A DNA stretch of 42,602 nucleotides, taken from positions 1-42,602 of the IMG/VR virus record IMGVR_UViG_3300045988_153375; one strand, written 5' to 3'. Shown here one piece after another: positions 1 to 42,602 of the stretch. Made by a program: the position numbers and the translations under genes. Numbering within the stretch: the stretch's first letter is position 1; every line of letters begins with the position of its first letter. The notes under the pieces are model-generated. The model saw only the letters and a list, made by a program, of their open reading frames with translations. It searched no databases and was not told the origin of the DNA. Source of the DNA: a virus.

Positions 1-55
1 ACTGTCACTGTCGATGAGATTACTGGCGTCGCGGCCAGGTGGATTCTCAAACATA
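1..55. repeat. 55-nt exact terminal overlap (copy 1), circular-assembly junction
   Basis: nt 1-55 (actgtcactgtcgatgag...ttctcaaacata) recur verbatim at 42548-42602. Confidence 0.95.
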
Positions 56-249
56 TCGAGCATCACAAGAGGAAGAGGGAGGGCGCCCGTCTGGCGTACG
101 ATTTCATTCTTTGTTTGGAGGAAATGCTGGGCAGCGAGAAAGGGGCGCTGGAGTGGAGGCTCGCTTTGTCTGATGCGCGGGATAGGCTTGTTGATTTGTG
201 TGATCTGGCGGGCGTGCCGGCGGAGGAGGTGATAGGGTCCGATATTTAA
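1..249 (+). CDS. 3' part of a junction-spanning hypothetical protein (starts at 42299)
   Basis: Frame 1 is open from nt 1 to TAA at 247-249. It is in phase with the ORF starting at ATG 42299 once the 55-nt overlap is collapsed (about 165 aa in total). Confidence 0.6.
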   Translation, partial: TVTVDEITGVAARWILKHIEHHKRKREGARLAYDFILCLEEMLGSEKGALEWRLALSDARDRLVDLCDLAGVPAEEVIGSDI

Positions 250-315
250 CCCCTGCGCCCTTCAACAATGAATAGTAGTATCCGTCACAATATTTAGGAA
301 GAGAGAAGTATTACT

Positions 316-597
316 ATGGGTACAGTTTTCGGAACGGTTGTCGCTCAGGCTGTCCGTGAGTGGAATAATGACGGGCGCCGCCACGAGTTCAATGTGCATG
401 CGCCTGCCCGCAAGATTTACGATGGCGGCATTATCACTATCGGCAGCACGTGCCGCATTGTGGTCGCCGGTAACACTGTGCGGGCAAGGTCCATTAAGCG
501 GAAGAGCCTCGCGATTCCTCCGGAGAATGTTGGTGAGTTCGTCCGCCGTGCTTTGATTGTCGCGGCGAACCGCAGTAAGGCGGCCGGCAATGAGTGA
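316..597 (+). CDS. hypothetical protein (93 aa)
   Basis: ORF preceded by TAGGAAGAGAGAAG (295-308), a purine-rich RBS-like element. Confidence 0.6.
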   Translation: MGTVFGTVVAQAVREWNNDGRRHEFNVHAPARKIYDGGIITIGSTCRIVVAGNTVRARSIKRKSLAIPPENVGEFVRRALIVAANRSKAAGNE

Positions 598-952
598 CTC
601 TGCTGTTGATAGGGCGACGTTCGTCTTTCTTGCCAGTTGTGTCGGTGATTTCGCTCAGCGGCCTCAGTGTTCGATAACCGCTTTGCGTGGCAATAATGGG
701 GGCGGCCGCCTTTTTGGGGTTCTGTTCAAGGCGGTGGCCATGAATCCTGTCGAGAGGACTGTCTTCAGGATTGTTGTGACGAATAACGGTAATTGGCGGG
801 TTCGTATTATTCAGGTGTCAAATCATGTCATTTTGGATGAGCGTGACGCTGACCGTGACCTTATCGTCGATGCTGTGAATCGTTTCATGGAGCTGGCTGG
901 CATGGTGGAGAGTGAGGAGTCGCGATTGACGATGAGCTGCGCCCTATTGTGA
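590..952 (+). CDS. hypothetical protein
   Basis: ORF 557-952. ATG 590 (MSDSAVD...) overlaps the upstream stop (595-597), so it is preferred over 557. Confidence 0.5.
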   Translation: MSDSAVDRATFVFLASCVGDFAQRPQCSITALRGNNGGGRLFGVLFKAVAMNPVERTVFRIVVTNNGNWRVRIIQVSNHVILDERDADRDLIVDAVNRFMELAGMVESEESRLTMSCALL

Positions 953-1233
953 CCGAATTCGTCATGGAGATGCTCAATGATCCGCGCTGCGAGTCCATCC
1001 TGTTAGACGTTAGGGAGGATGCCGGGGTGGGCAGTGATCTGCCCGTCCCCTACTTGGACGTCGCCGGGAAACAATACGGATGCACTCTCAACATTGTGAG
1101 GGTCGAGTATTCGGTGAGTGTTCGAAACGCTGGCACGAATGAAACAATAACAACTGTAGAGAGAGGAAAAGGGGCGTGGGAGCTTCAGGATCTGCTCGGC
1201 GAAATCAAGACAAAACTGTGGGAGGACAAATGA
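949..1233 (+). CDS. hypothetical protein (94 aa)
   Basis: GTGA start/stop overlap with the upstream gene. An alternative ATG lies at 964. Confidence 0.5.
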   Translation: MTEFVMEMLNDPRCESILLDVREDAGVGSDLPVPYLDVAGKQYGCTLNIVRVEYSVSVRNAGTNETITTVERGKGAWELQDLLGEIKTKLWEDK

Positions 1234-1544
1234 TCAAGCTATTCGATTGGGAATTTCTGAAGCACGTCACTGAGGCGTGCAAGGATTATGCCAGTAAGGG
1301 TGGGAATGATTCGCTCGGCCTAGAAGTAAGCGCCTGGAACAACAGCATCCATATTGTGGTCGCGTCGTTGGGGCACAGGTTTGTTTTTGAGACAGATACT
1401 GTGCGCGGCTACAAGGTGACGATTTTCGAACAGACGAACCGTTATTGGAGCCCCATGTTCGACGTCGGCTACACTTTCGACGGCGATGAGGTTCTTAACG
1501 CTTTCAATAGTTTTCTTGTCCATGTGGAGGTGGAAAACAATTGA
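1230..1544 (+). CDS. hypothetical protein (104 aa)
   Basis: ATGA overlap with the upstream stop (MIKLFDWEF...). The longer 1176 start has no support. Confidence 0.55.
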   Translation: MIKLFDWEFLKHVTEACKDYASKGGNDSLGLEVSAWNNSIHIVVASLGHRFVFETDTVRGYKVTIFEQTNRYWSPMFDVGYTFDGDEVLNAFNSFLVHVEVENN

Positions 1545-3112
1545 GTATTGAGAGGATTGCGGATTACGAGTTCGCATCCCCGGATGAGGGAGTGCACTAT
1601 GATTGGTTCGCTGACAGGATCATTGACTATTTGCAGTCCAGGTCGCCGGAAACGCCGTCACGTTTCCTGTGGACGACTTTTCTGACGATGGTGTCCGCAC
1701 CGTTGTCTGCGAGGACTCATTTGTCTGCGAACGCGCAGAACATGGTGCCGTTGACTTTGTATTCGCATTGTCTTGGGGCGTCCACTTTGTCGAGGAAGAC
1801 TACGGCGCAGTCTTTGGTGCGCGGTTTTTTTGACGATTGCGTGGGCGCGTTCAGGTGGGATTCGTCTCGGTCTTTGGCGATCGTGCAGGAGGTGGATTCG
1901 GCACTCCACATGCTGCACCGTCGCCTGGAATCCCTGGAAAGAAAGAGCGGGCGTATTGATATTGACGAGTACCGGACGGAGCGTGACGATATTAATAATC
2001 GTATCGCCGAGTTCGAGGCCGATCGAAAAGATTTGCTGAACACTATCGGCAATAGTCCGTGTGAGCGATCTTTGATGGCGAATGTTTCGTTCGGGTCTAA
2101 TGTGACGGCTGAAGGTTTGAATCTTCGGATGGCGCAGCGGCCTGGCGGGGCGTCTATCATGTTTGTAGACGAACTACAGAACATGTACTCCGCGTCACAG
2201 GGTGAGGGTTATCGTAGCGGGCTCATCGGATTCCTGACCGACGTCTACTCTGGCAAAACGGTTGAGTCCGTGCGTGTCGGCGACGATGGCGTCAGGCGTG
2301 CGGATAGTGAGAGGGTTCCCCATTTTCTCGCTTTCTGCGGCACTGGAATTCTCGGCGACGTAGTCGATAACATGTCGCAGTCTTTGTTCGAGACAGGGTG
2401 GGGGCCGCGTATTCTTTTCGCGTTGGATGAAGAGAATCGTCAGTCTGACCCGTCGTCTTTCGGATGGATCACCGACAATGACTTGAGCGCGCGTGGTGGT
2501 GATGGTTTCGTTGAGCATGCTTCCGAACATATTTCAACAATGCTGGGGATGATGCAGCGCGAATTTCGCGGTACTGTCACTTGCGTCACCGAGTTCTGGC
2601 CTGTCAACACGCCAATGACTATGACCGTGACCGAGTCTGCCCGGAATGTTTGGGTAGAAACAATGCGAGCCTGGGCCGGGGAGGCGGCCCGAGAGTCGCC
2701 CTTCAGGCGTGCGGTACAGGCGGTTATTGACCGCATGGGGAATCACATTATGCGCGTGGCCGCTATTCTGTCTCTTTTCGAGCAGCAGATGAGCGTGTCA
2801 TCGTCCGCGGTTCGGAAAGCATTCAGTCTGGCCGCTGATTTCTGGCTGCCTGATGCGCTGAAAATGGTCGACTATGTTTTTGTTCCGGATTTGACGCGTA
2901 TGGTGGATGATTTCAGTAGTAATCCTCCTACTGAGACGCGCCTTTATCAGGTGTTGGAGGCGAAGAATTTGTCCCCGCGGAGTGTCGAGGAGTATCGGCA
3001 GTACATTCTTCGTCGGGGCGTGAAGTTCCGCACCGAAGGTACCATCGTGGATAATGATCTCGTGGAGGCGATTCTGCGGGATCAGATAGCGGAACCATCG
3101 TACGGTGAGTGA
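1541..3112 (+). CDS. DUF3987-like helicase-type replication protein (523 aa)
   Basis: TTGA overlap start with GGAGGTGG 9 nt upstream. Layout matches DUF3987: a Walker-A-like ASTLSRKT, a Walker-B-like IMFVDELQ, and then GWGPRILFAL. Confidence 0.55.
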   Translation: MSIERIADYEFASPDEGVHYDWFADRIIDYLQSRSPETPSRFLWTTFLTMVSAPLSARTHLSANAQNMVPLTLYSHCLGASTLSRKTTAQSLVRGFFDDCVGAFRWDSSRSLAIVQEVDSALHMLHRRLESLERKSGRIDIDEYRTERDDINNRIAEFEADRKDLLNTIGNSPCERSLMANVSFGSNVTAEGLNLRMAQRPGGASIMFVDELQNMYSASQGEGYRSGLIGFLTDVYSGKTVESVRVGDDGVRRADSERVPHFLAFCGTGILGDVVDNMSQSLFETGWGPRILFALDEENRQSDPSSFGWITDNDLSARGGDGFVEHASEHISTMLGMMQREFRGTVTCVTEFWPVNTPMTMTVTESARNVWVETMRAWAGEAARESPFRRAVQAVIDRMGNHIMRVAAILSLFEQQMSVSSSAVRKAFSLAADFWLPDALKMVDYVFVPDLTRMVDDFSSNPPTETRLYQVLEAKNLSPRSVEEYRQYILRRGVKFRTEGTIVDNDLVEAILRDQIAEPSYGE

Positions 3113-4004
3113 TGTTTTCGGGGCGCGTTTCCCTGTGATGGTAGCGGGCAATGTTCGCTCCATCACAGGGTGGCGTGCCACTAACGTAAACCTTAATGAT
3201 TTCGCTGCCTTGTGTGAGGCGCCCTCAAAATGTGAGAAGTATGATGCTCCAGCTTTTTTTGCTGGCATTCTTTCGGGGGGTAGGCGGCAGAAGAGAAATT
3301 TTGTGTCCAGGTCCGCTATCGTTTTGGATGCGGATCATGGGTCGCGGAAAGATTTTGTCGGGGACCGCATGCGGACAGCGAATCTCGCCGGTATTGTGTG
3401 GGAGACGGCGTCGTCGTCTTTTCCGTCCCCGCGTTTCCGTGTTGTTCTGCCGTGCACTCGCAGCATGACCGTAGGAGAGTGTGAGGCGATCGGCCGGACG
3501 TGCTTTAGCGTGTTGGGGCCTGTGGCCCAGTGGGATGGGTCGTGCGCTGAGGCGTCTCGAGCTTTTTTCCTGCCATCACATCGCCTCGGGCTGCGAGTGC
3601 GCCATTGGCTCATTGACGGTGCCCGTTTGAATGTTGATAAGTGGCTGGAGAATATCGGGTACGAGGAGAAGAATGAGGGTGTTTCTTCGTCTTCTGTGCC
3701 CGATGGCGGTTATGGTGGTGTGATCGGGGAATTCAACTCGAAGTATAGTTTTGGTGATCTTGTTCGTTTGTTTGGTTGGCCTTACGAGTTGGTGGGGCGC
3801 CGTTGGCGGTATGTGCGTGGTGGGGACACGGCCCCAGGCGTGACGATGTTGGACGGTGGTCTGATCTACTCGCATCATGCGGATGATCCGCTCGCTGACG
3901 GCCGGGCGCACACTGTCTTCGATTGTGTAAGGGTGCTGGAGTGCGGTGGTGACGTGGGAGCGGCCGTGGGTGAGGCGCTGTCTCTCCTCCAACTGGAGAT
4001 GTGA
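3105..4004 (+). CDS. putative archaeo-eukaryotic (AEP) type primase, VirE_N/BT4734-like
   Basis: GTG start overlaps the upstream gene end. Motifs: AIVLDADHG (DxD), SSSFPSPRFRVVLP (SxSGxG-like strand) and WDGSCAEASRAFFLPSH (D.sc.d.sR..f). Recognised by eye only. Confidence 0.45.
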   Translation: MSDVFGARFPVMVAGNVRSITGWRATNVNLNDFAALCEAPSKCEKYDAPAFFAGILSGGRRQKRNFVSRSAIVLDADHGSRKDFVGDRMRTANLAGIVWETASSSFPSPRFRVVLPCTRSMTVGECEAIGRTCFSVLGPVAQWDGSCAEASRAFFLPSHRLGLRVRHWLIDGARLNVDKWLENIGYEEKNEGVSSSSVPDGGYGGVIGEFNSKYSFGDLVRLFGWPYELVGRRWRYVRGGDTAPGVTMLDGGLIYSHHADDPLADGRAHTVFDCVRVLECGGDVGAAVGEALSLLQLEM

Positions 4005-4114
4005 GCCAGGTCATGCTCCTGTGGGTTGACGGGGGCGTGCACGGTCTGCCTATACTTGAGCCGTCACCGAGGAACGGTGACACCGACGCGAAGAGAAGAG
4101 AGAAGAGGAAAACC

Positions 4115-4327
4115 ATGGACACTGTCGCTCGCCGCAGTACTCGGGACGACGTCATCATGTTCGACATTATCCCTACGCTTGACCAGATGGACGACTACGA
4201 CGTCGCCGCGATCGCCGATGACGTGATTGGACAGTACTTCTCCGCCACTGGCACTCCCTACTATGTGGTGGACGTTGACGAGGACTCCTACTGGGCCGCC
4301 GTGGAGCGTCACGCCATCGCCCACTGA
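4115..4327 (+). CDS. small acidic hypothetical protein (70 aa; alternative start 4001)
   Basis: ATG 4115 is preceded by AGAGGAAAA. The protein is D/E-rich and is followed by a strong hairpin. Confidence 0.45.
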   Translation: MDTVARRSTRDDVIMFDIIPTLDQMDDYDVAAIADDVIGQYFSATGTPYYVVDVDEDSYWAAVERHAIAH

Positions 4328-4332
4328 CCGCC

Positions 4333-4376
4333 ACAACGAACCCCGTCCCATCGTTCGGTGGGGCGGGGTTCGTTGT
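4333..4376 (+). terminator. hairpin terminator
   Basis: 13-bp perfect stem: ACAACGAACCCCG (4333-4345) pairs with CGGGGTTCGTTGT (4364-4376). Confidence 0.6.
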
Positions 4377-4457
4377 ACAGAAAAGAGGAAAAACGAGTGA
4401 CACTACTAATGTTCATGCTCGCCATTTGCCTACTAGTGATCGTTTGGACGAATTTCA

Positions 4458-5852
4458 ATGATTAACATTCGGCCCACCGGGGCGCAGGAAAGAGAAATCA
4501 ATCGCACCGTCACCGCGATTCGAGACGGCGGAGGCGCTTTGCTGGCGTGGGAACCCGGCTGCGGCAAAACATACGGCGCCATCTGGGTCACACAAAAACT
4601 CAGTGCTGCCAGGCGGGTCATCATCGTGTGTCCGAAGCGCGTCATTCCGTCATGGCAGGCCAGTATCAAGACCATCACCGGTCAGGAAGCGAAAGTGCTG
4701 TCTCGCACCACTAAGGCGGGGCGCGCCAACATTGAGGACATGTTGAAAGGCGCAGACGGTTGGTGGATCATTAATTTCGAACTATTGGTTTCCCTGGGAA
4801 AGGCGGTAGACGCGAAAAAATGGCCGAATGTTTCCTTCTCAAGGAAATCGTTCGATATGGTGGTCGTGGACGAAGTCCATCGCATTGCGAATCATCGCAC
4901 TCGGTCTTTCCGGGCCGTGAGAGCGTTGAAGTCAAGGTATCGTCTTGGCCTGTCGGGCACGCCTGCCGGCAATAAACCCGTCAACATTTACGGTGTTCTC
5001 AAATTCCTGAACCCGGACAGTGTCGACCGTAGTTTCTACCGGTTTGCGGATGAGTTTTTTGTTTCTGAGTTCAATCCCTTTGCGGCGTCTCGGTATGCCA
5101 GGATTTATGGTGGCGAGAAGGATCCCGGTGCTCTTCGCGATTCCATGGGTGACAATTGGTCTGCGATGCGAGGTAGTGAGGTTTTCGGTGATCTACCTCC
5201 CGTAAATGTTCAACGCGTCACCTGCAGGATGAAACGTGAACAGAAGAGAATGTATCAGGAATTCGTGGATCATCGTTTGGCGGTTATGGATGGTGGGGCC
5301 AGTGTCGCCTTGTCCGCCGCCGTTCTAGACGGAAGGCTCAGGCAGATCACTCTCGGACCGCTGAGAATCGTGGACGATAGCGTGGAGTTCGAGGAGCGTG
5401 GGTCGTCGAAGATCGACGCGACTCTGGACATTCTGTCGGATTTGCCGTCCGATGAGAGGGTTATTCTGTGGTGCCATTCACGCACGTTTATGACGCCACT
5501 GCGGAAGCGACTGGCCGATGCCGGCTATCAGAGCGTTGAATTGTCCAGTGATTATCGTGATGAGTGGCGACGATTTCTGGAGCCGAATGGGCCGCGGGTT
5601 TTGTGTGCTGTTATTGCGGCCGCCGCCGAAGGTATTGATGGTTTGCAGGGTGTTTGTAATACTGAGGTTTGGTTGAGTGAGGATAATAGTGTGATTTTGA
5701 ATTTGCAGGCGTCTGCTCGTTTGAATCGTAAAGGGCAAACAAAACGGGTGAATCGTTTTCTTTTGCAGTGTGAGAACACTGTGGACGTGACGGCTGTGGA
5801 GCCCCGGTTGGCGGCTGGGTATGAGCGTCTGCGTGAGAGCGGCCTCATATGA
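4458..5852 (+). CDS. SNF2-family (DEAD/DEAH-box) helicase
   Basis: Motifs GCGKT (motif I), VVVDEVHRI (motif II) and LSGTPAGNKP (SNF2 motif III), plus a C-terminal helicase domain. Confidence 0.85.
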   Translation: MINIRPTGAQEREINRTVTAIRDGGGALLAWEPGCGKTYGAIWVTQKLSAARRVIIVCPKRVIPSWQASIKTITGQEAKVLSRTTKAGRANIEDMLKGADGWWIINFELLVSLGKAVDAKKWPNVSFSRKSFDMVVVDEVHRIANHRTRSFRAVRALKSRYRLGLSGTPAGNKPVNIYGVLKFLNPDSVDRSFYRFADEFFVSEFNPFAASRYARIYGGEKDPGALRDSMGDNWSAMRGSEVFGDLPPVNVQRVTCRMKREQKRMYQEFVDHRLAVMDGGASVALSAAVLDGRLRQITLGPLRIVDDSVEFEERGSSKIDATLDILSDLPSDERVILWCHSRTFMTPLRKRLADAGYQSVELSSDYRDEWRRFLEPNGPRVLCAVIAAAAEGIDGLQGVCNTEVWLSEDNSVILNLQASARLNRKGQTKRVNRFLLQCENTVDVTAVEPRLAAGYERLRESGLI

Positions 5853-6169
5853 GATGTGATAGACGCCACGCCCACGAGGGTTGCGTGCAGTGCCGTCACA
5901 CACGTACGGTAGATGCCATGAAGACAGAAACACACAGCGGCTCGGCCATTCGTCTAGTGCGACGCCGCATGACAGGCACTATCAGAAACATTCTCGTATC
6001 CGACGACAGCGAATTGGTCGGCAGGAATTTCCTGATCGTCGCCCCAATGAACGATGGGCACTCAGACATTAACGTCATTCATGTCACGGTGGACAACATT
6101 AACATTGTGCGCGGCATGGCCGTCAATAATAATTTCGACATTTACGAACTCACCGCGCAGGAGGGGTGA
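5849..6169 (+). CDS. hypothetical protein (106 aa)
   Basis: ATGA overlap with the SNF2 stop. The N-terminus is Cys/His-rich. An alternative start lies at 5912. Confidence 0.45.
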   Translation: MRCDRRHAHEGCVQCRHTRTVDAMKTETHSGSAIRLVRRRMTGTIRNILVSDDSELVGRNFLIVAPMNDGHSDINVIHVTVDNINIVRGMAVNNNFDIYELTAQEG

Positions 6170-6177
6170 AAAATATT

Positions 6178-6384
6178 ATGCGCATCACACAGAGCACCAC
6201 GATTGACGAAATCGCCGGCCGCACCATCATTCTGAAATGGCCCACGAAATTCGGCGTCAAGACAATGCAACTGCACGTACCCAGCATTCGATCGGAGAAC
6301 ATCTGGCGGATTCAGTGCTATGCGGCCGTCATTTCTACAGCGATCGAGGAGCGGGCCGGCCTCACAGCAACCATTATCGAATAA
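6178..6384 (+). CDS. hypothetical protein (68 aa; alternative GTG 6166)
   Basis: AGGAGGGG at 6157-6164 lies upstream of ATG 6178. Confidence 0.45.
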   Translation: MRITQSTTIDEIAGRTIILKWPTKFGVKTMQLHVPSIRSENIWRIQCYAAVISTAIEERAGLTATIIE

Positions 6385-6428
6385 CGCACTATCAATCAAC
6401 ATTTAGGGAAGAGAGAGCAAAAACACTA

Positions 6429-6695
6429 ATGGGCGTCTACCTAGTATGGGAATCGTCGCAGAAAGGCGACTACCGGGTCTACTCGAATCTGGAACAAGCC
6501 GCAATGCAAGCAGAAGAGCTCGACGGCACCGTCTATGAAATCATGCCGGCCGGCGACGCGAGACTATTCTTCATTGAAGATATTGCGAGCGGGGACATTG
6601 AGGTTCACCGTGACGTCAGGCTCGCCGCCATCGCCGCAATTCAGGAAGGAGAGAAATTTGAATTTGAGCCCGGCCGCCGCAACAGCGATCAGTAA
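6429..6695 (+). CDS. hypothetical protein (88 aa)
   Basis: ATG 6429 is preceded by TAGGGAAGAGAGAG (6404-6417). The longer 6237 start is unsupported. Confidence 0.55.
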   Translation: MGVYLVWESSQKGDYRVYSNLEQAAMQAEELDGTVYEIMPAGDARLFFIEDIASGDIEVHRDVRLAAIAAIQEGEKFEFEPGRRNSDQ

Positions 6696-7407
6696 TGTTT
6701 TCGCCCCAACCGAACGCGACAAGCAAACGCGCATCGGCGTGAGCGAGATCGGGGACGATTGCGAACGATGCATCGCTGACAGGCTTCTCGGAATCCCGCA
6801 CGACACGGAAAATACGGGCACGCCACTGGCGCCCTTCCTGGGCACCGCGTTTCACGCTTTCGCGGAATCACGCACAAAAAACGAGCCGAATGTTCTAGTG
6901 GAGCAGAGAGTAGAGGTATGTGATCTTGAAGACTATGGGCGTATTTCTGGGAGTGTGGATCGTTTCGATATTGCGGCGGCGACAGTCCTAGACTGGAAGC
7001 TGCTCTCGAGGAAGAAGATTTCCGCATTCCGGAAGAGCGTTAAATGGGATAATGGTCTACCGCGATTCGCCGACACGGTGGCAGGAAACCAATTTCGTAA
7101 ATACTACATTCAAATCATGCTCTACGGGTACGGTCTCACGCAGCTCGGCTACGAGGTGGCCCACTGTTCTATTGTTGCCCTTCCAAGGGACTGCAGTGTA
7201 GAGGTGGTGCCGGACAGTATTTGTGAGTTCTCTTTCCCGTGGCGGCAGGACGTTGCGCTCGCGGCCCTGGAGAGACTCCAAAACATTTGGGAGAGAGCAA
7301 GGTCACACGATGGTGGGGGTGACAATCTCCAATCATCCCCTCTATGCTGGTACTGCTCACATGAGCGCCACACAGAGGCATTCAAAAACTACACTATCAA
7401 CGGTTAG
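6658..7407 (+). CDS. Cas4/RecB-type PD-(D/E)XK exonuclease
   Basis: TTG 6658 or 6664 follows AGGAAGGAGAG. Motifs: VDRFD...LDWK (D...D/ExK) and N- and C-terminal Cys clusters (DDCERC, CWYCSH) typical of Cas4-like 4Fe-4S nucleases. Confidence 0.75.
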   Translation: MNLSPAAATAISNVFAPTERDKQTRIGVSEIGDDCERCIADRLLGIPHDTENTGTPLAPFLGTAFHAFAESRTKNEPNVLVEQRVEVCDLEDYGRISGSVDRFDIAAATVLDWKLLSRKKISAFRKSVKWDNGLPRFADTVAGNQFRKYYIQIMLYGYGLTQLGYEVAHCSIVALPRDCSVEVVPDSICEFSFPWRQDVALAALERLQNIWERARSHDGGGDNLQSSPLCWYCSHERHTEAFKNYTING

Positions 7408-7422
7408 GAGGTGAAACATACT

Positions 7423-8163
7423 ATGACTTTCGAGGACACTCTCGCCCGTCTCGGAATGACGGTCGTGAACCCGGAGCAGAATAACCATTTCAACATGCTC
7501 ATTCATGGTGTGAGTGGCGTCGGCAAAACATCGCTCGCAGCCACAGCATCACAGGTGGACGACATGTCACCCGTCCTGTACGTTGATTTCGAATCCGGCA
7601 CACTCCCAGTACGGGATTGGGGAAACCTGCAAAACCTTACTGTCGTGCATTGCGACAAGTGGGTTGATTGCGCCAATCTTTGCGACAATATTGCACGCAA
7701 TCTTGCAGAATTCCCCTACAAAACTGTCGTATTCGACACGCTGGACAAGTGCCAGGAACTCATCCTGACCCACTATGAGACTGTGTCGAATGACACGTGG
7801 ACGAAATGGCGGGCAGTCTACGATTCCCTGTTGAAGGCGATCAGCGTATTCCTGGACACCCCCGACATTTCATTCATTGCTATCACGCATTCCGCGCGCG
7901 AAAGCAGTGAGGTCACTGGGGAAACGTTCATCGCCCCGTCTTTTGAGGGGCAGAAATCCGGGCAGCGCATCCCCGCTCTGTTCAATTTTGTCGGCTACAT
8001 GGAATGGGCGAACATAGACAATGGGGATGGTGAGGAAATCACCGTGCCAGTCCTGTACACTCGCAAACCGAACGTTGTGACAAAGCAACAGACGCGCGGG
8101 TTTCCGCCGGCAATGGGGAATCCGAGCATGACCAAGATTCACAATTACATCACTAGCCACTAA
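7423..8163 (+). CDS. RecA-like AAA ATPase (Sak4/AAA_24-like recombination protein)
   Basis: Walker A GVSGVGKTS and Walker B VVFDTLD. TAGGAGG lies 11 nt upstream of ATG 7423. Confidence 0.75.
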   Translation: MTFEDTLARLGMTVVNPEQNNHFNMLIHGVSGVGKTSLAATASQVDDMSPVLYVDFESGTLPVRDWGNLQNLTVVHCDKWVDCANLCDNIARNLAEFPYKTVVFDTLDKCQELILTHYETVSNDTWTKWRAVYDSLLKAISVFLDTPDISFIAITHSARESSEVTGETFIAPSFEGQKSGQRIPALFNFVGYMEWANIDNGDGEEITVPVLYTRKPNVVTKQQTRGFPPAMGNPSMTKIHNYITSH

Positions 8164-8190
8164 CCAAACATAGGAAGAGAGAAAATTATT

Positions 8191-8304
8191 ATGGCTAAGA
8201 TCACTGTTACCGCTGACCGTGGTGTCTCCGCTGAAACTCTCGCTATCGCCGCCGACGCTGTCAGGGAAGCGCTCCGCAGCAAGCCCGCTGACGGCGAGAA
8301 CTGA
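8191..8304 (+). CDS. micro-ORF (37 aa), hypothetical
   Basis: ATG 8191 follows TAGGAAGAGAGAA (8171-8183). Sequence MAKITVTADRGVSAETLAIAADAVREALRSKPADGEN. It is too short for the ORF track. Confidence 0.4.
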   Translation: MAKITVTADRGVSAETLAIAADAVREALRSKPADGEN

Positions 8305-8349
8305 CCCACCGTAATTCTCTTACCACCATCTCATAGGAGCACAATAATT

Positions 8350-8940
8350 ATGGCAACTGGCTTTAACTTCGGCACCGACCTCTCATCGCTGGAAGTCGCC
8401 ACCGGCGGCGGTAACTTCGAGCCGCCCAAGCCCGGAAAGCACTCCGCATTCATCACTAAGGCCGAAATGACCACGTCCAAGAGCGGCAGGCCAATGCTTG
8501 TCACCGATTGGATGATTGACGGTGACGACGAGGACGCCGGAAAGGCCCTCACTGACCGCACCGTTTTCACCATTAACAAGAATGGGAAGACCTTCATCCA
8601 TTTCAACATTCCGAAGTATTTCAGTGCCGCTGGTTTGTGGCCGGCCGATGCTAGGGAGCGGGCCGATCTTCTCTCGCCGCAGAAGATTGATACGACCGTG
8701 AAGCGTGCGTGCGAGAATCTAGAGGGTGCCCACGCAACATTGGTGACGCGAATGAGTAAGCCCAGGCCTCGTCTCGACGATTATGGTCGTCCCGCATACG
8801 AGCAGGACGAGAACGGGATCACGATTCTCGGCGAGGACGGCGCCCCGAAGCCTGCTTTCTGGCCTCCAAGGGCCGAGATTTCTTCCATTGATTTCGAAGC
8901 CAAGAAGAATACTTCGAACGCATGGTCGGTAGTCTTCTGA
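8350..8940 (+). CDS. DUF669-like putative ssDNA-binding protein
   Basis: N-terminal pattern F..G.D...LE....FEPPKPGKHSAFITKAE.TTSKSGRPML...W.I resembles DUF669. It lies next to the Sak4-like ATPase. Confidence 0.6.
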   Translation: MATGFNFGTDLSSLEVATGGGNFEPPKPGKHSAFITKAEMTTSKSGRPMLVTDWMIDGDDEDAGKALTDRTVFTINKNGKTFIHFNIPKYFSAAGLWPADARERADLLSPQKIDTTVKRACENLEGAHATLVTRMSKPRPRLDDYGRPAYEQDENGITILGEDGAPKPAFWPPRAEISSIDFEAKKNTSNAWSVVF

Positions 8941-8960
8941 CACACATGGTCGCATGATTT

Positions 8961-8998
8961 GAATAGCGGGGGCAACACTTACGTTGCCCCCGCTATTC
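8961..8998 (+). terminator. hairpin terminator
   Basis: 16-bp perfect stem GAATAGCGGGGGCAAC / GTTGCCCCCGCTATTC with a 6-nt loop. Confidence 0.65.
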
Positions 8999-9012
8999 AA
9001 CCTAGAAGAGAG

Positions 9013-10056
9013 ATGAACACGCAAATGACGCAACCATCATACAAACAGTACAGGATAGTCGCCAATAGACTCACCCAGCTCGCCTATCGGACCAGTAGCG
9101 AGAACTTTCTTTTCCCCTCGATTGACGCTGCTATCGAATGGTGTTTCAAGTATCTTGATATCCCGGGGGACAATAGGTGGCGTTTCACGCGCCCCGACAT
9201 TACTAAACCAATCGCCCCCTGCAATCTCGACATAGTACTAAACCGCCCGCCAAACGCACCGTACTCACATCAGTACTGCAAGACAAATGACACGCTCATG
9301 TCGTATCGCTCCTACAACGACATTCGTCTTAAGATTTGGAAATGGCGGGAGCAAAACGGTATAGATAATTTCGAGTTCGACGGCATGATGTCGGCTATCG
9401 AATGGTGCCACAACGAATTCAACCCATCGGTTGTGTTCGATTGGGAATTCGCCACCGAGAACGGAGTGTTTCGCCCCGGCGAGATTTCAATAGTGCGCGC
9501 CGAGAACAGGAAAGAAGCTCACGATCGTCTTATTCTTCACCCCGCCAAAACCTATAAGACGACGACTGGCGTGCAGCCTGAAATGGCGGGGCGGCGCTTC
9601 CAGCAATGGGAAGTAGTATCCCCCGAATGGAAGATTATGAGAGACGGTCATAAGCATTTCCGCATGCGTTGCGTGAATTGCGGGGAAGACAAGTGGCTTC
9701 GCGTTTCGCATTTCAGTGGCGGTAGGACCGTGGTCTGCCCGTGCACTAGCCCGTCAATCCGCATGTACAGAGAAGTGCCAGAGTGGCTTATCCCGAAACT
9801 TATGCGACGCATTTACGACATGAAACGATACGTGTCGAAAGAGGACTTTCGTTTTGATTCTACGCAGGATTGCGCAATATGGTGTTACAAGCACCTGCCG
9901 TTCCCGAGCGACCCGGGCACGCCGTGGGCTTTGAAGAAAGGCCGCGGGAAGCCTGTGATGCCGGGCACGTTGTGGCTTGAAGTGGACGGTGTGCGCACAG
10001 ACACTACGAAAAGTATCGCTAACGTGAACAAGTCGCGGCGGAACTTGCGGAAATAG
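9013..10056 (+). CDS. hypothetical protein with three internal repeats and a Cys-rich zinc-ribbon-like segment
   Basis: ATG 9013 follows AGAAGAGAG. Three repeats fit F.F.s...AIeWC.k.l....W.F. A CVNCGEDKW...VVCPC segment is also present. Confidence 0.6.
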   Translation: MNTQMTQPSYKQYRIVANRLTQLAYRTSSENFLFPSIDAAIEWCFKYLDIPGDNRWRFTRPDITKPIAPCNLDIVLNRPPNAPYSHQYCKTNDTLMSYRSYNDIRLKIWKWREQNGIDNFEFDGMMSAIEWCHNEFNPSVVFDWEFATENGVFRPGEISIVRAENRKEAHDRLILHPAKTYKTTTGVQPEMAGRRFQQWEVVSPEWKIMRDGHKHFRMRCVNCGEDKWLRVSHFSGGRTVVCPCTSPSIRMYREVPEWLIPKLMRRIYDMKRYVSKEDFRFDSTQDCAIWCYKHLPFPSDPGTPWALKKGRGKPVMPGTLWLEVDGVRTDTTKSIANVNKSRRNLRK

Positions 10057-10072
10057 AAGAGAGGAGAATAGA

Positions 10073-10558
10073 ATGATGGAACGCGTGATGGCCGTTGATC
10101 CCGGTAAATCAACAGGAATCGTCATCGGAGAATTCTACGACGACCACGAATTCTCAATCATTCATGTTCAACAATTTAAGTATGAACATTGGACGGCCAA
10201 CGTCTACGACATTCTGGCCACACGAAACGAATTCGCCCCCGACATTGTCGTGTGCGAACAATTCGATCTTCGACCGGGAAACAATTTTCTCGCAGACCTC
10301 ACCCCAGTAAAAATCAACTCCGTACTGGAATGGGAGATCGGGGACATTGTATGGCAGACTCCCGCAATGGCAAAAACTACCATGCCCGATAACGTTCTGA
10401 AGCTACTTGGTTTTTGGCCTACCGGAGCCAGCGTAGGTCAGCCCGATGCGGACGACGCGCGCGATGCGGGGCGTCATCTTTTCCTGTGGACAGTCACTAA
10501 ACGCCACGACGAGGCCGTGATCGCCCGCATCGTCGGAGACGACGTGGAACGACGGTGA
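10073..10558 (+). CDS. RuvC-like Holliday junction resolvase
   Basis: MAVDPGKSTGIVIG (catalytic D), CEQF (E) and DDARDAGRH (D..D..H). Confidence 0.8.
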   Translation: MMERVMAVDPGKSTGIVIGEFYDDHEFSIIHVQQFKYEHWTANVYDILATRNEFAPDIVVCEQFDLRPGNNFLADLTPVKINSVLEWEIGDIVWQTPAMAKTTMPDNVLKLLGFWPTGASVGQPDADDARDAGRHLFLWTVTKRHDEAVIARIVGDDVERR

Positions 10559-10598
10559 ATGTTTCACGTGAAACATGCCCCCGCGTTTCACGTGAAAC
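10559..10598. promoter_or_regulatory. two copies of the GTTTCACGTGAAAC palindrome
   Basis: ATGTTTCACGTGAAACAT (10559-10576, an 18-bp perfect palindrome) and GTTTCACGTGAAAC (10585-10598). Confidence 0.5.
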
Positions 10599-10638
10599 AT
10601 TACTGCCCCCTACCGGACAAGCGGTAGGGGGCAGTAAT
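10599..10638. terminator. bidirectional hairpin terminator between convergent genes
   Basis: 17-bp perfect stem ATTACTGCCCCCTACCG / CGGTAGGGGGCAGTAAT with a 6-nt loop. Confidence 0.7.
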
Positions 10639-10657
10639 GTTCTATGAAAGACGGAGG

Positions 10658-10891
10658 TCAGGCGACCTTGTCCTCAGTGGCCTCACCCTCACCGGCAGCG
10701 TGACGGCCAGCCGCCGCGCCGGGGCGAGTGTGATACGTGGCCAGAGCCAGAGTCAGAGCACCAACAATCTGGGTAGCAGCGTCAGCGTACTGGGACGCCT
10801 GATCCGCAGAAATAACATTGAAAGCGGCGAAAACACCGAGAATGGCGGTGAGCAGGGCGTAAAGGGCCTTGCGGACCTCAGGAGTAAACAT
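10658..10891 (-). CDS. holin (phage r1t holin-like)
   Basis: 77 aa. RKALYALLTAILGVFAAFNVISADQASQYADAATQIVGALTLALA gives two TM-like helices, followed by a charged tail. It is the last gene of the lysis cassette. Confidence 0.6.
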   Translation of the reverse strand: MFTPEVRKALYALLTAILGVFAAFNVISADQASQYADAATQIVGALTLALATYHTRPGAAAGRHAAGEGEATEDKVA

Positions 10892-10900
10892 ATTTATGAA

Positions 10901-11269
10901 TCACCTCATGGAATCCGGAATTTGAGGCTCAGTAGGGATTGAGTCCTCTTTATCAGATGGTATCAGAATTTTCAGGGACCTGCCCCAATCGAGAACAGTG
11001 TGCGCGAAAGAGACGGCCTCCCACCACTTCACTTCAGCCCGCCTGCGACCATCTTCCGCCATGTCAGCAGCTCTTTCGGCCGCCGCAAGACTGGCCTCTA
11101 GGGCGGTCACTCTCTCGGAAAGAGATCGGACGGTAATGTCCAGGATTGAGATCTGTTCCTGGTCTCTCGCGTTTTTGCGTTGCGTTACGTTCGAGAATAT
11201 TGTGCCGGTGAGGGCAGCCAAAGCCACTAGGGTGGCGTCGGAGAGGACGTCGTTCAGGAAATTGAGCAT
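10901..11269 (-). CDS. membrane-anchored coiled-coil protein (lysis accessory?)
   Basis: ATG 11269 (MLNFLND...) gives an N-terminal TM helix and then a coiled-coil. The longer 11347 start would overlap the upstream terminator hairpin. Confidence 0.5.
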   Translation of the reverse strand: MLNFLNDVLSDATLVALAALTGTIFSNVTQRKNARDQEQISILDITVRSLSERVTALEASLAAAERAADMAEDGRRRAEVKWWEAVSFAHTVLDWGRSLKILIPSDKEDSIPTEPQIPDSMR

Positions 11270-11321
11270 TATATATTCAACGTCCTCTTTGTTATGATTG
11301 TCTGACGGGACTGCAATAGGT

Positions 11322-11327
11322 ATTATA
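11322..11327 (-). promoter_or_regulatory. candidate -10 hexamer TATAAT
   Basis: Reverse complement of attata at 11322-11327. It lies just downstream of the terminator hairpin and about 50 nt upstream of ATG 11269. Confidence 0.3.
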
Positions 11328-11333
11328 TAACAT

Positions 11334-11366
11334 TCCCCGCCTAACAATGATAATGTCAGGCGGGGA
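11334..11366 (-). terminator. hairpin terminator
   Basis: 9-bp stem TCCCCGCCT / AGGCGGGGA, followed on the minus strand by A/T-rich sequence. It lies 15 nt after the stop of 11381-11611. Confidence 0.5.
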
Positions 11367-11380
11367 GCGTTATGTTTTAG

Positions 11381-11611
11381 TTACTTTCTGTGGAAGCCAG
11401 GATGGTAGCCGACAGTCCGCATAAACCGTACGGTGCGCACACCGGACCAAAGAATGAGCGCGCCAACACACCACAGAGAATCGCGAGTCACATTCATAGT
11501 GCCATTAGTGAAATCTTCATACACCATGAGCACCGTGTTCGCCGTCACCATGACGGCCGCAAAAATAGTAGCAACATAAAGCGACTTAGTCACCTTGATT
11601 TTTACTTTCAT
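11381..11611 (-). CDS. small membrane protein (76 aa, two TM-like segments)
   Basis: Hydrophobic stretches YVATIFAAVMVTANTVLMV and LWCVGALILWSGV. Confidence 0.55.
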   Translation of the reverse strand: MKVKIKVTKSLYVATIFAAVMVTANTVLMVYEDFTNGTMNVTRDSLWCVGALILWSGVRTVRFMRTVGYHPGFHRK

Positions 11612-11618
11612 TGGATGG

Positions 11619-11624
11619 ATTATA
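11619..11624 (-). promoter_or_regulatory. candidate -10 TATAAT placed 7 nt from the ATG (leaderless start)
   Basis: The minus strand reads TATAAT-CCATCCA-ATG(11611), with no SD sequence. Confidence 0.4.
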
Positions 11625-11697
11625 TACTGCAGCCCTCATGCCGATTCCTAGAGCATGTCGGGTTAATGTGTGTAGGAAAACATGAGGGCTGCAGTAT
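11624..11697. repeat. 17-bp perfect inverted repeat with a 40-nt spacer
   Basis: ATACTGCAGCCCTCATG (11624-11640) pairs with CATGAGGGCTGCAGTAT (11681-11697). Confidence 0.8.
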
Positions 11698-11783
11698 TCT
11701 CTTATTGCACCGTCGGAACGCGTAGGAAAATATTTGTGTATTAACCAATAAGCGGTACGAGGAGAGTATAACACGCAACAAAA

Positions 11784-11826
11784 GCAAGTCTCCGGACGAT
11801 CTTTCATTGACCGTCCGGAGACTTGC
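11784..11826 (-). terminator. hairpin terminator downstream of the endolysin
   Basis: 15-bp perfect stem GCAAGTCTCCGGACG / CGTCCGGAGACTTGC. Confidence 0.6.
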
Positions 11827-11954
11827 TCTACCACTGTCACAGGAGATCACGGAGAGGGAAGAGAGTGAAGCTCTCCGCATGTAGTATCCATCATGACACG
11901 ACGCTCACTATAATGCTAAGTGAATATGCCATGATAGAACACCAACATGTCGCG

Positions 11955-13463
11955 TCAGGAATTCGCCTCCGGGGCGGGAGACTCCGTGGCCGGAGTGGGA
12001 GACTCCGCGACACCATCATGCGCCTGCAAAGACGACGGCGTCGACACCGCCTTACGAATTTCGTTCACAGCACCATAAATCGCGCCCGCCTCACGAACAT
12101 TTTCCTGCCCCGGAGTCACAGAATGCAGAATCTGATCCACAGACGCATGAATAGACTTAACCTCCTCATAAGTTGCCTTAGCATACCAATTCATGTCGCC
12201 CGCAAAGTGATCCCCCGCCTTTCCACTACGGAAAAGATCACGAATCTCCCTGAGCAGATCAACACCCTCGCTCATATCCCAAAATTCCTCTCCGGCGCCC
12301 CCAGAAGGGCGACCATAATCATACCAAGACTTGCAACGATTACTGAAAAGAATCCCATAAGACTCATACGCGTCATACGGATTCCCTGAATTATACCGCG
12401 ACCCGACACGCTTCAAGGCCTCATAAGAATCGCCTTCCGCGTTAATGAGATCACGAAGAATACGGCAGCCGACCTCAGCCGACTTCTCAGGCATCCACCA
12501 TTCACGATCCGGATCATCAAAGAAATAACCCGGATACGTAATCTGCAACGGACCAACACCGTTCGAGTTTTCGCCGTCTCGAATTGCCGCAAAGAACTCA
12601 CGGAAATTCTCCTCGGTTACTTCCTCGCCGTGCGGGCCGGCACCACCGGCGTCGTGCCCGTAAATGTTCGCGCCGCGCTCGCCGGTCTCCATCCACAGGC
12701 ACGCCAGGGCGGCCCACCATGGGCAATTCTCCGCATCGGCGGCCCTGAGAACGGCCTCCTGAATTGAAGAAAGGCGGTATGAGCCGGCAGACTCATGCCC
12801 GTTATCGGAATCGGTCCGCTTCCCGAAACGGATGCATGTGGACCATGAGGCCGCAACGGTCATCGGGTGACTACTGTACCGGACTACGTGAGTCTCGTAG
12901 CCGGTCTGGTCACCCATCTGCCCTTCCGAGATTTCACCATTTTCATTAATCCACGCCTCAGCGAGGAGCGGGTCACCCGCGTTAAACGAACCATCATCTT
13001 CGCGCACGCACATTGCGACATGTCCACCGTCTCCGGTAGTTTTCAGGACCATGTCGCCGACATGGAATCCTCCCGACGGCGTGGACCCGTACCATGTGTC
13101 CCCAATATCCATGAAACCGCGGTTCGCGGCCAGGGTATTCAAGGTTTCGGTCCATGTTTCGCCGGTCCGCGGGAACATGATCGGATCGTCCCAGCCAGTT
13201 CCCCACACATTGTGGAATGCAATATTGTAGGCGCCCGCTACACCACTACTGCAATCCATGTCACCTGGGCCCGTTTTCCAGCCGGCATCATTGGAATTCC
13301 AGTAACAGGTCCACCGGTTGTCCTGGGCATATCCGGTGCCCCCGTAGTCGCCCGTGGTGCACCAATATTTCATTTCCGACGCAGCATATTCTGTGACGGA
13401 ATCTGCCAATTTTGCACCGCCTTTCGTAAAGGTTTTCGGTGGCTTTAATTTTATCATGAGCAC
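11955..13463 (-). CDS. multidomain endolysin (N-terminal Cys/His peptidase plus transglycosylase-like domain)
   Basis: The DCSSGV...GDGGHVAMCV pattern fits a CHAP or NlpC/P60-type Cys-His pair. The central WMETGERG...NGVGPLQITY resembles an SLT/lysozyme-like fold. An alternative ATG lies at 13457. Confidence 0.85.
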   Translation of the reverse strand: MLMIKLKPPKTFTKGGAKLADSVTEYAASEMKYWCTTGDYGGTGYAQDNRWTCYWNSNDAGWKTGPGDMDCSSGVAGAYNIAFHNVWGTGWDDPIMFPRTGETWTETLNTLAANRGFMDIGDTWYGSTPSGGFHVGDMVLKTTGDGGHVAMCVREDDGSFNAGDPLLAEAWINENGEISEGQMGDQTGYETHVVRYSSHPMTVAASWSTCIRFGKRTDSDNGHESAGSYRLSSIQEAVLRAADAENCPWWAALACLWMETGERGANIYGHDAGGAGPHGEEVTEENFREFFAAIRDGENSNGVGPLQITYPGYFFDDPDREWWMPEKSAEVGCRILRDLINAEGDSYEALKRVGSRYNSGNPYDAYESYGILFSNRCKSWYDYGRPSGGAGEEFWDMSEGVDLLREIRDLFRSGKAGDHFAGDMNWYAKATYEEVKSIHASVDQILHSVTPGQENVREAGAIYGAVNEIRKAVSTPSSLQAHDGVAESPTPATESPAPEANS

Positions 13464-13663
13464 CTAGGTGCGTCGGTAGCATATATAGGTACGTGCGCGC
13501 GCGTATACCACACGAGCCCTACGTCTGTCAATACTCTACGCAGCACTGGTTTTGTGGGATGGGTCACCACCATGTAGGGTTGACCCACGATACACGGGAG
13601 GGCATGATTGAGTCATCGGCAGGGAGGACAAGCCGCCCAGCCAGTGATAGAGAGGACAAGACA

Positions 13664-13960
13664 ATGACCGCCACCACCAAGAACATCACCACCGACACCG
13701 ACATCGCCTATGCCGTCGGCACTGCCGCCAACGCTTGGGGTGACACGGACTACTGGGTGGACGAGACCGGCAACGTCATCGGCCTCAAGCGGAGCACCAC
13801 CGATGGTGGGCAGACGCTCGGACTTCACGTGTGCGATGACGTCGTCTCCTGGGGACTCTGGGAGTACGATGTCGACGGATTCACTGTCGTCCACGAGGGA
13901 CTCTCTGCTCTGACTGACGAGACCATCGCCTATCTGGCCGATTGGTGGCTGACGCACTGA
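13664..13960 (+). CDS. hypothetical protein (98 aa)
   Basis: ATG 13664 follows GAGAGGACAAG. The longer 13493 start is unsupported. Confidence 0.5.
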   Translation: MTATTKNITTDTDIAYAVGTAANAWGDTDYWVDETGNVIGLKRSTTDGGQTLGLHVCDDVVSWGLWEYDVDGFTVVHEGLSALTDETIAYLADWWLTH

Positions 13961-14051
13961 CATACACATAATGGTGGTGGCCCGTCACCTACGACGAGCC
14001 ACCACCACCCACCACCACCATTACATACACATATTTGAGAAGAGGATCATC

Positions 14052-14447
14052 ATGGCACGCCGTCGCACCGGATACGGATCATGCAAAACTACAGGAGGTG
14101 CCGTATTCACCAACCTGAAAGGCACCAAAATCCACTTCCCCGCAAAGGGGTACGAGAAAGGTGAGAACGAATTCCGGGGCATCCCCATCGAGCGGGTGAC
14201 TGCCGTCGCAATTCTCACCGGCGCCGACCTCGTACAGGCCATCCCCGTTCAGAAGCCCGCTCTCATCGGAAACGTCCGCAACGTGTTCATCCCCGAACAC
14301 GCCCACAATTTCTTCCTCGTGGTCTGCACCGAAAGAAACGTCTACAGAATTTTCGATATCAGCGAGGAGGAGCTCGGGAACGCGCACAATCTGATCAATG
14401 ATCTGCGTGGGCTTCTCGGCGATCAGATCGAGTGGATCAAATCATGA
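14052..14447 (+). CDS. hypothetical protein (131 aa)
   Basis: ATG 14052 follows GAGAAGAGGA. Confidence 0.5.
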   Translation: MARRRTGYGSCKTTGGAVFTNLKGTKIHFPAKGYEKGENEFRGIPIERVTAVAILTGADLVQAIPVQKPALIGNVRNVFIPEHAHNFFLVVCTERNVYRIFDISEEELGNAHNLINDLRGLLGDQIEWIKS

Positions 14448-14632
14448 AATACCCGGCAATCCGCCGCATGGACGGACGTGAGGATGAGGTTCGTCGCAAG
14501 ACGATTGAGTTTCAGGAGCACAAGAGGAATCGGGCGAAGAGAATCAAGAGCACACGTCACACTAAGCGCACGAATTTCAACTACAGCGATGGCTGGACTA
14601 ACCGTCTCATGGCAGAACTGAACGGAAAGTGA
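14444..14632 (+). CDS. small basic hypothetical protein (62 aa)
   Basis: ATGA overlap with the upstream stop. The sequence is K/R-rich. Confidence 0.45.
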   Translation: MKYPAIRRMDGREDEVRRKTIEFQEHKRNRAKRIKSTRHTKRTNFNYSDGWTNRLMAELNGK

Positions 14633-14642
14633 GGAAACTATT

Positions 14643-14981
14643 ATGTCTACTTTTTCGAGTGCCCCGTCGGCTCCTACTCCTGCGCCACCTCCGCCCGCGA
14701 CTAGCGCACCCACTGCGCCACCCCCTCCATCGCCGCTCCCGCCTCGGCCTGCCCCGGCGCCGCCCGCATTGTCTGTGCCGCTCAGTGTGATGGCGCCCCC
14801 ACGCCTCACGAATCGTTTCGTAGCGTGGCTTCGTAGGCCGCGGTCCACGGGCGAAGGTATGGCAATGGGTGCAGTCGCCCTCATTGTCGGTGTTATCGGA
14901 CTGTCTCTGGCGTGGCGTGCTTTTTGGTGGCTCCAGGTATTTTTCGCCTATTTCGCCACGGTCGGTACTCTCGGCAACTGA
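14643..14981 (+). CDS. proline-rich membrane protein (112 aa)
   Basis: About 50 aa of P/A/S-rich N-terminus is followed by two TM-like segments (AVALIVGVIGLSLAW and WWLQVFFAYFATVG). GAGGAAA RBS. Confidence 0.55.
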   Translation: MSTFSSAPSAPTPAPPPPATSAPTAPPPPSPLPPRPAPAPPALSVPLSVMAPPRLTNRFVAWLRRPRSTGEGMAMGAVALIVGVIGLSLAWRAFWWLQVFFAYFATVGTLGN

Positions 14982-14998
14982 GAGTAGTGTGAACGACC

Positions 14999-15994
14999 AT
15001 GGACGTGGTGTTTTTGAAAACGGTATGGCTGTATTTGCCGGACGGTAGTAAGGAGAGAATCATAGCGCAAACCGGCGGCGACAAGGGGATTGGTTTCGAT
15101 TCTATTCATGGTGGCGTAGAGCGGAAACACTATTTCAAATATGACGAGTATTCGATTACCCAGACGGAGAGAGGAGATTATGTAGTGTCACCTGTAGACG
15201 ATGAGTGCGAGAAGATTTTCTACCCGAGCGGCGAGTACGAGTATGTTTTGAAGGTAGTGCAGCATAATGGGTTCTGGGAGGCGCATATCCGCAATCTTGC
15301 TAATAAACGACGAGTAGCATGCTGGAGTCGTCATCGCGTCTCTTTGGAGCATAAGCGCGATGGCTGGTATTGGCAGCAAACCGGCCCTTATTGGGCCTAC
15401 GCCGACTATGAGGTGAAATTCGCGGGTAGGCCAATTCGTCTTCATGTCTCCGACGATTATGAAGCGCCCGTCAAGAGGGCGCATAGGTATTTTACTGGCG
15501 AATGGTGCGTATGGTACGAGACTGAAGAGGGCGAAGAAGGATTCCTGTCTTTCGATGAGCAGTTCTATGAGTTGACCTTCAGAGATAATGTTATCTACAT
15601 CGCGATGAAGGATGATGACTGTATCGAGGATGATGTACACGAGAATGTCGTGTCTCGCCCGTCACACTATGCGACCCTCGATCCCGAACCTATCACTTTC
15701 ATTCGCGACAAAGACTATCTGACCGGCAGTGCTCTGAAATACATTTTCAGGGCCGGCCACAAGAATGGCGTCGACGAGAATGTTGACATGGGGAAAGCGG
15801 CATGGTATCTTCGTGAACTCGTCAACGAGCAAGGAGGTCAGACGGTGATCGCGATTCTGCGAAACATCTACTGGGACACCATTGACGGGCAGCTCACACC
15901 AAAGGATCGCGCTAGAGAGGTTCGAGACCGGCTCACAGAGTTCGTGTCCGCCATTTCACACGACCACCTCAGCAACTACATTCCGGAAGCGTGA
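14999..15994 (+). CDS. protein with a C-terminal DUF3310 domain
   Basis: PSHYATLDPEPITFI...GSALKYIFRAGHKNG...MGKAAWYLRELV matches the DUF3310 signature (HY..ep.d.i...KY..R...K...KA..YL). Confidence 0.65.
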   Translation: MDVVFLKTVWLYLPDGSKERIIAQTGGDKGIGFDSIHGGVERKHYFKYDEYSITQTERGDYVVSPVDDECEKIFYPSGEYEYVLKVVQHNGFWEAHIRNLANKRRVACWSRHRVSLEHKRDGWYWQQTGPYWAYADYEVKFAGRPIRLHVSDDYEAPVKRAHRYFTGEWCVWYETEEGEEGFLSFDEQFYELTFRDNVIYIAMKDDDCIEDDVHENVVSRPSHYATLDPEPITFIRDKDYLTGSALKYIFRAGHKNGVDENVDMGKAAWYLRELVNEQGGQTVIAILRNIYWDTIDGQLTPKDRAREVRDRLTEFVSAISHDHLSNYIPEA

Positions 15995-16458
15995 GTACTG
16001 TGGAGAATATTGTTAATATTGCTTTCGTTGATTTGCTGGAATTCAGAGGGCGGTGGGTGGCGACTGCGTTCATGCATGCCACTGACTGTGAATTCACTAT
16101 CAAAAGCAATTCTACCGATCCGTCCACCACGATTCGCGAGCTTATGCGTACCGTGCAATATGTTCAGGGAGTAACACTTGCTTTGCGTTCGTGGCAGGAA
16201 GAAAGGATCACTTTTACTAGGTGCACATATTGGCAAGAGAAAGGTAGATATGTGCTCACTTATGACGACTCATCGGATGATAATGCGTACGTCTGTGCAA
16301 TCGTGGTGTCGGAGCGCAGTGAAGACACAGTAGAAATCTTCCCGGGCGAGAGGCCTGCCCTTGCCCTTGAAGCCGAAACAATTCTACGCGATAAAGGCTA
16401 CACGGTCCACATGATCAAGGAAAACGAAGGTGGAGGACTACCGCGATGGCTACACTGA
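15991..16458 (+). CDS. hypothetical protein (155 aa)
   Basis: GTGA overlap start. Confidence 0.5.
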   Translation: MSTVENIVNIAFVDLLEFRGRWVATAFMHATDCEFTIKSNSTDPSTTIRELMRTVQYVQGVTLALRSWQEERITFTRCTYWQEKGRYVLTYDDSSDDNAYVCAIVVSERSEDTVEIFPGERPALALEAETILRDKGYTVHMIKENEGGGLPRWLH

Positions 16459-16964
16459 GTGATTTCACTCTCCGGCGCAGAATCGATTGGGGAGAACTCA
16501 TCTCCGACTGGCGCAAACCATTGTCTATTCAACCAGCGTCAGTGGAAGTGCGGCTAGACGAGAACATTATCGTCTACCGTCACGGTGACGAGAATGTCAC
16601 TATCGGTGAGAATGGTTACGAATTGTTGCCGGGTGAGTTTATTCTCGCGTCCACCCAGGAGAAAGTCAGCGTGCCTGCCGACCTAGTGGCCAGGGTGGAA
16701 GGCAAGTCGTCATGGGCGCGACGCGGAATCCTTGTTCACGTGTCCGCGGGATACATTGACCCAGGATTCCAGGGAAACGTGACCCTGGAAATCGCCAATC
16801 TGCACTCCAGTAAGCCCGCCCGTCTTTTCCCTGGGGACAGGATTGCACAGATTGCTTTCGAGGACTTGGACAGGCCAGCCAGCATGCCGTACGGCACCAA
16901 TGGCCTGGGCTCGCATTATCAGGGACAGACCGGTGTTACGCCGTCTGCTCGGGAGGTAGAATAA
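16446..16964 (+). CDS. dcd: dCTP deaminase family protein
   Basis: GKSSWARRGILVHVSAGYIDPGFQGNVTLEIANL is the hallmark Dcd/dUTPase-fold motif. Confidence 0.85.
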   Translation: MATLSDFTLRRRIDWGELISDWRKPLSIQPASVEVRLDENIIVYRHGDENVTIGENGYELLPGEFILASTQEKVSVPADLVARVEGKSSWARRGILVHVSAGYIDPGFQGNVTLEIANLHSSKPARLFPGDRIAQIAFEDLDRPASMPYGTNGLGSHYQGQTGVTPSAREVE

Positions 16965-17218
16965 TGAGCAGGATTAACCGCCAGGAAATCGCGCTGGCTA
17001 TTGCTGAGGAATTGCGTGATATCACCCCGACTCCTCGCATTTCCGACCACAGAAAAGTCACCACCGTTGAGTGCTTGCCGGGAAAGATCGAGATCACCGA
17101 TAATGGCGTTTTCGTGAAGACGAAGCGCGGCGTCTCGACAGGATGGACTCACAGAGACTCCGATGGCCCCAAGCATTCTGCAGTGCGCTGTAGCATACTT
17201 TTGCGGAGCGTCTCATGA
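16964..17218 (+). CDS. hypothetical protein (84 aa)
   Basis: TAATG overlap with the dcd stop. Confidence 0.5.
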   Translation: MSRINRQEIALAIAEELRDITPTPRISDHRKVTTVECLPGKIEITDNGVFVKTKRGVSTGWTHRDSDGPKHSAVRCSILLRSVS

Positions 17219-17682
17219 CAGCGAATAACCCAATACTGGAAATTGAACACGAGATCAGCCTCACACAGTTGTGGCTTCCGAAGCCCGACGCGTGCGACAT
17301 TGACGAAGCGCACATGGTCGCTCACCTGAAGTGGCACAACCAGCATAAGGGCGTTGGGATTGACGTCACCGTAGAAAACGCTGACGACGGCGCTGTCAGT
17401 AAATGGATTGTCTGGGGCTGGCCATTGAACGTCGTGGGCGTTTATCATGAAACAAACGGCGAGAGCACATGCAATCTTGCACGCCGTCTAGCACGGCAAT
17501 GGACTACCGTAGAGTGTGACGCAATCGCCGCTCGTCAATTCCGGGAGATCAACAGCACGATTCATTCGATCCTGAACTCGCCGTCGATCACCGTTCAGGA
17601 CGACGCGCGCTCCGATCTCATGGGCGTCCTGGACTATATTGCTCGCGAGCACGGAGGAGACTACCAACGCCTAGGACTATAG
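17215..17682 (+). CDS. hypothetical protein (155 aa)
   Basis: ATGA overlap start. Confidence 0.55.
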   Translation: MTANNPILEIEHEISLTQLWLPKPDACDIDEAHMVAHLKWHNQHKGVGIDVTVENADDGAVSKWIVWGWPLNVVGVYHETNGESTCNLARRLARQWTTVECDAIAARQFREINSTIHSILNSPSITVQDDARSDLMGVLDYIAREHGGDYQRLGL

Positions 17683-17704
17683 TCTCTCACGTCAGGCATG
17701 AAAA

Positions 17705-17743
17705 CATTCCCCCTCACCACGACTTCCGTGATGAGGGGGAATG
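17705..17743. terminator. bidirectional hairpin terminator between convergent genes
   Basis: 17-bp stem CATTCCCCCTCACCACG / CGTGATGAGGGGGAATG with one mismatch. Confidence 0.6.
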
Positions 17744-17757
17744 TTTCACGTGAAACA
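17742..17757. promoter_or_regulatory. third copy of the GTTTCACGTGAAAC palindrome
   Basis: TGTTTCACGTGAAACA, a 16-bp perfect palindrome abutting the hairpin. Confidence 0.5.
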
Positions 17758-17758
17758 C

Positions 17759-18754
17759 TCAGGCGCCCGGCTGAGGAGACGGAGCTGGAACTGCCTTCGC
17801 CTCCAACGCGGCAACACGCTCAGCCAAATCGAGGTAGCCGCCATGCCAGGCGATCACACGCTCCATGATCCAATCCGACGGAGGATTCTGATAGGGATTC
17901 TTCTCAGGAACCCACTGGCCGCCCTCACCCTGCACTAGCTCGCCGTCGGTCACATACAAATGTGAGACGCCGAACGATGCGGCGCGATCGATTACCTGTC
18001 GGAAATTCTCTTTCGTAACACCGTGAATGACGTGCCACCATTTGGTGGAAGGCTGTGCCCGCATCACATCATTAGCAATCGGGTTATTAAGGTCGTCCGT
18101 CAAATACTTGGTGGCAGTGTTCTCAAAACTCATGCATACGTCGAAATCGAGTGCGCACACAGCCTCAGTAATGTTACTGCCAGGGTTGATAGCAATCGTG
18201 AAATTCTTCCCATATGTGCGCCGAATTTCGCCGATAAGATCACCGTACCAACCGACCCGTCCCGCCTGCGTACCCCAGCCGTTGATTACCTCGTCCAAGA
18301 ATACTCCCTGGAAAAGATCTCCGTACTGGGAGCGAAGGTTGGCGCACAGCTGCATAATGTATTCGCGCGTAAACTTGTCCGGGTCCGGCACACCGTTCCT
18401 AGCAGCATCATCCTTGGCGAGTGACGCGACACCGTAGCGGGTAGGAATATACCAGAGGACCCGCTTTGCCCCGGCCGCCCGAGCGCGCTGCGCCTGAGTG
18501 AGAAAGTCGTTGTCTTTGGCGGACCAATCGCCCGTGGAGCGATTCATGATTACGTAGCCGAGCGCGTTCCCGTAGGCCAGTGTCTTGGACCACTTCGAGA
18601 CCTTCCCCGCCTGGCCCTCATTGTAGAAATCGGGCCAGAAGTACGTGACCGGGGAGTAGTAGTGTCCGCCGACCGTGAAAGGCGAGATTGAAGAGAACAG
18701 CGGGGCTACCAACTTGTCAACGCCAGCCTTGGTGTACCCAGTAACATTTGCCAT
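17759..18754 (-). CDS. distal tail protein with a putative spherulin-4/GH135-like glycoside hydrolase fold
   Basis: The N-terminal YTKAGVDKL is a common fibre motif. The stretch YVIMNRSTGDWS...AGAKRVLWYIPTRYG...FQGVFLDEV...FTIAINPGSN...FDVCMSFENT resembles Spherulation-specific family 4. Recognised by eye. Confidence 0.45.
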   Translation of the reverse strand: MANVTGYTKAGVDKLVAPLFSSISPFTVGGHYYSPVTYFWPDFYNEGQAGKVSKWSKTLAYGNALGYVIMNRSTGDWSAKDNDFLTQAQRARAAGAKRVLWYIPTRYGVASLAKDDAARNGVPDPDKFTREYIMQLCANLRSQYGDLFQGVFLDEVINGWGTQAGRVGWYGDLIGEIRRTYGKNFTIAINPGSNITEAVCALDFDVCMSFENTATKYLTDDLNNPIANDVMRAQPSTKWWHVIHGVTKENFRQVIDRAASFGVSHLYVTDGELVQGEGGQWVPEKNPYQNPPSDWIMERVIAWHGGYLDLAERVAALEAKAVPAPSPQPGA

Positions 18755-18763
18755 TGTGTTTTC

Positions 18764-19156
18764 TCACTCTCCGTAGGTCCAGGTAAGACCATCGTCACTG
18801 ACGGTGATCTTGCCACCATTGTTCTGGCCGCCGCCGCCAGGATTGCCAGGATCGGGGGTAGCGCCGCCATTCCACGCCGAAAGGGAGGTCACCTGCACGT
18901 CACCGGAGGCCGGCAATTCCGCGCCACGCACTTCTCGCGCCCAAACACCGGCAACATTCAAGACGATTGCCCATCGGCCGCCATGGCTGGCGTCTACTTC
19001 GACCTCGATCCTGCCTTTGTCGTCGGCATCGCCGCGCACGGGGGCGGGGACTGTCGTAATATTGTCGGACGTATACACGGTTTCCGGGCGGACACTCATT
19101 GTCGCGTTAACTGTCTTGCCGGCCGCATTCACAACCGTCGCTATGACCTTAGTCAT
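18764..19156 (-). CDS. small tail-associated hypothetical protein (130 aa)
   Basis: Position within the tail fibre cluster, with a G-rich C-terminus. Confidence 0.5.
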   Translation of the reverse strand: MTKVIATVVNAAGKTVNATMSVRPETVYTSDNITTVPAPVRGDADDKGRIEVEVDASHGGRWAIVLNVAGVWAREVRGAELPASGDVQVTSLSAWNGGATPDPGNPGGGGQNNGGKITVSDDGLTWTYGE

Positions 19157-19198
19157 ATTATTATCACCTATTTCTAATAGTGAACTATAATTCGTCGA

Positions 19199-19900
19199 TT
19201 ACAGGTCAACGCGAGTCGCACCAAGAGTAGCCACCGTAAACACAGTCCCCGGGAAAACGCCGCCATCGTAATGCCAGTACGGGTCCGCACCATAACTACC
19301 CGCCGTAGTATAAGCAACCCTATGCGAGCCGGCCTCCACTGAAAGGCGCCACTGCATATGGTGCGTCATAAACGTGCGATTGTACTGAATCTCGGTCTGC
19401 CAAATACCCCTATTGTCGAGCTTGAACCCGAAGAAATACGAGCCGACTGCCTTATCCTTCTCCTCTTCGGAATGGTAGTCCTCGTGCGCGATGCTCACGC
19501 ACACGTCAAGCGAGAACTCCATGAGGCTCTTAATCGGCAGAGTGACAATACCGTCACCCCACGTGTAAGTAGCGTGATCCGAGGTCGGACGCCCGCGACC
19601 GTTCGTATTATCACGATGACGGTAAAGCACGCCACTGAACGAGTTCGCCGGGTTAATATTGAATGACCCGTCGCCAGCTTTGGAACCGTCGGCAGTGTAC
19701 AGAATGTCGTCAATAATGAAAACGGCGGGGCGCGCTTTCGATACTGCCCCAGACGGTGCAGCCGCCAGCATAACCCGCGCCGCGGCTACGGACGCCGCCG
19801 GCATAACCCTGCCAGCGGAATCATCATACGCGTCCCAGGCCTCGATAAGATTATCGTCTACCGTAGGGACGATACCGCCGGTCCACCTAGTGTTAGGCAT
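19199..19900 (-). CDS. minor tail protein (233 aa)
   Basis: Position; beta-rich composition. Confidence 0.5.
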   Translation of the reverse strand: MPNTRWTGGIVPTVDDNLIEAWDAYDDSAGRVMPAASVAAARVMLAAAPSGAVSKARPAVFIIDDILYTADGSKAGDGSFNINPANSFSGVLYRHRDNTNGRGRPTSDHATYTWGDGIVTLPIKSLMEFSLDVCVSIAHEDYHSEEEKDKAVGSYFFGFKLDNRGIWQTEIQYNRTFMTHHMQWRLSVEAGSHRVAYTTAGSYGADPYWHYDGGVFPGTVFTVATLGATRVDL

Positions 19901-19934
19901 ATTGTCTTCTCCTAAAAATATTGTTGCACAATCT

Positions 19935-21851
19935 TCAGTAGGTGAGCCAGCTAACCGTCATCTCGCCCCAATCCATAATTGTACCCTCGTCAATATTCTG
20001 ATACGTATAAAGCGCGATCCGATCCCCGACGTTCAGGCGCCTAACACCTGTCACCTGCAACGCGGTCCACAAACCATGGTTCAACGCGGCATACATGTAA
20101 ACGCCATATTCATCATCGTTGCTACGAGAAACCTTCGTGCCGCCAACGTACCCCGCCCACGACGACCGGTACCATGTTGTGCCGTCTAGACGATAAAGGC
20201 CGCTCTGCGGAATAATGATCTCGACACCGTCTACCTGCATTCCGCCACGAACAATTTTCTCCTGCGAACCGACCGGGACCTTGGTCCACTTGTCTTTCAC
20301 AGTCCACAACTGTGCGTTGTTTGTTGCCATGTGGGCGAAAGGCGGCTCCGTGAAAGTGCGCCACGACGACGCATGAGGCGAAGCCGACCCGGGCGGGTCA
20401 TAGGACACGCCATTCGTGTCCATAATGAGCTCGCCGCCCTGACGATCAGTAATCTGTATCTTCGCAACGCCCTCGTCGTCGCGGAAAATATGCAGACCGG
20501 AGGAGCGGCTCATTTTCCATGACACGTACATGGAATAAATGATCCCGAGCTGCATTCCCGGCGTAAAAACATCGTTCGTACGGGCACTAATGTAGAAGGG
20601 CGTGTCCGTGTCTTGGATCCACGTACCGTCAGGGAGGGTGAAATCGAATCTTATTTTCTTCCCGGCCGTCGCCTGTTCGTCAACAGCGATAATTCTGTTC
20701 TTGCCAATGTTGATTGTGAGAATCGCGCGGCCGTTCCACGACGGCGTAAAAAGGATATACCCCTCAACCTTGCCGACACCCTCGCCGGCAATACCGTATG
20801 TTTTTGGTTTCGCAACAGCAATGTCGTAGATTGCCATCTGCGCACCATCGTTACGATTAGGACGATCCCTGTCCGTCAGAACGAACCGCGTGCCACCCTC
20901 GAGCTCCTCAACGGTCGCGATTTTGGGTGACCAGATAGACTCCCAGAACTCATATTCGCTGCCAAGGCCGAATCGGATATTCTTCTCGCCCGACGTCGGC
21001 TCAGTATCAACAAGCGAAAGCTCACCACCGATAAGCCTGTTACCAATAAGGTCGCCGGTGACTTTCGCTGCGTTGAATGTCGCGTTTCCGGCGGTCAGCA
21101 TTTCCGTAGTGACGGACGCGAACGCCGCGATCTTGGCCCAGAGTTCCCCGGACGCGTAAATGTTGCGGGCGGACACGGAGCCGTCGGCGAGTGAGACGTT
21201 CCCCACGGATGATGGGACAAGGATGCTGCCGGCGACCATTGTTCTGGTCACCCACTGTGTTCCGTCCCAGATGCGCACATCGGTAATGTGTCCGGCATTG
21301 TCGGTGACATACCAAATCAACCCCGTGACAGGATTTTCGGGTGCGGTCTGGGACACTACGGGCGGCCGGTTAGCTTCCGCAATCTGAACAGCTTTTTCCG
21401 CGTCTTTCGCCGCCTTATTCGCAGCACCTTCGGCCTTGTTAGCCCGGTCGCGAATGGCGTCAGCCTCCTTGAAAGCGCGCTCAGCGTCTTTCGCGGCCCG
21501 ACTGAGAATTTTACCGGTGTGCCCGAGGTTCTCAACTTTCGCGCCGGAAGGCGGCTCGGCGATAGGGTCGCTGATCTTGACTACGCGGCCGGATGAATCA
21601 ATGATGACGAGTACGCGGGCACCTATCCATGTGGCAATCCCATCGGATTCACCAACAGCATGAGAGGTCGGATTGCTGTAGGGGATTCCTACCTCCACCC
21701 ATCCCGACGGGAGCGTGGAATCGGTGGCTGACGTGCCAGTGATTTTCCCGTACGTCCATGACACTGAGGATTGCTGAACAATAACATTGTTATTGTTGCG
21801 GCCGCCGCCATTTCGTGGCGCCGTGTCAAGCAATAGTGACGGTCTAACCAT
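19935..21851 (-). CDS. minor tail protein / tail fibre (638 aa)
   Basis: Position. A coiled-coil segment (AKDAERAFKEADAIRDRANKAEGAANKAAKDAEKAVQIAEAN) precedes a beta-rich C-terminal part. Confidence 0.6.
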   Translation of the reverse strand: MVRPSLLLDTAPRNGGGRNNNNVIVQQSSVSWTYGKITGTSATDSTLPSGWVEVGIPYSNPTSHAVGESDGIATWIGARVLVIIDSSGRVVKISDPIAEPPSGAKVENLGHTGKILSRAAKDAERAFKEADAIRDRANKAEGAANKAAKDAEKAVQIAEANRPPVVSQTAPENPVTGLIWYVTDNAGHITDVRIWDGTQWVTRTMVAGSILVPSSVGNVSLADGSVSARNIYASGELWAKIAAFASVTTEMLTAGNATFNAAKVTGDLIGNRLIGGELSLVDTEPTSGEKNIRFGLGSEYEFWESIWSPKIATVEELEGGTRFVLTDRDRPNRNDGAQMAIYDIAVAKPKTYGIAGEGVGKVEGYILFTPSWNGRAILTINIGKNRIIAVDEQATAGKKIRFDFTLPDGTWIQDTDTPFYISARTNDVFTPGMQLGIIYSMYVSWKMSRSSGLHIFRDDEGVAKIQITDRQGGELIMDTNGVSYDPPGSASPHASSWRTFTEPPFAHMATNNAQLWTVKDKWTKVPVGSQEKIVRGGMQVDGVEIIIPQSGLYRLDGTTWYRSSWAGYVGGTKVSRSNDDEYGVYMYAALNHGLWTALQVTGVRRLNVGDRIALYTYQNIDEGTIMDWGEMTVSWLTY

Positions 21852-21861
21852 GATGCCCCGT

Positions 21862-22959
21862 TTATTCTCCCAGTACCTCTATGTCTACCCTCATTGTAGC
21901 GGACGGATCAGACAACGGGAGACTATAGGCCGTGACACGGCCCGCAATATGCTCACCCTGCTCGGTGATCGCACCGACAATATCCCCGACCTCGATACGG
22001 GCGTCCGGAATAATCGTCAAAGAACGGGAGGAGCGGGAGGAAATGTCCTGAATCATGTACGTGTCCGCAGCCTCGGACACCTCTCTCGCCGAGCTTGCGG
22101 CACTGAATTCTTTATGCGAAGTGACCCAACCGTAGCCGGCCGGCTCATATGGCGGGTCAGTGATTTCTCGTTCCGCAGTCCAACGCTCCTCCTGCTCCCC
22201 CTGAGCTTTCTGTTGCTTACTGCCAGTAACGTACCAACGATTCGGACGCCGGCCTCCTGACCTCGGAACACGCGGAGCTTCCAAAAGAAAACCAGACTCG
22301 TACGTGTAAATCTCATCAGGAGCCGTCTTGTCACGAAGCTTGAAAATGTGCAGCATCCCATCGGCGCCGCTACGAATACCACAGCCACGGGATTCGACGA
22401 GCTTATAGATTGATTCGATTCGCGAGTTTCCCCATTGCGTGGTGCGCGGGATAGGCGCATCCCAAACGTCGTCCTCCAATTTCACTCGCACATATTCCGC
22501 GATCTCGTTGGCTTCGGAGAGCAGGGTGGCGCCAGCGCCGGGTGAGGACGGCCATGGCCTCGGATTATCGGCAAGAATCTGCGTCAAATCCTTACAGGAA
22601 ACGTTCACCTTCTCTTTCGACACGGACCATTCCATGTTGACGAACTCACCGAGCGGAATTTCCCAATAGTCACCACGCCGATTCTCATAAAGCGCAGTCA
22701 CCATGGAACGCTGCCCGAAATTGTTGAGCGCATCCAACGGCCACTCCGGAACCCAAGACATTGGGCAAGAGTAAGACAATGCGCCCGGGACCTGGCGGTT
22801 CGTTGAAGACCATTCGACTTTCACTTCGGAGGCGGGTATTCCAGTTTTGAGGACTTCGCCGCCGCGAATGATATCGATTCTTGCGCCGATGCTGAGGCCG
22901 TCTGAAAGGGCGGCCAGTGTGGGGCCGTTTCTCATGGCATACCCGCAATCATTTTGCAA
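21862..22959 (-). CDS. minor tail protein (Tal-position baseplate/tip protein)
   Basis: Second gene after the tape measure. Confidence 0.55.
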   Translation of the reverse strand: MQNDCGYAMRNGPTLAALSDGLSIGARIDIIRGGEVLKTGIPASEVKVEWSSTNRQVPGALSYSCPMSWVPEWPLDALNNFGQRSMVTALYENRRGDYWEIPLGEFVNMEWSVSKEKVNVSCKDLTQILADNPRPWPSSPGAGATLLSEANEIAEYVRVKLEDDVWDAPIPRTTQWGNSRIESIYKLVESRGCGIRSGADGMLHIFKLRDKTAPDEIYTYESGFLLEAPRVPRSGGRRPNRWYVTGSKQQKAQGEQEERWTAEREITDPPYEPAGYGWVTSHKEFSAASSAREVSEAADTYMIQDISSRSSRSLTIIPDARIEVGDIVGAITEQGEHIAGRVTAYSLPLSDPSATMRVDIEVLGE

Positions 22960-23711
22960 ATCTCAATGTACGTGCGCGACTTCCAGACCTTGTCGACTTC
23001 ACGCCATTCACCCCAGGTGACACATGGTGCTGCCCCCCAGCCCGCGTGAGGGCCGACAAGCATCGGCGAATCCTCGGGGACCTCATGCCATTTAACATTC
23101 CACCGAATAATGCCGTCTCCTGTGATCCTGGCACTGTCAACTTTGTCTACGGTGATGAATCGCGATGGTAGAACGTCGGCAGGGGCGCCAGGCGTAAGAA
23201 TGAGAGGTTCCCGCTTCTGCAGAATTTCCCAAACATTGTTAACGTGCGATGGGTCGTCTAGGACGAACTGGCCGCCTCCGGTGCGAGCTACTTCTAGCAT
23301 CGGCCACCGGGCGATAAGTGAGTTATATCTCGAAATCGGGGAGGACCATTCTCTTTTATCCTGGGCCTCCTCCCAGATGAGCCCTGGGACGGTGCGCCCG
23401 TTGAGGCCGCTCACCATGCCACGCCACCACTCCACCTCGGGGCGGGTCAGCGTGACCGAGGAGTCACCCTGAGTGTATTTTATTGTGGTGCCCGGCACGG
23501 CGTATGCGTCTGAGAGGATCATTGTCACCGGCTCAGTGAGCTTGGGGCCCTCGAGCTCGCGAATCATTTTCGCACGCCCGGTGAGTGGTCTTTTGTCGCG
23601 AGCCATCCCGGGCACGGCGAAAAGACGGTCCCCCGCGTAGACGGGTTCCTTGCCTGTGGCCATTATTGACGGCAGCCCAGTGTGTGTAGCAATCCATCCC
23701 GTAATCGGCAT
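22932..23711 (-). CDS. distal tail protein (Dit position)
   Basis: First gene after the tape measure. Confidence 0.55.
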   Translation of the reverse strand: MPITGWIATHTGLPSIMATGKEPVYAGDRLFAVPGMARDKRPLTGRAKMIRELEGPKLTEPVTMILSDAYAVPGTTIKYTQGDSSVTLTRPEVEWWRGMVSGLNGRTVPGLIWEEAQDKREWSSPISRYNSLIARWPMLEVARTGGGQFVLDDPSHVNNVWEILQKREPLILTPGAPADVLPSRFITVDKVDSARITGDGIIRWNVKWHEVPEDSPMLVGPHAGWGAAPCVTWGEWREVDKVWKSRTYIEICKMIAGMP

Positions 23712-23738
23712 TATTTCGTGCTTTCCGTCATAATGGTT

Positions 23739-26700
23739 TTATCGGTTCATTCGGTCATAGTCTACTATGGCCGATGTTGCCTCTACTTGCATGCGCCCGA
23801 CAAGATCGTTGTCCACGTCTCGAATTTCGAGCACGTCAGGGCCGAGCGCACGATTCTCCAGAAGGCTGATCAGCTTATCCATTTTCTCCCACTGGGCTGA
23901 CGTGAAAACGGGCTCCGGACGGCCAGTCTTATTCTCGATCGTTGAGAGGCCGGGCTGCAAGAATCCGCCGTTATCGTAGCGGAGATTACCGGCGGACGGC
24001 CCACCGTAGATCGGGACCTCACGCACCGGGATACCGAAGGTCGGGGCCTCGACCATCATCCCATTACCGGAGGCGATAGCAACGTGGTGGGCCGGGTAAC
24101 CCCAGAACAGGAGCGTACCGGGAACCATAGGATTACCGGGAGATGACATTGCCTGATATCCGGCCGCCGTGAGACGCGGTACGTGAATACCCATCGCATT
24201 GAGCGCCCAATAGACAAGACCAGAACAATCGAGGCCGCCTCCCGGGGAGACGCCGCCCCAAACATACGGTGTACCGATAGCACGACGCGCAGTGTTTACG
24301 AGGTCGCCCGCGGCGGCACCAATAGCACCGATTCCACCACCGAACCCGCTGACCACAGGCATGTGATCCTTGATCCAGTCACCGAGCGCGTCAATAGTCT
24401 TATCAACGCCAGCTTTTCCGGCGTCGAAGAATGGTTTCGCCCCGTCGCCGCCCCATGAATCGAGAAGTTTGTGAACCGGAGCCTTGATGACAGTTTCGAC
24501 GGCTCCGATCGGGTCGGAGAATATCGAGGATACCGCGTCGGCGGCACCGGTGATCCAATTAAGGGCAGCGGACGCACCCTTCTCTACCGTTGATTTGACA
24601 GGGTCCCAAATACCGCCGGGAGCGAATGCGGCATAGCCGGCGTCGCCGCCGGGAATACGGTCCCCGTGCGCGGCGGCGCGGTTCATGGCATTCACCATTG
24701 CCGGACCGCCGACGGCCTTCACCCATTCGGGTCGCATGATTGCTTCTCCGCCGGAAAGCGCGAGTCGGCCACCGCCGTCGGGTGACACGAAATGGTAAAT
24801 GTCGCGGCCGGGAGAGTATCCGGGCAGGACACCACCGGACGCGTACCCGCCAATCGTGGGCGCCTCAGGAAGGCGAAGATCAAGGGAGAGTTTCTCCATC
24901 ATTCCGTTTACGAGTTTCCTCAGCCCATTGTTGTAGACTGTGCCGATAACGAAGTTAACGGGTTTGGCGGCGGCTTCTTTGATTTTGTCCCACGCCGTCC
25001 TAACACCGTCTTTCATGGTGTTTGCGGCTGCTACGACCCTGTCCCAGGCGCTCGTAATTGCGGGAACAAGCGTGTTAGCAATCCAATCCTTAACGATTTG
25101 GATTTCGCCTTTCAGAATGTTCCACGCGGAGACGACCATGTTTTTCAGCCAGCTGGTCCACGAAACAACAGTATTCCAGGCAGCGCTGATCGTGGTGGCT
25201 GCACCTTGAATTACGGCGACACCCATGGTGACCGCGGCGATGATGGACGCGAATACGAACGCGATGATTCCGCCCAGAATTTTCGCTCCCGTAGAGATTA
25301 TCTCCCAGGCCACGCTAATAACGGGTGCGGCGTAGGTTTGAATCCAATTCACGACGGGCTGCATGACGGCCCAAATACCGTTCCATGTCGCCGATAGTGA
25401 GCCCCACATTATGGAGGCCGTATCTTTAATGGCGTTGAATGCGCCGACGACCCACGGCCATGCAATATTGTAGATCCAATCGACGACGGGCTGAATAGTG
25501 GCCCAAATACCGTTCCATGCCGCTGATATGGTTCCCCAAAGAGCGGAGGCAGTGTCTTTGATTGTGTTGAATGTGTCGACGACCCACGGCCAGGCCGTGT
25601 AGTAGATCCATTCGACCACTGGTTGCATGGCAGCCTGAATAGAGGTCCATGCGGCCTGAACAGTACCCCAAAGATTGGACGCCGCATCCTTGATCGTATT
25701 GAACGCGTCGACCACCCAAGGCCAAGCCGTATAGTAGATCCATTCAACTACCGGCTGCATAGCAGCTTGAATTGAGGCCCATGCACTCTGAATATCAGAC
25801 CACATGTTAGTGGCCGTATCCTTAATCGCGTTGAATGCGCCGACGACCCACGGCCAAACCGTATTGTAAATCCAATCTGCGACGGGCTGAATAGCGGTTT
25901 GAATGGCGGTCCATGCGATCTGAATATCGGCCCACATCATGGAAGCGGTGTCTTTAATCGCGTTGAACGCCCCGACCACCATAGGCCAAATGTCATTGTA
26001 GATTTGTGTAGCGACAGGCATGATTGCCGCCCAAATAGCGTCCCACGCCCACTGAATCGTAGACCAGAGCGCGCTCACGCCCCAGCTGATAGCATCCCAT
26101 GCTGTAGTGAGATACAAGGCGGCAACGTTGACAATCCAATCGACGACAGGCCGGATTATGTCGCTGATCCCTTGCCAGGCTGCGACCATCCCGTTCCAGA
26201 CGATCATTGCGCCCGCAGAAATACCGTCCCATGCCGCCTGAAGATTGGGCCAGGCAGTATTCACGATCCAGTCGACAACGGCTTGAATGACGGGCTGTAT
26301 TCCTTGCCATGCGCCGACGATGCCGTTCCATACCCATTGGGCGCCGGCGACGATTCCGTCCCATGCCGCCTGGAGTGCGGGCCATGCGGTGCCGACAATC
26401 CAGTCAATGACGGCTTGAATGACGGGCTGTATTCCTTGCCAGACGGATACCATGACGCCCCACATCCACTGGGCGCCGGCCACAATTCCATCCCAAGCGA
26501 CTTGCATGAGAGGCCAAACGTTAGCGGCGAACCAATCGGCCACTGCCCCGGCTGCCGTTTTGATTGCTTCCCAACATGAAATGACGACGTTGCGGAATGT
26601 TTCGGAGTTCTGCCATGCCACAATGATTGCCGCAACCAATGCTGCGATAGCGATCACAACGAGGCCGATTGGGTTGGCGTCCATTGCCGCGTTGAATGCC

Positions 26701-28301
26701 CACTGCGCCGCGGTCGAGGCGATTGTTGCCGTCTTGTGGAGGACCATCATTGCCGTGGCCCTACCCCAAGCGACCGCCTGCATTGTAATCTGTGTCGTTG
26801 CTCTCGCGATATTTGACAGAAATTCGCCGGCGTACATGAGATTGAGCTGCGCAGTCTCAACTACATCTTTGACCTTCGCCACGGTCATCGCGTTAATGGC
26901 CGTAGTGACGCGCCCAGCGACACCGGCCACGCCTTCCATGTCATTCAACCATTGCTGCATTGAAGACATGACCATGACAGCTTTCCATGCCGTAAACGCG
27001 GCTGCAATACTGTACACCGCCACTTTGCTATTAAGAATAGCGACGGTGAGATTCTCCATGAATTGAACAAGAGTACTGTTCGCGATGGTGCTGAGAGCAG
27101 TAGCAATGCCGGGGACGAGCGTCCCAACAATGAATTTACCGAGCTCGACGAAACTATTGCGCACATTGGTGATGTATGAGATGATTCCGGAATCTTTGTC
27201 AAATCCGAAAATCGTCCCCGTGAAATCACCCGACATGAGCAAGTCTTTAAGATTCTTTAACGACGGGACGAGTGTTTTGTTAATCCATTCCCCCGCGGCG
27301 GCGGCAGCGTCACGCATGCGGAAAAGAAAATCAACAAAGCTCGAATCTTCTTCGAACGAGAAGATCGGGCCCGTGAAATCGCCCTTACGGATAACGTTGA
27401 AAGCATTCGTAATACTGGGGATGAATGAATTGCTCACCCAGTTGAATACTTTCTCGAATCCCTTGCTCATAGCGTCAAGGGACGCGGTAATCCATGGGAG
27501 TGCTTTTTCGGCGATTTCCTGCGCCCCGGTCACAAGGGTTGCCTTGAAATTCCCCCAAGCGCCTTCCAAGGTTTTGGTGGATGTAGCGGCCTCAATGGCC
27601 ACATCCTCCATGCCGAGGTCGAGGATTGCTTGGTTGAATTCCTCGGCGGTGATTTCGCCTTTTTCCATGGCTTCCCGGAAATTGCCCGTGTAGGCGCCAT
27701 TCTTTTTCATGGCTTCCTGCAATTTACCGGACGCGCCAGGAATGGCGTCGGAAAGCTGGTTCCAGTTCTCGGTGGTAAGTTTTCCGGCGCCCGCGGTCTG
27801 CGTCATAACGAGGCCGACAGTTTTGAACGTCTGCGCATTTCCGCCCGCAACAGCGTTCAGGTTACCGGCGGCCTCGGCGAGCTTATCGTACCCCTTTACG
27901 CCATTGGACGCGAGCTGCGCGGTGATTGACTGAATATCGTCGAGCTCGTAAATTGTGCGGTCTGCGTAGGAACGCGTACTCTTTGTAAGCGCGTTGATTT
28001 CATCCGCACTTTTACCGGCGAATGCAAGCGTTTGCTTGAATTTGATTGTGGCGTCGGCAGCATTGAACGCCTCTTTTGCGACACCACCGAACGCGACGGC
28101 GATACCGCCGATGGCGAGTCCCCCAAGCGCAGCGCCAGCAACTTTCGCCACTGATTTGAACGCACCACCAAGCCCGGATGTGATCTTTCTCTCGGCCGGC
28201 CCAGTGTCAACGTTACCGATTTCGCTATTGATACTGCGGGCGAGGCCTCGCACGGACGGGCTGATCTGAATCCATGCGGTCCCGAGATCATATCCGGCCA
28301 T
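23739..28301 (-). CDS. tape measure protein (1520 aa) with an embedded NlpC/P60 peptidase domain
   Basis: Largest ORF, downstream of the G/GT chaperones. It is A/G/W-rich and helical, with TM-like segments, internal tandem repeats and a C-terminal NlpC/P60 motif. Confidence 0.95.
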   Translation of the reverse strand: MAGYDLGTAWIQISPSVRGLARSINSEIGNVDTGPAERKITSGLGGAFKSVAKVAGAALGGLAIGGIAVAFGGVAKEAFNAADATIKFKQTLAFAGKSADEINALTKSTRSYADRTIYELDDIQSITAQLASNGVKGYDKLAEAAGNLNAVAGGNAQTFKTVGLVMTQTAGAGKLTTENWNQLSDAIPGASGKLQEAMKKNGAYTGNFREAMEKGEITAEEFNQAILDLGMEDVAIEAATSTKTLEGAWGNFKATLVTGAQEIAEKALPWITASLDAMSKGFEKVFNWVSNSFIPSITNAFNVIRKGDFTGPIFSFEEDSSFVDFLFRMRDAAAAAGEWINKTLVPSLKNLKDLLMSGDFTGTIFGFDKDSGIISYITNVRNSFVELGKFIVGTLVPGIATALSTIANSTLVQFMENLTVAILNSKVAVYSIAAAFTAWKAVMVMSSMQQWLNDMEGVAGVAGRVTTAINAMTVAKVKDVVETAQLNLMYAGEFLSNIARATTQITMQAVAWGRATAMMVLHKTATIASTAAQWAFNAAMDANPIGLVVIAIAALVAAIIVAWQNSETFRNVVISCWEAIKTAAGAVADWFAANVWPLMQVAWDGIVAGAQWMWGVMVSVWQGIQPVIQAVIDWIVGTAWPALQAAWDGIVAGAQWVWNGIVGAWQGIQPVIQAVVDWIVNTAWPNLQAAWDGISAGAMIVWNGMVAAWQGISDIIRPVVDWIVNVAALYLTTAWDAISWGVSALWSTIQWAWDAIWAAIMPVATQIYNDIWPMVVGAFNAIKDTASMMWADIQIAWTAIQTAIQPVADWIYNTVWPWVVGAFNAIKDTATNMWSDIQSAWASIQAAMQPVVEWIYYTAWPWVVDAFNTIKDAASNLWGTVQAAWTSIQAAMQPVVEWIYYTAWPWVVDTFNTIKDTASALWGTISAAWNGIWATIQPVVDWIYNIAWPWVVGAFNAIKDTASIMWGSLSATWNGIWAVMQPVVNWIQTYAAPVISVAWEIISTGAKILGGIIAFVFASIIAAVTMGVAVIQGAATTISAAWNTVVSWTSWLKNMVVSAWNILKGEIQIVKDWIANTLVPAITSAWDRVVAAANTMKDGVRTAWDKIKEAAAKPVNFVIGTVYNNGLRKLVNGMMEKLSLDLRLPEAPTIGGYASGGVLPGYSPGRDIYHFVSPDGGGRLALSGGEAIMRPEWVKAVGGPAMVNAMNRAAAHGDRIPGGDAGYAAFAPGGIWDPVKSTVEKGASAALNWITGAADAVSSIFSDPIGAVETVIKAPVHKLLDSWGGDGAKPFFDAGKAGVDKTIDALGDWIKDHMPVVSGFGGGIGAIGAAAGDLVNTARRAIGTPYVWGGVSPGGGLDCSGLVYWALNAMGIHVPRLTAAGYQAMSSPGNPMVPGTLLFWGYPAHHVAIASGNGMMVEAPTFGIPVREVPIYGGPSAGNLRYDNGGFLQPGLSTIENKTGRPEPVFTSAQWEKMDKLISLLENRALGPDVLEIRDVDNDLVGRMQVEATSAIVDYDRMNR
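24020..24300 (-). other. NlpC/P60 cell-wall peptidase domain inside the tape measure
   Basis: YVWGGVSPGGGLDCSGLVYW...LLFWGYPAHHVAIASGNGMMVEAP (catalytic Cys and His motifs). Coordinates are approximate. Confidence 0.8.
25300..26575 (-). repeat. about ten tandem 132-bp (44-aa) Trp-rich repeats within the tape measure
   Basis: Protein units such as QPVVEWIYYTAWPWVVDAFNTIKDAASNLWGTVQAAWTSIQAAM. The 132-nt DNA period is visible, for example tagtagatccattc... at about 25601 and 25733. Confidence 0.85.
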
Positions 28302-28329
28302 CGATACCTCTCCGAAATCATATACAGCG

Positions 28330-28386
28330 AAAATGGTTCACGCCAAACAAACAATTTCCCATGTTCGTCTTGGCGTGAACCATTTT
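28330..28386 (-). terminator. intra-operon hairpin (attenuator-like) between the chaperone and tape measure genes
   Basis: 17-bp perfect stem AAAATGGTTCACGCCAA / TTGGCGTGAACCATTTT, flanked by an A-tract and a T-tract. Confidence 0.5.
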
Positions 28387-28409
28387 ACACTATCCGATAG
28401 AAACACGGC

Positions 28410-28814
28410 TCAACTGCCGTATCTGGCAAGCCATTTTTCACCCTTGGCCTTCTGCGCCTTAGCATGCTTGCTCGACACCTTAGGGTTGCCGGTTTCCCGA
28501 TATCCCTCGGCCGGAGGTTTCGGTGATTCGGGCCATTTATCTTTCTTGACGCCATTGACGGCGAGTAGCGTAGTTTGAATGTTGTGTGCTGACATTATTG
28601 TGGCGGCGACTTCGTCGGACCAGTACCTGTCTCCACCGCGCGCCCTGTCGAATGTTGACCCTGGCGGGAGGCCGCCGATGAGCGCCATTACCCGCCGTGG
28701 GGTTATTCTGCCTCGATACAGATCAAGAAGGTCGGTGTTGTAGTATCGTTGCAGGTCGGCTTCTATCTCCCACCCATACTCGCGGAGTAGTGGTGGGAGA
28801 ATCGTCAGTTTCCC
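28410..28814 (-). CDS. tail assembly chaperone, -1 frameshift extension (GT-type product)
   Basis: The -1 frame is open from the slippery site to the stop at 28410. It encodes ...DLLDLYRGRITPRRVMALIGGLPPGS..., typical of T-extensions. Confidence 0.7.
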   Translation of the reverse strand, partial: GKLTILPPLLREYGWEIEADLQRYYNTDLLDLYRGRITPRRVMALIGGLPPGSTFDRARGGDRYWSDEVAATIMSAHNIQTTLLAVNGVKKDKWPESPKPPAEGYRETGNPKVSSKHAKAQKAKGEKWLARYGS

Positions 28815-29131
28815 GCGCCCACCTCGGACACGATTGACTGCATAAAGTCGGTCACCGCGTCGATCGGGACGCGACCGTTCTCGTCCTCCAACGCGGCGTA
28901 AACCTCATCCTTATGGTCGCCTACAATGAGGCGGAAAAGCGGGAAGGGGTTACCGGCGTCGAGGGCCTCGAATGCGCGGAAGTCCTCCAACGCCTCCGGG
29001 GGAATATCAAACTCGATACCCTCATAGTCCACGTGAATCGGGTCGCGCGTGGCCTCGGCCTTGGCGAGCTTGTCCGCGGGAACCTTGGCACCGGTCGACT
29101 TTGCCTTGCTCTTCGTGGTCTTGTCAGACAT
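28805..29131 (-). CDS. tail assembly chaperone (G-type, 108 aa)
   Basis: Acidic protein located between the major tail and tape measure genes. Confidence 0.8.
   Translation of the reverse strand: MSDKTTKSKAKSTGAKVPADKLAKAEATRDPIHVDYEGIEFDIPPEALEDFRAFEALDAGNPFPLFRLIVGDHKDEVYAALEDENGRVPIDAVTDFMQSIVSEVGAGN
28808..28814 (-). promoter_or_regulatory. programmed -1 ribosomal frameshift slippery heptamer G_GGA_AAC
   Basis: The minus strand reads GCG GGA AAC TGA at the end of the G gene. GGGAAAC fits the X_XXY_YYZ rule. Confidence 0.7.
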
Positions 29132-29188
29132 AATGGGTTGTCCTCAAAAATTTGTTTAATAAAGTGGGTGGGTTGTGATGTTTTGGAT

Positions 29189-29239
29189 CTTCCCCGCTAT
29201 TCCGCGACAACCCATCCGAAACACGAAATAGCGGGGAAG
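29189..29239 (-). terminator. hairpin just after the major tail protein gene (attenuator-like)
   Basis: 13-bp perfect stem CTTCCCCGCTATT / AATAGCGGGGAAG. Confidence 0.5.
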
Positions 29240-29248
29240 AATTGATTA

Positions 29249-29833
29249 TCAGGCGGGGAAGAGGGCCTTGTGGTCGGAGTAGATAATGTAGTCGCCCAGC
29301 ACGGAGAGGTTGTACTCGTAGCCGGTGATCTCAGCCTGCTGGAAAGTAATCTCGCCGCGCTCACCGAGCTCAAGACGCGGGAAAACAATACGAATCTGCG
29401 CACCCACGCCGGAAACGTCGAAGAAGTCGGCGACACCGCAGAGGAGCTTAACCTTACGGGAAGACTTTGCGGTGATTTTCACTCCCTTGGTGGCGCCACC
29501 GTCCTCAACCTTCTCACTAGTGGCGTCCAAATACCAGGAGAGTGGGGCGAGCATAGTTTCCAGGAGAGTGGCGCTGAAAGTAGTCTCTGAGGAGTCGAGG
29601 AATGTCTTGACGACGCCGTGGCCCTGGTGCCCCTTGATCTTGGTGACGGAGTCGTCGGAGGTGAGCTTGAATCCGTCCTCGCTAATCCACCCAACGTTGG
29701 TGAGACCGGTCACACCGGAGAGGTCCTGGGTGAGTGACGTGACCTTCTCGCCGAACTTTTCGACGTAGTCGCCCAGCCAGAGCGCGTCATTGTCGGACGA
29801 GAAAATGAGTGCATTGTCAGCGTTAACAGCCAT
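29249..29833 (-). CDS. major tail protein (194 aa)
   Basis: Position upstream of the chaperones, size, and beta-rich sequence. Confidence 0.8.
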   Translation of the reverse strand: MAVNADNALIFSSDNDALWLGDYVEKFGEKVTSLTQDLSGVTGLTNVGWISEDGFKLTSDDSVTKIKGHQGHGVVKTFLDSSETTFSATLLETMLAPLSWYLDATSEKVEDGGATKGVKITAKSSRKVKLLCGVADFFDVSGVGAQIRIVFPRLELGERGEITFQQAEITGYEYNLSVLGDYIIYSDHKALFPA

Positions 29834-29840
29834 TATTTGT

Positions 29841-30230
29841 TCACCTGTGTGCTGTAATTGTTAATGTTGCAGTCGCCCTCGCCTGAGACGTGTCCGGATC
29901 GGGCATTTCTATCGGATAGGATGATTGTACCATCACTATACCATCCTGATAATTGGGCATAGTGTGCGCCACATTCACGGCCTCGCACGCGATTTTCATC
30001 GCCTCACCCGAAGACTGCGCGTAGGCGTCGATTGCCTCCAGTGCGGTGCAGAGTGCTTTCTGTGTGACACCGGTGCCGCCTGTTGAGAGGACTCGAATAA
30101 ACGCAGCGGGACGGTCCGGGCTTTCGGGTCTGCGGGCAACGACCGGCACGCTCATGTGCGTGGACAGGAAGTCCATGAGCCGTTTCTTGATATCCGGCAC
30201 CACGGGAGCGCGATCGTATGTTGGGCTCAT
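29841..30230 (-). CDS. tail terminator / tail completion protein
   Basis: Position immediately upstream of the major tail gene. Confidence 0.55.
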   Translation of the reverse strand: MSPTYDRAPVVPDIKKRLMDFLSTHMSVPVVARRPESPDRPAAFIRVLSTGGTGVTQKALCTALEAIDAYAQSSGEAMKIACEAVNVAHTMPNYQDGIVMVQSSYPIEMPDPDTSQARATATLTITAHR

Positions 30231-30484
30231 TTCCCGCCTCCACCCATTGTGAGGCCGATCGCACGCTCCAACGTGTGTTCCCTCATTTGTCTGCGCATTG
30301 CGGCGATGGTGCGCGCCCTAACATATCCGCGAGTACGATTTCCATGCGTCGTCTCACCCTCGAAGCCCCGCCCGGCAGCGTTGGCTACACGCCCAGTCTC
30401 TAATGCTACGGTGCGGGCTACGTCGGGGCCGCGCAGAAGATCGGCGACACCGTCCCTGTTGAGCTGGAATTTTACTTTCGGCAT
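30227..30484 (-). CDS. neck/head-tail joining protein (HK97 gp10-like position)
   Basis: Position. ATGA overlap coupling. Confidence 0.45.
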   Translation of the reverse strand: MPKVKFQLNRDGVADLLRGPDVARTVALETGRVANAAGRGFEGETTHGNRTRGYVRARTIAAMRRQMREHTLERAIGLTMGGGGK

Positions 30485-30813
30485 TATTCGCTCACTTTGT
30501 CTTCGTTGGCGCGAATCTGCACAACCATCCCTTTAGGATAGGGAGAAGGGCGGCCTTCGACACGGTATTCTATGCCGTCTACAATGAGGTGATCTTCGGC
30601 GGTCACGTCGATTGTGGTATTCCGCCAGTAAAGGGCGGCTGGCACAGTGACGGGCATTGCCCCAGCACTGATCGGCTCAGTAGACGTAGCCGGCGCAAAC
30701 ACTGCAGGCGGCAGAGCGACGTTCTCCCACTGCCCCGGCACGGGGTTGCCATACTGATCTTTTGACGCAGGGCCTCGCCTACGCCGCGTAACGGGCACAT
30801 ACCCTGAAAGCAT
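30484..30813 (-). CDS. head-tail adaptor / head closure protein
   Basis: Position. The N-terminal R-rich strand followed by DQYGNPV...W resembles the head-tail joining family. Confidence 0.5.
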   Translation of the reverse strand: MLSGYVPVTRRRRGPASKDQYGNPVPGQWENVALPPAVFAPATSTEPISAGAMPVTVPAALYWRNTTIDVTAEDHLIVDGIEYRVEGRPSPYPKGMVVQIRANEDKVSE

Positions 30814-31298
30814 TACGGCTCCTGCCCGCTGATCGCATTAATGTCTTCGATCAGCTGATCGGTAACGGATCGCACATCATAATCTTGCAGGAGGTCCACC
30901 TCGAACGCACCACCAGAGCCTCCGAGAGCGTCTTTTTCCTCACGTTTCAGGTAGAGACCGCCCTCAGGATTCTGATACGTAAACTGATCGCTGAACGGGC
31001 CGGTCGTGTGCGATTCTGACGCGATAATCCCGTGGGGTTCAGAATAGATTCCGCCGCCACTGTCTGTGACGCCGCCGATAGCGTCACCGCCCTGCATTGC
31101 GCGACGCACCACAGCGCACGCTACACGCTTCCGTGTGCGAGGCGTGGCCGACTCCCAGCGGGGGCATTTCGAGACGATAAGATCGGTCGCGTCGGCGAGG
31201 AGCACGTCAGCGCGAATACGCTCATTGTCCGAAAGCGCCCGCCATCGCGCTTCCAGGTCCTCGACCGTGGCGAACGGAATAATGTCGTCAGGGATCAC
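30813..31298 (-). CDS. head-tail connector (gp6-like)
   Basis: ATVEDLEARWRALSDNERIRADVLLADATDLIV is typical of gp6-like connector N-termini. Confidence 0.6.
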   Translation of the reverse strand: MIPDDIIPFATVEDLEARWRALSDNERIRADVLLADATDLIVSKCPRWESATPRTRKRVACAVVRRAMQGGDAIGGVTDSGGGIYSEPHGIIASESHTTGPFSDQFTYQNPEGGLYLKREEKDALGGSGGAFEVDLLQDYDVRSVTDQLIEDINAISGQEP

Positions 31299-31510
31299 TT
31301 TACCGTCTTTCTAGGGCGACCTCGCCCTCGACGAGGGGCAGGTGCCGGCGAGGCAGTACGAGAGGAGGAAGAGGAGGAGGCGACCTCGTCTGCCCCGCCG
31401 GCGTCATCATTCCCAGGGGCGATTTCGATGTATTCGTCTCCGAGCGCCACATTGTGGTCGTCTGCGAGATGGATCACAATGTCGTGGTCTCGGTGCTTGT
31501 AGGATCGCAT
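31295..31510 (-). CDS. small hypothetical protein with a C-terminal AT-hook-like GRGRPRK
   Basis: 71 aa with an acidic core, a poly-Ser run, and then RRGRGRPRKTVK. Confidence 0.5.
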   Translation of the reverse strand: MRSYKHRDHDIVIHLADDHNVALGDEYIEIAPGNDDAGGADEVASSSSSSRTASPAPAPRRGRGRPRKTVK

Positions 31511-31576
31511 TTCCGAAATCGCCCCTGAGAAAATTTTTGTTTGGGATGGGTTGTGTTCTCTTTTACGGCGATTTTA

Positions 31577-32509
31577 TCAGGCGCCAGCCTTGGTCTTAAT
31601 CGTCGCGAACTTGTCCGGGAAAACGTACCAGGCGTACAGAATCTCGAGACGCAGCGCAATCTGGTTCCTACGCTTCAGGTCACCCTGACCGTCCGGGTCA
31701 CCGAAACGGATGATCTCGAGCGGCAGAGACCGCTGAATCCCCCACCGAATACCGTCGACGAAGTCGCCGACAATGCCCTCAACATTGGTGGCAGCGGTCG
31801 CCTCAGGCTTGCCCGCAACCGTGTTTCCAGCGGCAGCCGGAAGGCCCATGAAGTTGTCAATGTCGACACCGAGGCCGATCTGCGGATAACGAGGCGTGCC
31901 CGACGGGGAACCGTCAGCATTCTTGGTCTGGAGGCTACCGAGCGCCCAAACGGCGGACGGGGCAAGCGCAAGGCCGGTCGGCGTAATCGGCGCAGCATTG
32001 TCATTAATGAGCAGACCGGCGGCCTGGCGGATTGCCTGGTCCATCTCCGTAGTGCCGATCTCGACATTCTTGGTGGTGGAGGTCAGGTAGTTGGTCCACG
32101 CGTCAATAACAGCACCAGTGAGGGGGTTGACTCTGTGGTAAAGGCCGAGGTCGAGGGCACGGGAAAGCGCCTCGCTGCCCTTCTGGGCCAGCTGGTTGAG
32201 GACGTCAAGTTGATAGTCCTCGTCAGCCCACTGAACCTCCTCGTTGAATCGCATAGTGACCTGCGCCTTGTGCGGCTTAGCGGTAACGTAACCGAATTCA
32301 CCGGAAGTGGGTGCCTTTTCAGCGCCCTCGTCGACGAACTCGGCGCGCGGGAAGTTATCGAACGTGATAATGTCCACGTCGCCGAAGGTCATGGGGATTC
32401 CGCCGTTGAGCTTGGCGACGGTGGAGAGAGTCTGGGTGCGAGTGATGATCCCGTCGGCGATCTGCCGAGGCATGAGGACCTTCGCCTTGCCTGAATCAAA
32501 CACGGCCAT
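31577..32509 (-). CDS. major capsid protein (HK97 fold family)
   Basis: 310 aa, preceded by the scaffold gene, with a typical MCP N-terminal region. Confidence 0.9.
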   Translation of the reverse strand: MAVFDSGKAKVLMPRQIADGIITRTQTLSTVAKLNGGIPMTFGDVDIITFDNFPRAEFVDEGAEKAPTSGEFGYVTAKPHKAQVTMRFNEEVQWADEDYQLDVLNQLAQKGSEALSRALDLGLYHRVNPLTGAVIDAWTNYLTSTTKNVEIGTTEMDQAIRQAAGLLINDNAAPITPTGLALAPSAVWALGSLQTKNADGSPSGTPRYPQIGLGVDIDNFMGLPAAAGNTVAGKPEATAATNVEGIVGDFVDGIRWGIQRSLPLEIIRFGDPDGQGDLKRRNQIALRLEILYAWYVFPDKFATIKTKAGA

Positions 32510-32564
32510 TATGGTTGTTTCCGTTTCTTTCTAGTGTTTTATCTCTGGAATTGCGGGGGGGCGT

Positions 32565-33047
32565 TTAGTCGCCGGCGAAAACGTTCCGAGCGAATTCTGC
32601 AAGATTGCCGCTGTCATTGTCGGGCGTGGCTCCGGCCTGTGGTACCACGGGGGCGACGGACGGCTTAGCGTCGTGCAGTGCCTTGGCGATTGCGGCGGCA
32701 TGAGCGTTGATTTCATCCTCGGTTGTTCCTCGGATCAAATCTGCGCTGATACCGTGTTCTGCGGCAGCGTTGGCGGACCATTCACGGACTTTAGCGGCGG
32801 TTTCGAAGTCTGCCACTTTGGCCTTTAGGGCTTCGATTGTGGCGTCTTTGTCGCCGATTGCCTTGGCGAGCTCGTCTCGTTCGTTGGCGGCGCGCCGATT
32901 TTCCTTGGCGCGATTCTCCCACTTCCGGGACTCACTCTTCCAGTCGATTTCAGACTTACTAGCAGCGTTGTCCCCGCTCTTGGGGGCGTTGTCGTCGTTA
33001 GTGGCACTGTTATCGGCCGGCGTGTCGCTGGCGGCGTTATCGCTCAT
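32565..33047 (-). CDS. scaffolding protein
   Basis: 160 aa, acidic N-terminus, long charged helix/coiled-coil, located upstream of the capsid gene. Confidence 0.7.
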   Translation of the reverse strand: MSDNAASDTPADNSATNDDNAPKSGDNAASKSEIDWKSESRKWENRAKENRRAANERDELAKAIGDKDATIEALKAKVADFETAAKVREWSANAAAEHGISADLIRGTTEDEINAHAAAIAKALHDAKPSVAPVVPQAGATPDNDSGNLAEFARNVFAGD

Positions 33048-33154
33048 TGGGCGTTTCCTATATTTTGACCGTGCGGTTATTGTGATGTTTCAGGCAACTA
33101 TTTTGGGCTTTGCAGCCTTCCTTCAGTGGCCTTTGTTTATGCATTGTAGCACAA

Positions 33155-33880
33155 TCATTCAATTGGTCGGGTGCGCCATTGTGTGAGCTCCTCTTGGTGC
33201 GTGTCTATCCACGATGAGACGAGTTCACGGTGACGTTTGCGGCCTTTTTCAGTTTTATGCCGGGCCGCGAGCGCGTACGCTTTCGCCGGCACTTCCCGAG
33301 CTGTCGGGTCCCATGCGGGGACTGCGACACATTTGCAATTGTCGTGCGCCCCGAATGACGCGGTGCCCTGGCTGCGGTAGTAGCATTCGTTCATTGTGAG
33401 CATGACGCAGAAATTGCAGGCTTGCGGGTTACGTGTCCGTCTTTCCCAGCCCATTGCTTCCGGGTCGGCCCATGTCATGTCTGCGATTTGCGCTCTGGCG
33501 CCGTCGCTGACGTATCGAATGAGTGCCCCGGTCAAATAGGATAGGGCAATGTCAGGGTTTCCGGCGTATAGTGCGCCGGCGCTGAACCGTACACTGTCGT
33601 CGATTTCGCCTTGTGGGGTGAGTGGTGTTTGTACGGTGGGGGCGTCGCCTGGAATGTCTTGGTCTAGGCGCATGTCGCGGTACCATTCGTCGGCGATTGC
33701 GGCGGCCGCACCGCCGTATTGGTCTACGAGGGCGGGCATGATTTCGAGCAGAAGGTCACGGGCTTGTTCGGGGCGTTGTCTAGCGGCGTGGGCCCAGAGT
33801 GTGTGTAGATCGTTTTGGGCGAGTGCGGTGAGTGAGTCTACGGCTCGCCCGTATGCCCCGATTTCTGCGGTTGACAGCAT
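33155..33880 (-). CDS. MuF/SPP1 gp7-like head morphogenesis protein
   Basis: Position after the portal. C-terminal CNFC...HDNCKC motif. Confidence 0.65.
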   Translation of the reverse strand: MLSTAEIGAYGRAVDSLTALAQNDLHTLWAHAARQRPEQARDLLLEIMPALVDQYGGAAAAIADEWYRDMRLDQDIPGDAPTVQTPLTPQGEIDDSVRFSAGALYAGNPDIALSYLTGALIRYVSDGARAQIADMTWADPEAMGWERRTRNPQACNFCVMLTMNECYYRSQGTASFGAHDNCKCVAVPAWDPTAREVPAKAYALAARHKTEKGRKRHRELVSSWIDTHQEELTQWRTRPIE

Positions 33881-33888
33881 AATAGGTG

Positions 33889-35505
33889 TTAGTTTATTGG
33901 TGTTTTGGTGCCGCCGGGCAGTTTAATGTTGCGCTTGACCCTGTTCCTTGTATTGGGCGCGTTATTAAGGTTCAGGTTGCTGCCACTGCCGTTACTGCTA
34001 CTGTTGTTGGCGGCGTTATTGGCGTTGTTATCGTCGTCAGCGTTAGTCGCGTCGGCGTTTTCGATATTCTCGCCATTCTCATCCACCGTGCCTCCGTTGT
34101 TCGTGGCGGCGAGAGCACGATCAAGCAATGATACCGCATTCTTTTTGCGATTCTCAGCGTTAATGTCTGCGAGATCGTCCTCGGTGAGTCCGGCACGCCG
34201 CATGAGAGTCTGCGACTCCTGCAACGACGGAAACGCAGACACCATTTTGACCGCGAAATCGGCGGCAGACGACGGCGAGGAATAGCGGGCGGGGGTCCAC
34301 TTCACCGAGGTCTTCCACGACTCTTGCGGCGGCTCGTCGAGTTTGTCACGGACCATAATAATATTCTGCAGCGTACGCCGCAGCGGTGCAGAGAAGATTC
34401 GCCACTGATACTCGGCCTCGTCCGCGAGCGCCGCCTCGGACGCCTGCATCGCCTCAGCCGAGGACGGGTTATCCGCGAATATCCCGATAGCGGACTGAGG
34501 TAGGTTTGTGGCCGCGCACAAATTCTGCGCCAGTTGACGGTACATTTCCAAGTGGGGGCTCATGGTCATTTGTGAGAATTGCCCAACCGACGGGATGTCC
34601 CCGTTTTCGTTCGGCTCCAGCACTTGGACGCGGGCCATGATTGCGGACCACCTGTCTTGGCCGGCGAAATCTGCTCTTTCCGCGCCGAGCACGTAGCGTT
34701 GCGGTGAGGAGAAGAATTCTGCGGAGGTTTCTGCGCGGACCATTGTCCTCACCGCCGCGTCCGTGAGATATCTTACTTCGCGGGTGATTCGTGAGTGACC
34801 CAACGGCCGGTTCAGTTGGGGGTCGTAGCAGAGTGCTTCAACGAAAATGCGGTGGGGGGTGTCTCCGAGTTTCTCAGCCTTCCATCCACCGCCGTTTTCT
34901 CGGGCGTCGATTCGCCAAATAGCGGTGGGGGTGTGCATGATGGCGCCTGCCGGCTGCCCGTATTTGTCGGTCTGATCGATTGTGAGGGCGGCCTCGATTA
35001 TGCGACGCCTGGTGTCCCAAAGGGCGGCGGACCATTCCGCGTCACGGGCCTGCACGACGACAGGCGGCTCACCAATAGTCTCATCCCCCCGCGTCACTGT
35101 GAGCAGTGAGAAAGAATGCTTGTACGCTGAAGTGATCGCCTGCGCGAGATCAAGATCGTAATTGTTAGCGGATAGTATTTCGTTTGCTTCGAAGGCGTCG
35201 GGCGCCCCGTTCAGGGAGTAGCCTTCGAATACGTGCCGTCGGGCGAGCATGGTGACGACTTTCTGAGGCCACCCCAACGCGGCTTTGGTGCGCGTCATTT
35301 GCGGCGGAATACTGATACCCAGGTCTTGGAAAGCGCGGTGGCCGTCATAGTAGACGGAAAGCAGCTTGTTTTTGTTCGAGTGCTGCTGCCATTTCTGCCA
35401 CAGTTGCAGAAATGTTACCCGATCGTCGTCGGGTAGTCCGGAAATGCGTGTGGGTGCCGGCGTAGCATTAACGAGTCGTCCGTCGTCAGGATAAATTTCA
35501 GTCAT
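33889..35505 (-). CDS. portal protein (SPP1 gp6-like)
   Basis: 538 aa, directly downstream of TerL, with an Asn-rich low-complexity C-terminal tail. Confidence 0.9.
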   Translation of the reverse strand: MTEIYPDDGRLVNATPAPTRISGLPDDDRVTFLQLWQKWQQHSNKNKLLSVYYDGHRAFQDLGISIPPQMTRTKAALGWPQKVVTMLARRHVFEGYSLNGAPDAFEANEILSANNYDLDLAQAITSAYKHSFSLLTVTRGDETIGEPPVVVQARDAEWSAALWDTRRRIIEAALTIDQTDKYGQPAGAIMHTPTAIWRIDARENGGGWKAEKLGDTPHRIFVEALCYDPQLNRPLGHSRITREVRYLTDAAVRTMVRAETSAEFFSSPQRYVLGAERADFAGQDRWSAIMARVQVLEPNENGDIPSVGQFSQMTMSPHLEMYRQLAQNLCAATNLPQSAIGIFADNPSSAEAMQASEAALADEAEYQWRIFSAPLRRTLQNIIMVRDKLDEPPQESWKTSVKWTPARYSSPSSAADFAVKMVSAFPSLQESQTLMRRAGLTEDDLADINAENRKKNAVSLLDRALAATNNGGTVDENGENIENADATNADDDNNANNAANNSSSNGSGSNLNLNNAPNTRNRVKRNIKLPGGTKTPIN

Positions 35506-36995
35506 AGGAACAATACTCCGCCGCCACGTCCATTATTACTATTGGCGTTTTCGATTTTATCATAAGGCTTATAGCGCGGTCTTCTTTTTGTTGTGCGTGC
35601 GGCCCACATTGCGAGCGTGCATGCTTCTAGGCCGGCTACGGTGGCGCCCGGCGGTGCTTGTAGGGCCCATCCTCCGGATGTTCCGATTGGGCGTGGCGTC
35701 GCAGAAGCGGCCTCGGTCCTCAGTTGCATGTCGTCCAGGTGTGTGATTGTGTTTTCGCGTAGTGAGGCGTCTAGCATACTGTAGGCGTCTATGATTTGCG
35801 TGATCGTGGGTGTGATGATGACTTGGGGGCGTACTCCGATGGCGCGTAGTCTTTCGATTGTGTCTCCGGCACCGTATTTTCCGTCTACGATGATTTGTGC
35901 CCATCTGTCTTTTGTGTCCGCGATGTAGTCGATGATCCATTGCGTGCCTTCGCTCATGCGGCGGACGCCTTGGTGCGTGCAGAGTTCGACGTGTGTGGGC
36001 GTGTTTTGCTTGTGTCCGGCTCGGGCTAGGGCACAGGTTGACCCGTCGGGGGCGAATCGGATTGCGGCGCACCAGCGCATACCGGTCGGCGTGTTTTCTG
36101 GCCGTATTGTGGCAGTGTTCCAGGCGACAGGGTCTATTGCGAGCCTGTCGTTGGCGCGGTCCCATATTCCGAGGCCTTCACGGCGGAATGATTCTTCTCC
36201 GAGCTGCCTACGCATTCTTAGAATGGCGGATTCGGGTGTGCGGCGCGGGTATGATGGATTTGCTTTTTCCCATTGTTTCCGGTCGTCGCTGTTGGCGTCG
36301 TAGTCGGCGGCCAACTCCAAATAGAGGCCGTCTTTTATTTCGCCTTGCAGGGCGAGGTTGCGGAATTCGCTGAATGCTTCGGATGGGTCTTTCGGTTTTG
36401 GTGGTGTTCCGATTTTGATGATGAGCGGGTCCGGGGCGGTGTTTGTGGCGGGGATCATGTCGTCTAGTGCGGCGGCGCCTAGGATTTGGGCTTCGTCGAA
36501 GAGGATCATGTCTACGCCGTGGAATCCGCGTCCGAATCCTCCTTCGCGGGCGCCGAACAGGATTCGTGATCCGTTATTGAAGAGGATGGCCTGTTGTCCG
36601 TTTGCTTGCCGTATTTTGTTCACGTACGGGGCGATGTTGGGGATTTGTGCCATTCCTTTCATGTCGTTGAATGTTTCGTCGGCGGTGCGTGTGCGGTGTG
36701 CGGTCCAGAGTACGAAGTAGTTGGGGTGGAGGGTGGCGAGTGCGAATGTGAGGCCGCCGATTGTGTATGTTTTGCCGACCTGTCTGGGGATGCTGGCTTG
36801 GATTCCGTCGATGCTGGCGGCGTAGTGGCCGTCGTTTCGTTTGGCGAGGATTGCTTTGAGCCAGTCTTGCTGCCATGTGTCGAGGGGGTATTGCATTTCT
36901 TGGAGGCGGCGTTGGACTGGCGGCCAGGCGGTGTGTGTGATGTTTTCTGGGAGGGTGAGGTGGGCGGCGATTTCGCTTAGGTGTTTTTCGCTCAT
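35502..36995 (-). CDS. terL: terminase large subunit
   Basis: Walker A IPRQVGKTYT, Walker B MILFDEAQ, and a C-terminal nuclease-type domain. Confidence 0.92.
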   Translation of the reverse strand: MSEKHLSEIAAHLTLPENITHTAWPPVQRRLQEMQYPLDTWQQDWLKAILAKRNDGHYAASIDGIQASIPRQVGKTYTIGGLTFALATLHPNYFVLWTAHRTRTADETFNDMKGMAQIPNIAPYVNKIRQANGQQAILFNNGSRILFGAREGGFGRGFHGVDMILFDEAQILGAAALDDMIPATNTAPDPLIIKIGTPPKPKDPSEAFSEFRNLALQGEIKDGLYLELAADYDANSDDRKQWEKANPSYPRRTPESAILRMRRQLGEESFRREGLGIWDRANDRLAIDPVAWNTATIRPENTPTGMRWCAAIRFAPDGSTCALARAGHKQNTPTHVELCTHQGVRRMSEGTQWIIDYIADTKDRWAQIIVDGKYGAGDTIERLRAIGVRPQVIITPTITQIIDAYSMLDASLRENTITHLDDMQLRTEAASATPRPIGTSGGWALQAPPGATVAGLEACTLAMWAARTTKRRPRYKPYDKIENANSNNGRGGGVLFL

Positions 36996-36996
36996 T

Positions 36997-37278
36997 TTAG
37001 ATGCCGTCCCAGGTTTGTGTTTCGTTTGGAATGTCGGTGGTGTGTGTGGTGGTGTTTTCGTTTTGTGTGGTGGCTAGTTGGTCTGTGATTTGTATGAGTT
37101 GTGCGGTGAGTTTTGTGAGTGCTGTGTCGCCTGTTCTGGGGTCGTCTATGACGGTGGCGATTTTGTGTGCTAAGGCTTGGCGGATGAGTGTTGGGTTGCC
37201 GGTGTTTGTGGCGTCTGTGATGGGGGCGGGACTGTTGGGTTCGTATACGGTGATTGTGGTGTTTGTGTGGGTTGTCAT
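36997..37278 (-). CDS. hypothetical protein (93 aa), positional candidate for the small terminase
   Basis: It ends 1 nt before the terL ATG. There is no recognisable motif. The T/N-rich ends reflect the local A/C-rich strand composition. Confidence 0.45.
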   Translation of the reverse strand: MTTHTNTTITVYEPNSPAPITDATNTGNPTLIRQALAHKIATVIDDPRTGDTALTKLTAQLIQITDQLATTQNENTTTHTTDIPNETQTWDGI

Positions 37279-37285
37279 GTCTTCT

Positions 37286-37291
37286 ATTATA
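37286..37291 (-). promoter_or_regulatory. candidate -10 TATAAT placed 7 nt from ATG 37278 (leaderless late/packaging operon start)
   Basis: The minus strand reads TATAAT-AGAAGAC-ATG. Confidence 0.4.
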
Positions 37292-37320
37292 TGTGGTGGT
37301 GTGAGTCACGTCTGGTGGGG

Positions 37321-37447
37321 TTTTCCACAGGGTTATCCACAGGGTGGAGGGTTTTCCACAGGGTTTTCCACAGGTTGGGGAGTTTTCCACATGATGGCGG
37401 TCACATTGTGATGTGGGTTACTGGAGTTATCCACAGGGTTTTCCACA
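37321..37447 (+). promoter_or_regulatory. cluster of seven DnaA-box consensus 9-mers TT(A/T)TCCACA, all in one orientation
   Basis: Boxes at 37321-29, 37333-41, 37352-60, 37364-72, 37383-91, 37427-35 and 37439-47. Two are TTATCCACA and five are TTTTCCACA. Most are followed by GG(G). Confidence 0.7.
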
Positions 37448-37559
37448 AGCAGGGAGGGATGGGCAGACCTTCGGGGTGTTCGCGGCCGGATGGGGGAGGG
37501 GGGGTGGCCCCCATCACATAATTTGTGTGGTGTGCGTCTCGTTTACGTGTGTTCCCTGT

Positions 37560-37980
37560 GTTGTTTGTGATGTGGGTCCCATGCCTAAGGGATCCCTTAC
37601 TGCGTTGGGGCCCCCTTTTTGTTCGTCTCGTTTTGTTGCCATGGTTTTTTTGAACGCCATTGTTGTTTCACGCTTTGCATGTTTTTGCGTGTTTTTGTAA
37701 CATTTCTTTTGTTTTTATGCATTTTTGTGTGTTTGTGCGTTTGTGCGTTGTGCTTGCCTTGTGGCATGCGTTGGCACCATGCATGGTGCATGGTGTTGGT
37801 ATGCATGTCATGCATCACATCATCATGTGTTCACTATCATGTTCATGATGTTCATCATTGATGATCGTTGATCATCATGATGTTCGTCGTTCATTGTTCA
37901 TTGATTGTTGATTGAACGTTGATCATCGATCATCGTTGATCATTGTTGTTCGTTGGTTGTGTGAACGTGAACAGTGTGAG
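37560..37980. other. AT-rich, palindrome-dense low-complexity tract (candidate DNA unwinding element / protein-binding array)
   Basis: Contains TAAGGGATCCCTTA (37586-99), T-runs, ATGCAT/CCATGCATGG palindromes, several TGATCA sites, and CGTTGATCAT three times (37866, 37917, 37934). No credible ORF. Confidence 0.5.
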
Positions 37981-39062
37981 GTGAGACAGTGGATGGTGTC
38001 CATCCTCGTCGGCGTGTTCTGTTATTGAATGGCGGTGGGGTGTGCTGCTGTCCTGCCGCAGTGCAGTGGTGTGCCCCGCGCCTTACTCATCCCACTGCAG
38101 TGCTGCTGAGTACTGCGATCGTGTCGTGTATTGTTCCTTGCCGGGTGTGTGGTGCAGTGTGGGTGAGTGTGCGTCTGTGGTGTTTGTGTGGTGGGGTATC
38201 CTCCGATGACCCTCCCCCATTCGTGGTGGTGGGTGGGGCCATCATGGTTGGTGGGGTGGCATGACGAGGCGGGGGTGGCATGACTGGGGAAGGGCGGTAG
38301 TGTCGCGGGTATCCCCTTCCGTGTATGGGTGTCCCCCGTCTGTTCGCGTGGTGGTCCCGTTGAAGGGCGGGAGTGGCGTGTGTTGTGATGTCCCGTCTTC
38401 GGATCGGGTTCTCCCCTTTCACATTGTCCCTGTCCTCTCGCATTGTCTCGCTTCCCTGTTGTGTTGTGTGTTGTGGGTGGGGAAGTGTGGTGGCGTGTGG
38501 TGTCCGTTACACATTGCGTTGTGGTGTATGTCTCTGTGTGCGAGTGGTGGGGTTGTGTGGAGTGTGGAATGTCGGTGGTGGTAGAACTGTGTCCCTCTCT
38601 TCTCTCTCTTCTCCCCTCCCTCATCTTTGTGTTTGCTGTCACGGTATTGTTGGTTTAGGGGGGCGTCTTTGTGTCAGGGTTGTGTCATTGTGGAATAGCG
38701 GTGATGGTTTGTGTTGGGTAGAAGGGTGTGTGCGGTGTCTACTGTCTGCTGTGTACTGTGTACTGTTCTCCCTTCTGTGTTGTGGTGTATGTGTGGTGGT
38801 CATGTCGCATTGTGTTGTGGGTTGTGGAATGGCGGTGCGTGAGGGGTGTGGTCTCGTCGTTTGTCTTCTTTTGTTCTCTTCCTTCTCTTCTTCTTCCTTT
38901 GTGCTGGTGTTCGGGGTAGTGCGCGCGCAGCTCTGCGAGCACGCACGTTATCCCCGAACACCATTGTGTCCCCTCGTTGCTTGTTCGTCCTCTTCTCTCT
39001 TCTTCTCCCCGCCTTTCTTCACCGTCCGTCTTTCATTGTGTTGGAATGGCGGGGGGGGTGAT
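37981..39062. other. about 1.1-kb extremely G/T-skewed (plus strand) apparently non-coding region
   Basis: The plus strand is almost free of A. Long ORFs on both strands have aberrant composition (C/V/G/L-rich or T/H/P-rich). There are no RBS-plus-start combinations. Confidence 0.6.
38905..38963. repeat. conserved hairpin element, copy A
   Basis: The 34-nt core TAGTGCGCGCGCAGCTCTGCGAGCACGCACGTTA is enclosed by the 12-bp stem TGGTGTTCGGGG / CCCCGAACACCA. Confidence 0.75.
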
Positions 39063-39407
39063 TCACCATGTGTCGGTGTGTTGTGTTGGCATGACGGCGA
39101 CGGGTAGTCTGTCTCGTTCGTCTTCGTTTTTCTGGTAGTGGCGCGCTCTTCCTTTGCCGTGCTTGCCGTTGCCTCGTCTGCTGTTGCATTTGGCGCATAA
39201 CACTCTGCCGTTGTCTGGGTGATTGGTTCCGCCTAGTGATGCTGGGATTATGTGGTCTGCTTCGGCGCTGTTTGGTTTGCGTTGTCCGTTGTTGTTGTAT
39301 TGGAGTTTTACTCCGCATGCTGGGCAGTGTGTGATGCCCATTGCTTGTGCTCGTGCGAGTACTTGTTTTCTGAATTGTTTGTGTTCTCGTGTGCTTGTTC
39401 TGCTCAC
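39063..39407 (-). CDS. HNH endonuclease
   Basis: CPACG...AEADHIIPASLGGTNHPDNGRVLCAKCNSRRGN (HNH core with paired Cys). GTG start follows AAGAAGAGAA. Confidence 0.9.
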   Translation of the reverse strand: MSRTSTREHKQFRKQVLARAQAMGITHCPACGVKLQYNNNGQRKPNSAEADHIIPASLGGTNHPDNGRVLCAKCNSRRGNGKHGKGRARHYQKNEDERDRLPVAVMPTQHTDTW

Positions 39408-39438
39408 CGCTGTTCTCTTCTTTCTTGTGTTTGTGTTA

Positions 39439-39481
39439 GGTGGTGGCGCGTCGCAGCGTCAGCGAGACGAGCGCCTCCACC
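39439..39481. other. imperfect hairpin 32 nt upstream of the HNH start
   Basis: GGTGG-T-GGCGC-G-TCG ... CGA-GCGCC-T-CCACC, giving 13 bp in three blocks. Confidence 0.35.
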
Positions 39482-39571
39482 GTCTAACACTACTCTCTCT
39501 TCTTTCTTCTCTTCTTTTTTTCGCCTTTCTTATCCTCTTCTCCTCTCTTCTTTCTGTTCGTCTTGTGGGAT

Positions 39572-39633
39572 TGGTGTGTGTTGTGTAGTGCGCGCGCAGC
39601 CCTGCGAGCACGCACGTAACACAACACACACCA
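39572..39633. repeat. conserved hairpin element, copy B
   Basis: The core TAGTGCGCGCGCAGCCCTGCGAGCACGCACGTAA matches copy A at 32 of 34 positions. It is enclosed by a different 14-bp stem, TGGTGTGTGTTGTG / CACAACACACACCA. Confidence 0.75.
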
Positions 39634-39757
39634 TTGTGTTTTGGTTGTCTACTTGAACGCAGTGCGTGTCTCTTTACACACGACACGATGATTGTTGCCC
39701 CCACCACACACTGTTCACTATTAATGATCGCCATGTTCACCATTGAACACTAATTAC

Positions 39758-39766
39758 GTTATAACA
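39758..39766 (-). promoter_or_regulatory. candidate extended -10 promoter TGtTATAAC reading leftward toward the HNH gene
   Basis: The minus strand reads TGTGTTATAAC. The first operator-like palindrome overlaps the -35 position. Confidence 0.3.
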
Positions 39767-39779
39767 CATGTTCCCTAAT

Positions 39780-39835
39780 TAGACACTGTCTAGTTCTGTT
39801 AGACAGTGTCTAATTCTAGTACTCTTTTAAGAGTA
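39780..39835. promoter_or_regulatory. three operator-like palindromes
   Basis: TAGACACTGTCTA (39780-92), TTAGACAGTGTCTAA (39799-813) and TACTCTT-TT-AAGAGTA (39820-35), in an AT-rich gap. Confidence 0.6.
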
Positions 39836-39876
39836 TAGGTTGGGCCCAACACAGTGGCGAGCTCTTCGAAAACACC

Positions 39877-39931
39877 CTGCGGCGCTGACGCTCGCTTGCG
39901 TCGCTAGGGCTCCTCAGCGGCTGCGCCGCAG
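39877..39931 (-). terminator. candidate terminator (9-bp outer stem with an inner hairpin)
   Basis: CTGCGGCGC / GCGCCGCAG encloses GACGC/GCGTC. On the minus strand it is followed by GGTGTTTTCG. Confidence 0.35.
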
Positions 39932-40153
39932 ATCGTCTTCGACGATTCGTCTACTCGAGTGTAGCATATAGACTAAAGTCCCAACAACAAACACTGCCAA
40001 CAAAACAAACGCAACAGGGACCATTCGTTGCAACCATGCGAAACACCTGACACAAAACCTTGCTGAAAGGGCAGAAAGTGTGACGACACACACCAACGTT
40101 GTAGTAACACAAACGGGTGTTTTCACCCTAGAACGCCAGTTACTAGCAAACAA
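39914..40153 (-). CDS. doubtful small membrane-protein ORF
   Basis: TTG start without an RBS, and T-ending codons unlike other genes. The hydrophobic segment VPVAFVLLAVFVVGTLVYML could equally be a composition artefact. Confidence 0.25.
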   Translation of the reverse strand: MFASNWRSRVKTPVCVTTTLVCVVTLSALSARFCVRCFAWLQRMVPVAFVLLAVFVVGTLVYMLHSSRRIVEDDLRRSR

Positions 40154-40166
40154 CCCACTTGCGTAG

Positions 40167-40211
40167 AAAGTAAACGGAAGATGAACAAAGTAAACGGGAG
40201 GTTAACGGAAC
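40167..40211. repeat. direct repeats AAAGTAAACGG(A/G)AG x2 plus a GTTAACGGAAC half-copy
   Basis: Copies at 40167-80 and 40187-200 (20-bp phase), with a related copy at 40201-11. Confidence 0.6.
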
Positions 40212-40283
40212 TGTGAGAGATTGGCATGAGCGCCGGCACCACACACCCATCACATACCGCCCTTCCACCATCCGAGACGCACT

Positions 40284-40317
40284 GAGGCCCCACCCTCATC
40301 GTGGAGAGTGGGGCCTC
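40284..40317 (-). terminator. hairpin terminator after gene 40339-40683
   Basis: 14-bp stem GAGGCCCCACCCTC / GAGAGTGGGGCCTC with one mismatch. Confidence 0.55.
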
Positions 40318-40338
40318 GTCGTCCTCAGACCAGTCAGG

Positions 40339-40683
40339 TCAGTAGGGCCAGATGAAACGGTACAGCAGGGCACGCGAGTCGACGCCCACCTCCTCGTCGA
40401 CGACGGGGATGAGAGCGACCTCGAGGATGGCGTGAGCGAGATAGGCGTCCATGGCGAGACGTGCGAGGCGAGACCAAATGCCCATGTCGGCCATCGCGTA
40501 CTCGTAGGAGTCATCCCATCCGTCGGAGACATCCGGCGGCTCGATCGAGCTGACGCCACTCTCGTCGGCCACCTTGTACAGGGTCCAGGGTTCGCCAGTG
40601 CGGGGAGCACGGATCCGGTAGACGGCCCCGTGCTCGACAGTGTTGAGGGCGGGGTCCTCGGTGCGGTAGATGGTGGTGCTCAT
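40339..40683 (-). CDS. acidic hypothetical protein (114 aa) in the GC-rich island
   Basis: ATG 40683 follows GGGGAAGAGAAA. Third codon positions are strongly G/C-ending. The longer 40731 start would run into the upstream terminator stem. Confidence 0.6.
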   Translation of the reverse strand: MSTTIYRTEDPALNTVEHGAVYRIRAPRTGEPWTLYKVADESGVSSIEPPDVSDGWDDSYEYAMADMGIWSRLARLAMDAYLAHAILEVALIPVVDEEVGVDSRALLYRFIWPY

Positions 40684-40723
40684 TTTCTCTTCCCCTTGGT
40701 TGGTTGGGTTGTTCCGTTGGTAT

Positions 40724-40772
40724 GAGGACACTCCCCGGGTCTTGCGCTAGTCAAGACCCGGGGAGTGTCCTC
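40724..40772 (-). terminator. strong hairpin terminator between the two island genes
   Basis: 21-bp perfect stem GAGGACACTCCCCGGGTCTTG / CAAGACCCGGGGAGTGTCCTC with a 7-nt loop. Confidence 0.75.
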
Positions 40773-40814
40773 TGTCATCGTGCGGTTGTCCTGCGACAGG
40801 AAGGGCGGGGCGGG

Positions 40815-41081
40815 TCAGCCGGCCAACTCGGTCAGCTCGGCCACGAAGACCTCGTTGGCCTCGGCCCGGTCGATCAACCGCCGCAGCGCGACATTGATCC
40901 GGCTCGCCGTCTCCACCCCCTCGAATTCCCTGATGTCGTTCGTGGACTCGGTGGCGAAGTCGCGCACCAGCTGGAACCCCTCGTCGGGGTAGAGGTCGAA
41001 CATGAAGAGTCGCAGCATCGCACGCAGGTACTGGTCGGCGACCTCCTCGTGGTCTTCGGCGTAGCGGAGTGTGAGGGCCAT
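40815..41081 (-). CDS. acidic hypothetical protein (88 aa; start uncertain, alternatives at 41141 and 41306)
   Basis: G/C-ending codons throughout. The helical acidic sequence begins MALTLRYAEDHEEVADQY... No clear RBS. Confidence 0.5.
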   Translation of the reverse strand: MALTLRYAEDHEEVADQYLRAMLRLFMFDLYPDEGFQLVRDFATESTNDIREFEGVETASRINVALRRLIDRAEANEVFVAELTELAG

Positions 41082-41228
41082 CGTGGTCTCAGGCTCGAGT
41101 CCGGGTGAGATGCGCGGAGTAGATGAGGCGTCCACGTCCATAGGATGACACGGACGGGGCGGCAGCGCAAGCCCATGGGGCACAGAAGCTCCCAGACCCA
41201 CTGAGGTACATCTCATGCACGCTGGGGC

Positions 41229-41258
41229 TTGACAGGGCCCCCCCCGCCCTTCTATAGT
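41229..41258 (+). promoter_or_regulatory. near-consensus sigma-70/SigA-type early promoter
   Basis: TTGACA (41229-34), an 18-nt spacer, then TATAGT (41253-58). It lies about 50 nt upstream of ATG 41309. Confidence 0.65.
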
Positions 41259-41308
41259 GGACGCACCGCCGAAGGTCGGTGTACGAAGAAAGAGAGGACG
41301 GAACACGA

Positions 41309-41746
41309 ATGGGCAACACAGTAGATGAGGGGATGCTCGTCCGACACATGGATCTGCGCAGGACCGCGAAGTTGTCAGACGATTCTCTGGCCCGGCTCAC
41401 AATTATGATCGAGCACATGGATGGCACGAACTACATGGTGAGCGTCGTTGACAAAAAAGAGACGCCCGAGCATTTGACGACTCTGCTCGCCGCTGTCGGT
41501 CGTGGCGCTAACCTGATGTTCCGCGCCCTCGACATTCTCCGTACTGTCGGGTACGTGGACGTGCACCCTGTTGCACTATTGGGTAGGGAGATCGTTTTTG
41601 GTTTGAACCGTGTCTCGCTTGAGGTCGAGGTCGTTGAGCACGGTGACGGCGAGATCGAGTGCGGTATTAGCGTTGCCGGCGTGAATGTGGAGAATGTTGA
41701 GGAGATTGGTGGCGTACTGGAGGAGAACGGTATTGACGTTGTGTGA
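41309..41746 (+). CDS. hypothetical early protein (145 aa)
   Basis: ATG 41309 follows GAAAGAGAGGA. It is the first gene after the early promoter. Confidence 0.6.
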   Translation: MGNTVDEGMLVRHMDLRRTAKLSDDSLARLTIMIEHMDGTNYMVSVVDKKETPEHLTTLLAAVGRGANLMFRALDILRTVGYVDVHPVALLGREIVFGLNRVSLEVEVVEHGDGEIECGISVAGVNVENVEEIGGVLEENGIDVV

Positions 41747-41805
41747 GACGGTGCGACATGGGCTGACAACGACATACCAACATACCCAACTTGAAAGGTT
41801 TGACT

Positions 41806-41828
41806 GAAGAGACTCTCCGAGTCTTTTC
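41806..41828 (+). terminator. short hairpin with a T-rich 3' arm
   Basis: GAAGAGACTC-tcc-GAGTCTTTTC, 10 bp with one mismatch. Confidence 0.35.
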
Positions 41829-42086
41829 TACTGGGTTGGCATCACATCCGCCGTTTCGTGATCGTACGGGGCGGCGGATGCTGCCGTATGCGGCCCGTCT
41901 CTCACCGCCTTTCGTGGTGTTCCAGGGGTGATGGGCAGTGTGTGACGGACGTCTCACTCTGTGTGGATGGACAGGTCGTCATCGGAGCCATAGAGTTAAG
42001 GCCATCGGGGGCAGGACAGCAGCCCGCTGGACGGGATGGACGCCCCGCAACACAACCAAGACCATCAGGGAGAAAGAGGAGACATC

Positions 42087-42269
42087 ATGACCATGAGGCA
42101 TGCGGCACCGAGGCGCACCGACGTCGCGACCCGCCGTCCCTTGAAGCGGAGCAGCGAAATCATCCTGGCCGCCGTCATCTACCTGACCGCATCGTGCTTC
42201 GCTGTGGTCGGGACGCTCGGTGTCGCGGGGATCATTTGGGTCCTATGGGGTGCGCTGGGAGTACGGTAG
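42087..42269 (+). CDS. small membrane protein (60 aa)
   Basis: ATG 42087 follows GAAAGAGGAGA. It has a basic N-terminus and then the hydrophobic stretch IILAAVIYLTASCFAVVGTLGVAGIIWVLWGAL. Confidence 0.5.
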   Translation: MTMRHAAPRRTDVATRRPLKRSSEIILAAVIYLTASCFAVVGTLGVAGIIWVLWGALGVR

Positions 42270-42298
42270 CCCCCCGCAATTCCGGGGAAGAGAGGAGC

Positions 42299-42602
42299 AT
42301 GGTAATGCTGCGGTTTGAATATGATGGCCCCGACATTGAAGGGGTGACTGACCGGGGTGTTGAGATGGGGCTTATTCGAGAGAATATGCCGCCTGCCACG
42401 TCCTACTATCATGATAATGATGGTTTCACTGTCATTGTGTGGGACACTGAGGTTGGCGTTATTGAAACGTACGTGTTTGATAATGGTAGGTCGACAGTAT
42501 GGTATTTCAGTACGAAAAACACGGCGGCGGATGCTTGGTGGCGGAAAACTGTCACTGTCGATGAGATTACTGGCGTCGCGGCCAGGTGGATTCTCAAACA
42601 TA
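42299..42602 (+). CDS. 5' part of the junction-spanning hypothetical protein (continues at nt 56-249 after collapsing the overlap)
   Basis: ATG 42299 follows GGGGAAGAGAGGAG. The frame stays open to the window end and is in phase with frame 1 at the window start. Confidence 0.6.
   Translation, partial: MVMLRFEYDGPDIEGVTDRGVEMGLIRENMPPATSYYHDNDGFTVIVWDTEVGVIETYVFDNGRSTVWYFSTKNTAADAWWRKTVTVDEITGVAARWILKH
42548..42602. repeat. 55-nt exact terminal overlap (copy 2)
   Basis: Identical to nt 1-55. Confidence 0.95.

What the first reader, a model, noticed from the sequence alone, without database searches (positions are those of the whole stretch)
37321..37447. Seven co-oriented DnaA-box consensus sites directly upstream of the packaging operon
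Within 127 bp the plus strand carries TT(A/T)TCCACA seven times: 37321, 37333, 37352, 37364, 37383, 37427 and 37439. Two copies are the exact E. coli consensus TTATCCACA. Five are TTTTCCACA, which fits the general TTWTNCACA box. All point the same way, and most are extended to ...CACAGGG. A 9-mer recurring seven times in 127 bp cannot be chance. The nearest box sits about 30 bp upstream of a TATAAT that lies 7 nt from ATG 37278. The array could therefore be (a) a phage origin that recruits host DnaA, (b) a DnaA-titrating or DnaA-sensing switch coupling late/packaging transcription to host replication status, or (c) iterons for a phage protein that happen to mimic the DnaA box. I know of no well-described dense DnaA-box arrays in a phage that also encodes its own primase and helicase-type proteins, though I could not search for one.
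Basis: partly seen in the sequence, partly recalled or inferred. Interest (0 to 1): 0.85.

Follow-up and report, generated by a model that had tools for sequence, protein, structure and literature searches.

The report
DnaA-box array beside phage cos site
Seven perfect binding sites for the bacterial replication initiator DnaA sit 18 bp inside the left cohesive end of a common human-associated phage genome, where lambda-type phages keep their packaging-recognition sites, which suggests the phage uses host DnaA at its packaging site or late promoter rather than at a classical origin.

Summary
Seven co-oriented TTWTCCACA boxes lie at 37321-37447, and they are the only DnaA-box matches in this 42.5-kb circularly assembled phage genome. 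Their sequence, R1-type flanks and 3-bp tandem spacing match high-affinity DnaA sites of bacterial oriC.

The physical left end of the virion DNA (cos) is at 37465, 18 nt from the outermost box. The array therefore fills the whole space between cos and a conserved leaderless terS promoter.

More than 60 near-identical metagenomic relatives keep 5-9 boxes (one contig has one). The boxes are essentially invariant, while the spacers vary freely in sequence but keep their length.

Isolated relatives (Rothia, Arthrobacter, Propionibacterium and Mycobacterium phages) carry one TTTTCCACA-like element at the same distance from their left end. TerS here has lost nearly all basic residues.

My best reading (about 0.4) is that host DnaA loads on the array as a cosB-like packaging-site complex, which may also gate the terS promoter. 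The rivals are a DnaA-timed late promoter, an origin split by cos, direct terminase sites and a DnaA sponge. None can be settled without binding or infection experiments.

The parts
37321..37329 (+). DnaA box 1 (TTTTCCACA), nearest the promoter, 29 nt from the -10
   Evidence: invariant in relatives
37333..37341 (+). DnaA box 2 (TTATCCACA), tandem partner of box 1 with a GGG spacer
37352..37360 (+). DnaA box 3 (TTTTCCACA)
37364..37372 (+). DnaA box 4 (TTTTCCACA), tandem partner of box 3
37383..37391 (+). DnaA box 5 (TTTTCCACA), unpaired
37401..37411 (.). Conserved palindrome TCACAATGTGA between boxes 5 and 6. Unique in the genome; its flanks vary; one relative (L003) lacks it
37417..37426 (-). 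Conserved CTCCAGTAAC element next to the cos-proximal box pair, unique in the genome
37427..37435 (+). DnaA box 6 (TTATCCACA)
37439..37447 (+). DnaA box 7 (TTTTCCACA), nearest cos, 18 nt from the left genome end
37448..37465 (-). First 18 nt of the virion DNA (TGCCCATCCCTCCCTGCT on the - strand). The left physical end is at 37465
   Evidence: Eight independent contigs start exactly here and four more within 4 nt, one of them with an Illumina adapter fused directly. Homologous to the left ends of Spartoi, MrSmee and B22
37466..37476 (-). Candidate 11-nt 3' cohesive overhang (CCCCGAAGGTC on the - strand)
   Evidence: One contig from the same sample as the adapter-fused left end stops at ...GCGAACA. 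Homologous to the Spartoi right end. A 12-base gap was reported for the related P. freudenreichii phages (PMC5831693). The length is tentative
37500..37512 (.). GC palindrome GGGGGTGGCCCCC on the right side of cos, shared with relatives
37520..37990 (.). Most AT-rich stretch of the genome (39.5-42% GC against 55.4%). Non-coding, full of short tandem repeats, 80-90% conserved in 17 relatives
37286..37291 (-). -10 hexamer TATAAT of a leaderless terS promoter (7 nt to the ATG). The hexamer and both spacings are conserved while the sequence around them varies
36997..37278 (-). terS (93 aa, phrog_1459), acidic, only 4 Lys/Arg
35502..36995 (-). terL
39063..39407 (-). HNH endonuclease of the HNH-terminase cos system. 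Here it lies 1.6 kb from the right end, against 50-160 bp in relatives

Best explanation
SHOWN: the array is a cluster of seven perfect, co-oriented DnaA boxes (5-9 in relatives). It occupies nt 19-145 of the virion DNA, between the left cohesive end and the leaderless promoter of terS, which is the position of cosB in lambda-type phages. INFERRED: host DnaA binds the tandem pairs. The 12-bp spacing within pairs and the 31-bp repeat between pairs (about three helical turns) put all pairs on one face of the helix, so a bent DnaA-DNA complex forms next to the nick site. This complex marks and shapes the left side of cos for the HNH-TerL-TerS terminase. DnaA would then do the job that the gpNu1 R-sites plus IHF do in lambda, and would make up for a TerS that has lost the basic residues conserved in its family. 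Because the same complex ends 29 nt upstream of the terS -10, it probably also modulates late-operon transcription. The array most likely arose by amplifying the single TTTTCCACA-like element that related actinophages keep about 20 nt from their left end.
For: Sequence identity with DnaA sites. The boxes are the only TTWTNCACA matches in the genome. The exact tandem 23-mer recurs in more than 120 bacterial genome contigs from many phyla. These include the dnaA-dnaN intergenic region of Thermus, the region upstream of dnaA in Deinococcus, and upstream of dnaB in two actinobacteria. It also recurs in about 40 unrelated phage contigs, some inside O-like or DnaD-like initiator genes. E. coli oriC R1 reads TTATCCACAGGG. 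Position. The genome end at 37465 rests on eight contigs starting exactly there, four more within 4 nt, an adapter fusion, and cos homology with isolated phages. Selection. 278 of 286 boxes in 44 distinct relatives are perfect, and the only tolerated change is A/T at position 3. The spacers vary freely in sequence but keep their length. A positionally equivalent box occurs 19-33 nt from the left end in Spartoi, MrSmee, AbbyDaisy, MargaretKali, B22/G4/Doucette and MooMoo, and in many uncultured relatives. TerS has 4 Lys/Arg against 15-19 in most of the clade (two have 8 and 10). It has none in its first 30 residues, and the family-conserved arginines are replaced. It has no recognisable DNA-binding domain. 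No DnaA-like protein is encoded.
Against: No binding data exist, and DnaA has never been reported as a packaging factor. The boxes are inverted relative to the single element of the isolated relatives. The nearest outgroup (TerL 59-62%) has TTTTTTCCCAA there, which is not a DnaA box. Across the clade the element drifts (ATTTCCACA, TTTTCCACG, TTTCCGCAG) much as a phage-specific site would. That fits direct recognition by terminase. One relative (L052) has a single box, and L003 lacks box 5 and the palindrome, so most of the array is dispensable if those assemblies are correct. The fixed outer junctions could simply result from unequal crossing-over between repeats.
Confidence: 0.4

Rival explanations
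1. DnaA-gated late promoter, or copy-number timer. The array controls the leaderless terS promoter just downstream. DnaA bound at about -42 to -170 represses or activates it. Each new genome adds 5-9 high-affinity sites, so free DnaA per genome falls as replication proceeds and late transcription becomes coupled to phage copy number or host replication state.
For: The perfect -10 with a 7-nt spacer to the ATG is conserved. The -35 region is poor and variable. The box-to--10 distance is fixed at 29-30 nt despite hypervariable sequence. Only this lineage has 1.6 kb inserted between HNH and cos, so it needs its own terS promoter. Tandem boxes upstream of dnaB in actinobacteria point to DnaA-regulated promoters in related hosts. 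Own knowledge: DnaA regulates dnaA, sda and lambda pR.
Against: It does not explain the homologous single box in relatives such as MrSmee and AbbyDaisy, whose first gene follows with a Shine-Dalgarno sequence and no promoter. It also does not explain why the distal pair sits exactly 18 nt from the nick. The promoter scan did not call this promoter because it lacks a -35.
Confidence: 0.2
2. Replication origin assembled across the joined cohesive ends. After circularisation the DnaA boxes and the AT-rich repeat region 37520-37990 become contiguous. DnaA opens the AT-rich DNA for the phage helicase-primase.
For: DnaA boxes on phages and plasmids are usually parts of origins, and in unrelated phages the same tandem box lies inside initiator genes next to iterons. 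The lowest-GC 200-nt windows of the whole genome lie 60-520 bp from the last box, and that region is conserved and non-coding. The boxes point toward it, as R1 points toward the DUE in E. coli. B22-type relatives carry a prim-pol gene right after the cos-left box.
Against: About 65 bp of GC-rich DNA, including cos itself, separates the boxes from the AT-rich region, so this is not a box/DnaA-trio/DUE unit. The strand asymmetry is opposite to E. coli: the strand carrying TGTGGATAA is A-rich here. Copy number varies from 5 to 9 and possibly down to 1. Relatives with the single box have HNH abutting cos and no AT-rich region. The phage encodes its own DUF3987 helicase and primase-like proteins but no helicase loader. 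No weak boxes flank the array.
Confidence: 0.15
3. Direct terminase recognition sites (a multi-copy cosB bound by TerS, TerL or HNH). The match to the DnaA consensus is inherited from a clade-wide cos element (a T-run followed by CCACA) and has no role in function.
For: The element sits at a fixed distance from the nick throughout a TerL clade spanning four host genera. It drifts with phylogeny and is sometimes duplicated about 19-20 nt apart. Repeats between cosN and terS are the classical TerS sites (own knowledge of lambda cosB).
Against: TerS here is acidic (pI 4.55), has 4 Lys/Arg and no DNA-binding domain. TerS is only 19-24% identical to those of phages with the same 9-mer. The orientation is inverted. 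The tolerated A/T at position 3, the G flanks and the 3-bp tandem spacing all coincide with high-affinity oriC-type DnaA sites. Seven consensus boxes would be bound by DnaA in the cell in any case.
Confidence: 0.12
4. DnaA sponge for host takeover. Replicating genomes soak up host DnaA and block new rounds of chromosome replication.
For: The array holds 5-9 consensus boxes per genome with variable copy number. Own knowledge: datA and the B. subtilis DnaA-box clusters titrate DnaA, and multicopy box clusters inhibit initiation.
Against: It explains neither the location at cos nor the single box in relatives nor the fixed spacings.
Confidence: 0.06

Closest known systems
Lambda cosB (gpNu1 R3-R2-R1 sites plus the IHF site I1)
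   Same: It lies between the nick site and the small-terminase gene. It has several short protein-binding sites with fixed spacing, and a host DNA-bending protein takes part. The packaged DNA begins with this segment.
   Different: Here the sites are consensus DnaA boxes, all in one orientation and in tandem pairs. TerS has no winged-helix domain and few basic residues. The system is of the HNH-dependent, 3'-overhang (HK97-like) type. Binding by any protein is untested.
DnaA-box pairs in the injection-stop (iss) region of T5-like phages (bioRxiv 10.1101/866236)
   Same: These are about eight consensus or near-consensus DnaA boxes in pairs separated by 3 bp. They lie in a non-coding terminal region of a phage that has its own replication genes, are conserved across relatives, and have no proven function.
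   Different: The T5 boxes sit in inverted-repeat modules several kb from the end, inside long terminal repeats. They are not next to a terminase gene or a cos site, and half of them are degenerate.
Bacterial oriC tandem DnaA boxes, and plasmid or phage origins with DnaA boxes (P1 oriR type, lambda-O-like origins)
   Same: Identical box sequence, R1-type flanks and 2-3 bp tandem spacing. An AT-rich region lies within 0.5 kb.
   Different: No DnaA-trio or DUE lies directly next to the boxes. There are no initiator iterons and no initiator gene nearby. The cohesive-end site lies between the boxes and the AT-rich DNA.
Non-origin DnaA-box clusters (E. coli datA, B. subtilis DBCs) and DnaA-regulated promoters
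   Same: A cluster of high-affinity boxes outside an origin, next to a promoter.
   Different: It is on a virus, at a genome end, with strict one-way orientation and 31-bp phasing.

Membership tests
DnaA-box cluster (sequence level) | Several matches to TTWTNCACA, far more than chance | tested here: met
   Seven perfect matches in 127 bp against 1.9 expected in 42.6 kb, and none elsewhere
DnaA-box cluster (sequence level) | Same extended sequence and spacing as sites in bona fide oriC | tested here: met
   The exact tandem 23-mer occurs in the Thermus dnaA-dnaN intergenic region and upstream of Deinococcus dnaA. The R1 flank GGG occurs in E. coli oriC
DnaA-box cluster (sequence level) | Bound by DnaA | not testable with these tools
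   Needs EMSA, footprinting or ChIP
oriC-type / basal-unwinding-system origin | AT-rich unwinding element or DnaA-trios directly adjacent to the box pair | tested here: not met
   About 65 bp of GC-rich DNA including cos follows the last box, and the AT-rich DNA begins near 37520
oriC-type / basal-unwinding-system origin | Replication starts here | not testable with these tools
   No coverage or marker-frequency data. GC skew is dominated by gene orientation
Iteron-type phage or plasmid origin | Iterons for an element-encoded initiator, usually in or beside its gene, with accessory DnaA boxes | tested here: not met
   No initiator gene is nearby. The helicase and primase genes are at 1541-4004. 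Only short repeats occur 400 bp away, across cos
cosB-type packaging recognition region | Located between the cohesive-end nick site and terS | tested here: met
   Left end at 37465, array at 37321-37447, terS ATG at 37278
cosB-type packaging recognition region | Positionally conserved element in phages with related terminases | tested here: met
   A single TTTTCCACA-like element lies 19-33 nt from the left end in at least 7 isolated phages and many uncultured relatives. It is inverted here
cosB-type packaging recognition region | Required for terminase binding and cos cleavage | not testable with these tools
   Needs in vitro cleavage or packaging assays
Protein-coding or RNA gene | Open reading frame or structured RNA maintained across relatives | tested here: not met
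   Copy number changes in 31-bp steps, the spacers are hypervariable, and there is no Rfam or tRNA hit

The most novel reading that the evidence does not exclude
A clade of actinobacteriophages with HNH-terminase cos systems (hosts Rothia, Arthrobacter, Propionibacterium, Mycobacterium) uses host DnaA, bound about 20 bp from the nick, as the host factor for cos recognition. In this human-associated lineage DnaA has become the main DNA-recognition component of the packaging machine, with an amplified box array and a TerS stripped of its DNA-contacting residues.
Probability: 0.25. Interest if true: 0.85.

Novelty: new variant of a known kind. Interest (0 to 1): 0.62.

Why it matters
DnaA is known as a replication initiator and transcription factor. 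Phages and plasmids are known to borrow it for origins. A conserved, strongly selected array of consensus DnaA boxes in the packaging-recognition position of a cos phage would add a third use, or at least a direct link between host replication status and late or packaging functions. The phage is abundant: its TerS is found in 93 sample blocks of human-associated metagenomes, and more than 60 near-complete genomes exist. Isolated relatives with a single box (Spartoi, MrSmee, B22) are cultivable, so the idea can be tested directly. The finding also gives a practical marker (cos-left motif plus box) for locating genome ends in this actinophage clade.

Tried and rejected
- Near and distant nucleotide searches of the region against isolated phages found nothing.
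- A tblastn search with TerS found nothing. A word-indexed protein search found only close relatives.
- A TerS profile against PDB sequences gave only coiled-coil noise. The AlphaFold model was low confidence (pLDDT 52), so I did no fold search.
- I looked for a phage-encoded DnaA-like binder with phmmer, using two DnaA proteins against all six-frame ORFs. There was no hit.
- Rfam and tRNA scans were empty.
- The promoter/terminator scan was uninformative for the terS promoter.
- Cumulative GC skew was not usable to place an origin.
- I rejected a coding reading of the array (31-bp copy-number steps, hypervariable spacers).
- I rejected chance.
- I rejected an assembly artefact, because independent IMG/VR and ENA assemblies from different studies show the same architecture.
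- Literature searches for DnaA boxes together with cos, cosB or terminase found no paper. The P. acnes and P. freudenreichii phage papers do not mention DnaA.
- The host could not be identified.

Full report
OBSERVATION
Five are TTTTCCACA and two are TTATCCACA, all on the + strand at 37321-37447. The whole window is expected to hold 0.65 such sites, and none of 100 shuffles reached seven. Under the looser TTWTNCACA these are still the only matches in the genome. One-mismatch matches elsewhere are at background level. The sites form tandem pairs with a 3-bp spacer (12 bp start to start). The pairs repeat every 31 bp. A 44-bp interval before the last pair holds a palindrome, TCACAATGTGA. The array is not coding. 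Copy number changes in 31-bp steps among relatives and the spacers are hypervariable. No Rfam family or tRNA matches.

WHAT THE WINDOW IS
The last 55 nt repeat the first 55 nt, so the window is a circularly assembled complete genome of about 42.55 kb. On the - strand, running downward from 37278, lie terS (phrog_1459), terL, an SPP1-type portal, VG15 and the capsid gene. An HNH endonuclease is at 39063-39407. The + strand carries a DUF3987 helicase, primase-like proteins, an SNF2 helicase, an exonuclease and a Sak4-type annealing protein. The closest isolated relatives by TerL (46-50% identity) are cos phages of Arthrobacter, Rothia and Propionibacterium freudenreichii. Mycobacteriophage clusters K and G follow at about 40%. 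The exact TerS sequence occurs in 93 sample blocks of public assemblies, always on contigs of 50 kb or less. The phage is therefore common in human-associated metagenomes and is never seen integrated. The host is unknown. An oral or skin actinobacterium such as Rothia is a reasonable guess from the TerL relatives and the 55% GC; this is inference.

THE ARRAY LIES AT THE PHYSICAL GENOME END
- Sixty-two IMG/VR contigs encode a TerL 95-99% identical to this one.
- Eight of them begin exactly with TGCCCATCCCTCCCTGCT-TGTGGAAAA, and four more begin within 4 nt of that point.
- One of those four (L050) begins with the Illumina adapter tail ...GCTCTTCCGATCT fused directly to TGCCC, which marks a real DNA end.
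- An unrelated lineage gives a control. L385 shows the same adapter fused to AGCGAAAT..., a start that resembles the AGCGAT... left ends deposited for Spartoi, MrSmee and B22.
- The junction is homologous to those phages on both sides: a GGGGG..CCCCC palindrome, then CGAACACCCC.., then the end, followed by a C-rich motif.
- The left end is therefore window 37465, reading downward on the - strand.
- A contig from the same sample as the adapter-fused end stops at ...GCGAACA. That leaves CCCCGAAGGTC (37466-37476) as a tentative 11-nt 3' overhang. The related P. freudenreichii phages were reported with a 12-base low-coverage gap (PMC5831693).
- The array thus occupies nt 19-145 of the virion DNA, between the nick site and terS. 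This is the position of cosB in lambda (own knowledge).

SELECTION ON THE BOXES
- Across 44 distinct versions of the cos-to-terS interval there are 286 boxes: 214 TTTTCCACA, 64 TTATCCACA and 8 single-mismatch variants, two of them TTGTCCACA.
- The base before each box is G in 100% of cases. The second base after the box is G in 98%.
- The 10-nt spacers between pairs and the 29-30-nt stretch between the last box and the -10 are close to saturated with substitutions, yet they keep their length.
- Copy number is 5-9, with 7 the commonest. Eight independent ENA assemblies from other studies show the same architecture.
- One contig (L052) has a single box, and L003 lacks box 5 and the palindrome. 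These may be real variants or collapsed assemblies.
- CATATAAT, a 7-nt spacer and the ATG are conserved while the bases between them vary. This supports a leaderless terS promoter, a common arrangement in Actinobacteria (own knowledge).

ARE THESE DnaA SITES?
- The exact tandem 23-mer TTTTCCACAGGGTTWTCCACAGG occurs in about 40 viral contigs unrelated to this phage, with GC from 34 to 69%.
- Two of those groups carry it inside lambda-O-like or DnaD-like initiator genes, one of them next to iterons. Others carry it beside an integrase or between late genes.
About a third of the hits lie inside clusters of five or more boxes.
- Pfam confirms that the Thermus arciformis cluster lies between dnaA and dnaN and that the Deinococcus piscis cluster lies upstream of dnaA.
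- In two actinobacteria (Cryobacterium, of the order Micrococcales, and Stackebrandtia) the tandem boxes lie about 200 bp upstream of dnaB, next to a TTGTCCACA box. Relatives of the likely host therefore use this box type.
- The E. coli segment that holds R1 reads TTATCCACAGGG on the box strand. It is single-copy and lies between mnmG and mioC.
- The window encodes no DnaA-like protein.
- I conclude, at about 0.8, that the array binds host DnaA. Binding itself cannot be tested with these tools.

THE CLADE-WIDE COS-LEFT ELEMENT
- Isolated relatives carry one TTTTCCACA at a matching distance from their left end. The sites are Spartoi 20-28, MrSmee 21-29, AbbyDaisy 20-28, MargaretKali 22-30, B22 19-27 (G4 and Doucette are similar) and MooMoo 25-33.
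- An alignment-based scan found many more uncultured relatives. About half of the 46-51% TerL group have a perfect box.
- The rest have ATTTCCACA, TTTTCCACG, TTTCCGCAG or similar, sometimes two copies about 19-20 nt apart.
- The nearest outgroup (59-62% TerL) has TTTTTTCCCAA, which is not a DnaA box.
- Cluster K and G mycobacteriophages and the C. acnes phages keep only a T- or A-tract next to CCAC(A).
- In all of these the element reads T-run then CCACA going inward from the end. In this lineage the boxes are inverted, and this lineage alone has an array.
- This pattern cuts both ways. It ties the boxes to cos function, but the drift resembles that of a phage-specific recognition site.

TerS
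TerS aligns with the small terminases of the clade at only 19-24% identity. It has 4 Lys/Arg and none in its first 30 residues, and its pI is 4.55. Most clade members have 15-19 Lys/Arg (two have 8 and 10). They also share a basic N-terminal K/R-x-LRAV-x-PDE arm and a conserved RDLAALxRR, which here reads GDTALTKLTAQ. No DNA-binding domain is detectable. The structure model shows two helices at low confidence. A TerS this acidic is a poor candidate for reading the boxes itself; this is inference.

OTHER LINEAGE-SPECIFIC FEATURES
In Spartoi, MrSmee and B22 the HNH gene ends 50-160 bp from the right end. Here 1.6 kb of non-coding DNA intervenes. The part next to cos (37520-37990) is the most AT-rich DNA in the genome and is 80-90% conserved. 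The part at 38400-39050 is riddled with indels.

INTERPRETATION
I weigh five readings.
1. DnaA-assisted cosB (about 0.40). This best explains the position, the homologous element in relatives, the fixed spacings and the degenerate TerS. It has no precedent and must accommodate the inverted orientation, which an architectural bending role would tolerate.
2. A DnaA-gated or DnaA-titrated terS promoter (about 0.20). This fits the promoter anatomy but not the relatives that lack a promoter there.
3. An origin joined across cos (about 0.15). This fits prior knowledge and the AT-rich neighbour. It fails on adjacency, strand asymmetry, copy-number variation and the single-box relatives.
4. Direct terminase sites with only an incidental DnaA likeness (about 0.12).
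5. A DnaA sponge (about 0.06).
Readings 1 and 2 are compatible with each other. I expect the same complex to serve both.

COMPARISON WITH WHAT IS KNOWN
The nearest described things are:
- lambda cosB, which shares the position and the logic but uses different proteins;
- the paired DnaA boxes of the T5 injection-stop region;
- oriC-type and plasmid-type DnaA-box origins;
- the datA type of cluster.
Full-text searches found no paper that links DnaA boxes to cos, cosB or terminase. I class the finding as a new variant of a known kind: a real, strongly selected DnaA-box cluster in an unreported place, with its function still open.

Noticed in passing
window 1-55 and 42548-42602: The last ~55 nt repeat the first ~55 nt, so the window is a circularly closed assembly of a complete ~42.55-kb phage genome. 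The natural orientation (terS first) is the - strand, starting at 37465.
   Followed up: yes
window 36997-37278 (- strand): TerS is extremely poor in basic residues: 4 Lys/Arg, none in the first 30 aa, pI 4.55. Most related small terminases have 15-19. All family-conserved arginines are replaced.
   Followed up: partly
window 37466-39062: A 1.6-kb non-coding insert lies between HNH and cos, and isolated relatives lack it. The half next to cos is AT-rich and conserved. The half at 38400-39050 is hypervariable, with CT- and GT-rich low-complexity runs. A 42-nt GC-rich hairpin-like repeat occurs at 38907-38948 and again at 39576-39617.
   Followed up: partly
window 39777-39815 and 39832-39860: A perfect 16-nt inverted repeat (AATTAGACACTGTCTA / TAGACAGTGTCTAATT) lies just downstream of the only sigma-70-like promoter match on the - strand, upstream of HNH. 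It looks like an operator-controlled promoter. Two 20-nt direct repeats (AAAGTAAACGG...) at 40167-40206 lie nearby.
   Followed up: no
window 33000-39400: There is strong strand asymmetry: AT skew -0.17 to -0.61 across these 1-kb windows (-0.41 to -0.61 from 36 to 39 kb), with GC skew up to +0.35 on the + strand. The coding (-) strand is therefore A/C-rich and poor in G and T, and the translated ORFs are rich in Thr, His, Pro and Asn.
   Followed up: no
L085, L093, L105, L111, L139 and L097 (IMG/VR contigs): Unrelated low-GC phages carry the same tandem DnaA-box 23-mer right after 4-5 direct iterons inside a DnaD-like or O-like initiator gene. These are textbook iteron origins with accessory DnaA boxes.
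   Followed up: partly
L102, L117, L127, L138, L141 (GC 0.65-0.69, same sample as many relatives): In high-GC phage contigs a terminator hairpin is followed by the tandem box and, about 140 bp on, by reversed boxes. This sits between paralogous 550-660-aa genes that all begin MTT..VYSK.G.DRRF. The function is unknown.
   Followed up: no
L074 and L119 (GC 0.55): Another dense one-way array of 13-14 DnaA boxes, in groups of three to six with 11-12 bp spacing, lies in a small viral contig next to long GC-rich simple repeats.
   Followed up: no
L246 (Cryobacterium), L217 (Stackebrandtia); L211, L216, L237, L276 (Nocardiopsis): Tandem TTWTCCACAGGGTTWTCCACAGG lies about 200 bp upstream of dnaB in two actinobacteria. 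In four Nocardiopsis contigs it sits in the same conserved flanking sequence, which in L211 lies next to pknB and a rhomboid gene. These appear to be conserved DnaA sites outside oriC.
   Followed up: partly
L186-L192, L316-L321, L357-L409 (left ends of related phages): A large actinophage TerL clade shares a cos-left motif: AGCGAT(A/C)TCTCCCC, 4-6 nt, a run of 5-7 T, then CCACA. Contig starts with the sequencing adapter fused directly onto them (L050, L385) mark true cos ends in metagenome assemblies.
   Followed up: partly
window 11955-13463 (- strand): A 502-aa ORF with an endolysin-like domain (PF25309) lies on the - strand among + strand early genes.
   Followed up: no

What the first reader, a model, noticed from the sequence alone, without database searches (positions are those of the whole stretch)
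37981..39062. More than 1 kb of extreme G/T (keto) strand skew with no credible genes
Between the AT-rich tract and the HNH gene the plus strand consists almost entirely of G and T with some C, and A is rare. I judged this by eye and did not compute exact composition. Stop codons are therefore depleted on both strands. The ORF track shows long overlapping ORFs with absurd compositions, for example 38373-39107 (C/V/G/L-rich) and 38022-38642 (T/H/P-rich). None has an RBS or resembles a protein family. The same skew continues beyond HNH (39408-39700). Including the origin-like tract, about 2.4 kb (roughly 5-6 percent of a 42.5-kb phage genome) is devoted to this sequence, right between HNH and the terminase genes. 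Embedded in it are polypyrimidine tracts at about 38590-38626, 38860-38900, 38975-39020 and 39490-39565. On the minus strand these read as long AGGAAGAG-type purine runs that resemble this phage's own RBS consensus. Possible roles are packaging (cos/terminase-binding) DNA, a C-rich G-poor Rho-loading leader on the minus-strand RNA, H-DNA or G-rich structure formation, or a non-coding RNA.
Basis: seen in the sequence. Interest (0 to 1): 0.7.

Follow-up and report, generated by a model that had tools for sequence, protein, structure and literature searches.

The report
Strand-segregated non-coding arm beside cos
The last 1.6 kb of this phage's DNA before its sticky end carries no genes and sits inside a 4-kb zone where one DNA strand has almost lost the bases A and C, even at the silent positions of three essential genes; this has not been described for a double-stranded DNA phage, and its cause is still open.

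Summary
On the + strand, 37981-39062 is A 8.7, C 21.7, G 34.9, T 34.7 % (G+T 69.6 %). Outside 35.6-39.6 kb no 1-kb window exceeds 62 %.

- **Non-coding.** Thirteen distinct relatives keep the region, but with 319 pairwise indels, 80 % of them not multiples of three.
- **Position.** Contig ends of about 25 relatives put the cohesive ends at 37466-37475. The finding is therefore the right-terminal arm of a cos genome.
- **The skew is regional.** Four-fold sites of the flanking real genes (HNH, TerS, TerL) are 84-100 % A/C on the sense (-) strand. This holds across about 60 genomes and fades in the portal gene.
- **Extent.** The zone starts just downstream of a conserved promoter/operator-like region. 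It spans cos and seven iterons that match the DnaA-box consensus.
- **Exceptions.** Only three conserved hairpins, a repeated 11-mer and hypervariable purine tracts break the rule.
- **Best reading (0.35).** A lambda-like late leader that crosses cos and is kept free of U and G, and so free of structure and signals.
- **Main rival (0.30).** mtDNA-like deamination of the + strand while it is single-stranded during replication.

The feature is lineage-specific.

The parts
35613..39609 (.). Strand-segregated zone: the + strand is G/T-rich and the gene-sense (-) strand is A/C-rich. It spans TerL, TerS, cos, the spacer and HNH.
   Evidence: G+T is at least 0.64 in 200-nt windows almost continuously. 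The cumulative T-A skew rises steeply from about 33000 to 39960. Third codon positions are 0.84-0.96 A+C in HNH, TerS and the first 200 codons of TerL, and decay to 0.68 at the TerL end.
37981..39062 (-). The finding itself: a non-coding spacer made of conserved islands and hypervariable, indel-rich stretches.
   Evidence: Composition is. There are no Pfam hits for its ORFs. 80 % of 319 indels are not multiples of three. The conservation profile is and the alignments.
37466..37475 (-). Probable 10-nt 3' cohesive overhang, CCCGAAGGTC on the minus strand. The genome's left end starts at 37465 and runs downwards. The right end stops at about 37476.
   Evidence: At least eight related contigs begin exactly at TGCCCATCC, and one has an Illumina adapter fused there. 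Right-end contigs stop at ...GCGAACA(C), one followed by a Nextera adapter.
37321..37447 (+). Seven iterons that match the DnaA-box consensus TTWTNCACA (two are TTATCCACA), arranged in pairs 12 nt apart, 19-145 nt inside the left end. They are either DnaA boxes or terminase (cosB-like) binding sites.
   Evidence: These are all 7 matches in the window and all lie on one strand; 0 of 100 shuffles reach 7. Copy number varies among relatives. This is the commonest repeated word in the spacer set.
37500..37980 (.). AT-rich tract (GC about 0.40-0.45) forming the extreme right end of the genome. 37500-37830 is 88-98 % conserved. 37841-37949 is a degenerate ATGATCAAC-type repeat.
   Evidence: One-nucleotide indels among relatives show that it is non-coding.
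36997..37278 (-). Small terminase gene (93 aa). It is the most skewed gene: no G or T at 50 four-fold sites, and 53 % of residues are K/N/T/Q/H/P.
   Evidence: Matches phrog_1459, terminase small subunit, at E 5.6e-5.
37286..37291 (-). TATAAT hexamer 7 nt upstream of the TerS ATG. It is invariant in 14 sequences and is a candidate promoter for a leaderless TerS mRNA.
   Evidence: Read from the sequence. Its function is inferred.
35502..36995 (-). Large terminase gene. Its sense-strand four-fold sites are A 0.35, C 0.49, G 0.11, T 0.04.
39063..39407 (-). HNH endonuclease gene. Its sense-strand four-fold sites are A 0.58, C 0.36, G 0.06, T 0.00.
   Evidence: Pfam HNH_5 and HNH; composition.
38905..38963 (-). 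Hairpin A, just downstream of HNH. It is about 97 % conserved and is a paralogue of hairpin B.
   Evidence: RNA minimum free energy -39.5 kcal/mol, z -4.9. The core is found only in this phage family, twice per genome.
39572..39633 (-). Hairpin B, upstream of HNH. It has the same inner stem as A, and its outer stem covaries among relatives. It marks the upstream edge of the skewed zone.
   Evidence: -42.3 kcal/mol, z -4.8. Five of 22 pairs show compensatory changes, none shows a one-sided change, and a U.G pair on the sense strand is invariant.
39433..39490 (-). Hairpin C, 30-45 nt upstream of the HNH start. It is identical in all 25 sequences aligned.
   Evidence: -31 kcal/mol, z -4.4; alignment.
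38592..38622 (-). Purine tract 1, one of five. The others are at 38874-38900, 38988-39010, 39493-39522 and 39533-39555. Sequence and length are hypervariable in relatives, but the tracts are always A/G.
38025..39052 (-). Five copies of the motif CACCGCCATTCCA (core CCGCCATTC) on the minus strand, at 38025, 38565, 38691, 38825 and 39042.
   Evidence: Five of the 16 window matches with at most 1 mismatch fall within this 1 kb, all on one strand. CCGCCATTC occurs 3.4 times per spacer in 14 genomes. The positions are conserved.
38639..38716 (-). Conserved island (84-88 % column conservation) that holds one copy of the motif.
38183..38258 (-). Conserved C-run island (84-88 %), preceded by two CATGCCACCC repeats.
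39777..39860 (-). Conserved control region: the promoter-like TCGCCA-17-TATACT (39860..39832), then two or three copies of the palindrome TAGACAnTGTCTA. The skew begins about 130-200 nt downstream of it.
   Evidence: Its function is inferred.
39975..40285 (+). Mirror patch: conserved non-coding DNA on the other side of the control region. Its + strand has the same composition (A 0.37, C 0.28, G 0.21, T 0.145) and carries the motif variant CCGCCCTTCCA on the + strand. It ends at a covarying hairpin (40285-40318).

Best explanation
**What it is (well supported).** The finding is the non-coding right-terminal arm of a cos-type actinophage genome. It lies between the HNH endonuclease gene and the cohesive ends. 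It is the gene-free core of a 4-kb zone (35.6-39.6 kb) in which the gene-sense strand is purged of T and G.

**How it most likely works (inferred).** As in phage lambda, a promoter near the right end (about 39.83 kb, with operator-like palindromes) drives transcription through two hairpins, HNH, a third hairpin and the spacer. It then crosses the joined cos site into TerS and TerL. That transcript is continuous only once the genome is circular or concatemeric.

The first 4 kb or so of this RNA is kept almost free of U and poor in G. As a result it:
- cannot fold,
- has almost no start or stop codons,
- has no U-tracts and no -10-like words.

Only the three conserved hairpins, the purine (SD-like) tracts and the repeated 11-mer act as signals. 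On this reading the spacer is a structure-free, signal-free conduit between the late control region and the packaging genes.

What selects for this composition is not known. Candidates are escape from U-dependent endoribonucleases, avoidance of pausing or termination, and controlled Rho loading.
For: **Shown by tool results.**
- Non-coding status.
- Genome ends at 37465/37476.
- The skew follows the sense strand of all three genes in the zone. At four-fold sites it is near-absolute: A+C is 0.94 in HNH, 1.00 in TerS and 0.84 in TerL, against 0.42-0.63 in most later genes (0.30 in one).
- It persists in about 60 genomes although these sites are highly polymorphic (pi about 0.25; population mean A 0.40, C 0.48, G 0.085, T 0.037). 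Common polymorphisms are A<->C, and G/T alleles are rare.
- The zone begins within about 200 nt of a conserved promoter/operator-like region, at hairpin B, and fades 4 kb downstream.
- The non-coding patch on the far side of that control region has the same composition on the opposite strand.
- The skew does not change across the iteron/AT-rich module in its middle.
- T is avoided more strictly than G, and G-containing purine tracts persist.
- Minus-strand RNA is nearly unfoldable: -5 to -16 kcal/mol per 150 nt in the spacer and TerS, against a genome mean of -43.8 +/- 11.3. Plus-strand RNA folds normally.
- Hairpins A and B covary and carry an invariant sense-strand U.G pair, which would be a C.A mismatch on the other strand.

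**From established knowledge.** Lambda late transcription starts at pR' near the right end and crosses cos.
Against: - There are no transcript data. The promoter-like site is a weak consensus match: one site was found where 1.7 are expected by chance.
- A perfectly conserved TATAAT directly upstream of TerS suggests the terminase genes may have their own promoter.
- Hairpin A could be a terminator without a U-tail, which would end the HNH transcript before the spacer.
- No known mechanism requires 4 kb of U/G-poor mRNA.
- A force strong enough to change protein composition (TerS is 53 % K/N/T/Q/H/P against 24 % in homologues) is more typical of mutation pressure than of selection.
- Loss of exactly the two deaminable bases, C and A, from one strand is the classic signature of single-stranded DNA damage.
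- Plus-strand genes at 1.5-5.8 kb have G/T-rich sense strands.
- The fade is not monotonic. The portal gene dips and the next gene rebounds.
- The polymorphism tests could not separate selection from biased mutation.
Confidence: 0.35

Rival explanations
1. Mutational by-product of replication, like the heavy/light strand asymmetry of animal mitochondrial DNA. The + strand of 35.6-39.6 kb spends unusually long as single-stranded DNA. This could be as displaced strand or lagging-strand template next to an origin formed by the DnaA-box-like iterons and the AT-rich tract, at forks stalled head-on against late transcription, or at a fork arrested on returning to a unidirectional origin. Its C and A are deaminated to T and G. 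Hairpins, purine tracts and motifs survive because they are functional. The hairpins could serve as lagging-strand priming signals, like mitochondrial OL or plasmid ssi sites.
For: - The + strand has lost precisely C and A at neutral sites: 0-11 % C and 0-4 % A, against about 30 % and 22 % elsewhere.
- The effect scales with freedom from constraint. It is greatest at four-fold sites, weaker at codon positions 1+2, and shifts amino-acid usage.
- It ignores gene boundaries and coding status.
- The zone is roughly centred on seven DnaA-box-consensus iterons plus an adjacent AT-rich tract.
- The sister cluster lacks the iterons, the spacer and the TerL skew together.
- Another lineage (L184) has a strong A/C-rich sense zone that ends exactly at cos.
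- Focal four-fold bases are independent of the outgroup base, so this is a long-standing equilibrium.
Against: - The skew keeps its sign across the putative origin, whereas replication skews normally flip there.
- Explaining both sides needs two separate events (a delayed first priming and an arrested returning fork) or a slow unidirectional fork.
- The sharp edge coincides with a promoter-like region and a hairpin, and nothing independently marks that spot as a terminus.
- A is more depleted than C on the + strand, the reverse of spontaneous deamination rates and of mammalian mtDNA (from memory).
- The hypervariable pyrimidine tracts on the + strand keep about 40 % C.
- The fade is not monotonic.
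- The mirror patch on the other strand is unexplained.
- There is no genome-wide + strand G/T excess at four-fold sites.
- The iterons occupy the classical cosB position and may be terminase sites rather than DnaA boxes.
Confidence: 0.3
2. Selection at the DNA level for single strands that cannot fold. The phage encodes a 5'-3' exonuclease and a Sak4-type annealase. Resection inwards from the cos ends would expose about 2 kb of the + strand at the left end and of the - strand at the right end. A two-letter composition on each strand keeps both tails free of hairpins, which would favour annealing or strand invasion (recombination-dependent replication, concatemer formation).
For: - Exonuclease and Sak4-like genes lie at 6535-8163.
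- The zone extends about 2 kb on either side of the physical ends.
- Neither strand can form Watson-Crick hairpins outside the three conserved ones.
Against: - Nothing in this model requires the same sign of skew on both sides.
- The upstream edge is set by the control region, not by distance from the end.
- The three strongest hairpins in the region lie inside the supposed structure-free tail.
- Relatives with similar recombination genes were not examined.
Confidence: 0.1
3. Sacrificial buffer at the end of the DNA that enters the cell first. If packaging runs left to right as in lambda, the right end is injected first. The 1.6 kb of dispensable DNA, with co-oriented copies of CACCGCCATTCCA on the 3'-ending strand, would absorb or attenuate a host RecBCD/AddAB/AdnAB-type nuclease (a Chi-like function) before it reaches HNH and the early genes.
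For: - The spacer is the outermost 0.5-1.6 kb of the right end.
- It tolerates large indels.
- The motif copies are all on the strand that ends 3' at that terminus, which is the geometry Chi recognition needs (Chi geometry from established knowledge).
Against: - The host is unknown, so the motif could not be tested for over-representation or strand bias in a host genome (one search found no prophage).
- A variant of the motif also occurs on the other strand, at 40257.
- The model does not explain the skew inside TerS, TerL and HNH.
- No Chi sequence is known for actinobacterial AdnAB (from memory).
Confidence: 0.07
4. Extended packaging signal: the region is cos accessory DNA (cosQ- or cosB-like) bound by terminase.
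For: - It lies next to cos.
- It holds a repeated motif that shares the word TTCCACA with the iterons beside TerS.
Against: - The finding starts 500 nt from the cut site.
- The sister cluster, Rothia phage Spartoi and P. freudenreichii phage G4 all have HNH within about 60-160 nt of the end.
- TTCCACA is not the conserved core of the motif, which is CCGCCATTC.
- Large parts of the region are hypervariable.
Confidence: 0.05

Closest known systems
Heavy/light strand asymmetry of animal mitochondrial DNA (deamination gradient of the displaced H strand; stem-loop OL)
   Same: One strand is G/T-rich. The sense strand of the genes is almost purely A/C at four-fold sites. Amino-acid usage is shifted. 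Conserved hairpins sit at the edge of the zone.
   Different: Here the asymmetry is confined to 4 kb of a 42.6-kb double-stranded phage genome. T is the rarest sense-strand base, whereas in mammalian mtDNA it is G (from memory). The gradient is not monotonic. No strand-displacement replication is known for such phages.
Lambda late operon (pR'-qut-tR', transcript crossing cos into Nu1/A) and the cosQ-cosN-cosB layout
   Same: A promoter-like region with hairpins lies near the right end. The genes on both sides of cos have the same orientation. Iterons sit between the cut site and the small terminase gene, where cosB R sites lie.
   Different: Lambda has no 1.6-kb gene-free spacer and no compositional purge. 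No Q-like antiterminator was identified here. The overhang here is a 10-nt 3' end, and an HNH partner gene is present, as in HNH-dependent cos phages.
HNH-terminase cos phages of Actinobacteria (Rothia phage Spartoi, P. freudenreichii phages, related IMG/VR clusters)
   Same: The gene order is the same: HNH at the extreme right end, TerS-TerL-portal at the left. TerL is 46-62 % identical.
   Different: In those phages HNH lies about 60-160 nt from the end, with no spacer, no iterons and no TerL skew.
DnaA-box/AT-rich plasmid and chromosomal origins (oriC; RK2 or pSC101 oriV)
   Same: There is a cluster of co-oriented boxes matching TTWTNCACA, including two TTATCCACA, beside a 480-bp AT-rich tract that is followed by GC-rich DNA.
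   Different: The boxes and the AT-rich tract lie on opposite sides of the cohesive ends, so they are adjacent only after circularisation. There is no skew reversal. The boxes have conserved flanks and paired 12-nt spacing, more like terminase or initiator iterons. Binding was not tested.
Rho-utilisation (rut) leaders such as lambda tR1
   Same: Untranslated, C-rich, G-poor, unstructured RNA on the sense strand.
   Different: It is more than 1 kb long rather than about 100 nt. The same composition continues through translated genes. Rho dependence was not tested.

Membership tests
Protein-coding gene | Reading frame conserved among relatives (indels in multiples of three) | tested here: not met
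   254 of 319 pairwise indels in 37981-39062 are not multiples of three.
Protein-coding gene | Similarity of the ORF products to a protein family | tested here: not met
   No Pfam hit at E<=0.1 for the five ORFs inside the finding. One flanking ORF, 39459-39743, has a sub-threshold hit (E 0.015, 16.3 bits against a cut-off of 23).
Known RNA family (Rfam 15) or tRNA | Match at the family's gathering score | tested here: not met
   The best hits reach 32 bits against a threshold of 67 and 23 bits against 39. No tRNA or tmRNA was found.
cos packaging site | Contains the terminase cut site or cohesive ends | tested here: not met
   The ends map to 37465/37476, outside the finding.
cos packaging site | Required in related phages with the same terminase and HNH | tested here: not met
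   The sister cluster and cultured relatives have about 60-160 nt between HNH and the end or TerS.
DnaA-dependent replication origin (for the adjacent module, 37321-37980) | Cluster of DnaA boxes | tested here: met
   There are seven matches to TTWTNCACA, all at 37321-37447; 0 of 100 shuffles reach 7.
DnaA-dependent replication origin (for the adjacent module, 37321-37980) | Adjacent AT-rich unwinding region | tested here: met
   GC is 0.395-0.485 at 37500-37999, against 0.55 for the genome.
DnaA-dependent replication origin (for the adjacent module, 37321-37980) | Reversal of strand skew at the origin | tested here: not met
   The skew has the same sign on both sides.
DnaA-dependent replication origin (for the adjacent module, 37321-37980) | DnaA binding and initiation | not testable with these tools
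   This needs EMSA or ChIP and replication mapping. The host is unknown.
Single-strand deamination asymmetry (mtDNA type) | Loss of C and A from one strand at neutral sites | tested here: met
   Sense-strand four-fold G is 0-0.11 and T is 0-0.04 in HNH, TerS and TerL.
Single-strand deamination asymmetry (mtDNA type) | Smooth gradient with distance from an origin | tested here: inconclusive
   The skew decays along TerL, but the portal gene dips and the next gene rebounds.
Single-strand deamination asymmetry (mtDNA type) | Elevated per-site C->T and A->G mutation rate on that strand | tested here: inconclusive
   The polymorphism spectra are compatible with both selection and biased mutation.
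Rho-dependent terminator / rut leader | Untranslated, unstructured RNA with C>G over at least 80 nt | tested here: met
   Sense-strand C is 0.29-0.33 against G 0.19-0.23 in 13 relatives. The minimum free energy is -5 to -16 kcal/mol per 150 nt at 38551-38925.
Rho-dependent terminator / rut leader | Rho-dependent transcript ends | not testable with these tools
   This needs transcript mapping with and without Rho inhibition.
G-quadruplex / H-DNA element | Four G-runs with short loops; conserved mirror-repeat purine tract | tested here: not met
   There is no G4 motif with loops of 7 nt or less, and only one with loops of 12 nt or less. The purine tracts are not conserved in sequence.

The most novel reading that the evidence does not exclude
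A double-stranded DNA phage keeps a 4-kb segment around its cohesive ends in a two-letter-per-strand code. The pressure is strong enough to rewrite the silent sites and part of the protein sequence of its packaging enzymes. Two causes remain possible.

- **A split origin.** The DnaA boxes sit at the left end and the unwinding tract at the right end, so the origin is assembled only on circularisation. It fires a strand-displacement, mitochondrion-like replication that leaves one strand single-stranded, and the conserved hairpins act as second-strand origins.
- **An unusual RNA requirement.** The late transcript that crosses cos must be free of U and G.

Either would be a mechanism not described for tailed phages.
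Probability: 0.3. Interest if true: 0.8.

Novelty: new variant of a known kind. Interest (0 to 1): 0.62.

Why it matters
**Why it is surprising.** Local strand asymmetry this extreme (0-6 % G+T at the silent sites of two genes, and half of a protein's residues drawn from A/C-only codons) is known from organelle genomes. It is not known from a defined 4-kb window of a tailed phage.

**If the cause is mutational.** It would be a footprint of how and where these phages expose single-stranded DNA. It would allow replication origins and their direction to be read from sequence alone in uncultured phages.

**If the cause is selective.** It would point to an unrecognised requirement on the RNA or DNA that links the late control region to the packaging genes across cos. 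A candidate cause is an RNase, Rho or nuclease pressure from oral Actinobacteria.

**Practical consequences.**
- The zone produces long spurious ORFs on both strands, which gene callers will annotate.
- Mapping the ends, iterons and hairpins gives concrete targets for engineering or deleting this region.

**Testability.** About 60 natural variants are already available, so the question can be tested directly.

Tried and rejected
- **Protein-coding reading.** Rejected on the indel pattern and the lack of family hits.
- **Known RNA or tRNA.** Nothing found.
- **Similarity to sequenced phages.** No match in near or distant mode, nor for the L184 lineage.
- **Prophage or host identification.** The TerL scan of 185,579 species genomes found only 41 %-identical Leucobacter prophages. 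A putative late-region protein gave only weak hits to Rothia and Streptococcus phages. The host remains unknown; an oral actinobacterium is a weak guess.
- **G-quadruplex.** Not supported.
- **GATC clustering as an origin mark.** GATC is under-represented overall, with only a mild local cluster.
- **TTCCACA as a word shared by iterons and motif.** Not significant on its own: 10 found against 5.7 expected. It is also not the conserved core of the motif.
- **'Transitions only' conversion test against outgroup TerL genes.** Uninformative because the sites are saturated.
- **Flux and singleton tests for selection against mutation bias.** On reflection these are invalid or inconclusive. Reversions at minority alleles are invisible, and the sites are near saturation.
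- **Recent replacement of the portal gene as the reason for its weaker skew.** No close donor was found; identity is 58 % or less.
- **A large non-coding A/C-rich spacer in lineage L184.** Rejected on reading the sequence. The region is coding in another frame, although its genes are A/C-rich at silent sites.
- **Literature searches** for a described equivalent. None was found. One search failed on a term that was too short.
Full report
**1. The observation**

On the + strand, 37981-39062 is A 8.7 %, C 21.7 %, G 34.9 % and T 34.7 %, so G+T is 69.6 %. The whole window is 20.8 % A. No 1-kb window outside about 35.5-39.5 kb exceeds 62 % G+T. In 200-nt windows, G+T of 64 % or more runs almost without a break from 35613 to 39609. 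A is indeed rare, but with 22 % C the strand is not 'almost entirely G and T'.

The pyrimidine tracts are real. Read on the minus strand, they account for five of the seven purine runs of 18 nt or more in the window. The stretch beyond HNH (39408-39700) is pyrimidine-rich rather than keto-rich, with G+T of 58.7 %.

**2. Context and genome ends**

The minus strand carries HNH (39407..39063; Pfam HNH). It also carries a 93-aa small terminase (37278..36997; phrog_1459), TerL (36995..35502) and the portal gene. TerL is less than 50 % identical to any cultured phage; the nearest are Arthrobacter, Rothia and P. freudenreichii phages. There is no nucleotide match in the phage database.

IMG/VR holds about 60 close relatives, with TerL 95-99 % identical. 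Their contig ends pile up at one place.
- At least eight contigs begin exactly at TGCCCATCC (window 37465, minus strand). One has an Illumina adapter fused to that base.
- Right-end contigs stop at ...GCGAACA(C), about 37476. One is followed by a Nextera adapter.

The 10 nt missing from both kinds of end, CCCGAAGGTC, is most simply a 3' cohesive overhang trimmed during library preparation (inference). The window is therefore a circular permutation of a cos genome, and the finding is the outer 0.5-1.6 kb of its right arm.

In cultured relatives, HNH lies about 60-160 nt from the right end. In the sister cluster (TerL 61 % identical), about 130 nt separate HNH from TerS. The 1.6-kb spacer is therefore lineage-specific and is not needed for packaging as such.

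**3. The region is non-coding but maintained**

Thirteen distinct relatives span the interval. The HNH-to-TerS distance is 1482-1825 nt, and composition is constant on the sense strand: A 0.35-0.38, C 0.29-0.33, G 0.19-0.23, T 0.105-0.13.

Within the finding, identity in ungapped columns is 73 %. There are 319 pairwise indels against the window, and 80 % are not multiples of three. The long ORFs have no Pfam hit, and nothing reaches an Rfam threshold.

Conservation is a mosaic.
- Conserved islands lie at 38891-38969, 38639-38716 and 38183-38258.
- The terminal AT-rich tract plus cos (37354-37825) is conserved at 88-99 %.
- Hypervariable, indel-rich stretches lie at 38717-38890 and 38410-38638.

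**4. Elements that break the compositional rule**

(a) *Three strong hairpins.* These are A (38905-38963), C (39433-39490) and B (39572-39633). Their RNA folding energies are -31 to -42 kcal/mol, with z scores of -4.4 to -4.9.
- A and B share an inner stem and flank HNH.
- The shared core occurs only in this phage family in IMG/VR, twice per genome.
- The outer stem differs between A and B and covaries among relatives. Five of 22 pairs show compensatory changes and none shows a one-sided change.
- An invariant U.G pair exists only on the sense strand.
- C is identical in all 25 sequences aligned.

(b) *Purine tracts on the sense strand.* They are hypervariable in sequence and length, but they are always A/G and contain GGAG/GAGG words.

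(c) *The motif CACCGCCATTCCA.* Five copies lie on the minus strand within 1 kb, about 3.4 per genome in relatives, at conserved positions.

**5. The key result: the skew is regional and overrides coding**

At four-fold degenerate sites, the sense-strand composition is as follows.

| Gene | A | C | G | T |
|---|---|---|---|---|
| HNH | 0.58 | 0.36 | 0.06 | 0.00 |
| TerS | 0.40 | 0.60 | 0 | 0 |
| TerL | 0.35 | 0.49 | 0.11 | 0.04 |
| Portal | 0.16 | 0.39 | 0.31 | 0.15 |

- **Profile along the genes.** Third-position A+C is 0.84-0.96 from HNH to codon 200 of TerL and falls to 0.68 at the TerL end. It dips to about 0.5 in the portal gene, rebounds to 0.78-0.86 in the next gene, and then disappears.
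- **Effect on proteins.** 53 % of TerS residues are K/N/T/Q/H/P, against 24 % in homologues.
- **Across the population.** In about 60 genomes the mean at these sites is A 0.40, C 0.48, G 0.085, T 0.037, even though pi is about 0.25. Common polymorphisms are A<->C, and G/T alleles are rare.
- **Equilibrium.** Compared with outgroup TerL genes, the focal base is A (about 0.4) or C (about 0.45) whatever the outgroup base. The state is a long-standing equilibrium.
- **Other lineages.** The sister cluster and Rothia phage Spartoi lack the skew. A more distant lineage, L184, has A/C-rich silent sites in the 3 kb before cos and returns to normal exactly at TerS.

**6. Surroundings that bear on mechanism**

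- **Iterons.** All seven window matches to the DnaA-box consensus TTWTNCACA lie at 37321-37447 on one strand; 0 of 100 shuffles reach seven. They sit 19-145 nt inside the left end, in pairs 12 nt apart, and their copy number varies among relatives. This is also the classical cosB position, so they may be terminase sites.
- **AT-rich tract.** The conserved 480-bp tract lies on the other side of the ends. Iterons and tract become adjacent only after circularisation.
- **TerS promoter candidate.** An invariant TATAAT lies 7 nt upstream of the TerS ATG.
- **Control region.** Upstream of the zone is a conserved region: TCGCCA-17-TATACT at 39860..39832, followed by TAGACAnTGTCTA palindromes.
- **Mirror patch.** Beyond the control region, a conserved non-coding patch (39975-40285) has the same composition on the opposite strand (A 0.37, C 0.28, G 0.21, T 0.145). 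It carries a motif variant on that strand.
- **Foldability.** Minus-strand RNA is almost unfoldable: -5 to -16 kcal/mol per 150 nt in the spacer and TerS, against a genome mean of -43.8 +/- 11.3. Plus-strand RNA folds normally.
- **Other genes.** The phage encodes a primase/helicase, an exonuclease and a Sak4-like annealase.
- **Lifestyle.** No prophage copies exist in 185,579 species genomes, so the phage is probably lytic. The host is unknown.

**7. Explanations**

Two readings fit most of the facts.

*Reading R, confidence 0.35.* A lambda-like late transcript starts at the control region and crosses cos into the terminase genes. Its first 4 kb or so is kept free of U and poor in G. It therefore has no secondary structure, no start or stop codons, no U-tracts and no -10-like words, apart from the designated hairpins, purine tracts and motifs.

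In favour:
- The skew follows the sense strand and starts at the control region.
- It is mirrored on the other strand across that region.
- It is unchanged across the iteron/AT-rich module.
- T is avoided more strictly than G.
- Purine tracts that contain G persist.
- The hairpins carry a pair that exists only on the sense strand.

Against:
- There are no transcript data.
- TerS may have its own promoter.
- Hairpin A may terminate the HNH transcript.
- No known process needs such an RNA.

*Reading D, confidence 0.30.* The + strand is single-stranded for unusually long during replication and loses C and A by deamination, as in mitochondrial DNA.

In favour:
- Exactly the deaminable bases are lost.
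- The effect scales with freedom from constraint.
- It ignores gene boundaries.
- The zone is centred on an origin-like module.
- The sister cluster lacks the spacer, the iterons and the skew together.

Against:
- There is no sign reversal at the putative origin.
- The two sides need separate explanations.
- The sharp edge lies at a promoter-like region.
- A is more depleted than C.
- The fade is not monotonic.
- The mirror patch is unexplained.

My polymorphism tests could not separate R from D.

Lesser rivals are structure-free resection tails for the phage's exonuclease and annealase (0.10), a nuclease buffer with Chi-like motifs at the first-injected end (0.07), and extended packaging DNA (0.05).

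**8. Comparison and novelty**

The composition resembles mtDNA strand asymmetry. The layout resembles the lambda late operon and cos. The iterons and AT-rich tract resemble DnaA-dependent origins. The RNA resembles a rut leader. In each case at least one defining feature is unmet or untested (see the membership table).

I found no description of a comparable local purge in a tailed phage. The literature search was limited to open-access text. I rate the finding a new variant of a known kind (compositional strand asymmetry), with a real chance that the mechanism behind it is new.

Noticed in passing
window 37321-37447 and 37500-37980: Seven co-oriented iterons that match the DnaA-box consensus lie at the extreme left end of the genome. 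A conserved 480-bp AT-rich tract lies at the extreme right end. The two are adjacent only after the cohesive ends join, so if this is an origin it would be a 'split' one. Iteron copy number varies from about 5 to 11 among relatives.
   Followed up: partly
window 37286-37291 (minus strand): An invariant TATAAT lies 7 nt upstream of the TerS ATG, with no Shine-Dalgarno word between them. This suggests a leaderless TerS mRNA with its own promoter.
   Followed up: partly
window 39777-39860: A highly conserved control region: a promoter-like TCGCCA-17-TATACT, a TACTCTTAAAAGAGTA palindrome, and two or three TAGACAnTGTCTA palindromes whose copy number differs among relatives.
   Followed up: partly
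window 40167-40206 (+ strand): Two tandem 20-nt repeats, AAAGTAAACGGAAGaTGAAC and AAAGTAAACGGGAGGTTAAC, are conserved in relatives. They lie inside an A/C-rich non-coding patch that ends at a covarying hairpin (40285-40318). This may be a small RNA or a set of protein-binding sites.
   Followed up: no
window 41231-41259 (+ strand): TTGACA-17-TATAGT, a near-consensus sigma-70-type promoter, faces the plus-strand early genes. Two small minus-strand genes (about 41082-40815 and 40684-40339) diverge from it.
   Followed up: no
window 12042-12565 and 13941-14309: Apart from a short patch at 24186-24386 and the mirror patch, these are the only other places where the + strand is markedly A/C-rich (G+T of 0.38 or less in 200-nt windows). 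The first lies inside a 502-aa minus-strand ORF of unknown function.
   Followed up: no
L184 (IMGVR_UViG_2534682016_000001) 2400-5600: In a distinct lineage (TerL 47 % identical), the genes in the 3 kb before cos have A/C-rich silent sites (A+C 0.76-0.87). The composition switches to normal exactly at the HNH-TerS gap. L168 and L186 show upstream A+C of 0.6-0.7 as well.
   Followed up: partly
L050 start, L069 end, L093 end, L032 start, L056 start: Several IMG/VR contigs carry sequencing-adapter remnants or unrelated or inverted sequence fused at the phage's physical ends. These are assembly artefacts, but they mark the termini.
   Followed up: yes
window 6535-8163: An exonuclease and a Sak4-like single-strand annealing protein lie next to primase/helicase genes (1541-5852). 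No DNA polymerase was seen among the ten largest early ORFs scanned.
   Followed up: no
window 37841-37949: A degenerate repeat of the ATGATCAAC/GATGATC type, with five GATC sites in 80 nt. Its pattern is conserved among relatives but its sequence is not.
   Followed up: no

What the first reader, a model, noticed from the sequence alone, without database searches (positions are those of the whole stretch)
39408..40270. Strand-composition skew inverts at the operator-like palindromes: candidate physical genome ends or divergent control point
To the left of about 39.70 kb the plus strand is G/T-rich, so the minus strand is A/C-rich. To the right of about 39.95 kb and up to about 40.27 kb the plus strand itself becomes A/C-rich (caacaacaaacactgccaacaaaacaaacgcaac..., gacgacacacaccaacg...). 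The switch falls in the AT-rich gap carrying three palindromes (39780-39835). If the packaged linear DNA were cut near here, both 3'-ending strands would be G/T-rich and both 5'-ending strands A/C-rich. That is a telomere-like symmetry. HNH endonucleases encoded next to terminase genes are known to assist cos cleavage in several HK97-like phages, so a cos site close to this HNH gene is plausible. Alternatively the inversion reflects divergent transcription or a replication-related asymmetry.
Basis: inference. Interest (0 to 1): 0.65.

Follow-up and report, generated by a model that had tools for sequence, protein, structure and literature searches.

The report
Strand-skew switch, not genome ends
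The strand-composition flip is real and conserved, but it marks a conserved control region at the edge of a strand-biased zone in an uncultivated human-associated phage, while the true cohesive genome ends lie 2.3 kb away, on the other side of the HNH gene.

Summary
The plus strand is 59-79% G+T left of 39.7 kb and 36-38% at 39.96-40.27 kb. This is the largest composition step in the genome, and it recurs in 32 relatives.

The main interpretation fails. Related metagenome contigs end exactly at window 37465 and 37477, and three of them have an Illumina adapter fused to that base. This places cos at 37466-37476, with an inferred 11-nt 3' overhang, between HNH and TerS. The skew does not flip there.

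The switch coincides with a block that is 96-100% conserved. It holds operator palindromes phased 20 bp apart, promoter-like hexamers, iteron-like repeats and a ~95-nt structure that pairs only on the minus strand. Transcription on both flanks therefore looks co-directional, not divergent.

The bias reaches synonymous sites: A+C at 4-fold sites is 100% in TerS, 94% in HNH and 85% in TerL. It follows the physical strand and is still being maintained. The closest precedent is the hypervariable right-end noncoding region of P. acnes phages, where a GC-skew switch was attributed to replication. The cause of the bias remains unresolved.

The parts
39960..40270 (.). Island that is A/C-rich on the plus strand (G/U-rich on the minus strand). 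It is bounded by the two largest skew steps in the genome.
   Evidence: G+T 0.363, lowest 0.2% of windows. Conserved composition in 32 relatives.
40284..40317 (-). Hairpin terminator of the preceding minus-strand gene (orf114, 40339-40683), without a U tail.
   Evidence: repeat I6. The stem is kept by varied sequences in relatives. The minus-strand fold is better in 19 of 25 variants.
40167..40206 (.). Two tandem 20-nt repeats (AAAGTAAACGGRAGRTNAAC), iteron-like or activator-site-like. Some relatives have one copy.
   Evidence: (D3) and the alignment.
39858..39949 (-). Branched hairpin of about 95 nt that pairs on the minus strand, as RNA or single-stranded DNA. It is 97-100% conserved and its 3' side includes a GGUGUUUUCG run.
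   Evidence: 99.7% of cells paired, 3 pairs with compensatory changes, one-sided changes all to G.U, and two invariant G.U pairs that would be C.A on the plus strand.
39832..39860 (-). Promoter-like hexamers TCGCCA-17-TATACT reading towards HNH. The -10 lies inside the third palindrome.
   Evidence: 9 of 12 matches; a consensus match only. Nearly invariant in relatives.
39839..39850 (.). Perfect 12-bp palindrome GTTGGGCCCAAC inside the promoter spacer.
   Evidence: Read from the sequence. Conserved in all but two relatives.
39820..39835 (.). Palindrome TACTCTTTTAAGAGTA.
   Evidence: Nearly invariant: two of the 20 distinct sequences differ at one base.
39777..39815 (.). Operator-like array of two 13-bp palindromes TAGACA-N-TGTCTA, 20 bp apart centre to centre.
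   Evidence: unique, 0 expected; D4, I4. Relatives carry 2 or 3 copies at 20-bp phasing, with variable spacers.
39734..39749 (.). Second palindrome type, TGTTCA-N4-TGAACA, with a further TGTTCAC copy at 39712. Relatives carry an alternative 18-bp palindrome GTGTTCAACGTTGAACAC.
   Evidence: D9.
39572..39633 (.). Long hairpin with 26-nt arms. Its core is a 42-nt element that is also present at 38907-38948.
   Evidence: (D10, I9). Several related contigs break at this repeat.
39433..39490 (.). Hairpin just upstream of the HNH start. Its core, 39440-39479, is 100% conserved.
   Evidence: I8.
39063..39407 (-). HNH endonuclease gene. A+C at its 4-fold sites is 0.94.
   Evidence: (PF14279, PF01844).
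37477..39062 (.). Hypervariable noncoding tract between HNH and cos. The plus strand is about 70% G+T with about 9% A. It carries 5 of the 6 minus-strand copies of CACCGCCATTCCA (the sixth is at 37037, inside TerS).
   Evidence: Length is 1215-1633 nt in relatives with constant composition.
37466..37476 (.). cos cleavage interval GACCTTCGGGG, an inferred 11-nt 3' overhang.
   Evidence: At least 10 contigs start at the reverse complement of 37465, one of them with an Illumina adapter fused. Contigs start at 37477, two with adapter fused and three with foreign DNA joined there. The position matches the right end of Spartoi.
37321..37447 (+). Seven co-oriented TTWTCCACA repeats between cos and TerS. 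They are candidate TerS-binding (cosB-like) sites, and they also match the E. coli DnaA-box consensus.
   Evidence: (7 found, 0.65 expected).
36997..37278 (-). Terminase small subunit. A+C at its 4-fold sites is 1.00 (50 of 50).
   Evidence: (phrog_1459, 5.6e-5).
35502..36995 (-). Terminase large subunit. A+C at its 4-fold sites is 0.85.

Best explanation
The skew inversion is not a chromosome end. It is the sharp upstream edge of a strand-biased domain of about 4.3 kb (window 35.5-39.7 kb). That domain is centred on the true cos site at 37466-37476 and runs from the HNH leader through HNH, a hypervariable noncoding tract, cos and TerS into TerL.

The edge coincides with a conserved control block of about 500 bp (39.70-40.27 kb). 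I read this block as the regulatory head of the HNH-cos-terminase late unit:
- a structured minus-strand RNA with a U run insulates it from upstream transcription;
- promoter-like hexamers follow;
- dimer-type operator palindromes phased on one face of the helix gate transcription.
That transcription would cross the joined cos ends into the packaging genes.

The bias itself follows the physical strand (window plus strand G+T-rich) whichever way the genes point, reaches synonymous sites, and is being maintained now. I think the most likely cause is a strand-asymmetric mutation pressure tied to how this phage group replicates, as proposed for P. acnes phages. In that case the block would also be where the asymmetry changes.

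Shown: the skew, the termini, the conservation, the strand of the structure, the synonymous-site bias and its current maintenance. Inferred: promoter use, operator function and the cause of the bias.

The overall confidence of 0.6 breaks down as follows: about 0.95 that the ends are at 37466-37476 and not at the switch, about 0.65 that the block is a transcription-control region, and about 0.45 that the bias is mutational and linked to replication.
For: Termini and layout
- Termini map to 37465 and 37477, with sequencing adapters fused at both and an 11-nt gap between them.
- The layout HNH, cos, TerS, TerL matches the isolates Spartoi and MrSmee. The Spartoi right end aligns with the inferred right end here.

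Control block
- The block is 96-100% identical among 24 relatives, whereas HNH is 88-93% identical and the flanks are hypervariable.
- The operators are unique in the window, palindromic and phased 20 bp apart. Relatives have 2-3 copies with variable spacers.
- Promoter-like hexamers lie at 39860-39832 on the minus strand.
- The structure pairs on the minus strand with compensatory and wobble changes.

The bias
- Sense-strand A+C at 4-fold sites is 1.00 in TerS, 0.94 in HNH and 0.85 in TerL, against 0.45-0.56 in tail genes. In the oppositely oriented primase and helicase genes it is 0.28-0.32.
- In HNH, TerS and TerL, derived alleles towards G/T stay rare (mean frequency 0.074, against 0.156 for A<->C changes, p=1e-6). 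The pattern is reversed in neighbouring late genes.
- In primase the favoured direction is the same physical strand (p=0.005).

Precedent
- P. acnes phages have a hypervariable right-end noncoding region with a GC-skew switch that is independent of transcription. PA6 shows an extreme physical-strand bias at 4-fold sites.
Against: - No transcript data exist. The promoter is only a 9-of-12 consensus match, and the scan found no more matches than in shuffled sequence.
- No DNA-binding regulator was identified.
- The bias is far from uniform: near zero over 6-32 kb and almost absolute over 35.5-39.7 kb. A simple replication model does not predict that.
- Under the bacterial rule that the leading strand is G/T-rich, the switch at 39.7-39.95 kb has terminus polarity, not origin polarity.
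- The domain starts at the block and fades downstream, and its sense RNA folds about 40% less strongly than elsewhere. These features fit selection on the late transcript equally well.
- The allele-frequency test cannot separate selection from strong recurrent biased mutation.
Confidence: 0.6

Rival explanations
1. The block is a replication origin paired with a fork-arrest site. Replication starts near 40.2-40.3 kb, at the iteron-like repeats, and runs essentially one way round the circle. The short opposite fork is stopped at the protein-bound palindromes. The plus strand would then be the G/T-rich leading strand everywhere except in the 300-nt island.
For: - The two largest skew steps in the genome lie 600 bp apart with opposite signs. 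The step at 39.7-39.95 kb has terminus polarity and the one at 40.27 kb has origin polarity.
- The bias follows the physical strand in both gene orientations.
- The block contains direct repeats, palindromes and AT-rich stretches.
- Published work infers an origin at the equivalent skew switch of P. acnes phages.
Against: - The size of the skew is near zero over most of the genome and peaks around cos rather than at 40.2 kb.
- No initiator protein was identified.
- The only DnaA-box-like cluster is at 37.3-37.45 kb.
- The wobble pattern of the structured element points to a minus-strand transcript.
Confidence: 0.25
2. The bias is selected at the level of the late transcript or the cos-proximal DNA. 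The first ~4.3 kb of the late unit would be kept nearly free of G and U, giving an unstructured, C-rich, G-poor RNA. Such an RNA could serve, for example, as a Rho-loading attenuator or as protection from nucleases. The flip is then simply where that unit starts.
For: - The domain begins sharply at the promoter and operator block and fades downstream.
- Composition is held constant while the sequence and length of the tract vary.
- G/T alleles are kept rare, although they arise about as often as elsewhere.
- The sense RNA folds at -28 to -31 kcal/mol per 150 nt, against -48 in tail genes.
Against: - The oppositely transcribed primase and helicase genes have a G/T-rich sense strand, with the same physical-strand polarity, and would need a second explanation.
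- PA6 shows the same kind of extreme bias irrespective of transcription direction.
- Translated genes such as TerL would not need a Rho-loading composition.
Confidence: 0.3
3. The palindromes are a divergent promoter and operator region. Leftward and rightward transcripts would both be A/C-rich.
For: - Composition is mirrored on the two sides.
- An inverted copy of the CCGCC(A/C)TTCCAC motif lies at 40258 on the plus strand.
Against: - The structured element at 39858-39949 and the hairpin at 40284-40317 pair properly only on the minus strand.
- No conserved plus-strand -10 element was seen.
- The strong plus-strand promoter (TTGACA-18-TATAGT) that opens the early arm is at 41229-41258.
Confidence: 0.1
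4. The packaged DNA is cut at 39.7-39.9 kb, so that cos lies at the palindromes and the ends have telomere-like strand symmetry.
For: - The skew inverts here.
- In the related phage PA6 one skew flip does coincide with cos.
Against: - More than 20 independent contig ends, three of them fused to sequencing adapters, fall at 37465 and 37477.
- Contig ends near 39.5-39.74 kb fall at a repeated hairpin element or at non-identical positions.
- Isolated relatives have their ends between HNH and the terminase genes.
Confidence: 0.01

Closest known systems
Right-end noncoding region of Propionibacterium (Cutibacterium) acnes phages (Marinelli et al. 2012, mBio, PMC3448167)
   Same: - The genome plan matches that annotated for PA6: structural genes forward, replication genes reverse, and HNH as the last gene at the right end.
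- Both have an 11-base 3' cohesive extension inferred from where reads end.
[quoted passage not shown]
- In both, the skew switches inside that region independently of transcription direction.
- Both show an extreme physical-strand bias at 4-fold sites (PA6).
   Different: - In PA6 the whole genome is biased (forward strand G/T-rich). The skew flips again exactly at cos, and HNH sits 49 bp from the end.
- Here the strong bias is regional, has the opposite polarity in the terminase genes, spans cos without flipping, and a 1.2-1.6 kb tract separates HNH from cos.
- There is no nucleotide similarity.
HK97-type HNH-cos-terminase packaging module (from established knowledge of HK97 gp74; isolates Rothia phage Spartoi and Arthrobacter phage MrSmee)
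   Same: - HNH lies immediately upstream of cos, with TerS and TerL immediately downstream.
- TerL is about 49% identical to the Spartoi and MrSmee proteins.
- The right-end sequence resembles that of Spartoi.
   Different: - The isolates have HNH 49-157 bp from the end. Here a long, hypervariable, strand-biased spacer intervenes.
- A role of HNH in cos cleavage was not tested.
Lambda-type cos organisation, with cosN plus TerS-binding repeats in cosB (established knowledge)
   Same: Seven co-oriented repeats lie between the cleavage site and the TerS gene.
   Different: The repeats match the DnaA-box consensus TTATCCACA. Binding by TerS or by DnaA was not tested.
Vertebrate mitochondrial heavy/light strand asymmetry (established knowledge)
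   Same: One strand is almost free of two bases at 4-fold sites, irrespective of gene orientation.
   Different: The replicon and the scale are different. Simple single-strand-exposure models give the wrong sign or the wrong profile here (see the full report).

Membership tests
cos site with 3' cohesive overhang (actinophage / HK97-like) | Defined, invariant physical termini | tested here: met
   At least 10 contigs start at the reverse complement of 37465 and at least 6 start at 37477. Adapters are fused at both termini. This places cos at 37466-37476, not in the finding's interval.
cos site with 3' cohesive overhang (actinophage / HK97-like) | Short single-stranded extension with 3' polarity | tested here: inconclusive
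   An 11-nt gap separates the blunt contig ends. That is what removal of a 3' overhang during end-polishing gives, whereas filling in a 5' overhang would duplicate the 11 nt. The polarity is inferred, not measured.
cos site with 3' cohesive overhang (actinophage / HK97-like) | Position between the HNH gene and the terminase genes | tested here: met
   HNH is at 39407-39063, cos at 37466-37476 and TerS at 37278-36997. The isolates have the same order.
   Contig ends near 39.53-39.74 kb are at a repeated hairpin element or at non-identical positions.
   Plus-strand G+T is 0.707 in the 300 nt left of cos and 0.72 in the 300 nt right of it.
P. acnes-phage-type right-end skew-switch region | Noncoding, near the right end, and the most variable part of the genome | tested here: met
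   Tiles at 37.8-39.0 and 39.5-39.7 kb match few or no relatives. Tract length ranges from 1215 to 1633 nt.
P. acnes-phage-type right-end skew-switch region | Skew switch independent of transcription direction | tested here: met
   The 4-fold-site bias follows the physical strand in minus-sense TerL, TerS and HNH and in plus-sense primase and helicase.
P. acnes-phage-type right-end skew-switch region | Sequence homology to the P. acnes phage region | tested here: not met
   No blastn match to any isolated phage. The resemblance is architectural only.
Replication origin | Initiation of DNA synthesis at the site, or a cognate initiator protein | not testable with these tools
   Only indirect features are available: repeats, palindromes and skew polarity.
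Repressor/operator array | Repeated palindromic sites with conserved half-sites and helical phasing next to a promoter | tested here: met
   Binding by a protein was not tested and no regulator was identified.
Structured cis-RNA or terminator-like element | Base pairs kept through compensatory changes on one strand | tested here: met
   On the minus strand, 99.7% of cells are paired. There are 14 cells with changes on both sides, against 5.6 +/- 1.4 in shuffles (0 of 500 reach it). Two G.U pairs are invariant. Diversity is low and the sequences are related. There is no Rfam match.
oriC-like DnaA-box cluster (37321-37447) | Clustered consensus DnaA boxes next to an AT-rich region | tested here: inconclusive
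   Seven exact TTWTCCACA repeats are found where 0.65 is expected, and an AT-rich stretch lies at 37.6-37.96 kb. The position between cos and TerS fits terminase-binding repeats equally well.

The most novel reading that the evidence does not exclude
The near-absolute exclusion of G and T from one strand over about 4 kb spanning cos could be a functional composition code, or the footprint of a localised strand-specific DNA process that starts at the conserved block. The exclusion covers 100% of TerS 4-fold sites and a 1.2-1.6 kb spacer that keeps its composition while its sequence turns over. It is actively maintained. On this reading it would not be an ordinary replication skew.
Probability: 0.25. 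Interest if true: 0.65.

Novelty: new variant of a known kind. Interest (0 to 1): 0.4.

Why it matters
- It gives the physical ends (an 11-nt cos site) and the map orientation for an abundant, uncultivated group of human-associated phages of roughly 41-43 kb, using only assembled contigs.
- A skew inversion is not a reliable marker of phage termini. In PA6 one flip coincides with cos, but here it does not.
- The regional, actively maintained strand bias at synonymous sites is unusually strong. It comes with more than 60 near-identical natural variants, which makes a usable data set for separating mutation from selection in phage strand asymmetry.
- The conserved block is a concrete target for finding the late-gene regulator or the origin of this phage group.

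Tried and rejected
- A small hydrophobic ORF at 40031-39914 on the minus strand could have explained the A/C-rich island. Its start codon is absent in most relatives, which also carry 1-nt indels.
- A 43-aa plus-strand ORF at 39840-39971 is broken by single-base indels that track the RNA stem.
- Rfam gave nothing at gathering score and only chance-level miRNA-type hits at relaxed thresholds. No tRNAs were found.
- Nucleotide searches against isolated phages found nothing relevant.
- There is no close prophage among GTDB species representatives, only 41% TerL relatives in Leucobacter. The exact-protein look-up of HNH found nothing. The host is therefore not established; the samples are human-associated, and Rothia is only a guess.
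- Pfam and PHROGs found no DNA-binding regulator among the neighbouring or small early ORFs.
- Literature searches for this phage group found nothing.
- Several mechanisms were rejected because they predict the wrong sign:
  - End-resection or nick-extension at cos predicts a flip at cos.
  - Deamination of the non-template strand during late transcription predicts a G/T-rich sense strand.
  - A bidirectional origin at the DnaA-box cluster predicts a flip at 37.4 kb.
- The idea that the skew is a mosaic relic is disfavoured, because a directional force is still acting.
- One MAFFT run timed out and was replaced by BLAST-projected alignments.
- An early 4-fold calculation for orf114 used the wrong frame and was corrected.
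Full report
**What the window is.** The window is a circular metagenome assembly. Bases 1-55 repeat exactly at 42548-42602, so its ends are arbitrary.

It is a siphovirus-type actinophage genome. On the minus strand it carries HNH (39407-39063), TerS (37278-36997), TerL (36995-35502), portal, a VG15/MuF-like protein and a tape-measure gene. On the plus strand, from 41279 through the wrap to about 17.7 kb, lie replication genes: primase/helicase, helicase, exonuclease and Sak4.

TerL's nearest isolated relatives, at about 49% identity, are Arthrobacter phage MrSmee and Rothia phage Spartoi. More distant relatives are P. freudenreichii, C. acnes and cluster-K-like mycobacteriophages.

- Plus-strand G+T is 0.59-0.79 from 35.5 to 39.7 kb, with A at 6-14%. 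It falls to 0.36-0.38 at 39.9-40.3 kb.
- The step at 39.6-39.85 kb (0.27) is the largest in the genome and exceeds every shuffle. The return step at 40271 is the second largest. The island at 39960-40259 is in the lowest 0.2% of windows.
- The inversion is present in all 32 relatives examined. In those relatives the tract between HNH and cos varies from 1215 to 1633 nt and is largely unalignable.

**Where the ends really are.** A search with TerL returned 62 IMG/VR contigs at 95-99% protein identity, many of them about 42-43 kb long.
- At least ten of these contigs, from several independent samples, begin at exactly the same base, the reverse complement of window 37465 (TGCCCATCCCTCC...). One carries the Illumina paired-end adapter ...CTGAACCGCTCTTCCGATCT fused directly to that base.
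- Contigs approaching from the other side begin at window 37477 (TGTTCGCGGCCGG...). Two of them have ...CCGATCT fused, and three have unrelated DNA joined there.
- Contigs that span the junction all read ...GGGATGGGCA GACCTTCGGGG TGTTCGCGG...

The 11 nt missing between the two blunt ends are what end-polishing removes from a 3' overhang. A 5' overhang would be filled in and duplicated instead. I therefore place cos at 37466-37476, with an 11-nt 3' extension whose polarity is inferred.

This fits the isolates. HNH is the last gene in both Spartoi and MrSmee, 157 and 49 bp from the right end, and terminase starts 325-390 bp from the left end. Spartoi's right end...CCCCCATCGGCGGGCCAGACGAACACCCCCCGGCGAT, resembles the inferred right end here...CCCCCATCCGGCCGCGAACACCCCGAAGGTC.

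Contig ends that fall near 39.53-39.74 kb start at a 42-nt hairpin element present twice in the genome, or at scattered positions. They are assembly breaks.

At the true cos the skew does not invert: G+T is 0.707 on one side and 0.72 on the other. One 3'-ending strand is G/T-rich and the other is A/C-rich, so there is no telomere-like symmetry.

**Anatomy of the switch region.** Among 24 distinct relatives, 39800-39960 is 96-100% identical. HNH is only 88-93% identical, and the flanks are hypervariable. Read on the minus strand, in the direction of the late genes, the order is:
- the hairpin terminator of orf114 (40317-40284), whose stem is kept by different sequences in different relatives;
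- a G/U-rich stretch of 300 nt, containing two 20-nt tandem repeats (40206-40167) and a 12-bp palindrome GTTGCTAGCAAC in most relatives;
- a branched hairpin of about 95 nt (39949-39858), whose 3' side includes GGUGUUUUCG;
- promoter-like hexamers TCGCCA-17-TATACT (39860-39832);
- palindromes GTTGGGCCCAAC and TACTCTTTTAAGAGTA;
- two TAGACA-N-TGTCTA sites exactly 20 bp apart. Some relatives have three at the same phasing, and the spacers vary;
- a TGTTCA-N4-TGAACA palindrome, replaced in some relatives by an 18-bp palindrome.

Conserved half-sites, variable spacers, helical phasing and copy-number variation are what a protein-bound operator array looks like. No binding protein was identified.

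**Which strand is used.** The stem CTGCGGCGC/GCGCCGCAG shows T:A, G:C and paired-deletion states at one position and C:G or T:A at another. Every apparent mismatch on the plus strand is C:A or A:C, which is a G.U wobble on the minus strand.

RNAalifold on the minus strand gives 32 pairs and -44.6 kcal/mol, with three pairs carrying compensatory changes and all one-sided changes being G.U. On the plus strand it finds no compensatory pair.

Pair counting gives 99.7% of cells paired and 14 cells with changes on both sides, against 5.6 +/- 1.4 in shuffles (0 of 500). Two G.U pairs are invariant. From those counts, only about 91% of cells would pair on the plus strand. The orf114 terminator also folds better on the minus strand in 19 of 25 variants.

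The right flank is therefore read in the same direction as HNH, and the palindromes are not a divergent point. The divergent region lies near 41.1-41.28 kb, where a TTGACA-18-TATAGT plus-strand promoter opens the early arm. Diversity is low and the sequences are related, so this is good evidence but not decisive.

**The nature of the bias.** At 4-fold degenerate sites, sense-strand A+C is 1.00 in TerS (50 of 50), 0.94 in HNH and 0.85 in TerL. It is 0.45-0.56 in tail genes. In the oppositely oriented primase and helicase-primase genes it is 0.28-0.32 (orf114 corrected). The bias thus reaches synonymous sites and follows the physical strand.

It is also being maintained now.
- In HNH, TerS and TerL, derived alleles towards G/T arise about as often per site as elsewhere but stay rare. 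Their mean frequency is 0.074, against 0.156 for A<->C changes (p=1e-6).
- Neighbouring late genes show the reverse pattern.
- In primase the favoured direction is again G/T on the plus strand (p=0.005).
- Polarisation was by majority rule and the sites are near saturation, so strong recurrent biased mutation could mimic selection.

The profile is centred on cos. It is cut off sharply at 39.7 kb and fades between TerL and the capsid gene.

One consequence is that the late-sense RNA of this domain folds weakly, at -28 to -31 kcal/mol per 150 nt against -48 in tail genes. In the control block the minus-strand RNA is the more structured of the two.

**Precedent.** Marinelli et al. 2012 (PMC3448167) report the following for P. 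acnes phages:
- an 11-base 3' extension deduced from where reads end;
- a noncoding region of more than 1 kb near the right end that is the most variable part of the genome, with unusual composition and conserved low-complexity runs;
- a GC skew that switches within that region independently of transcription. They attribute the switch to replication and suggest an origin there.

My own calculation on PA6 shows that the forward strand has 1-3% A at 4-fold sites in forward genes, with the complementary pattern in reverse genes. HNH at the right end is A/C-rich (0.93), and the skew flips again exactly at cos.

Here the switch at 39.7-39.95 kb is the counterpart of the noncoding-region switch in PA6, with the same sign and the same position upstream of the HNH unit. 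It is not the counterpart of the cos switch. P. freudenreichii phage G4 shows no such bias, and Spartoi shows only a weak one.

**Mechanisms weighed by sign.**
- End resection or nick extension at cos predicts a flip at cos, which is not seen.
- Deamination of the non-template strand during late transcription predicts a G/T-rich sense strand, which is the wrong sign.
- A bidirectional origin at the DnaA-box-like cluster predicts a flip at 37.4 kb, which is not seen.
- Under the bacterial rule, the step at 39.7-39.95 kb has terminus polarity and the step at 40.27 kb has origin polarity. This allows a model of an origin next to a fork-arrest site with effectively one-way replication. That model does not explain why the bias is near zero over 6-32 kb.
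- Selection for a late leader RNA poor in G and U explains the sharp start, the downstream decay and the weak folding. It does not explain the primase domain or PA6.

I rank a replication-linked strand-asymmetric mutation pressure first (about 0.45), selection on the transcript or DNA second (about 0.3-0.35), and leave the remainder to other or mixed causes.

**Verdict.** The finding is a real and conserved feature whose main interpretation is wrong. It is a new variant of a described kind of region, with a well-supported by-product (the cos site) and an unusually strong, still unexplained, regional strand bias.

Noticed in passing
window 1-55 and 42548-42602: An exact 55-nt terminal direct repeat, the signature of a circular k-mer assembly. 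The window start is arbitrary and the unit genome is 42,547 bp.
   Followed up: yes
window 37321-37447: Seven co-oriented TTWTCCACA repeats (two are exact E. coli-type DnaA boxes, TTATCCACA) lie between cos and TerS. The repeat arrangement differs between relatives. They could be terminase-binding repeats or DnaA boxes.
   Followed up: partly
window 37600-37960: The most AT-rich stretch of the genome (GC 0.37-0.44). It is built from TGATCA, GTTCAT and CATCAT low-complexity repeats with many GATC sites, just inside the right end. It is present in relatives.
   Followed up: no
window 37037, 38035, 38575, 38701, 38835, 39052 (minus strand) and 40258 (plus strand): A motif CACCGCCATTCCA(C/A) recurs six times on the minus strand between TerS and HNH, often followed by ACAATG. 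An inverted variant lies at the far edge of the A/C island. A related inverted pair is at 8959-9000. Its function is unknown.
   Followed up: partly
window 38907-38948 and 39576-39617: A 42-nt GC-rich hairpin element is present twice (88% identical). Several related contigs break at it.
   Followed up: partly
window 16446-16964 (+) and 14999-15994 (+): The phage encodes a dCTP deaminase-like protein (PF22769, 2.6e-32) and a nucleotide-kinase-like protein. Manipulation of the nucleotide pool might bear on the mutation bias.
   Followed up: no
window 10551-10610 and 17733-17768: The palindrome TGTTTCACGTGAAACA occurs three times. One copy sits at the convergent junction between the early arm and the lysis/tail arm.
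   Followed up: no
window 25342-26001 and 26209-26472: Tandem 132-nt repeats (5 + 2 copies, 68-78% identical) lie inside the tape-measure gene.
   Followed up: no
window 40300-41300: A GC-rich segment (0.62-0.67, against 0.55 overall) holds orf114 and orf89. It matches only about half of the relatives, so it looks like a mosaic cargo region abutting the conserved block.
   Followed up: partly
L190 (Propionibacterium phage PA6, NC_009541), whole genome: The forward strand has only 1-3% A at 4-fold sites in forward genes, with the complementary pattern in reverse genes. The skew flips both in the noncoding region at about 27.7 kb and exactly at cos.
   Followed up: partly
L056 and L039, first 110 nt: Two related contigs carry fold-back (inverted-duplication) artefacts centred on the cos overhang sequence.
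   Followed up: no
window 41229-41258: A near-consensus plus-strand promoter, TTGACA-18-TATAGT, lies just upstream of the first early-arm ORF. Together with the minus-strand orf89 it forms the actual divergent region.
   Followed up: no

What the first reader, a model, noticed from the sequence alone, without database searches (positions are those of the whole stretch)
40213..41228. GC-rich two-gene island encoding strongly acidic proteins, each with its own strong terminator, divergent from the early promoter
Composition changes abruptly here. Both minus-strand genes (40683-40339, 114 aa; about 41081-40815, 88 aa) use almost exclusively G/C-ending codons, unlike the rest of the phage. That points to recent acquisition from a higher-GC actinobacterial source. 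By hand count each protein has about 19 D/E against about 9 K/R, and I recognise no family. Each gene is followed by its own hairpin: a 21-bp perfect stem at 40724-40772 and a 14-bp stem at 40284-40317. The genes are therefore insulated single-gene units (moron-like). The island lies back-to-back with the consensus early promoter (41229-58), where immunity, exclusion or counter-defence genes usually sit. Small, highly acidic, independently transcribed phage proteins are typical of DNA mimics and other anti-restriction, anti-CRISPR or anti-defence factors. Alternatively the pair could be an unrecognised immunity or exclusion module. The function is pure inference.
Basis: partly seen in the sequence, partly recalled or inferred. 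Interest (0 to 1): 0.62.

Follow-up and report, generated by a model that had tools for sequence, protein, structure and literature searches.

The report
Old GC-rich accessory gene pair in phage
A 1.1-kb GC-rich block in this uncultivated phage really does carry two small acidic proteins of unknown family, but the block is an old feature shared by a large group of related phages, and each gene has been lost several times, so these are dispensable accessory genes of unproven function.

Summary
Window 40200-41300 is a GC-rich block (0.58-0.70 per 100 nt). It carries two minus-strand genes: A (40683..40339, 114 aa) and B (88-aa core, more likely about 106 aa from GTG 41135). Their GC3 is 0.84 and 0.93, against 0.64 ± 0.05 for 27 other genes. 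Each has 19 D/E against 9 K/R. Each is followed by a strong hairpin, and the block sits back-to-back with a near-consensus promoter.

- **Not recent.** About 30 related ~43-kb phage genomes carry the same genes at the same place with the same high GC3. The consensus GC3 is 0.92-0.93 and is decaying.
- **No source, no family.** No donor, known family or fold match was found.
- **Dispensable.** Both genes are under purifying selection (dN/dS about 0.3), yet B was deleted in at least five separate ways and A damaged at least four times. They are independent of each other and not an obligate pair.
- **Hairpins.** They are conserved with compensatory changes and fold best in the gene-sense RNA, but lack U-tracts. 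A has no room for its own promoter, so "insulated units" is unproven.
- **Acidity.** It is the highest in this phage but far below Ocr (34 acidic / 6 basic in 116 aa).

My best guess, at low confidence, is early host-directed binding proteins.

The parts
40200..41300 (.). GC-rich compositional block, covering both coding and non-coding DNA
   Evidence: GC is 0.58-0.70 per 100 nt against 0.43-0.48 to the left and 0.53-0.58 to the right. Non-coding pieces inside it are 0.58-0.69, against 0.41-0.56 in other intergenic gaps.
40339..40683 (-). Gene A: 114-aa acidic protein of no known family (P0001), predicted beta-beta-beta-alpha-beta-beta
   Evidence: GC3 0.84, 19 D/E against 9 K/R, pI 4.39. 533 clusters of homologues, all on ~42-45-kb phage-like contigs or fragments. 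Only 28 representatives at 50% identity among 1.84 billion proteins. dN/dS 0.35. AF2 pLDDT 63, and no fold match.
40684..40723 (-). Conserved leader and purine-rich ribosome-binding site of gene A
   Evidence: Highly conserved in relatives as ...ACCAACAGAACAnCCCAACCGACCAGGAAGGAAAGAGAAAATG. It holds the fourth genomic copy of GGAAGAGARA, found otherwise upstream of three early genes; 4 copies found against 0.08 expected.
40724..40772 (-). Hairpin 1: perfect 21-bp stem between B and A
   Evidence: Fold -53.6 kcal/mol, z -7.4. In most relatives it is a 12-14-bp core plus an outer AGAA/UUCU tier, with compensatory changes. It is retained next to A in six genomes that lost B and is absent in L012 and L042.
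40284..40317 (-). Hairpin 2: 14-bp stem just downstream of gene A
   Evidence: Fold -50.2 kcal/mol in the minus sense against -38.1 in the plus sense. It is conserved in 16 genomes. Seven of the 24 pairs in the consensus fold of this region show compensatory changes, and the G.U pairs work only in the gene-sense RNA. There is no U-tract.
40815..41141 (-). Gene B: acidic protein with an 88-aa helical core from ATG 41081; the likely true start is GTG 41135 (106 aa) or ATG 41141 (108 aa, P0123)
   Evidence: GC3 0.93, 19 D/E against 9 K/R in the core. AF2 pLDDT 87, five helices, no PDB fold match. The only BFVD match is a member of its own family. The in-frame N-terminal tail MDTSTAPHISPxLEPET is conserved. 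Some relatives lack an ATG at the 'MALT' position, and L028 has an in-frame 18-nt deletion. 1054 clusters with a profile search. dN/dS 0.29.
41142..41170 (-). Candidate promoter of gene B: -35 TTGCGC (41170-41165), 17-nt spacer, -10 CATCCT (41147-41142). GTG 41135 lies 7 nt downstream, which would give a leaderless mRNA (inferred).
   Evidence: The block cTTGCGCtgccRcc...CAyCAT followed by 6 nt and then ATG is conserved in all relatives that keep B. No Shine-Dalgarno sequence precedes either candidate start. There is no transcript evidence.
41229..41258 (+). Near-consensus early promoter facing away from the block
   Evidence: TTGACA-18-TATAGT, 11 of 12 positions. Conserved in 20 related loci.
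41309..41746 (+). Gene C: first early gene on the opposite strand (145 aa, acidic, no known family). Used as the neighbouring control gene.
   Evidence: GC3 0.68, pI 4.62. No family hits. Present in every related locus that reaches its position.

Best explanation
The block is an old accessory cassette, foreign in composition, in a large clade of uncultivated ~43-kb phages that look like phages of Actinobacteria. It lies where the replication (early) arm meets the non-coding/HNH/packaging end of the genome.

It encodes two soluble, acidic proteins found only in this clade:
- A: 114 aa, mixed alpha/beta.
- B: about 106 aa, a short disordered tail plus a five-helix bundle.

B appears to have its own weak sigma-A-type promoter, back-to-back with the strong early promoter, and is probably translated from a leaderless mRNA. 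A follows behind a long stem-loop and a conserved leader with a strong ribosome-binding site. It is most likely co-transcribed with B, with the stem-loops acting in the gene-sense RNA as 3'-end, stabilising or processing elements rather than as classical terminators.

The cassette was already present, with GC3 of at least 0.9, in the ancestor of the sampled clade. It has been drifting towards the phage's lower GC ever since.

Both proteins are kept by purifying selection where intact, yet each has been deleted or broken several times independently. They are therefore conditionally useful, non-essential and independent of each other.

The most likely mechanism is inferred, not shown: they are made early from host-RNA-polymerase promoters and bind host proteins. 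The targets could be defence systems, nucleases or the transcription machinery, and the proteins would pay off only in some hosts.
For: Shown:
- The GC3 outlier and the regional GC rise, which includes non-coding DNA.
- The same genes with the same high GC3 in 16-19 related loci. dS is about 0.44 and dN/dS 0.29-0.35, like the control gene C.
- Consensus GC3 of 0.92 (A) and 0.93 (B). Third-position changes from consensus run S->W 276 to W->S 52 in A, and 104 to 28 in B. GC3 falls with divergence (rho -0.58 and -0.64, p<0.01). The trend is weaker in control gene C (357:207, rho -0.24, not significant).
- Both families are confined to this phage clade. No hit in Pfam, PHROGs, NCBIfam, PADLOC or PDB sequences, nor in cultured phages.
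- Census of about 31 genomes: 18 have both genes, 8 have A only (plus one with a frameshifted B), and 4 have A deleted or damaged. B shows at least five different deletion junctions.
- Both hairpins are conserved with compensatory changes. For hairpin 2 the G.U pairs work only in the sense RNA. Hairpin 1 recurs in the individual folds of relatives, with 4 of 16 consensus pairs changed on both sides.
- The conserved -35/-10 block sits 6-7 nt ahead of the conserved in-frame start of B.
- A's leader shares GGAAGAGARA with three early genes.
- The arm facing away carries replication genes: primase/helicase, exonuclease, SNF2 helicase and AAA_24.

Inferred: the timing of expression, the leaderless start, co-transcription of A with B, and host-protein binding.
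Against:
- The function has no positive evidence beyond size, charge, position and dispensability.
- A's structure model is weak (pLDDT 63), so a known fold could have been missed.
- The codon shift of A and B correlates with that of the major capsid and tail genes (rho 0.54-0.63). Part of the GC3 excess could therefore come from selection for high expression rather than foreign origin.
- The crude substitution rates imply a higher equilibrium GC3 for A and B (0.69 and 0.78) than for C (0.59).
- In L012 and L042, A persists without B's promoter, so a second promoter that I could not identify must exist upstream.
- The host is unknown.
Confidence: 0.4

Rival explanations
1. The high GC3 does not mark foreign origin. 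It reflects selection for translationally optimal, C/G-ending codons, because A and B must be made quickly and in quantity. On this reading the cassette is native to the phage lineage.
For: The codon-usage shift of A+B against the background correlates with the shift of the major capsid plus major tail genes (Spearman 0.54 in the window, 0.63 with pooled relatives). Both sets favour ACC, CTC, GTC, GGC, AAG, GAG, GAC, CAC and TAC, and avoid A-ending codons and TTG. The crude implied equilibrium GC3 is higher for A and B than for C. A carries the phage's own strong leader motif.
Against: A and B are more extreme than the capsid and tail genes (GC3 0.84 and 0.93 against 0.70-0.76). They also avoid the T-ending codons those genes like (GTT, GGT, CGT, ATT). 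Non-coding DNA within the block is GC-rich too. Changes away from G/C outnumber changes towards G/C by about 4-5 to 1, and GC3 falls with divergence. S->W changes per site are only 13-33% rarer than in the control gene.
Confidence: 0.25
2. One or both proteins are DNA mimics of the Ocr/ArdA type. They would block host type I restriction, BREX or similar DNA-binding defences as soon as the phage DNA enters.
For: They are small, soluble, the most acidic (B) and fifth most acidic (A) proteins of the phage, dispensable, and close to a host-type promoter near a genome end. Recurrent loss fits arms-race genes.
Against: Net charge is about -10 (19 acidic, 9 basic). Ocr has 34 acidic and 6 basic residues in 116 aa (PMC3439906). 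There is no sequence or fold similarity to any solved structure, including DNA mimics. The neighbouring early protein C is just as acidic (pI 4.62, net -13), so the acidity is not special to the island.
Confidence: 0.1
3. The proteins regulate the phage's own programme. For example, a small helical factor (B) could bind RNA polymerase or sigma to shift transcription from early to late promoters. They would sit at the divergent control region for that reason.
For: Position at the divergent promoter region, upstream of the operator-like palindromes and the HNH/packaging block on the same strand. B is a compact acidic helical bundle of about the size of known phage factors that bind sigma or RNA polymerase (the comparison rests on general knowledge of T4 AsiA and T7 Gp2, not on a test).
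Against: A core regulator should not be lost in about 30% (B) or about 10% (A) of otherwise full-length genomes. No fold match to AsiA, Gp2 or other solved factors. No DNA-binding or known regulatory domain.
Confidence: 0.15
4. The pair is an immunity, superinfection-exclusion or toxin-antitoxin module.
For: Two adjacent small genes next to a switch-like divergent region.
Against: No integrase, repressor or other lysogeny function among the 20 other proteins scanned. Both proteins are soluble and acidic, without membrane segments or HTH hits. Genomes with A only and with B only both exist, so neither gene depends on the other. No PADLOC hit.
Confidence: 0.05

Closest known systems
Phage morons (independent accessory transcription units of lambdoid phages such as HK97 and lambda; concept recalled from general knowledge)
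   Same: Small extra genes set between conserved blocks. Their base composition differs from the neighbours. They are bounded by a promoter-like site and stem-loops, and are present in some related genomes and absent from others at the same site.
   Different: Classical morons are expressed from prophages and are often recent and patchy. This cassette is ancestral to a whole clade and then repeatedly lost. No lysogeny genes were found. The stem-loops lack U-tracts, and A has no room for a promoter of its own.
T7 Ocr (gp0.3) and ArdA DNA-mimic anti-restriction proteins
   Same: Size of about 110 aa, acidic, soluble, dispensable in the laboratory sense, and encoded near a host-type promoter close to a genome end.
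   Different: Ocr has 34 acidic and 6 basic residues in 116 aa (PMC3439906), against 19 and 9 here. There is no sequence or fold similarity. A is predicted to be rich in beta strands.
T7 early-region intercistronic RNase III hairpins, and U-tract-less stem-loops of Actinobacteria (recalled from general knowledge)
   Same: Long (about 20 bp) stem-loops lie between and after short early cistrons. They are conserved as RNA structures in the sense strand.
   Different: No cleavage or termination data exist here. The window's hairpin 1 is a perfect 21-bp stem, while relatives have a two-tier stem with an internal loop. A role as terminator, stabiliser or processing site cannot be told apart from sequence.
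Anti-CRISPR (acr-aca) operons
   Same: Small acidic proteins of no known family in a short operon with its own promoter, variable among related phages.
   Different: No HTH (Aca-type) gene is adjacent, and no similarity to solved Acr structures was found.

Membership tests
DNA-mimic anti-restriction proteins (Ocr/ArdA type) | Extreme excess of acidic over basic residues, arranged like DNA phosphates (Ocr: 34 D/E against 6 K/R in 116 aa) | tested here: not met
   A has 19 D/E against 9 K/R in 114 aa. B has 19 against 9 in 88 aa, or about 23 against 10 in 108 aa (D+E 0.213, K+R 0.093). Ocr figures are from PMC3439906.
DNA-mimic anti-restriction proteins (Ocr/ArdA type) | Fold or sequence similarity to a known mimic | tested here: not met
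   No PDB sequence hit. The best Foldseek PDB match has E 0.07 for A (low-confidence model, so inconclusive for A) and E 1.8 for B (pLDDT 87).
DNA-mimic anti-restriction proteins (Ocr/ArdA type) | Inhibits a DNA-binding defence enzyme | not testable with these tools
   Needs expression and plating or binding assays.
Phage moron | Composition distinct from the flanking phage genes | tested here: met
   GC3 0.84 and 0.93 against 0.644 ± 0.052.
Phage moron | Present or absent at the same site among related genomes | tested here: met
   18 genomes with both genes, 8 with A only, 4 with A missing or damaged; distinct deletion junctions.
Phage moron | Own promoter and own terminator for each gene | tested here: inconclusive
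   B has a conserved -35/-10-like block. A has only 40 nt between hairpin 1 and its start. The hairpins are conserved but lack U-tracts. No transcript data.
Phage moron | Expressed from the prophage, for the benefit of the lysogen | not testable with these tools
   No lysogeny functions were found among the proteins scanned. No prophage copy was found in 185,579 species genomes by the pattern search.
Intrinsic (factor-independent) terminator | GC-rich stem-loop | tested here: met
   21-bp and 14-bp stems, z -7.4 and -6.0.
Intrinsic (factor-independent) terminator | U-tract directly after the stem | tested here: not met
   Neither hairpin was called by the scan. The tails read AUACCAAC and AGUGCGUC. 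Relatives have a partly U-rich AUUCUUAU after hairpin 1.
Toxin-antitoxin pair | The two genes are kept together | tested here: not met
   Both A-only and B-only genomes exist.
Anti-CRISPR operon | An adjacent HTH regulator (Aca), or similarity to a known Acr | tested here: not met
   No HTH or any other Pfam hit in A, B or C. No PDB sequence or fold match. No dedicated Acr library was available.

The most novel reading that the evidence does not exclude
A and B could be counter-defence proteins that some host defence systems themselves sense, as has been described for other phage anti-restriction proteins that trigger abortive infection. That would explain why two proteins under clear purifying selection have each been deleted many times independently in a very abundant phage clade. 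On this reading the presence or absence of each gene marks which host defences a given phage lineage faces.
Probability: 0.12. Interest if true: 0.6.

Novelty: new member of a known kind. Interest (0 to 1): 0.33.

Why it matters
The phage clade is very common in public metagenomes: A and B give hundreds to about a thousand protein clusters at 90% identity. The one structure-database relative of B comes from a record named 'Siphoviridae sp. ctQ091', a naming style I know from human virome catalogues. Two conserved yet repeatedly lost proteins of no known family, next to the early promoter, are reasonable candidates for new host-directed or counter-defence functions in phages of Actinobacteria, where few such factors are known. 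The natural deletion variants amount to ready-made knock-outs. The case is also a useful caution: a sharp GC3 island in a phage is not proof of recent transfer. Comparison with relatives dates this one to before the clade diversified. As it stands, this is an ordinary accessory cassette of unknown function, not a new kind of system.

Tried and rejected
Searches that found nothing:
- Family searches of A, B and C in Pfam, PHROGs, NCBIfam and PADLOC, and Pfam scans of 32 members of each of the A and B families. No consistent hit.
- PDB profile searches.
- Foldseek against the PDB for both models, and against BFVD for B. The only match was B's own family.
- blastn and tblastn against 50,697 phage records.
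- A profile HMM search of 1.84 billion representative proteins with A. Only clade members and fragments came back. One spurious repetitive 652-aa hit (P0256) was rejected on reading it.
- tRNA and Rfam scans of the window.
- Searches for further copies of the B-promoter motif. No further copy of the B-promoter motif; the pattern from the conserved block upstream of it found none.

Host or donor search, also without result:
- Pattern scans of 185,579 species genomes with A and with the endolysin.
- The endolysin against cultured phages was not informative.
- The genome search cannot draw relatives for a virus record and gave no handles for control genomes.

Ideas rejected:
- The long plus-strand ORFs antisense to A and B (40213-40725 and 40704-41108) are not genes. 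They are open in only about half of the relatives, exactly as synonymous-codon shuffles predict.
- The strand-skewed zone around HNH and the terminase does not cause the island. There, silent positions are rich in A and C and depleted in G. In A and B both A and T are depleted, and the skew inverts between the two regions.
- A toxin-antitoxin reading, because each gene occurs without the other.
Full report
**What the window is.** The window is a complete IMG/VR virus record of 42,602 bp. Its 55-nt terminal repeat is an assembly overlap, so the unique genome is 42,547 bp. The minus strand carries the packaging and structural genes. These include an HNH endonuclease at 39407..39063, the large terminase at 36995..35502, the portal, a 1520-aa tape measure protein and an endolysin-like protein. 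The plus strand, starting at 41309 and running across the junction, carries replication genes: primase/helicase, an SNF2 helicase, an AAA_24 protein and an exonuclease. The large terminase is 46-50% identical to those of Arthrobacter, Rothia and Propionibacterium freudenreichii phages, so an actinobacterial host is likely, though I could not identify it. No integrase or repressor appeared among the 20 other proteins scanned.

**Checking the observation.**
- In 100-nt windows GC jumps from 0.43-0.48 to 0.58-0.70 between 40200 and 41299, then falls back.
- Total GC is not unique, since two other 350-nt windows also reach 0.66. GC3 is unique: 0.84 for gene A (40683..40339) and 0.93 for gene B (41081..40815). 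Twenty-seven confident genes average 0.644 ± 0.052 with a maximum of 0.758, and no 100-codon window inside them exceeds 0.78.
- Both proteins have exactly 19 D/E and 9 K/R, with pI about 4.4. B is the most acidic and A the fifth most acidic of 44 phage proteins. The neighbouring early protein C (pI 4.62) and several others come close.
- The two hairpins are real. One is a perfect 21-bp stem at 40724-40772, the other a 14-bp stem at 40284-40317, with z-scores of -7.4 and -6.0 against shuffles.
- The promoter TTGACA-18-TATAGT at 41229-41258 matches 11 of 12 positions.

**A correction to gene B.** Relatives conserve an in-frame N-terminal tail, MDTSTAPHISPxLEPET. A conserved TTGCGC-17-CAyCAT block lies 6-7 nt ahead of that upstream start, and neither candidate start has a Shine-Dalgarno sequence. 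In the window this puts the likely start at GTG 41135, giving 106 aa on a leaderless mRNA. This is an inference from sequence, with no transcript evidence.

**The island is old, not recent.** A and B have no match in cultured phages. They do occur in many metagenomic contigs of 41-45 kb: 533 clusters at 90% identity for A and 1054 for B with a profile search. In viral contigs and assemblies I recovered about 30 distinct related genomes with the same order: C, then B and A on the other strand, then the non-coding region and HNH. In every one, the A and B homologues keep GC3 of 0.78-0.90 while neighbouring genes sit near 0.55-0.70. These copies differ by a median dS of 0.44 for A and share 65-90% amino-acid identity. 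dN/dS is 0.35 (A) and 0.29 (B), much like the control gene C at 0.32. The cassette therefore predates the diversification of this clade and encodes proteins under selection.

**What maintains the composition?** Two lines of evidence pull in different directions.
- *For selection on expression.* The codon shift of A+B against the background correlates with that of the major capsid and tail genes (Spearman 0.54, or 0.63 with pooled relatives). Both sets share a preference for ACC, CTC, GTC, GGC, AAG, GAG and GAC.
- *For an old foreign cassette that is slowly decaying.* A and B are more extreme than the capsid and tail genes and avoid the T-ending codons those genes favour. Non-coding DNA inside the block is GC-rich too (0.58-0.69 against 0.41-0.56 elsewhere). 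The composition is not at equilibrium: the consensus of relatives has GC3 of 0.92 and 0.93. Changes away from G/C outnumber changes towards G/C by 276:52 in A and 104:28 in B, and GC3 falls with divergence (rho -0.58 and -0.64). The control gene shows a weaker, non-significant trend.

I read this as a cassette that entered the lineage with GC3 of at least 0.9 and is decaying slowly, perhaps slowed by some codon selection. No donor was found. The A family has only 28 representatives at 50% identity among 1.84 billion proteins, all clade members or fragments. The pattern scan of 185,579 species genomes was empty.

**The long antisense ORFs are not genes.** The plus-strand ORFs antisense to A and B are by-products of GC-rich codons. 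They are open in about half of the relatives, which is what synonymous shuffles predict.

**The genes are dispensable and independent.** Of about 31 genomes:
- 18 have both genes.
- 8 have only A, and one more has a frameshifted B.
- 4 have A deleted or damaged: L027 is a clean deletion, L022 an internal deletion, L016 an in-frame internal deletion, and L023 a single deletion running from B codon 71 through A.

B shows at least five different deletion junctions:
- L032 keeps the promoter and start, fused in frame to the last six codons.
- L044 has a different cut.
- L016 keeps only the 3' end.
- L003, L005 and L048 keep only hairpin 1.
- L012 and L042 lose the hairpin as well.

One database protein (P0263) is a B-A fusion. 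Recurrent independent loss, set against purifying selection in intact copies, is the pattern expected of conditionally useful genes. It also rules out an obligate pair such as a toxin-antitoxin system.

**The hairpins.** Hairpin 2 is conserved in 16 genomes. Seven of the 24 pairs in the consensus fold of this region show compensatory changes, and the G.U pairs exist only in the gene-sense RNA. Hairpin 1 recurs in most relatives as a 12-14-bp core with an outer tier, again with covariation. Neither has a U-tract in the window. Only 40 nt, occupied by a conserved leader and ribosome-binding site, separate hairpin 1 from A's start. When B is deleted, hairpin 1 usually stays attached to A. The hairpins are therefore real RNA elements of the A/B transcripts. 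Whether they terminate, stabilise or mark processing sites cannot be decided from sequence. The claim of 'insulated single-gene units' is unproven, and co-transcription of A with B is at least as likely. A's leader carries the fourth genomic copy of GGAAGAGARA, otherwise found upstream of three early genes (4 found, 0.08 expected). This hints at early-type translation signals.

**What the proteins are.** No library recognises either protein.
- AlphaFold2 gives B a confident five-helix bundle (pLDDT 87). It has no PDB neighbour (best E 1.8). Its only BFVD neighbour is a member of its own family from an uncultured 'Siphoviridae sp. ctQ091'.
- A's model is weak (pLDDT 63, beta-beta-beta-alpha-beta-beta) and has no significant neighbour (best E 0.07, TM below 0.4).
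- Compared with the archetypal DNA mimic Ocr (34 acidic and 6 basic residues in 116 aa; PMC3439906), A and B are only moderately acidic.

**Verdict.** The block is a real, well-delimited accessory cassette, foreign in composition and ancestral to a large clade of uncultivated phages. It encodes two new families of small acidic proteins, which are non-essential and repeatedly lost. My best reading, at about 0.4 overall and lower for the functional part, is that they are early-made proteins that bind host factors. The DNA-mimic, regulatory and exclusion readings are weaker alternatives. Earlier notes of this scan place a cohesive end near 37.46 kb and call the phage human-associated. I used these only as leads and did not test them. 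The scan had not noted A or B on other DNA.

Noticed in passing
window 33155-39407 (minus-strand genes HNH, terminase, portal region): Silent codon positions of the genes nearest the packaging end are strongly strand-skewed. HNH third positions are A 0.47, C 0.45, G 0.07, T 0.01. The large terminase has T3 0.05 and G3 0.13, and G-ending Lys/Glu/Gln codons fall to 27%. This is a different bias from the A/B island, where both A and T are depleted. Earlier notes of the scan describe the same zone.
   Followed up: partly
window 37300-37470 (minus strand): A cluster of CTGTGGATAAC / CTGTGGAAAAC repeats. TGTGGATAA is the reverse complement of the DnaA-box consensus. The cluster sits at the start of the packaging block. 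It was already reported by an earlier follow-up of this scan.
   Followed up: no
window 297-306, 6407-6416, 8173-8182 (+) and 40693-40684 (-): GGAAGAGARA occurs four times against 0.08 expected, each time just upstream of a gene start. Three copies precede early genes and one precedes gene A.
   Followed up: partly
window 39950-40283, and the matching stretch of relatives (e.g. L023:5240-5400): The non-coding stretch downstream of hairpin 2 is strongly conserved among relatives (GGAAGGGCGGTGTGTGAT..., TCTTTCACAGTTTCCGTTAACC). It contains GTAAACGG/GTTAACGG direct repeats. The ORFs there are not conserved in frame, so it is probably a non-coding element.
   Followed up: no
protein P0263 (metagenomic, 107 aa) and locus L023:5001-5250: Natural fusions and deletions join B's first ~70 residues either to A's last ~38 residues (P0263) or to the sequence beyond hairpin 2 (L023). 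The cassette appears to be deletion-prone.
   Followed up: partly
L032:3168-3400 (minus strand of the locus): In this relative B is reduced to a 19-codon in-frame mini-ORF (MDTSTTPHISPDLEAELAD). It keeps the promoter-like block, the start and the last six codons.
   Followed up: no
window 39780-39860 (minus strand): Paired TAGACAnTGTCTA palindromes lie next to a promoter-like site, TCGCCA-17-TATACT (39860..39832, minus), downstream of the A/B unit and upstream of HNH. This could be the control point of the packaging/late transcript.
   Followed up: no
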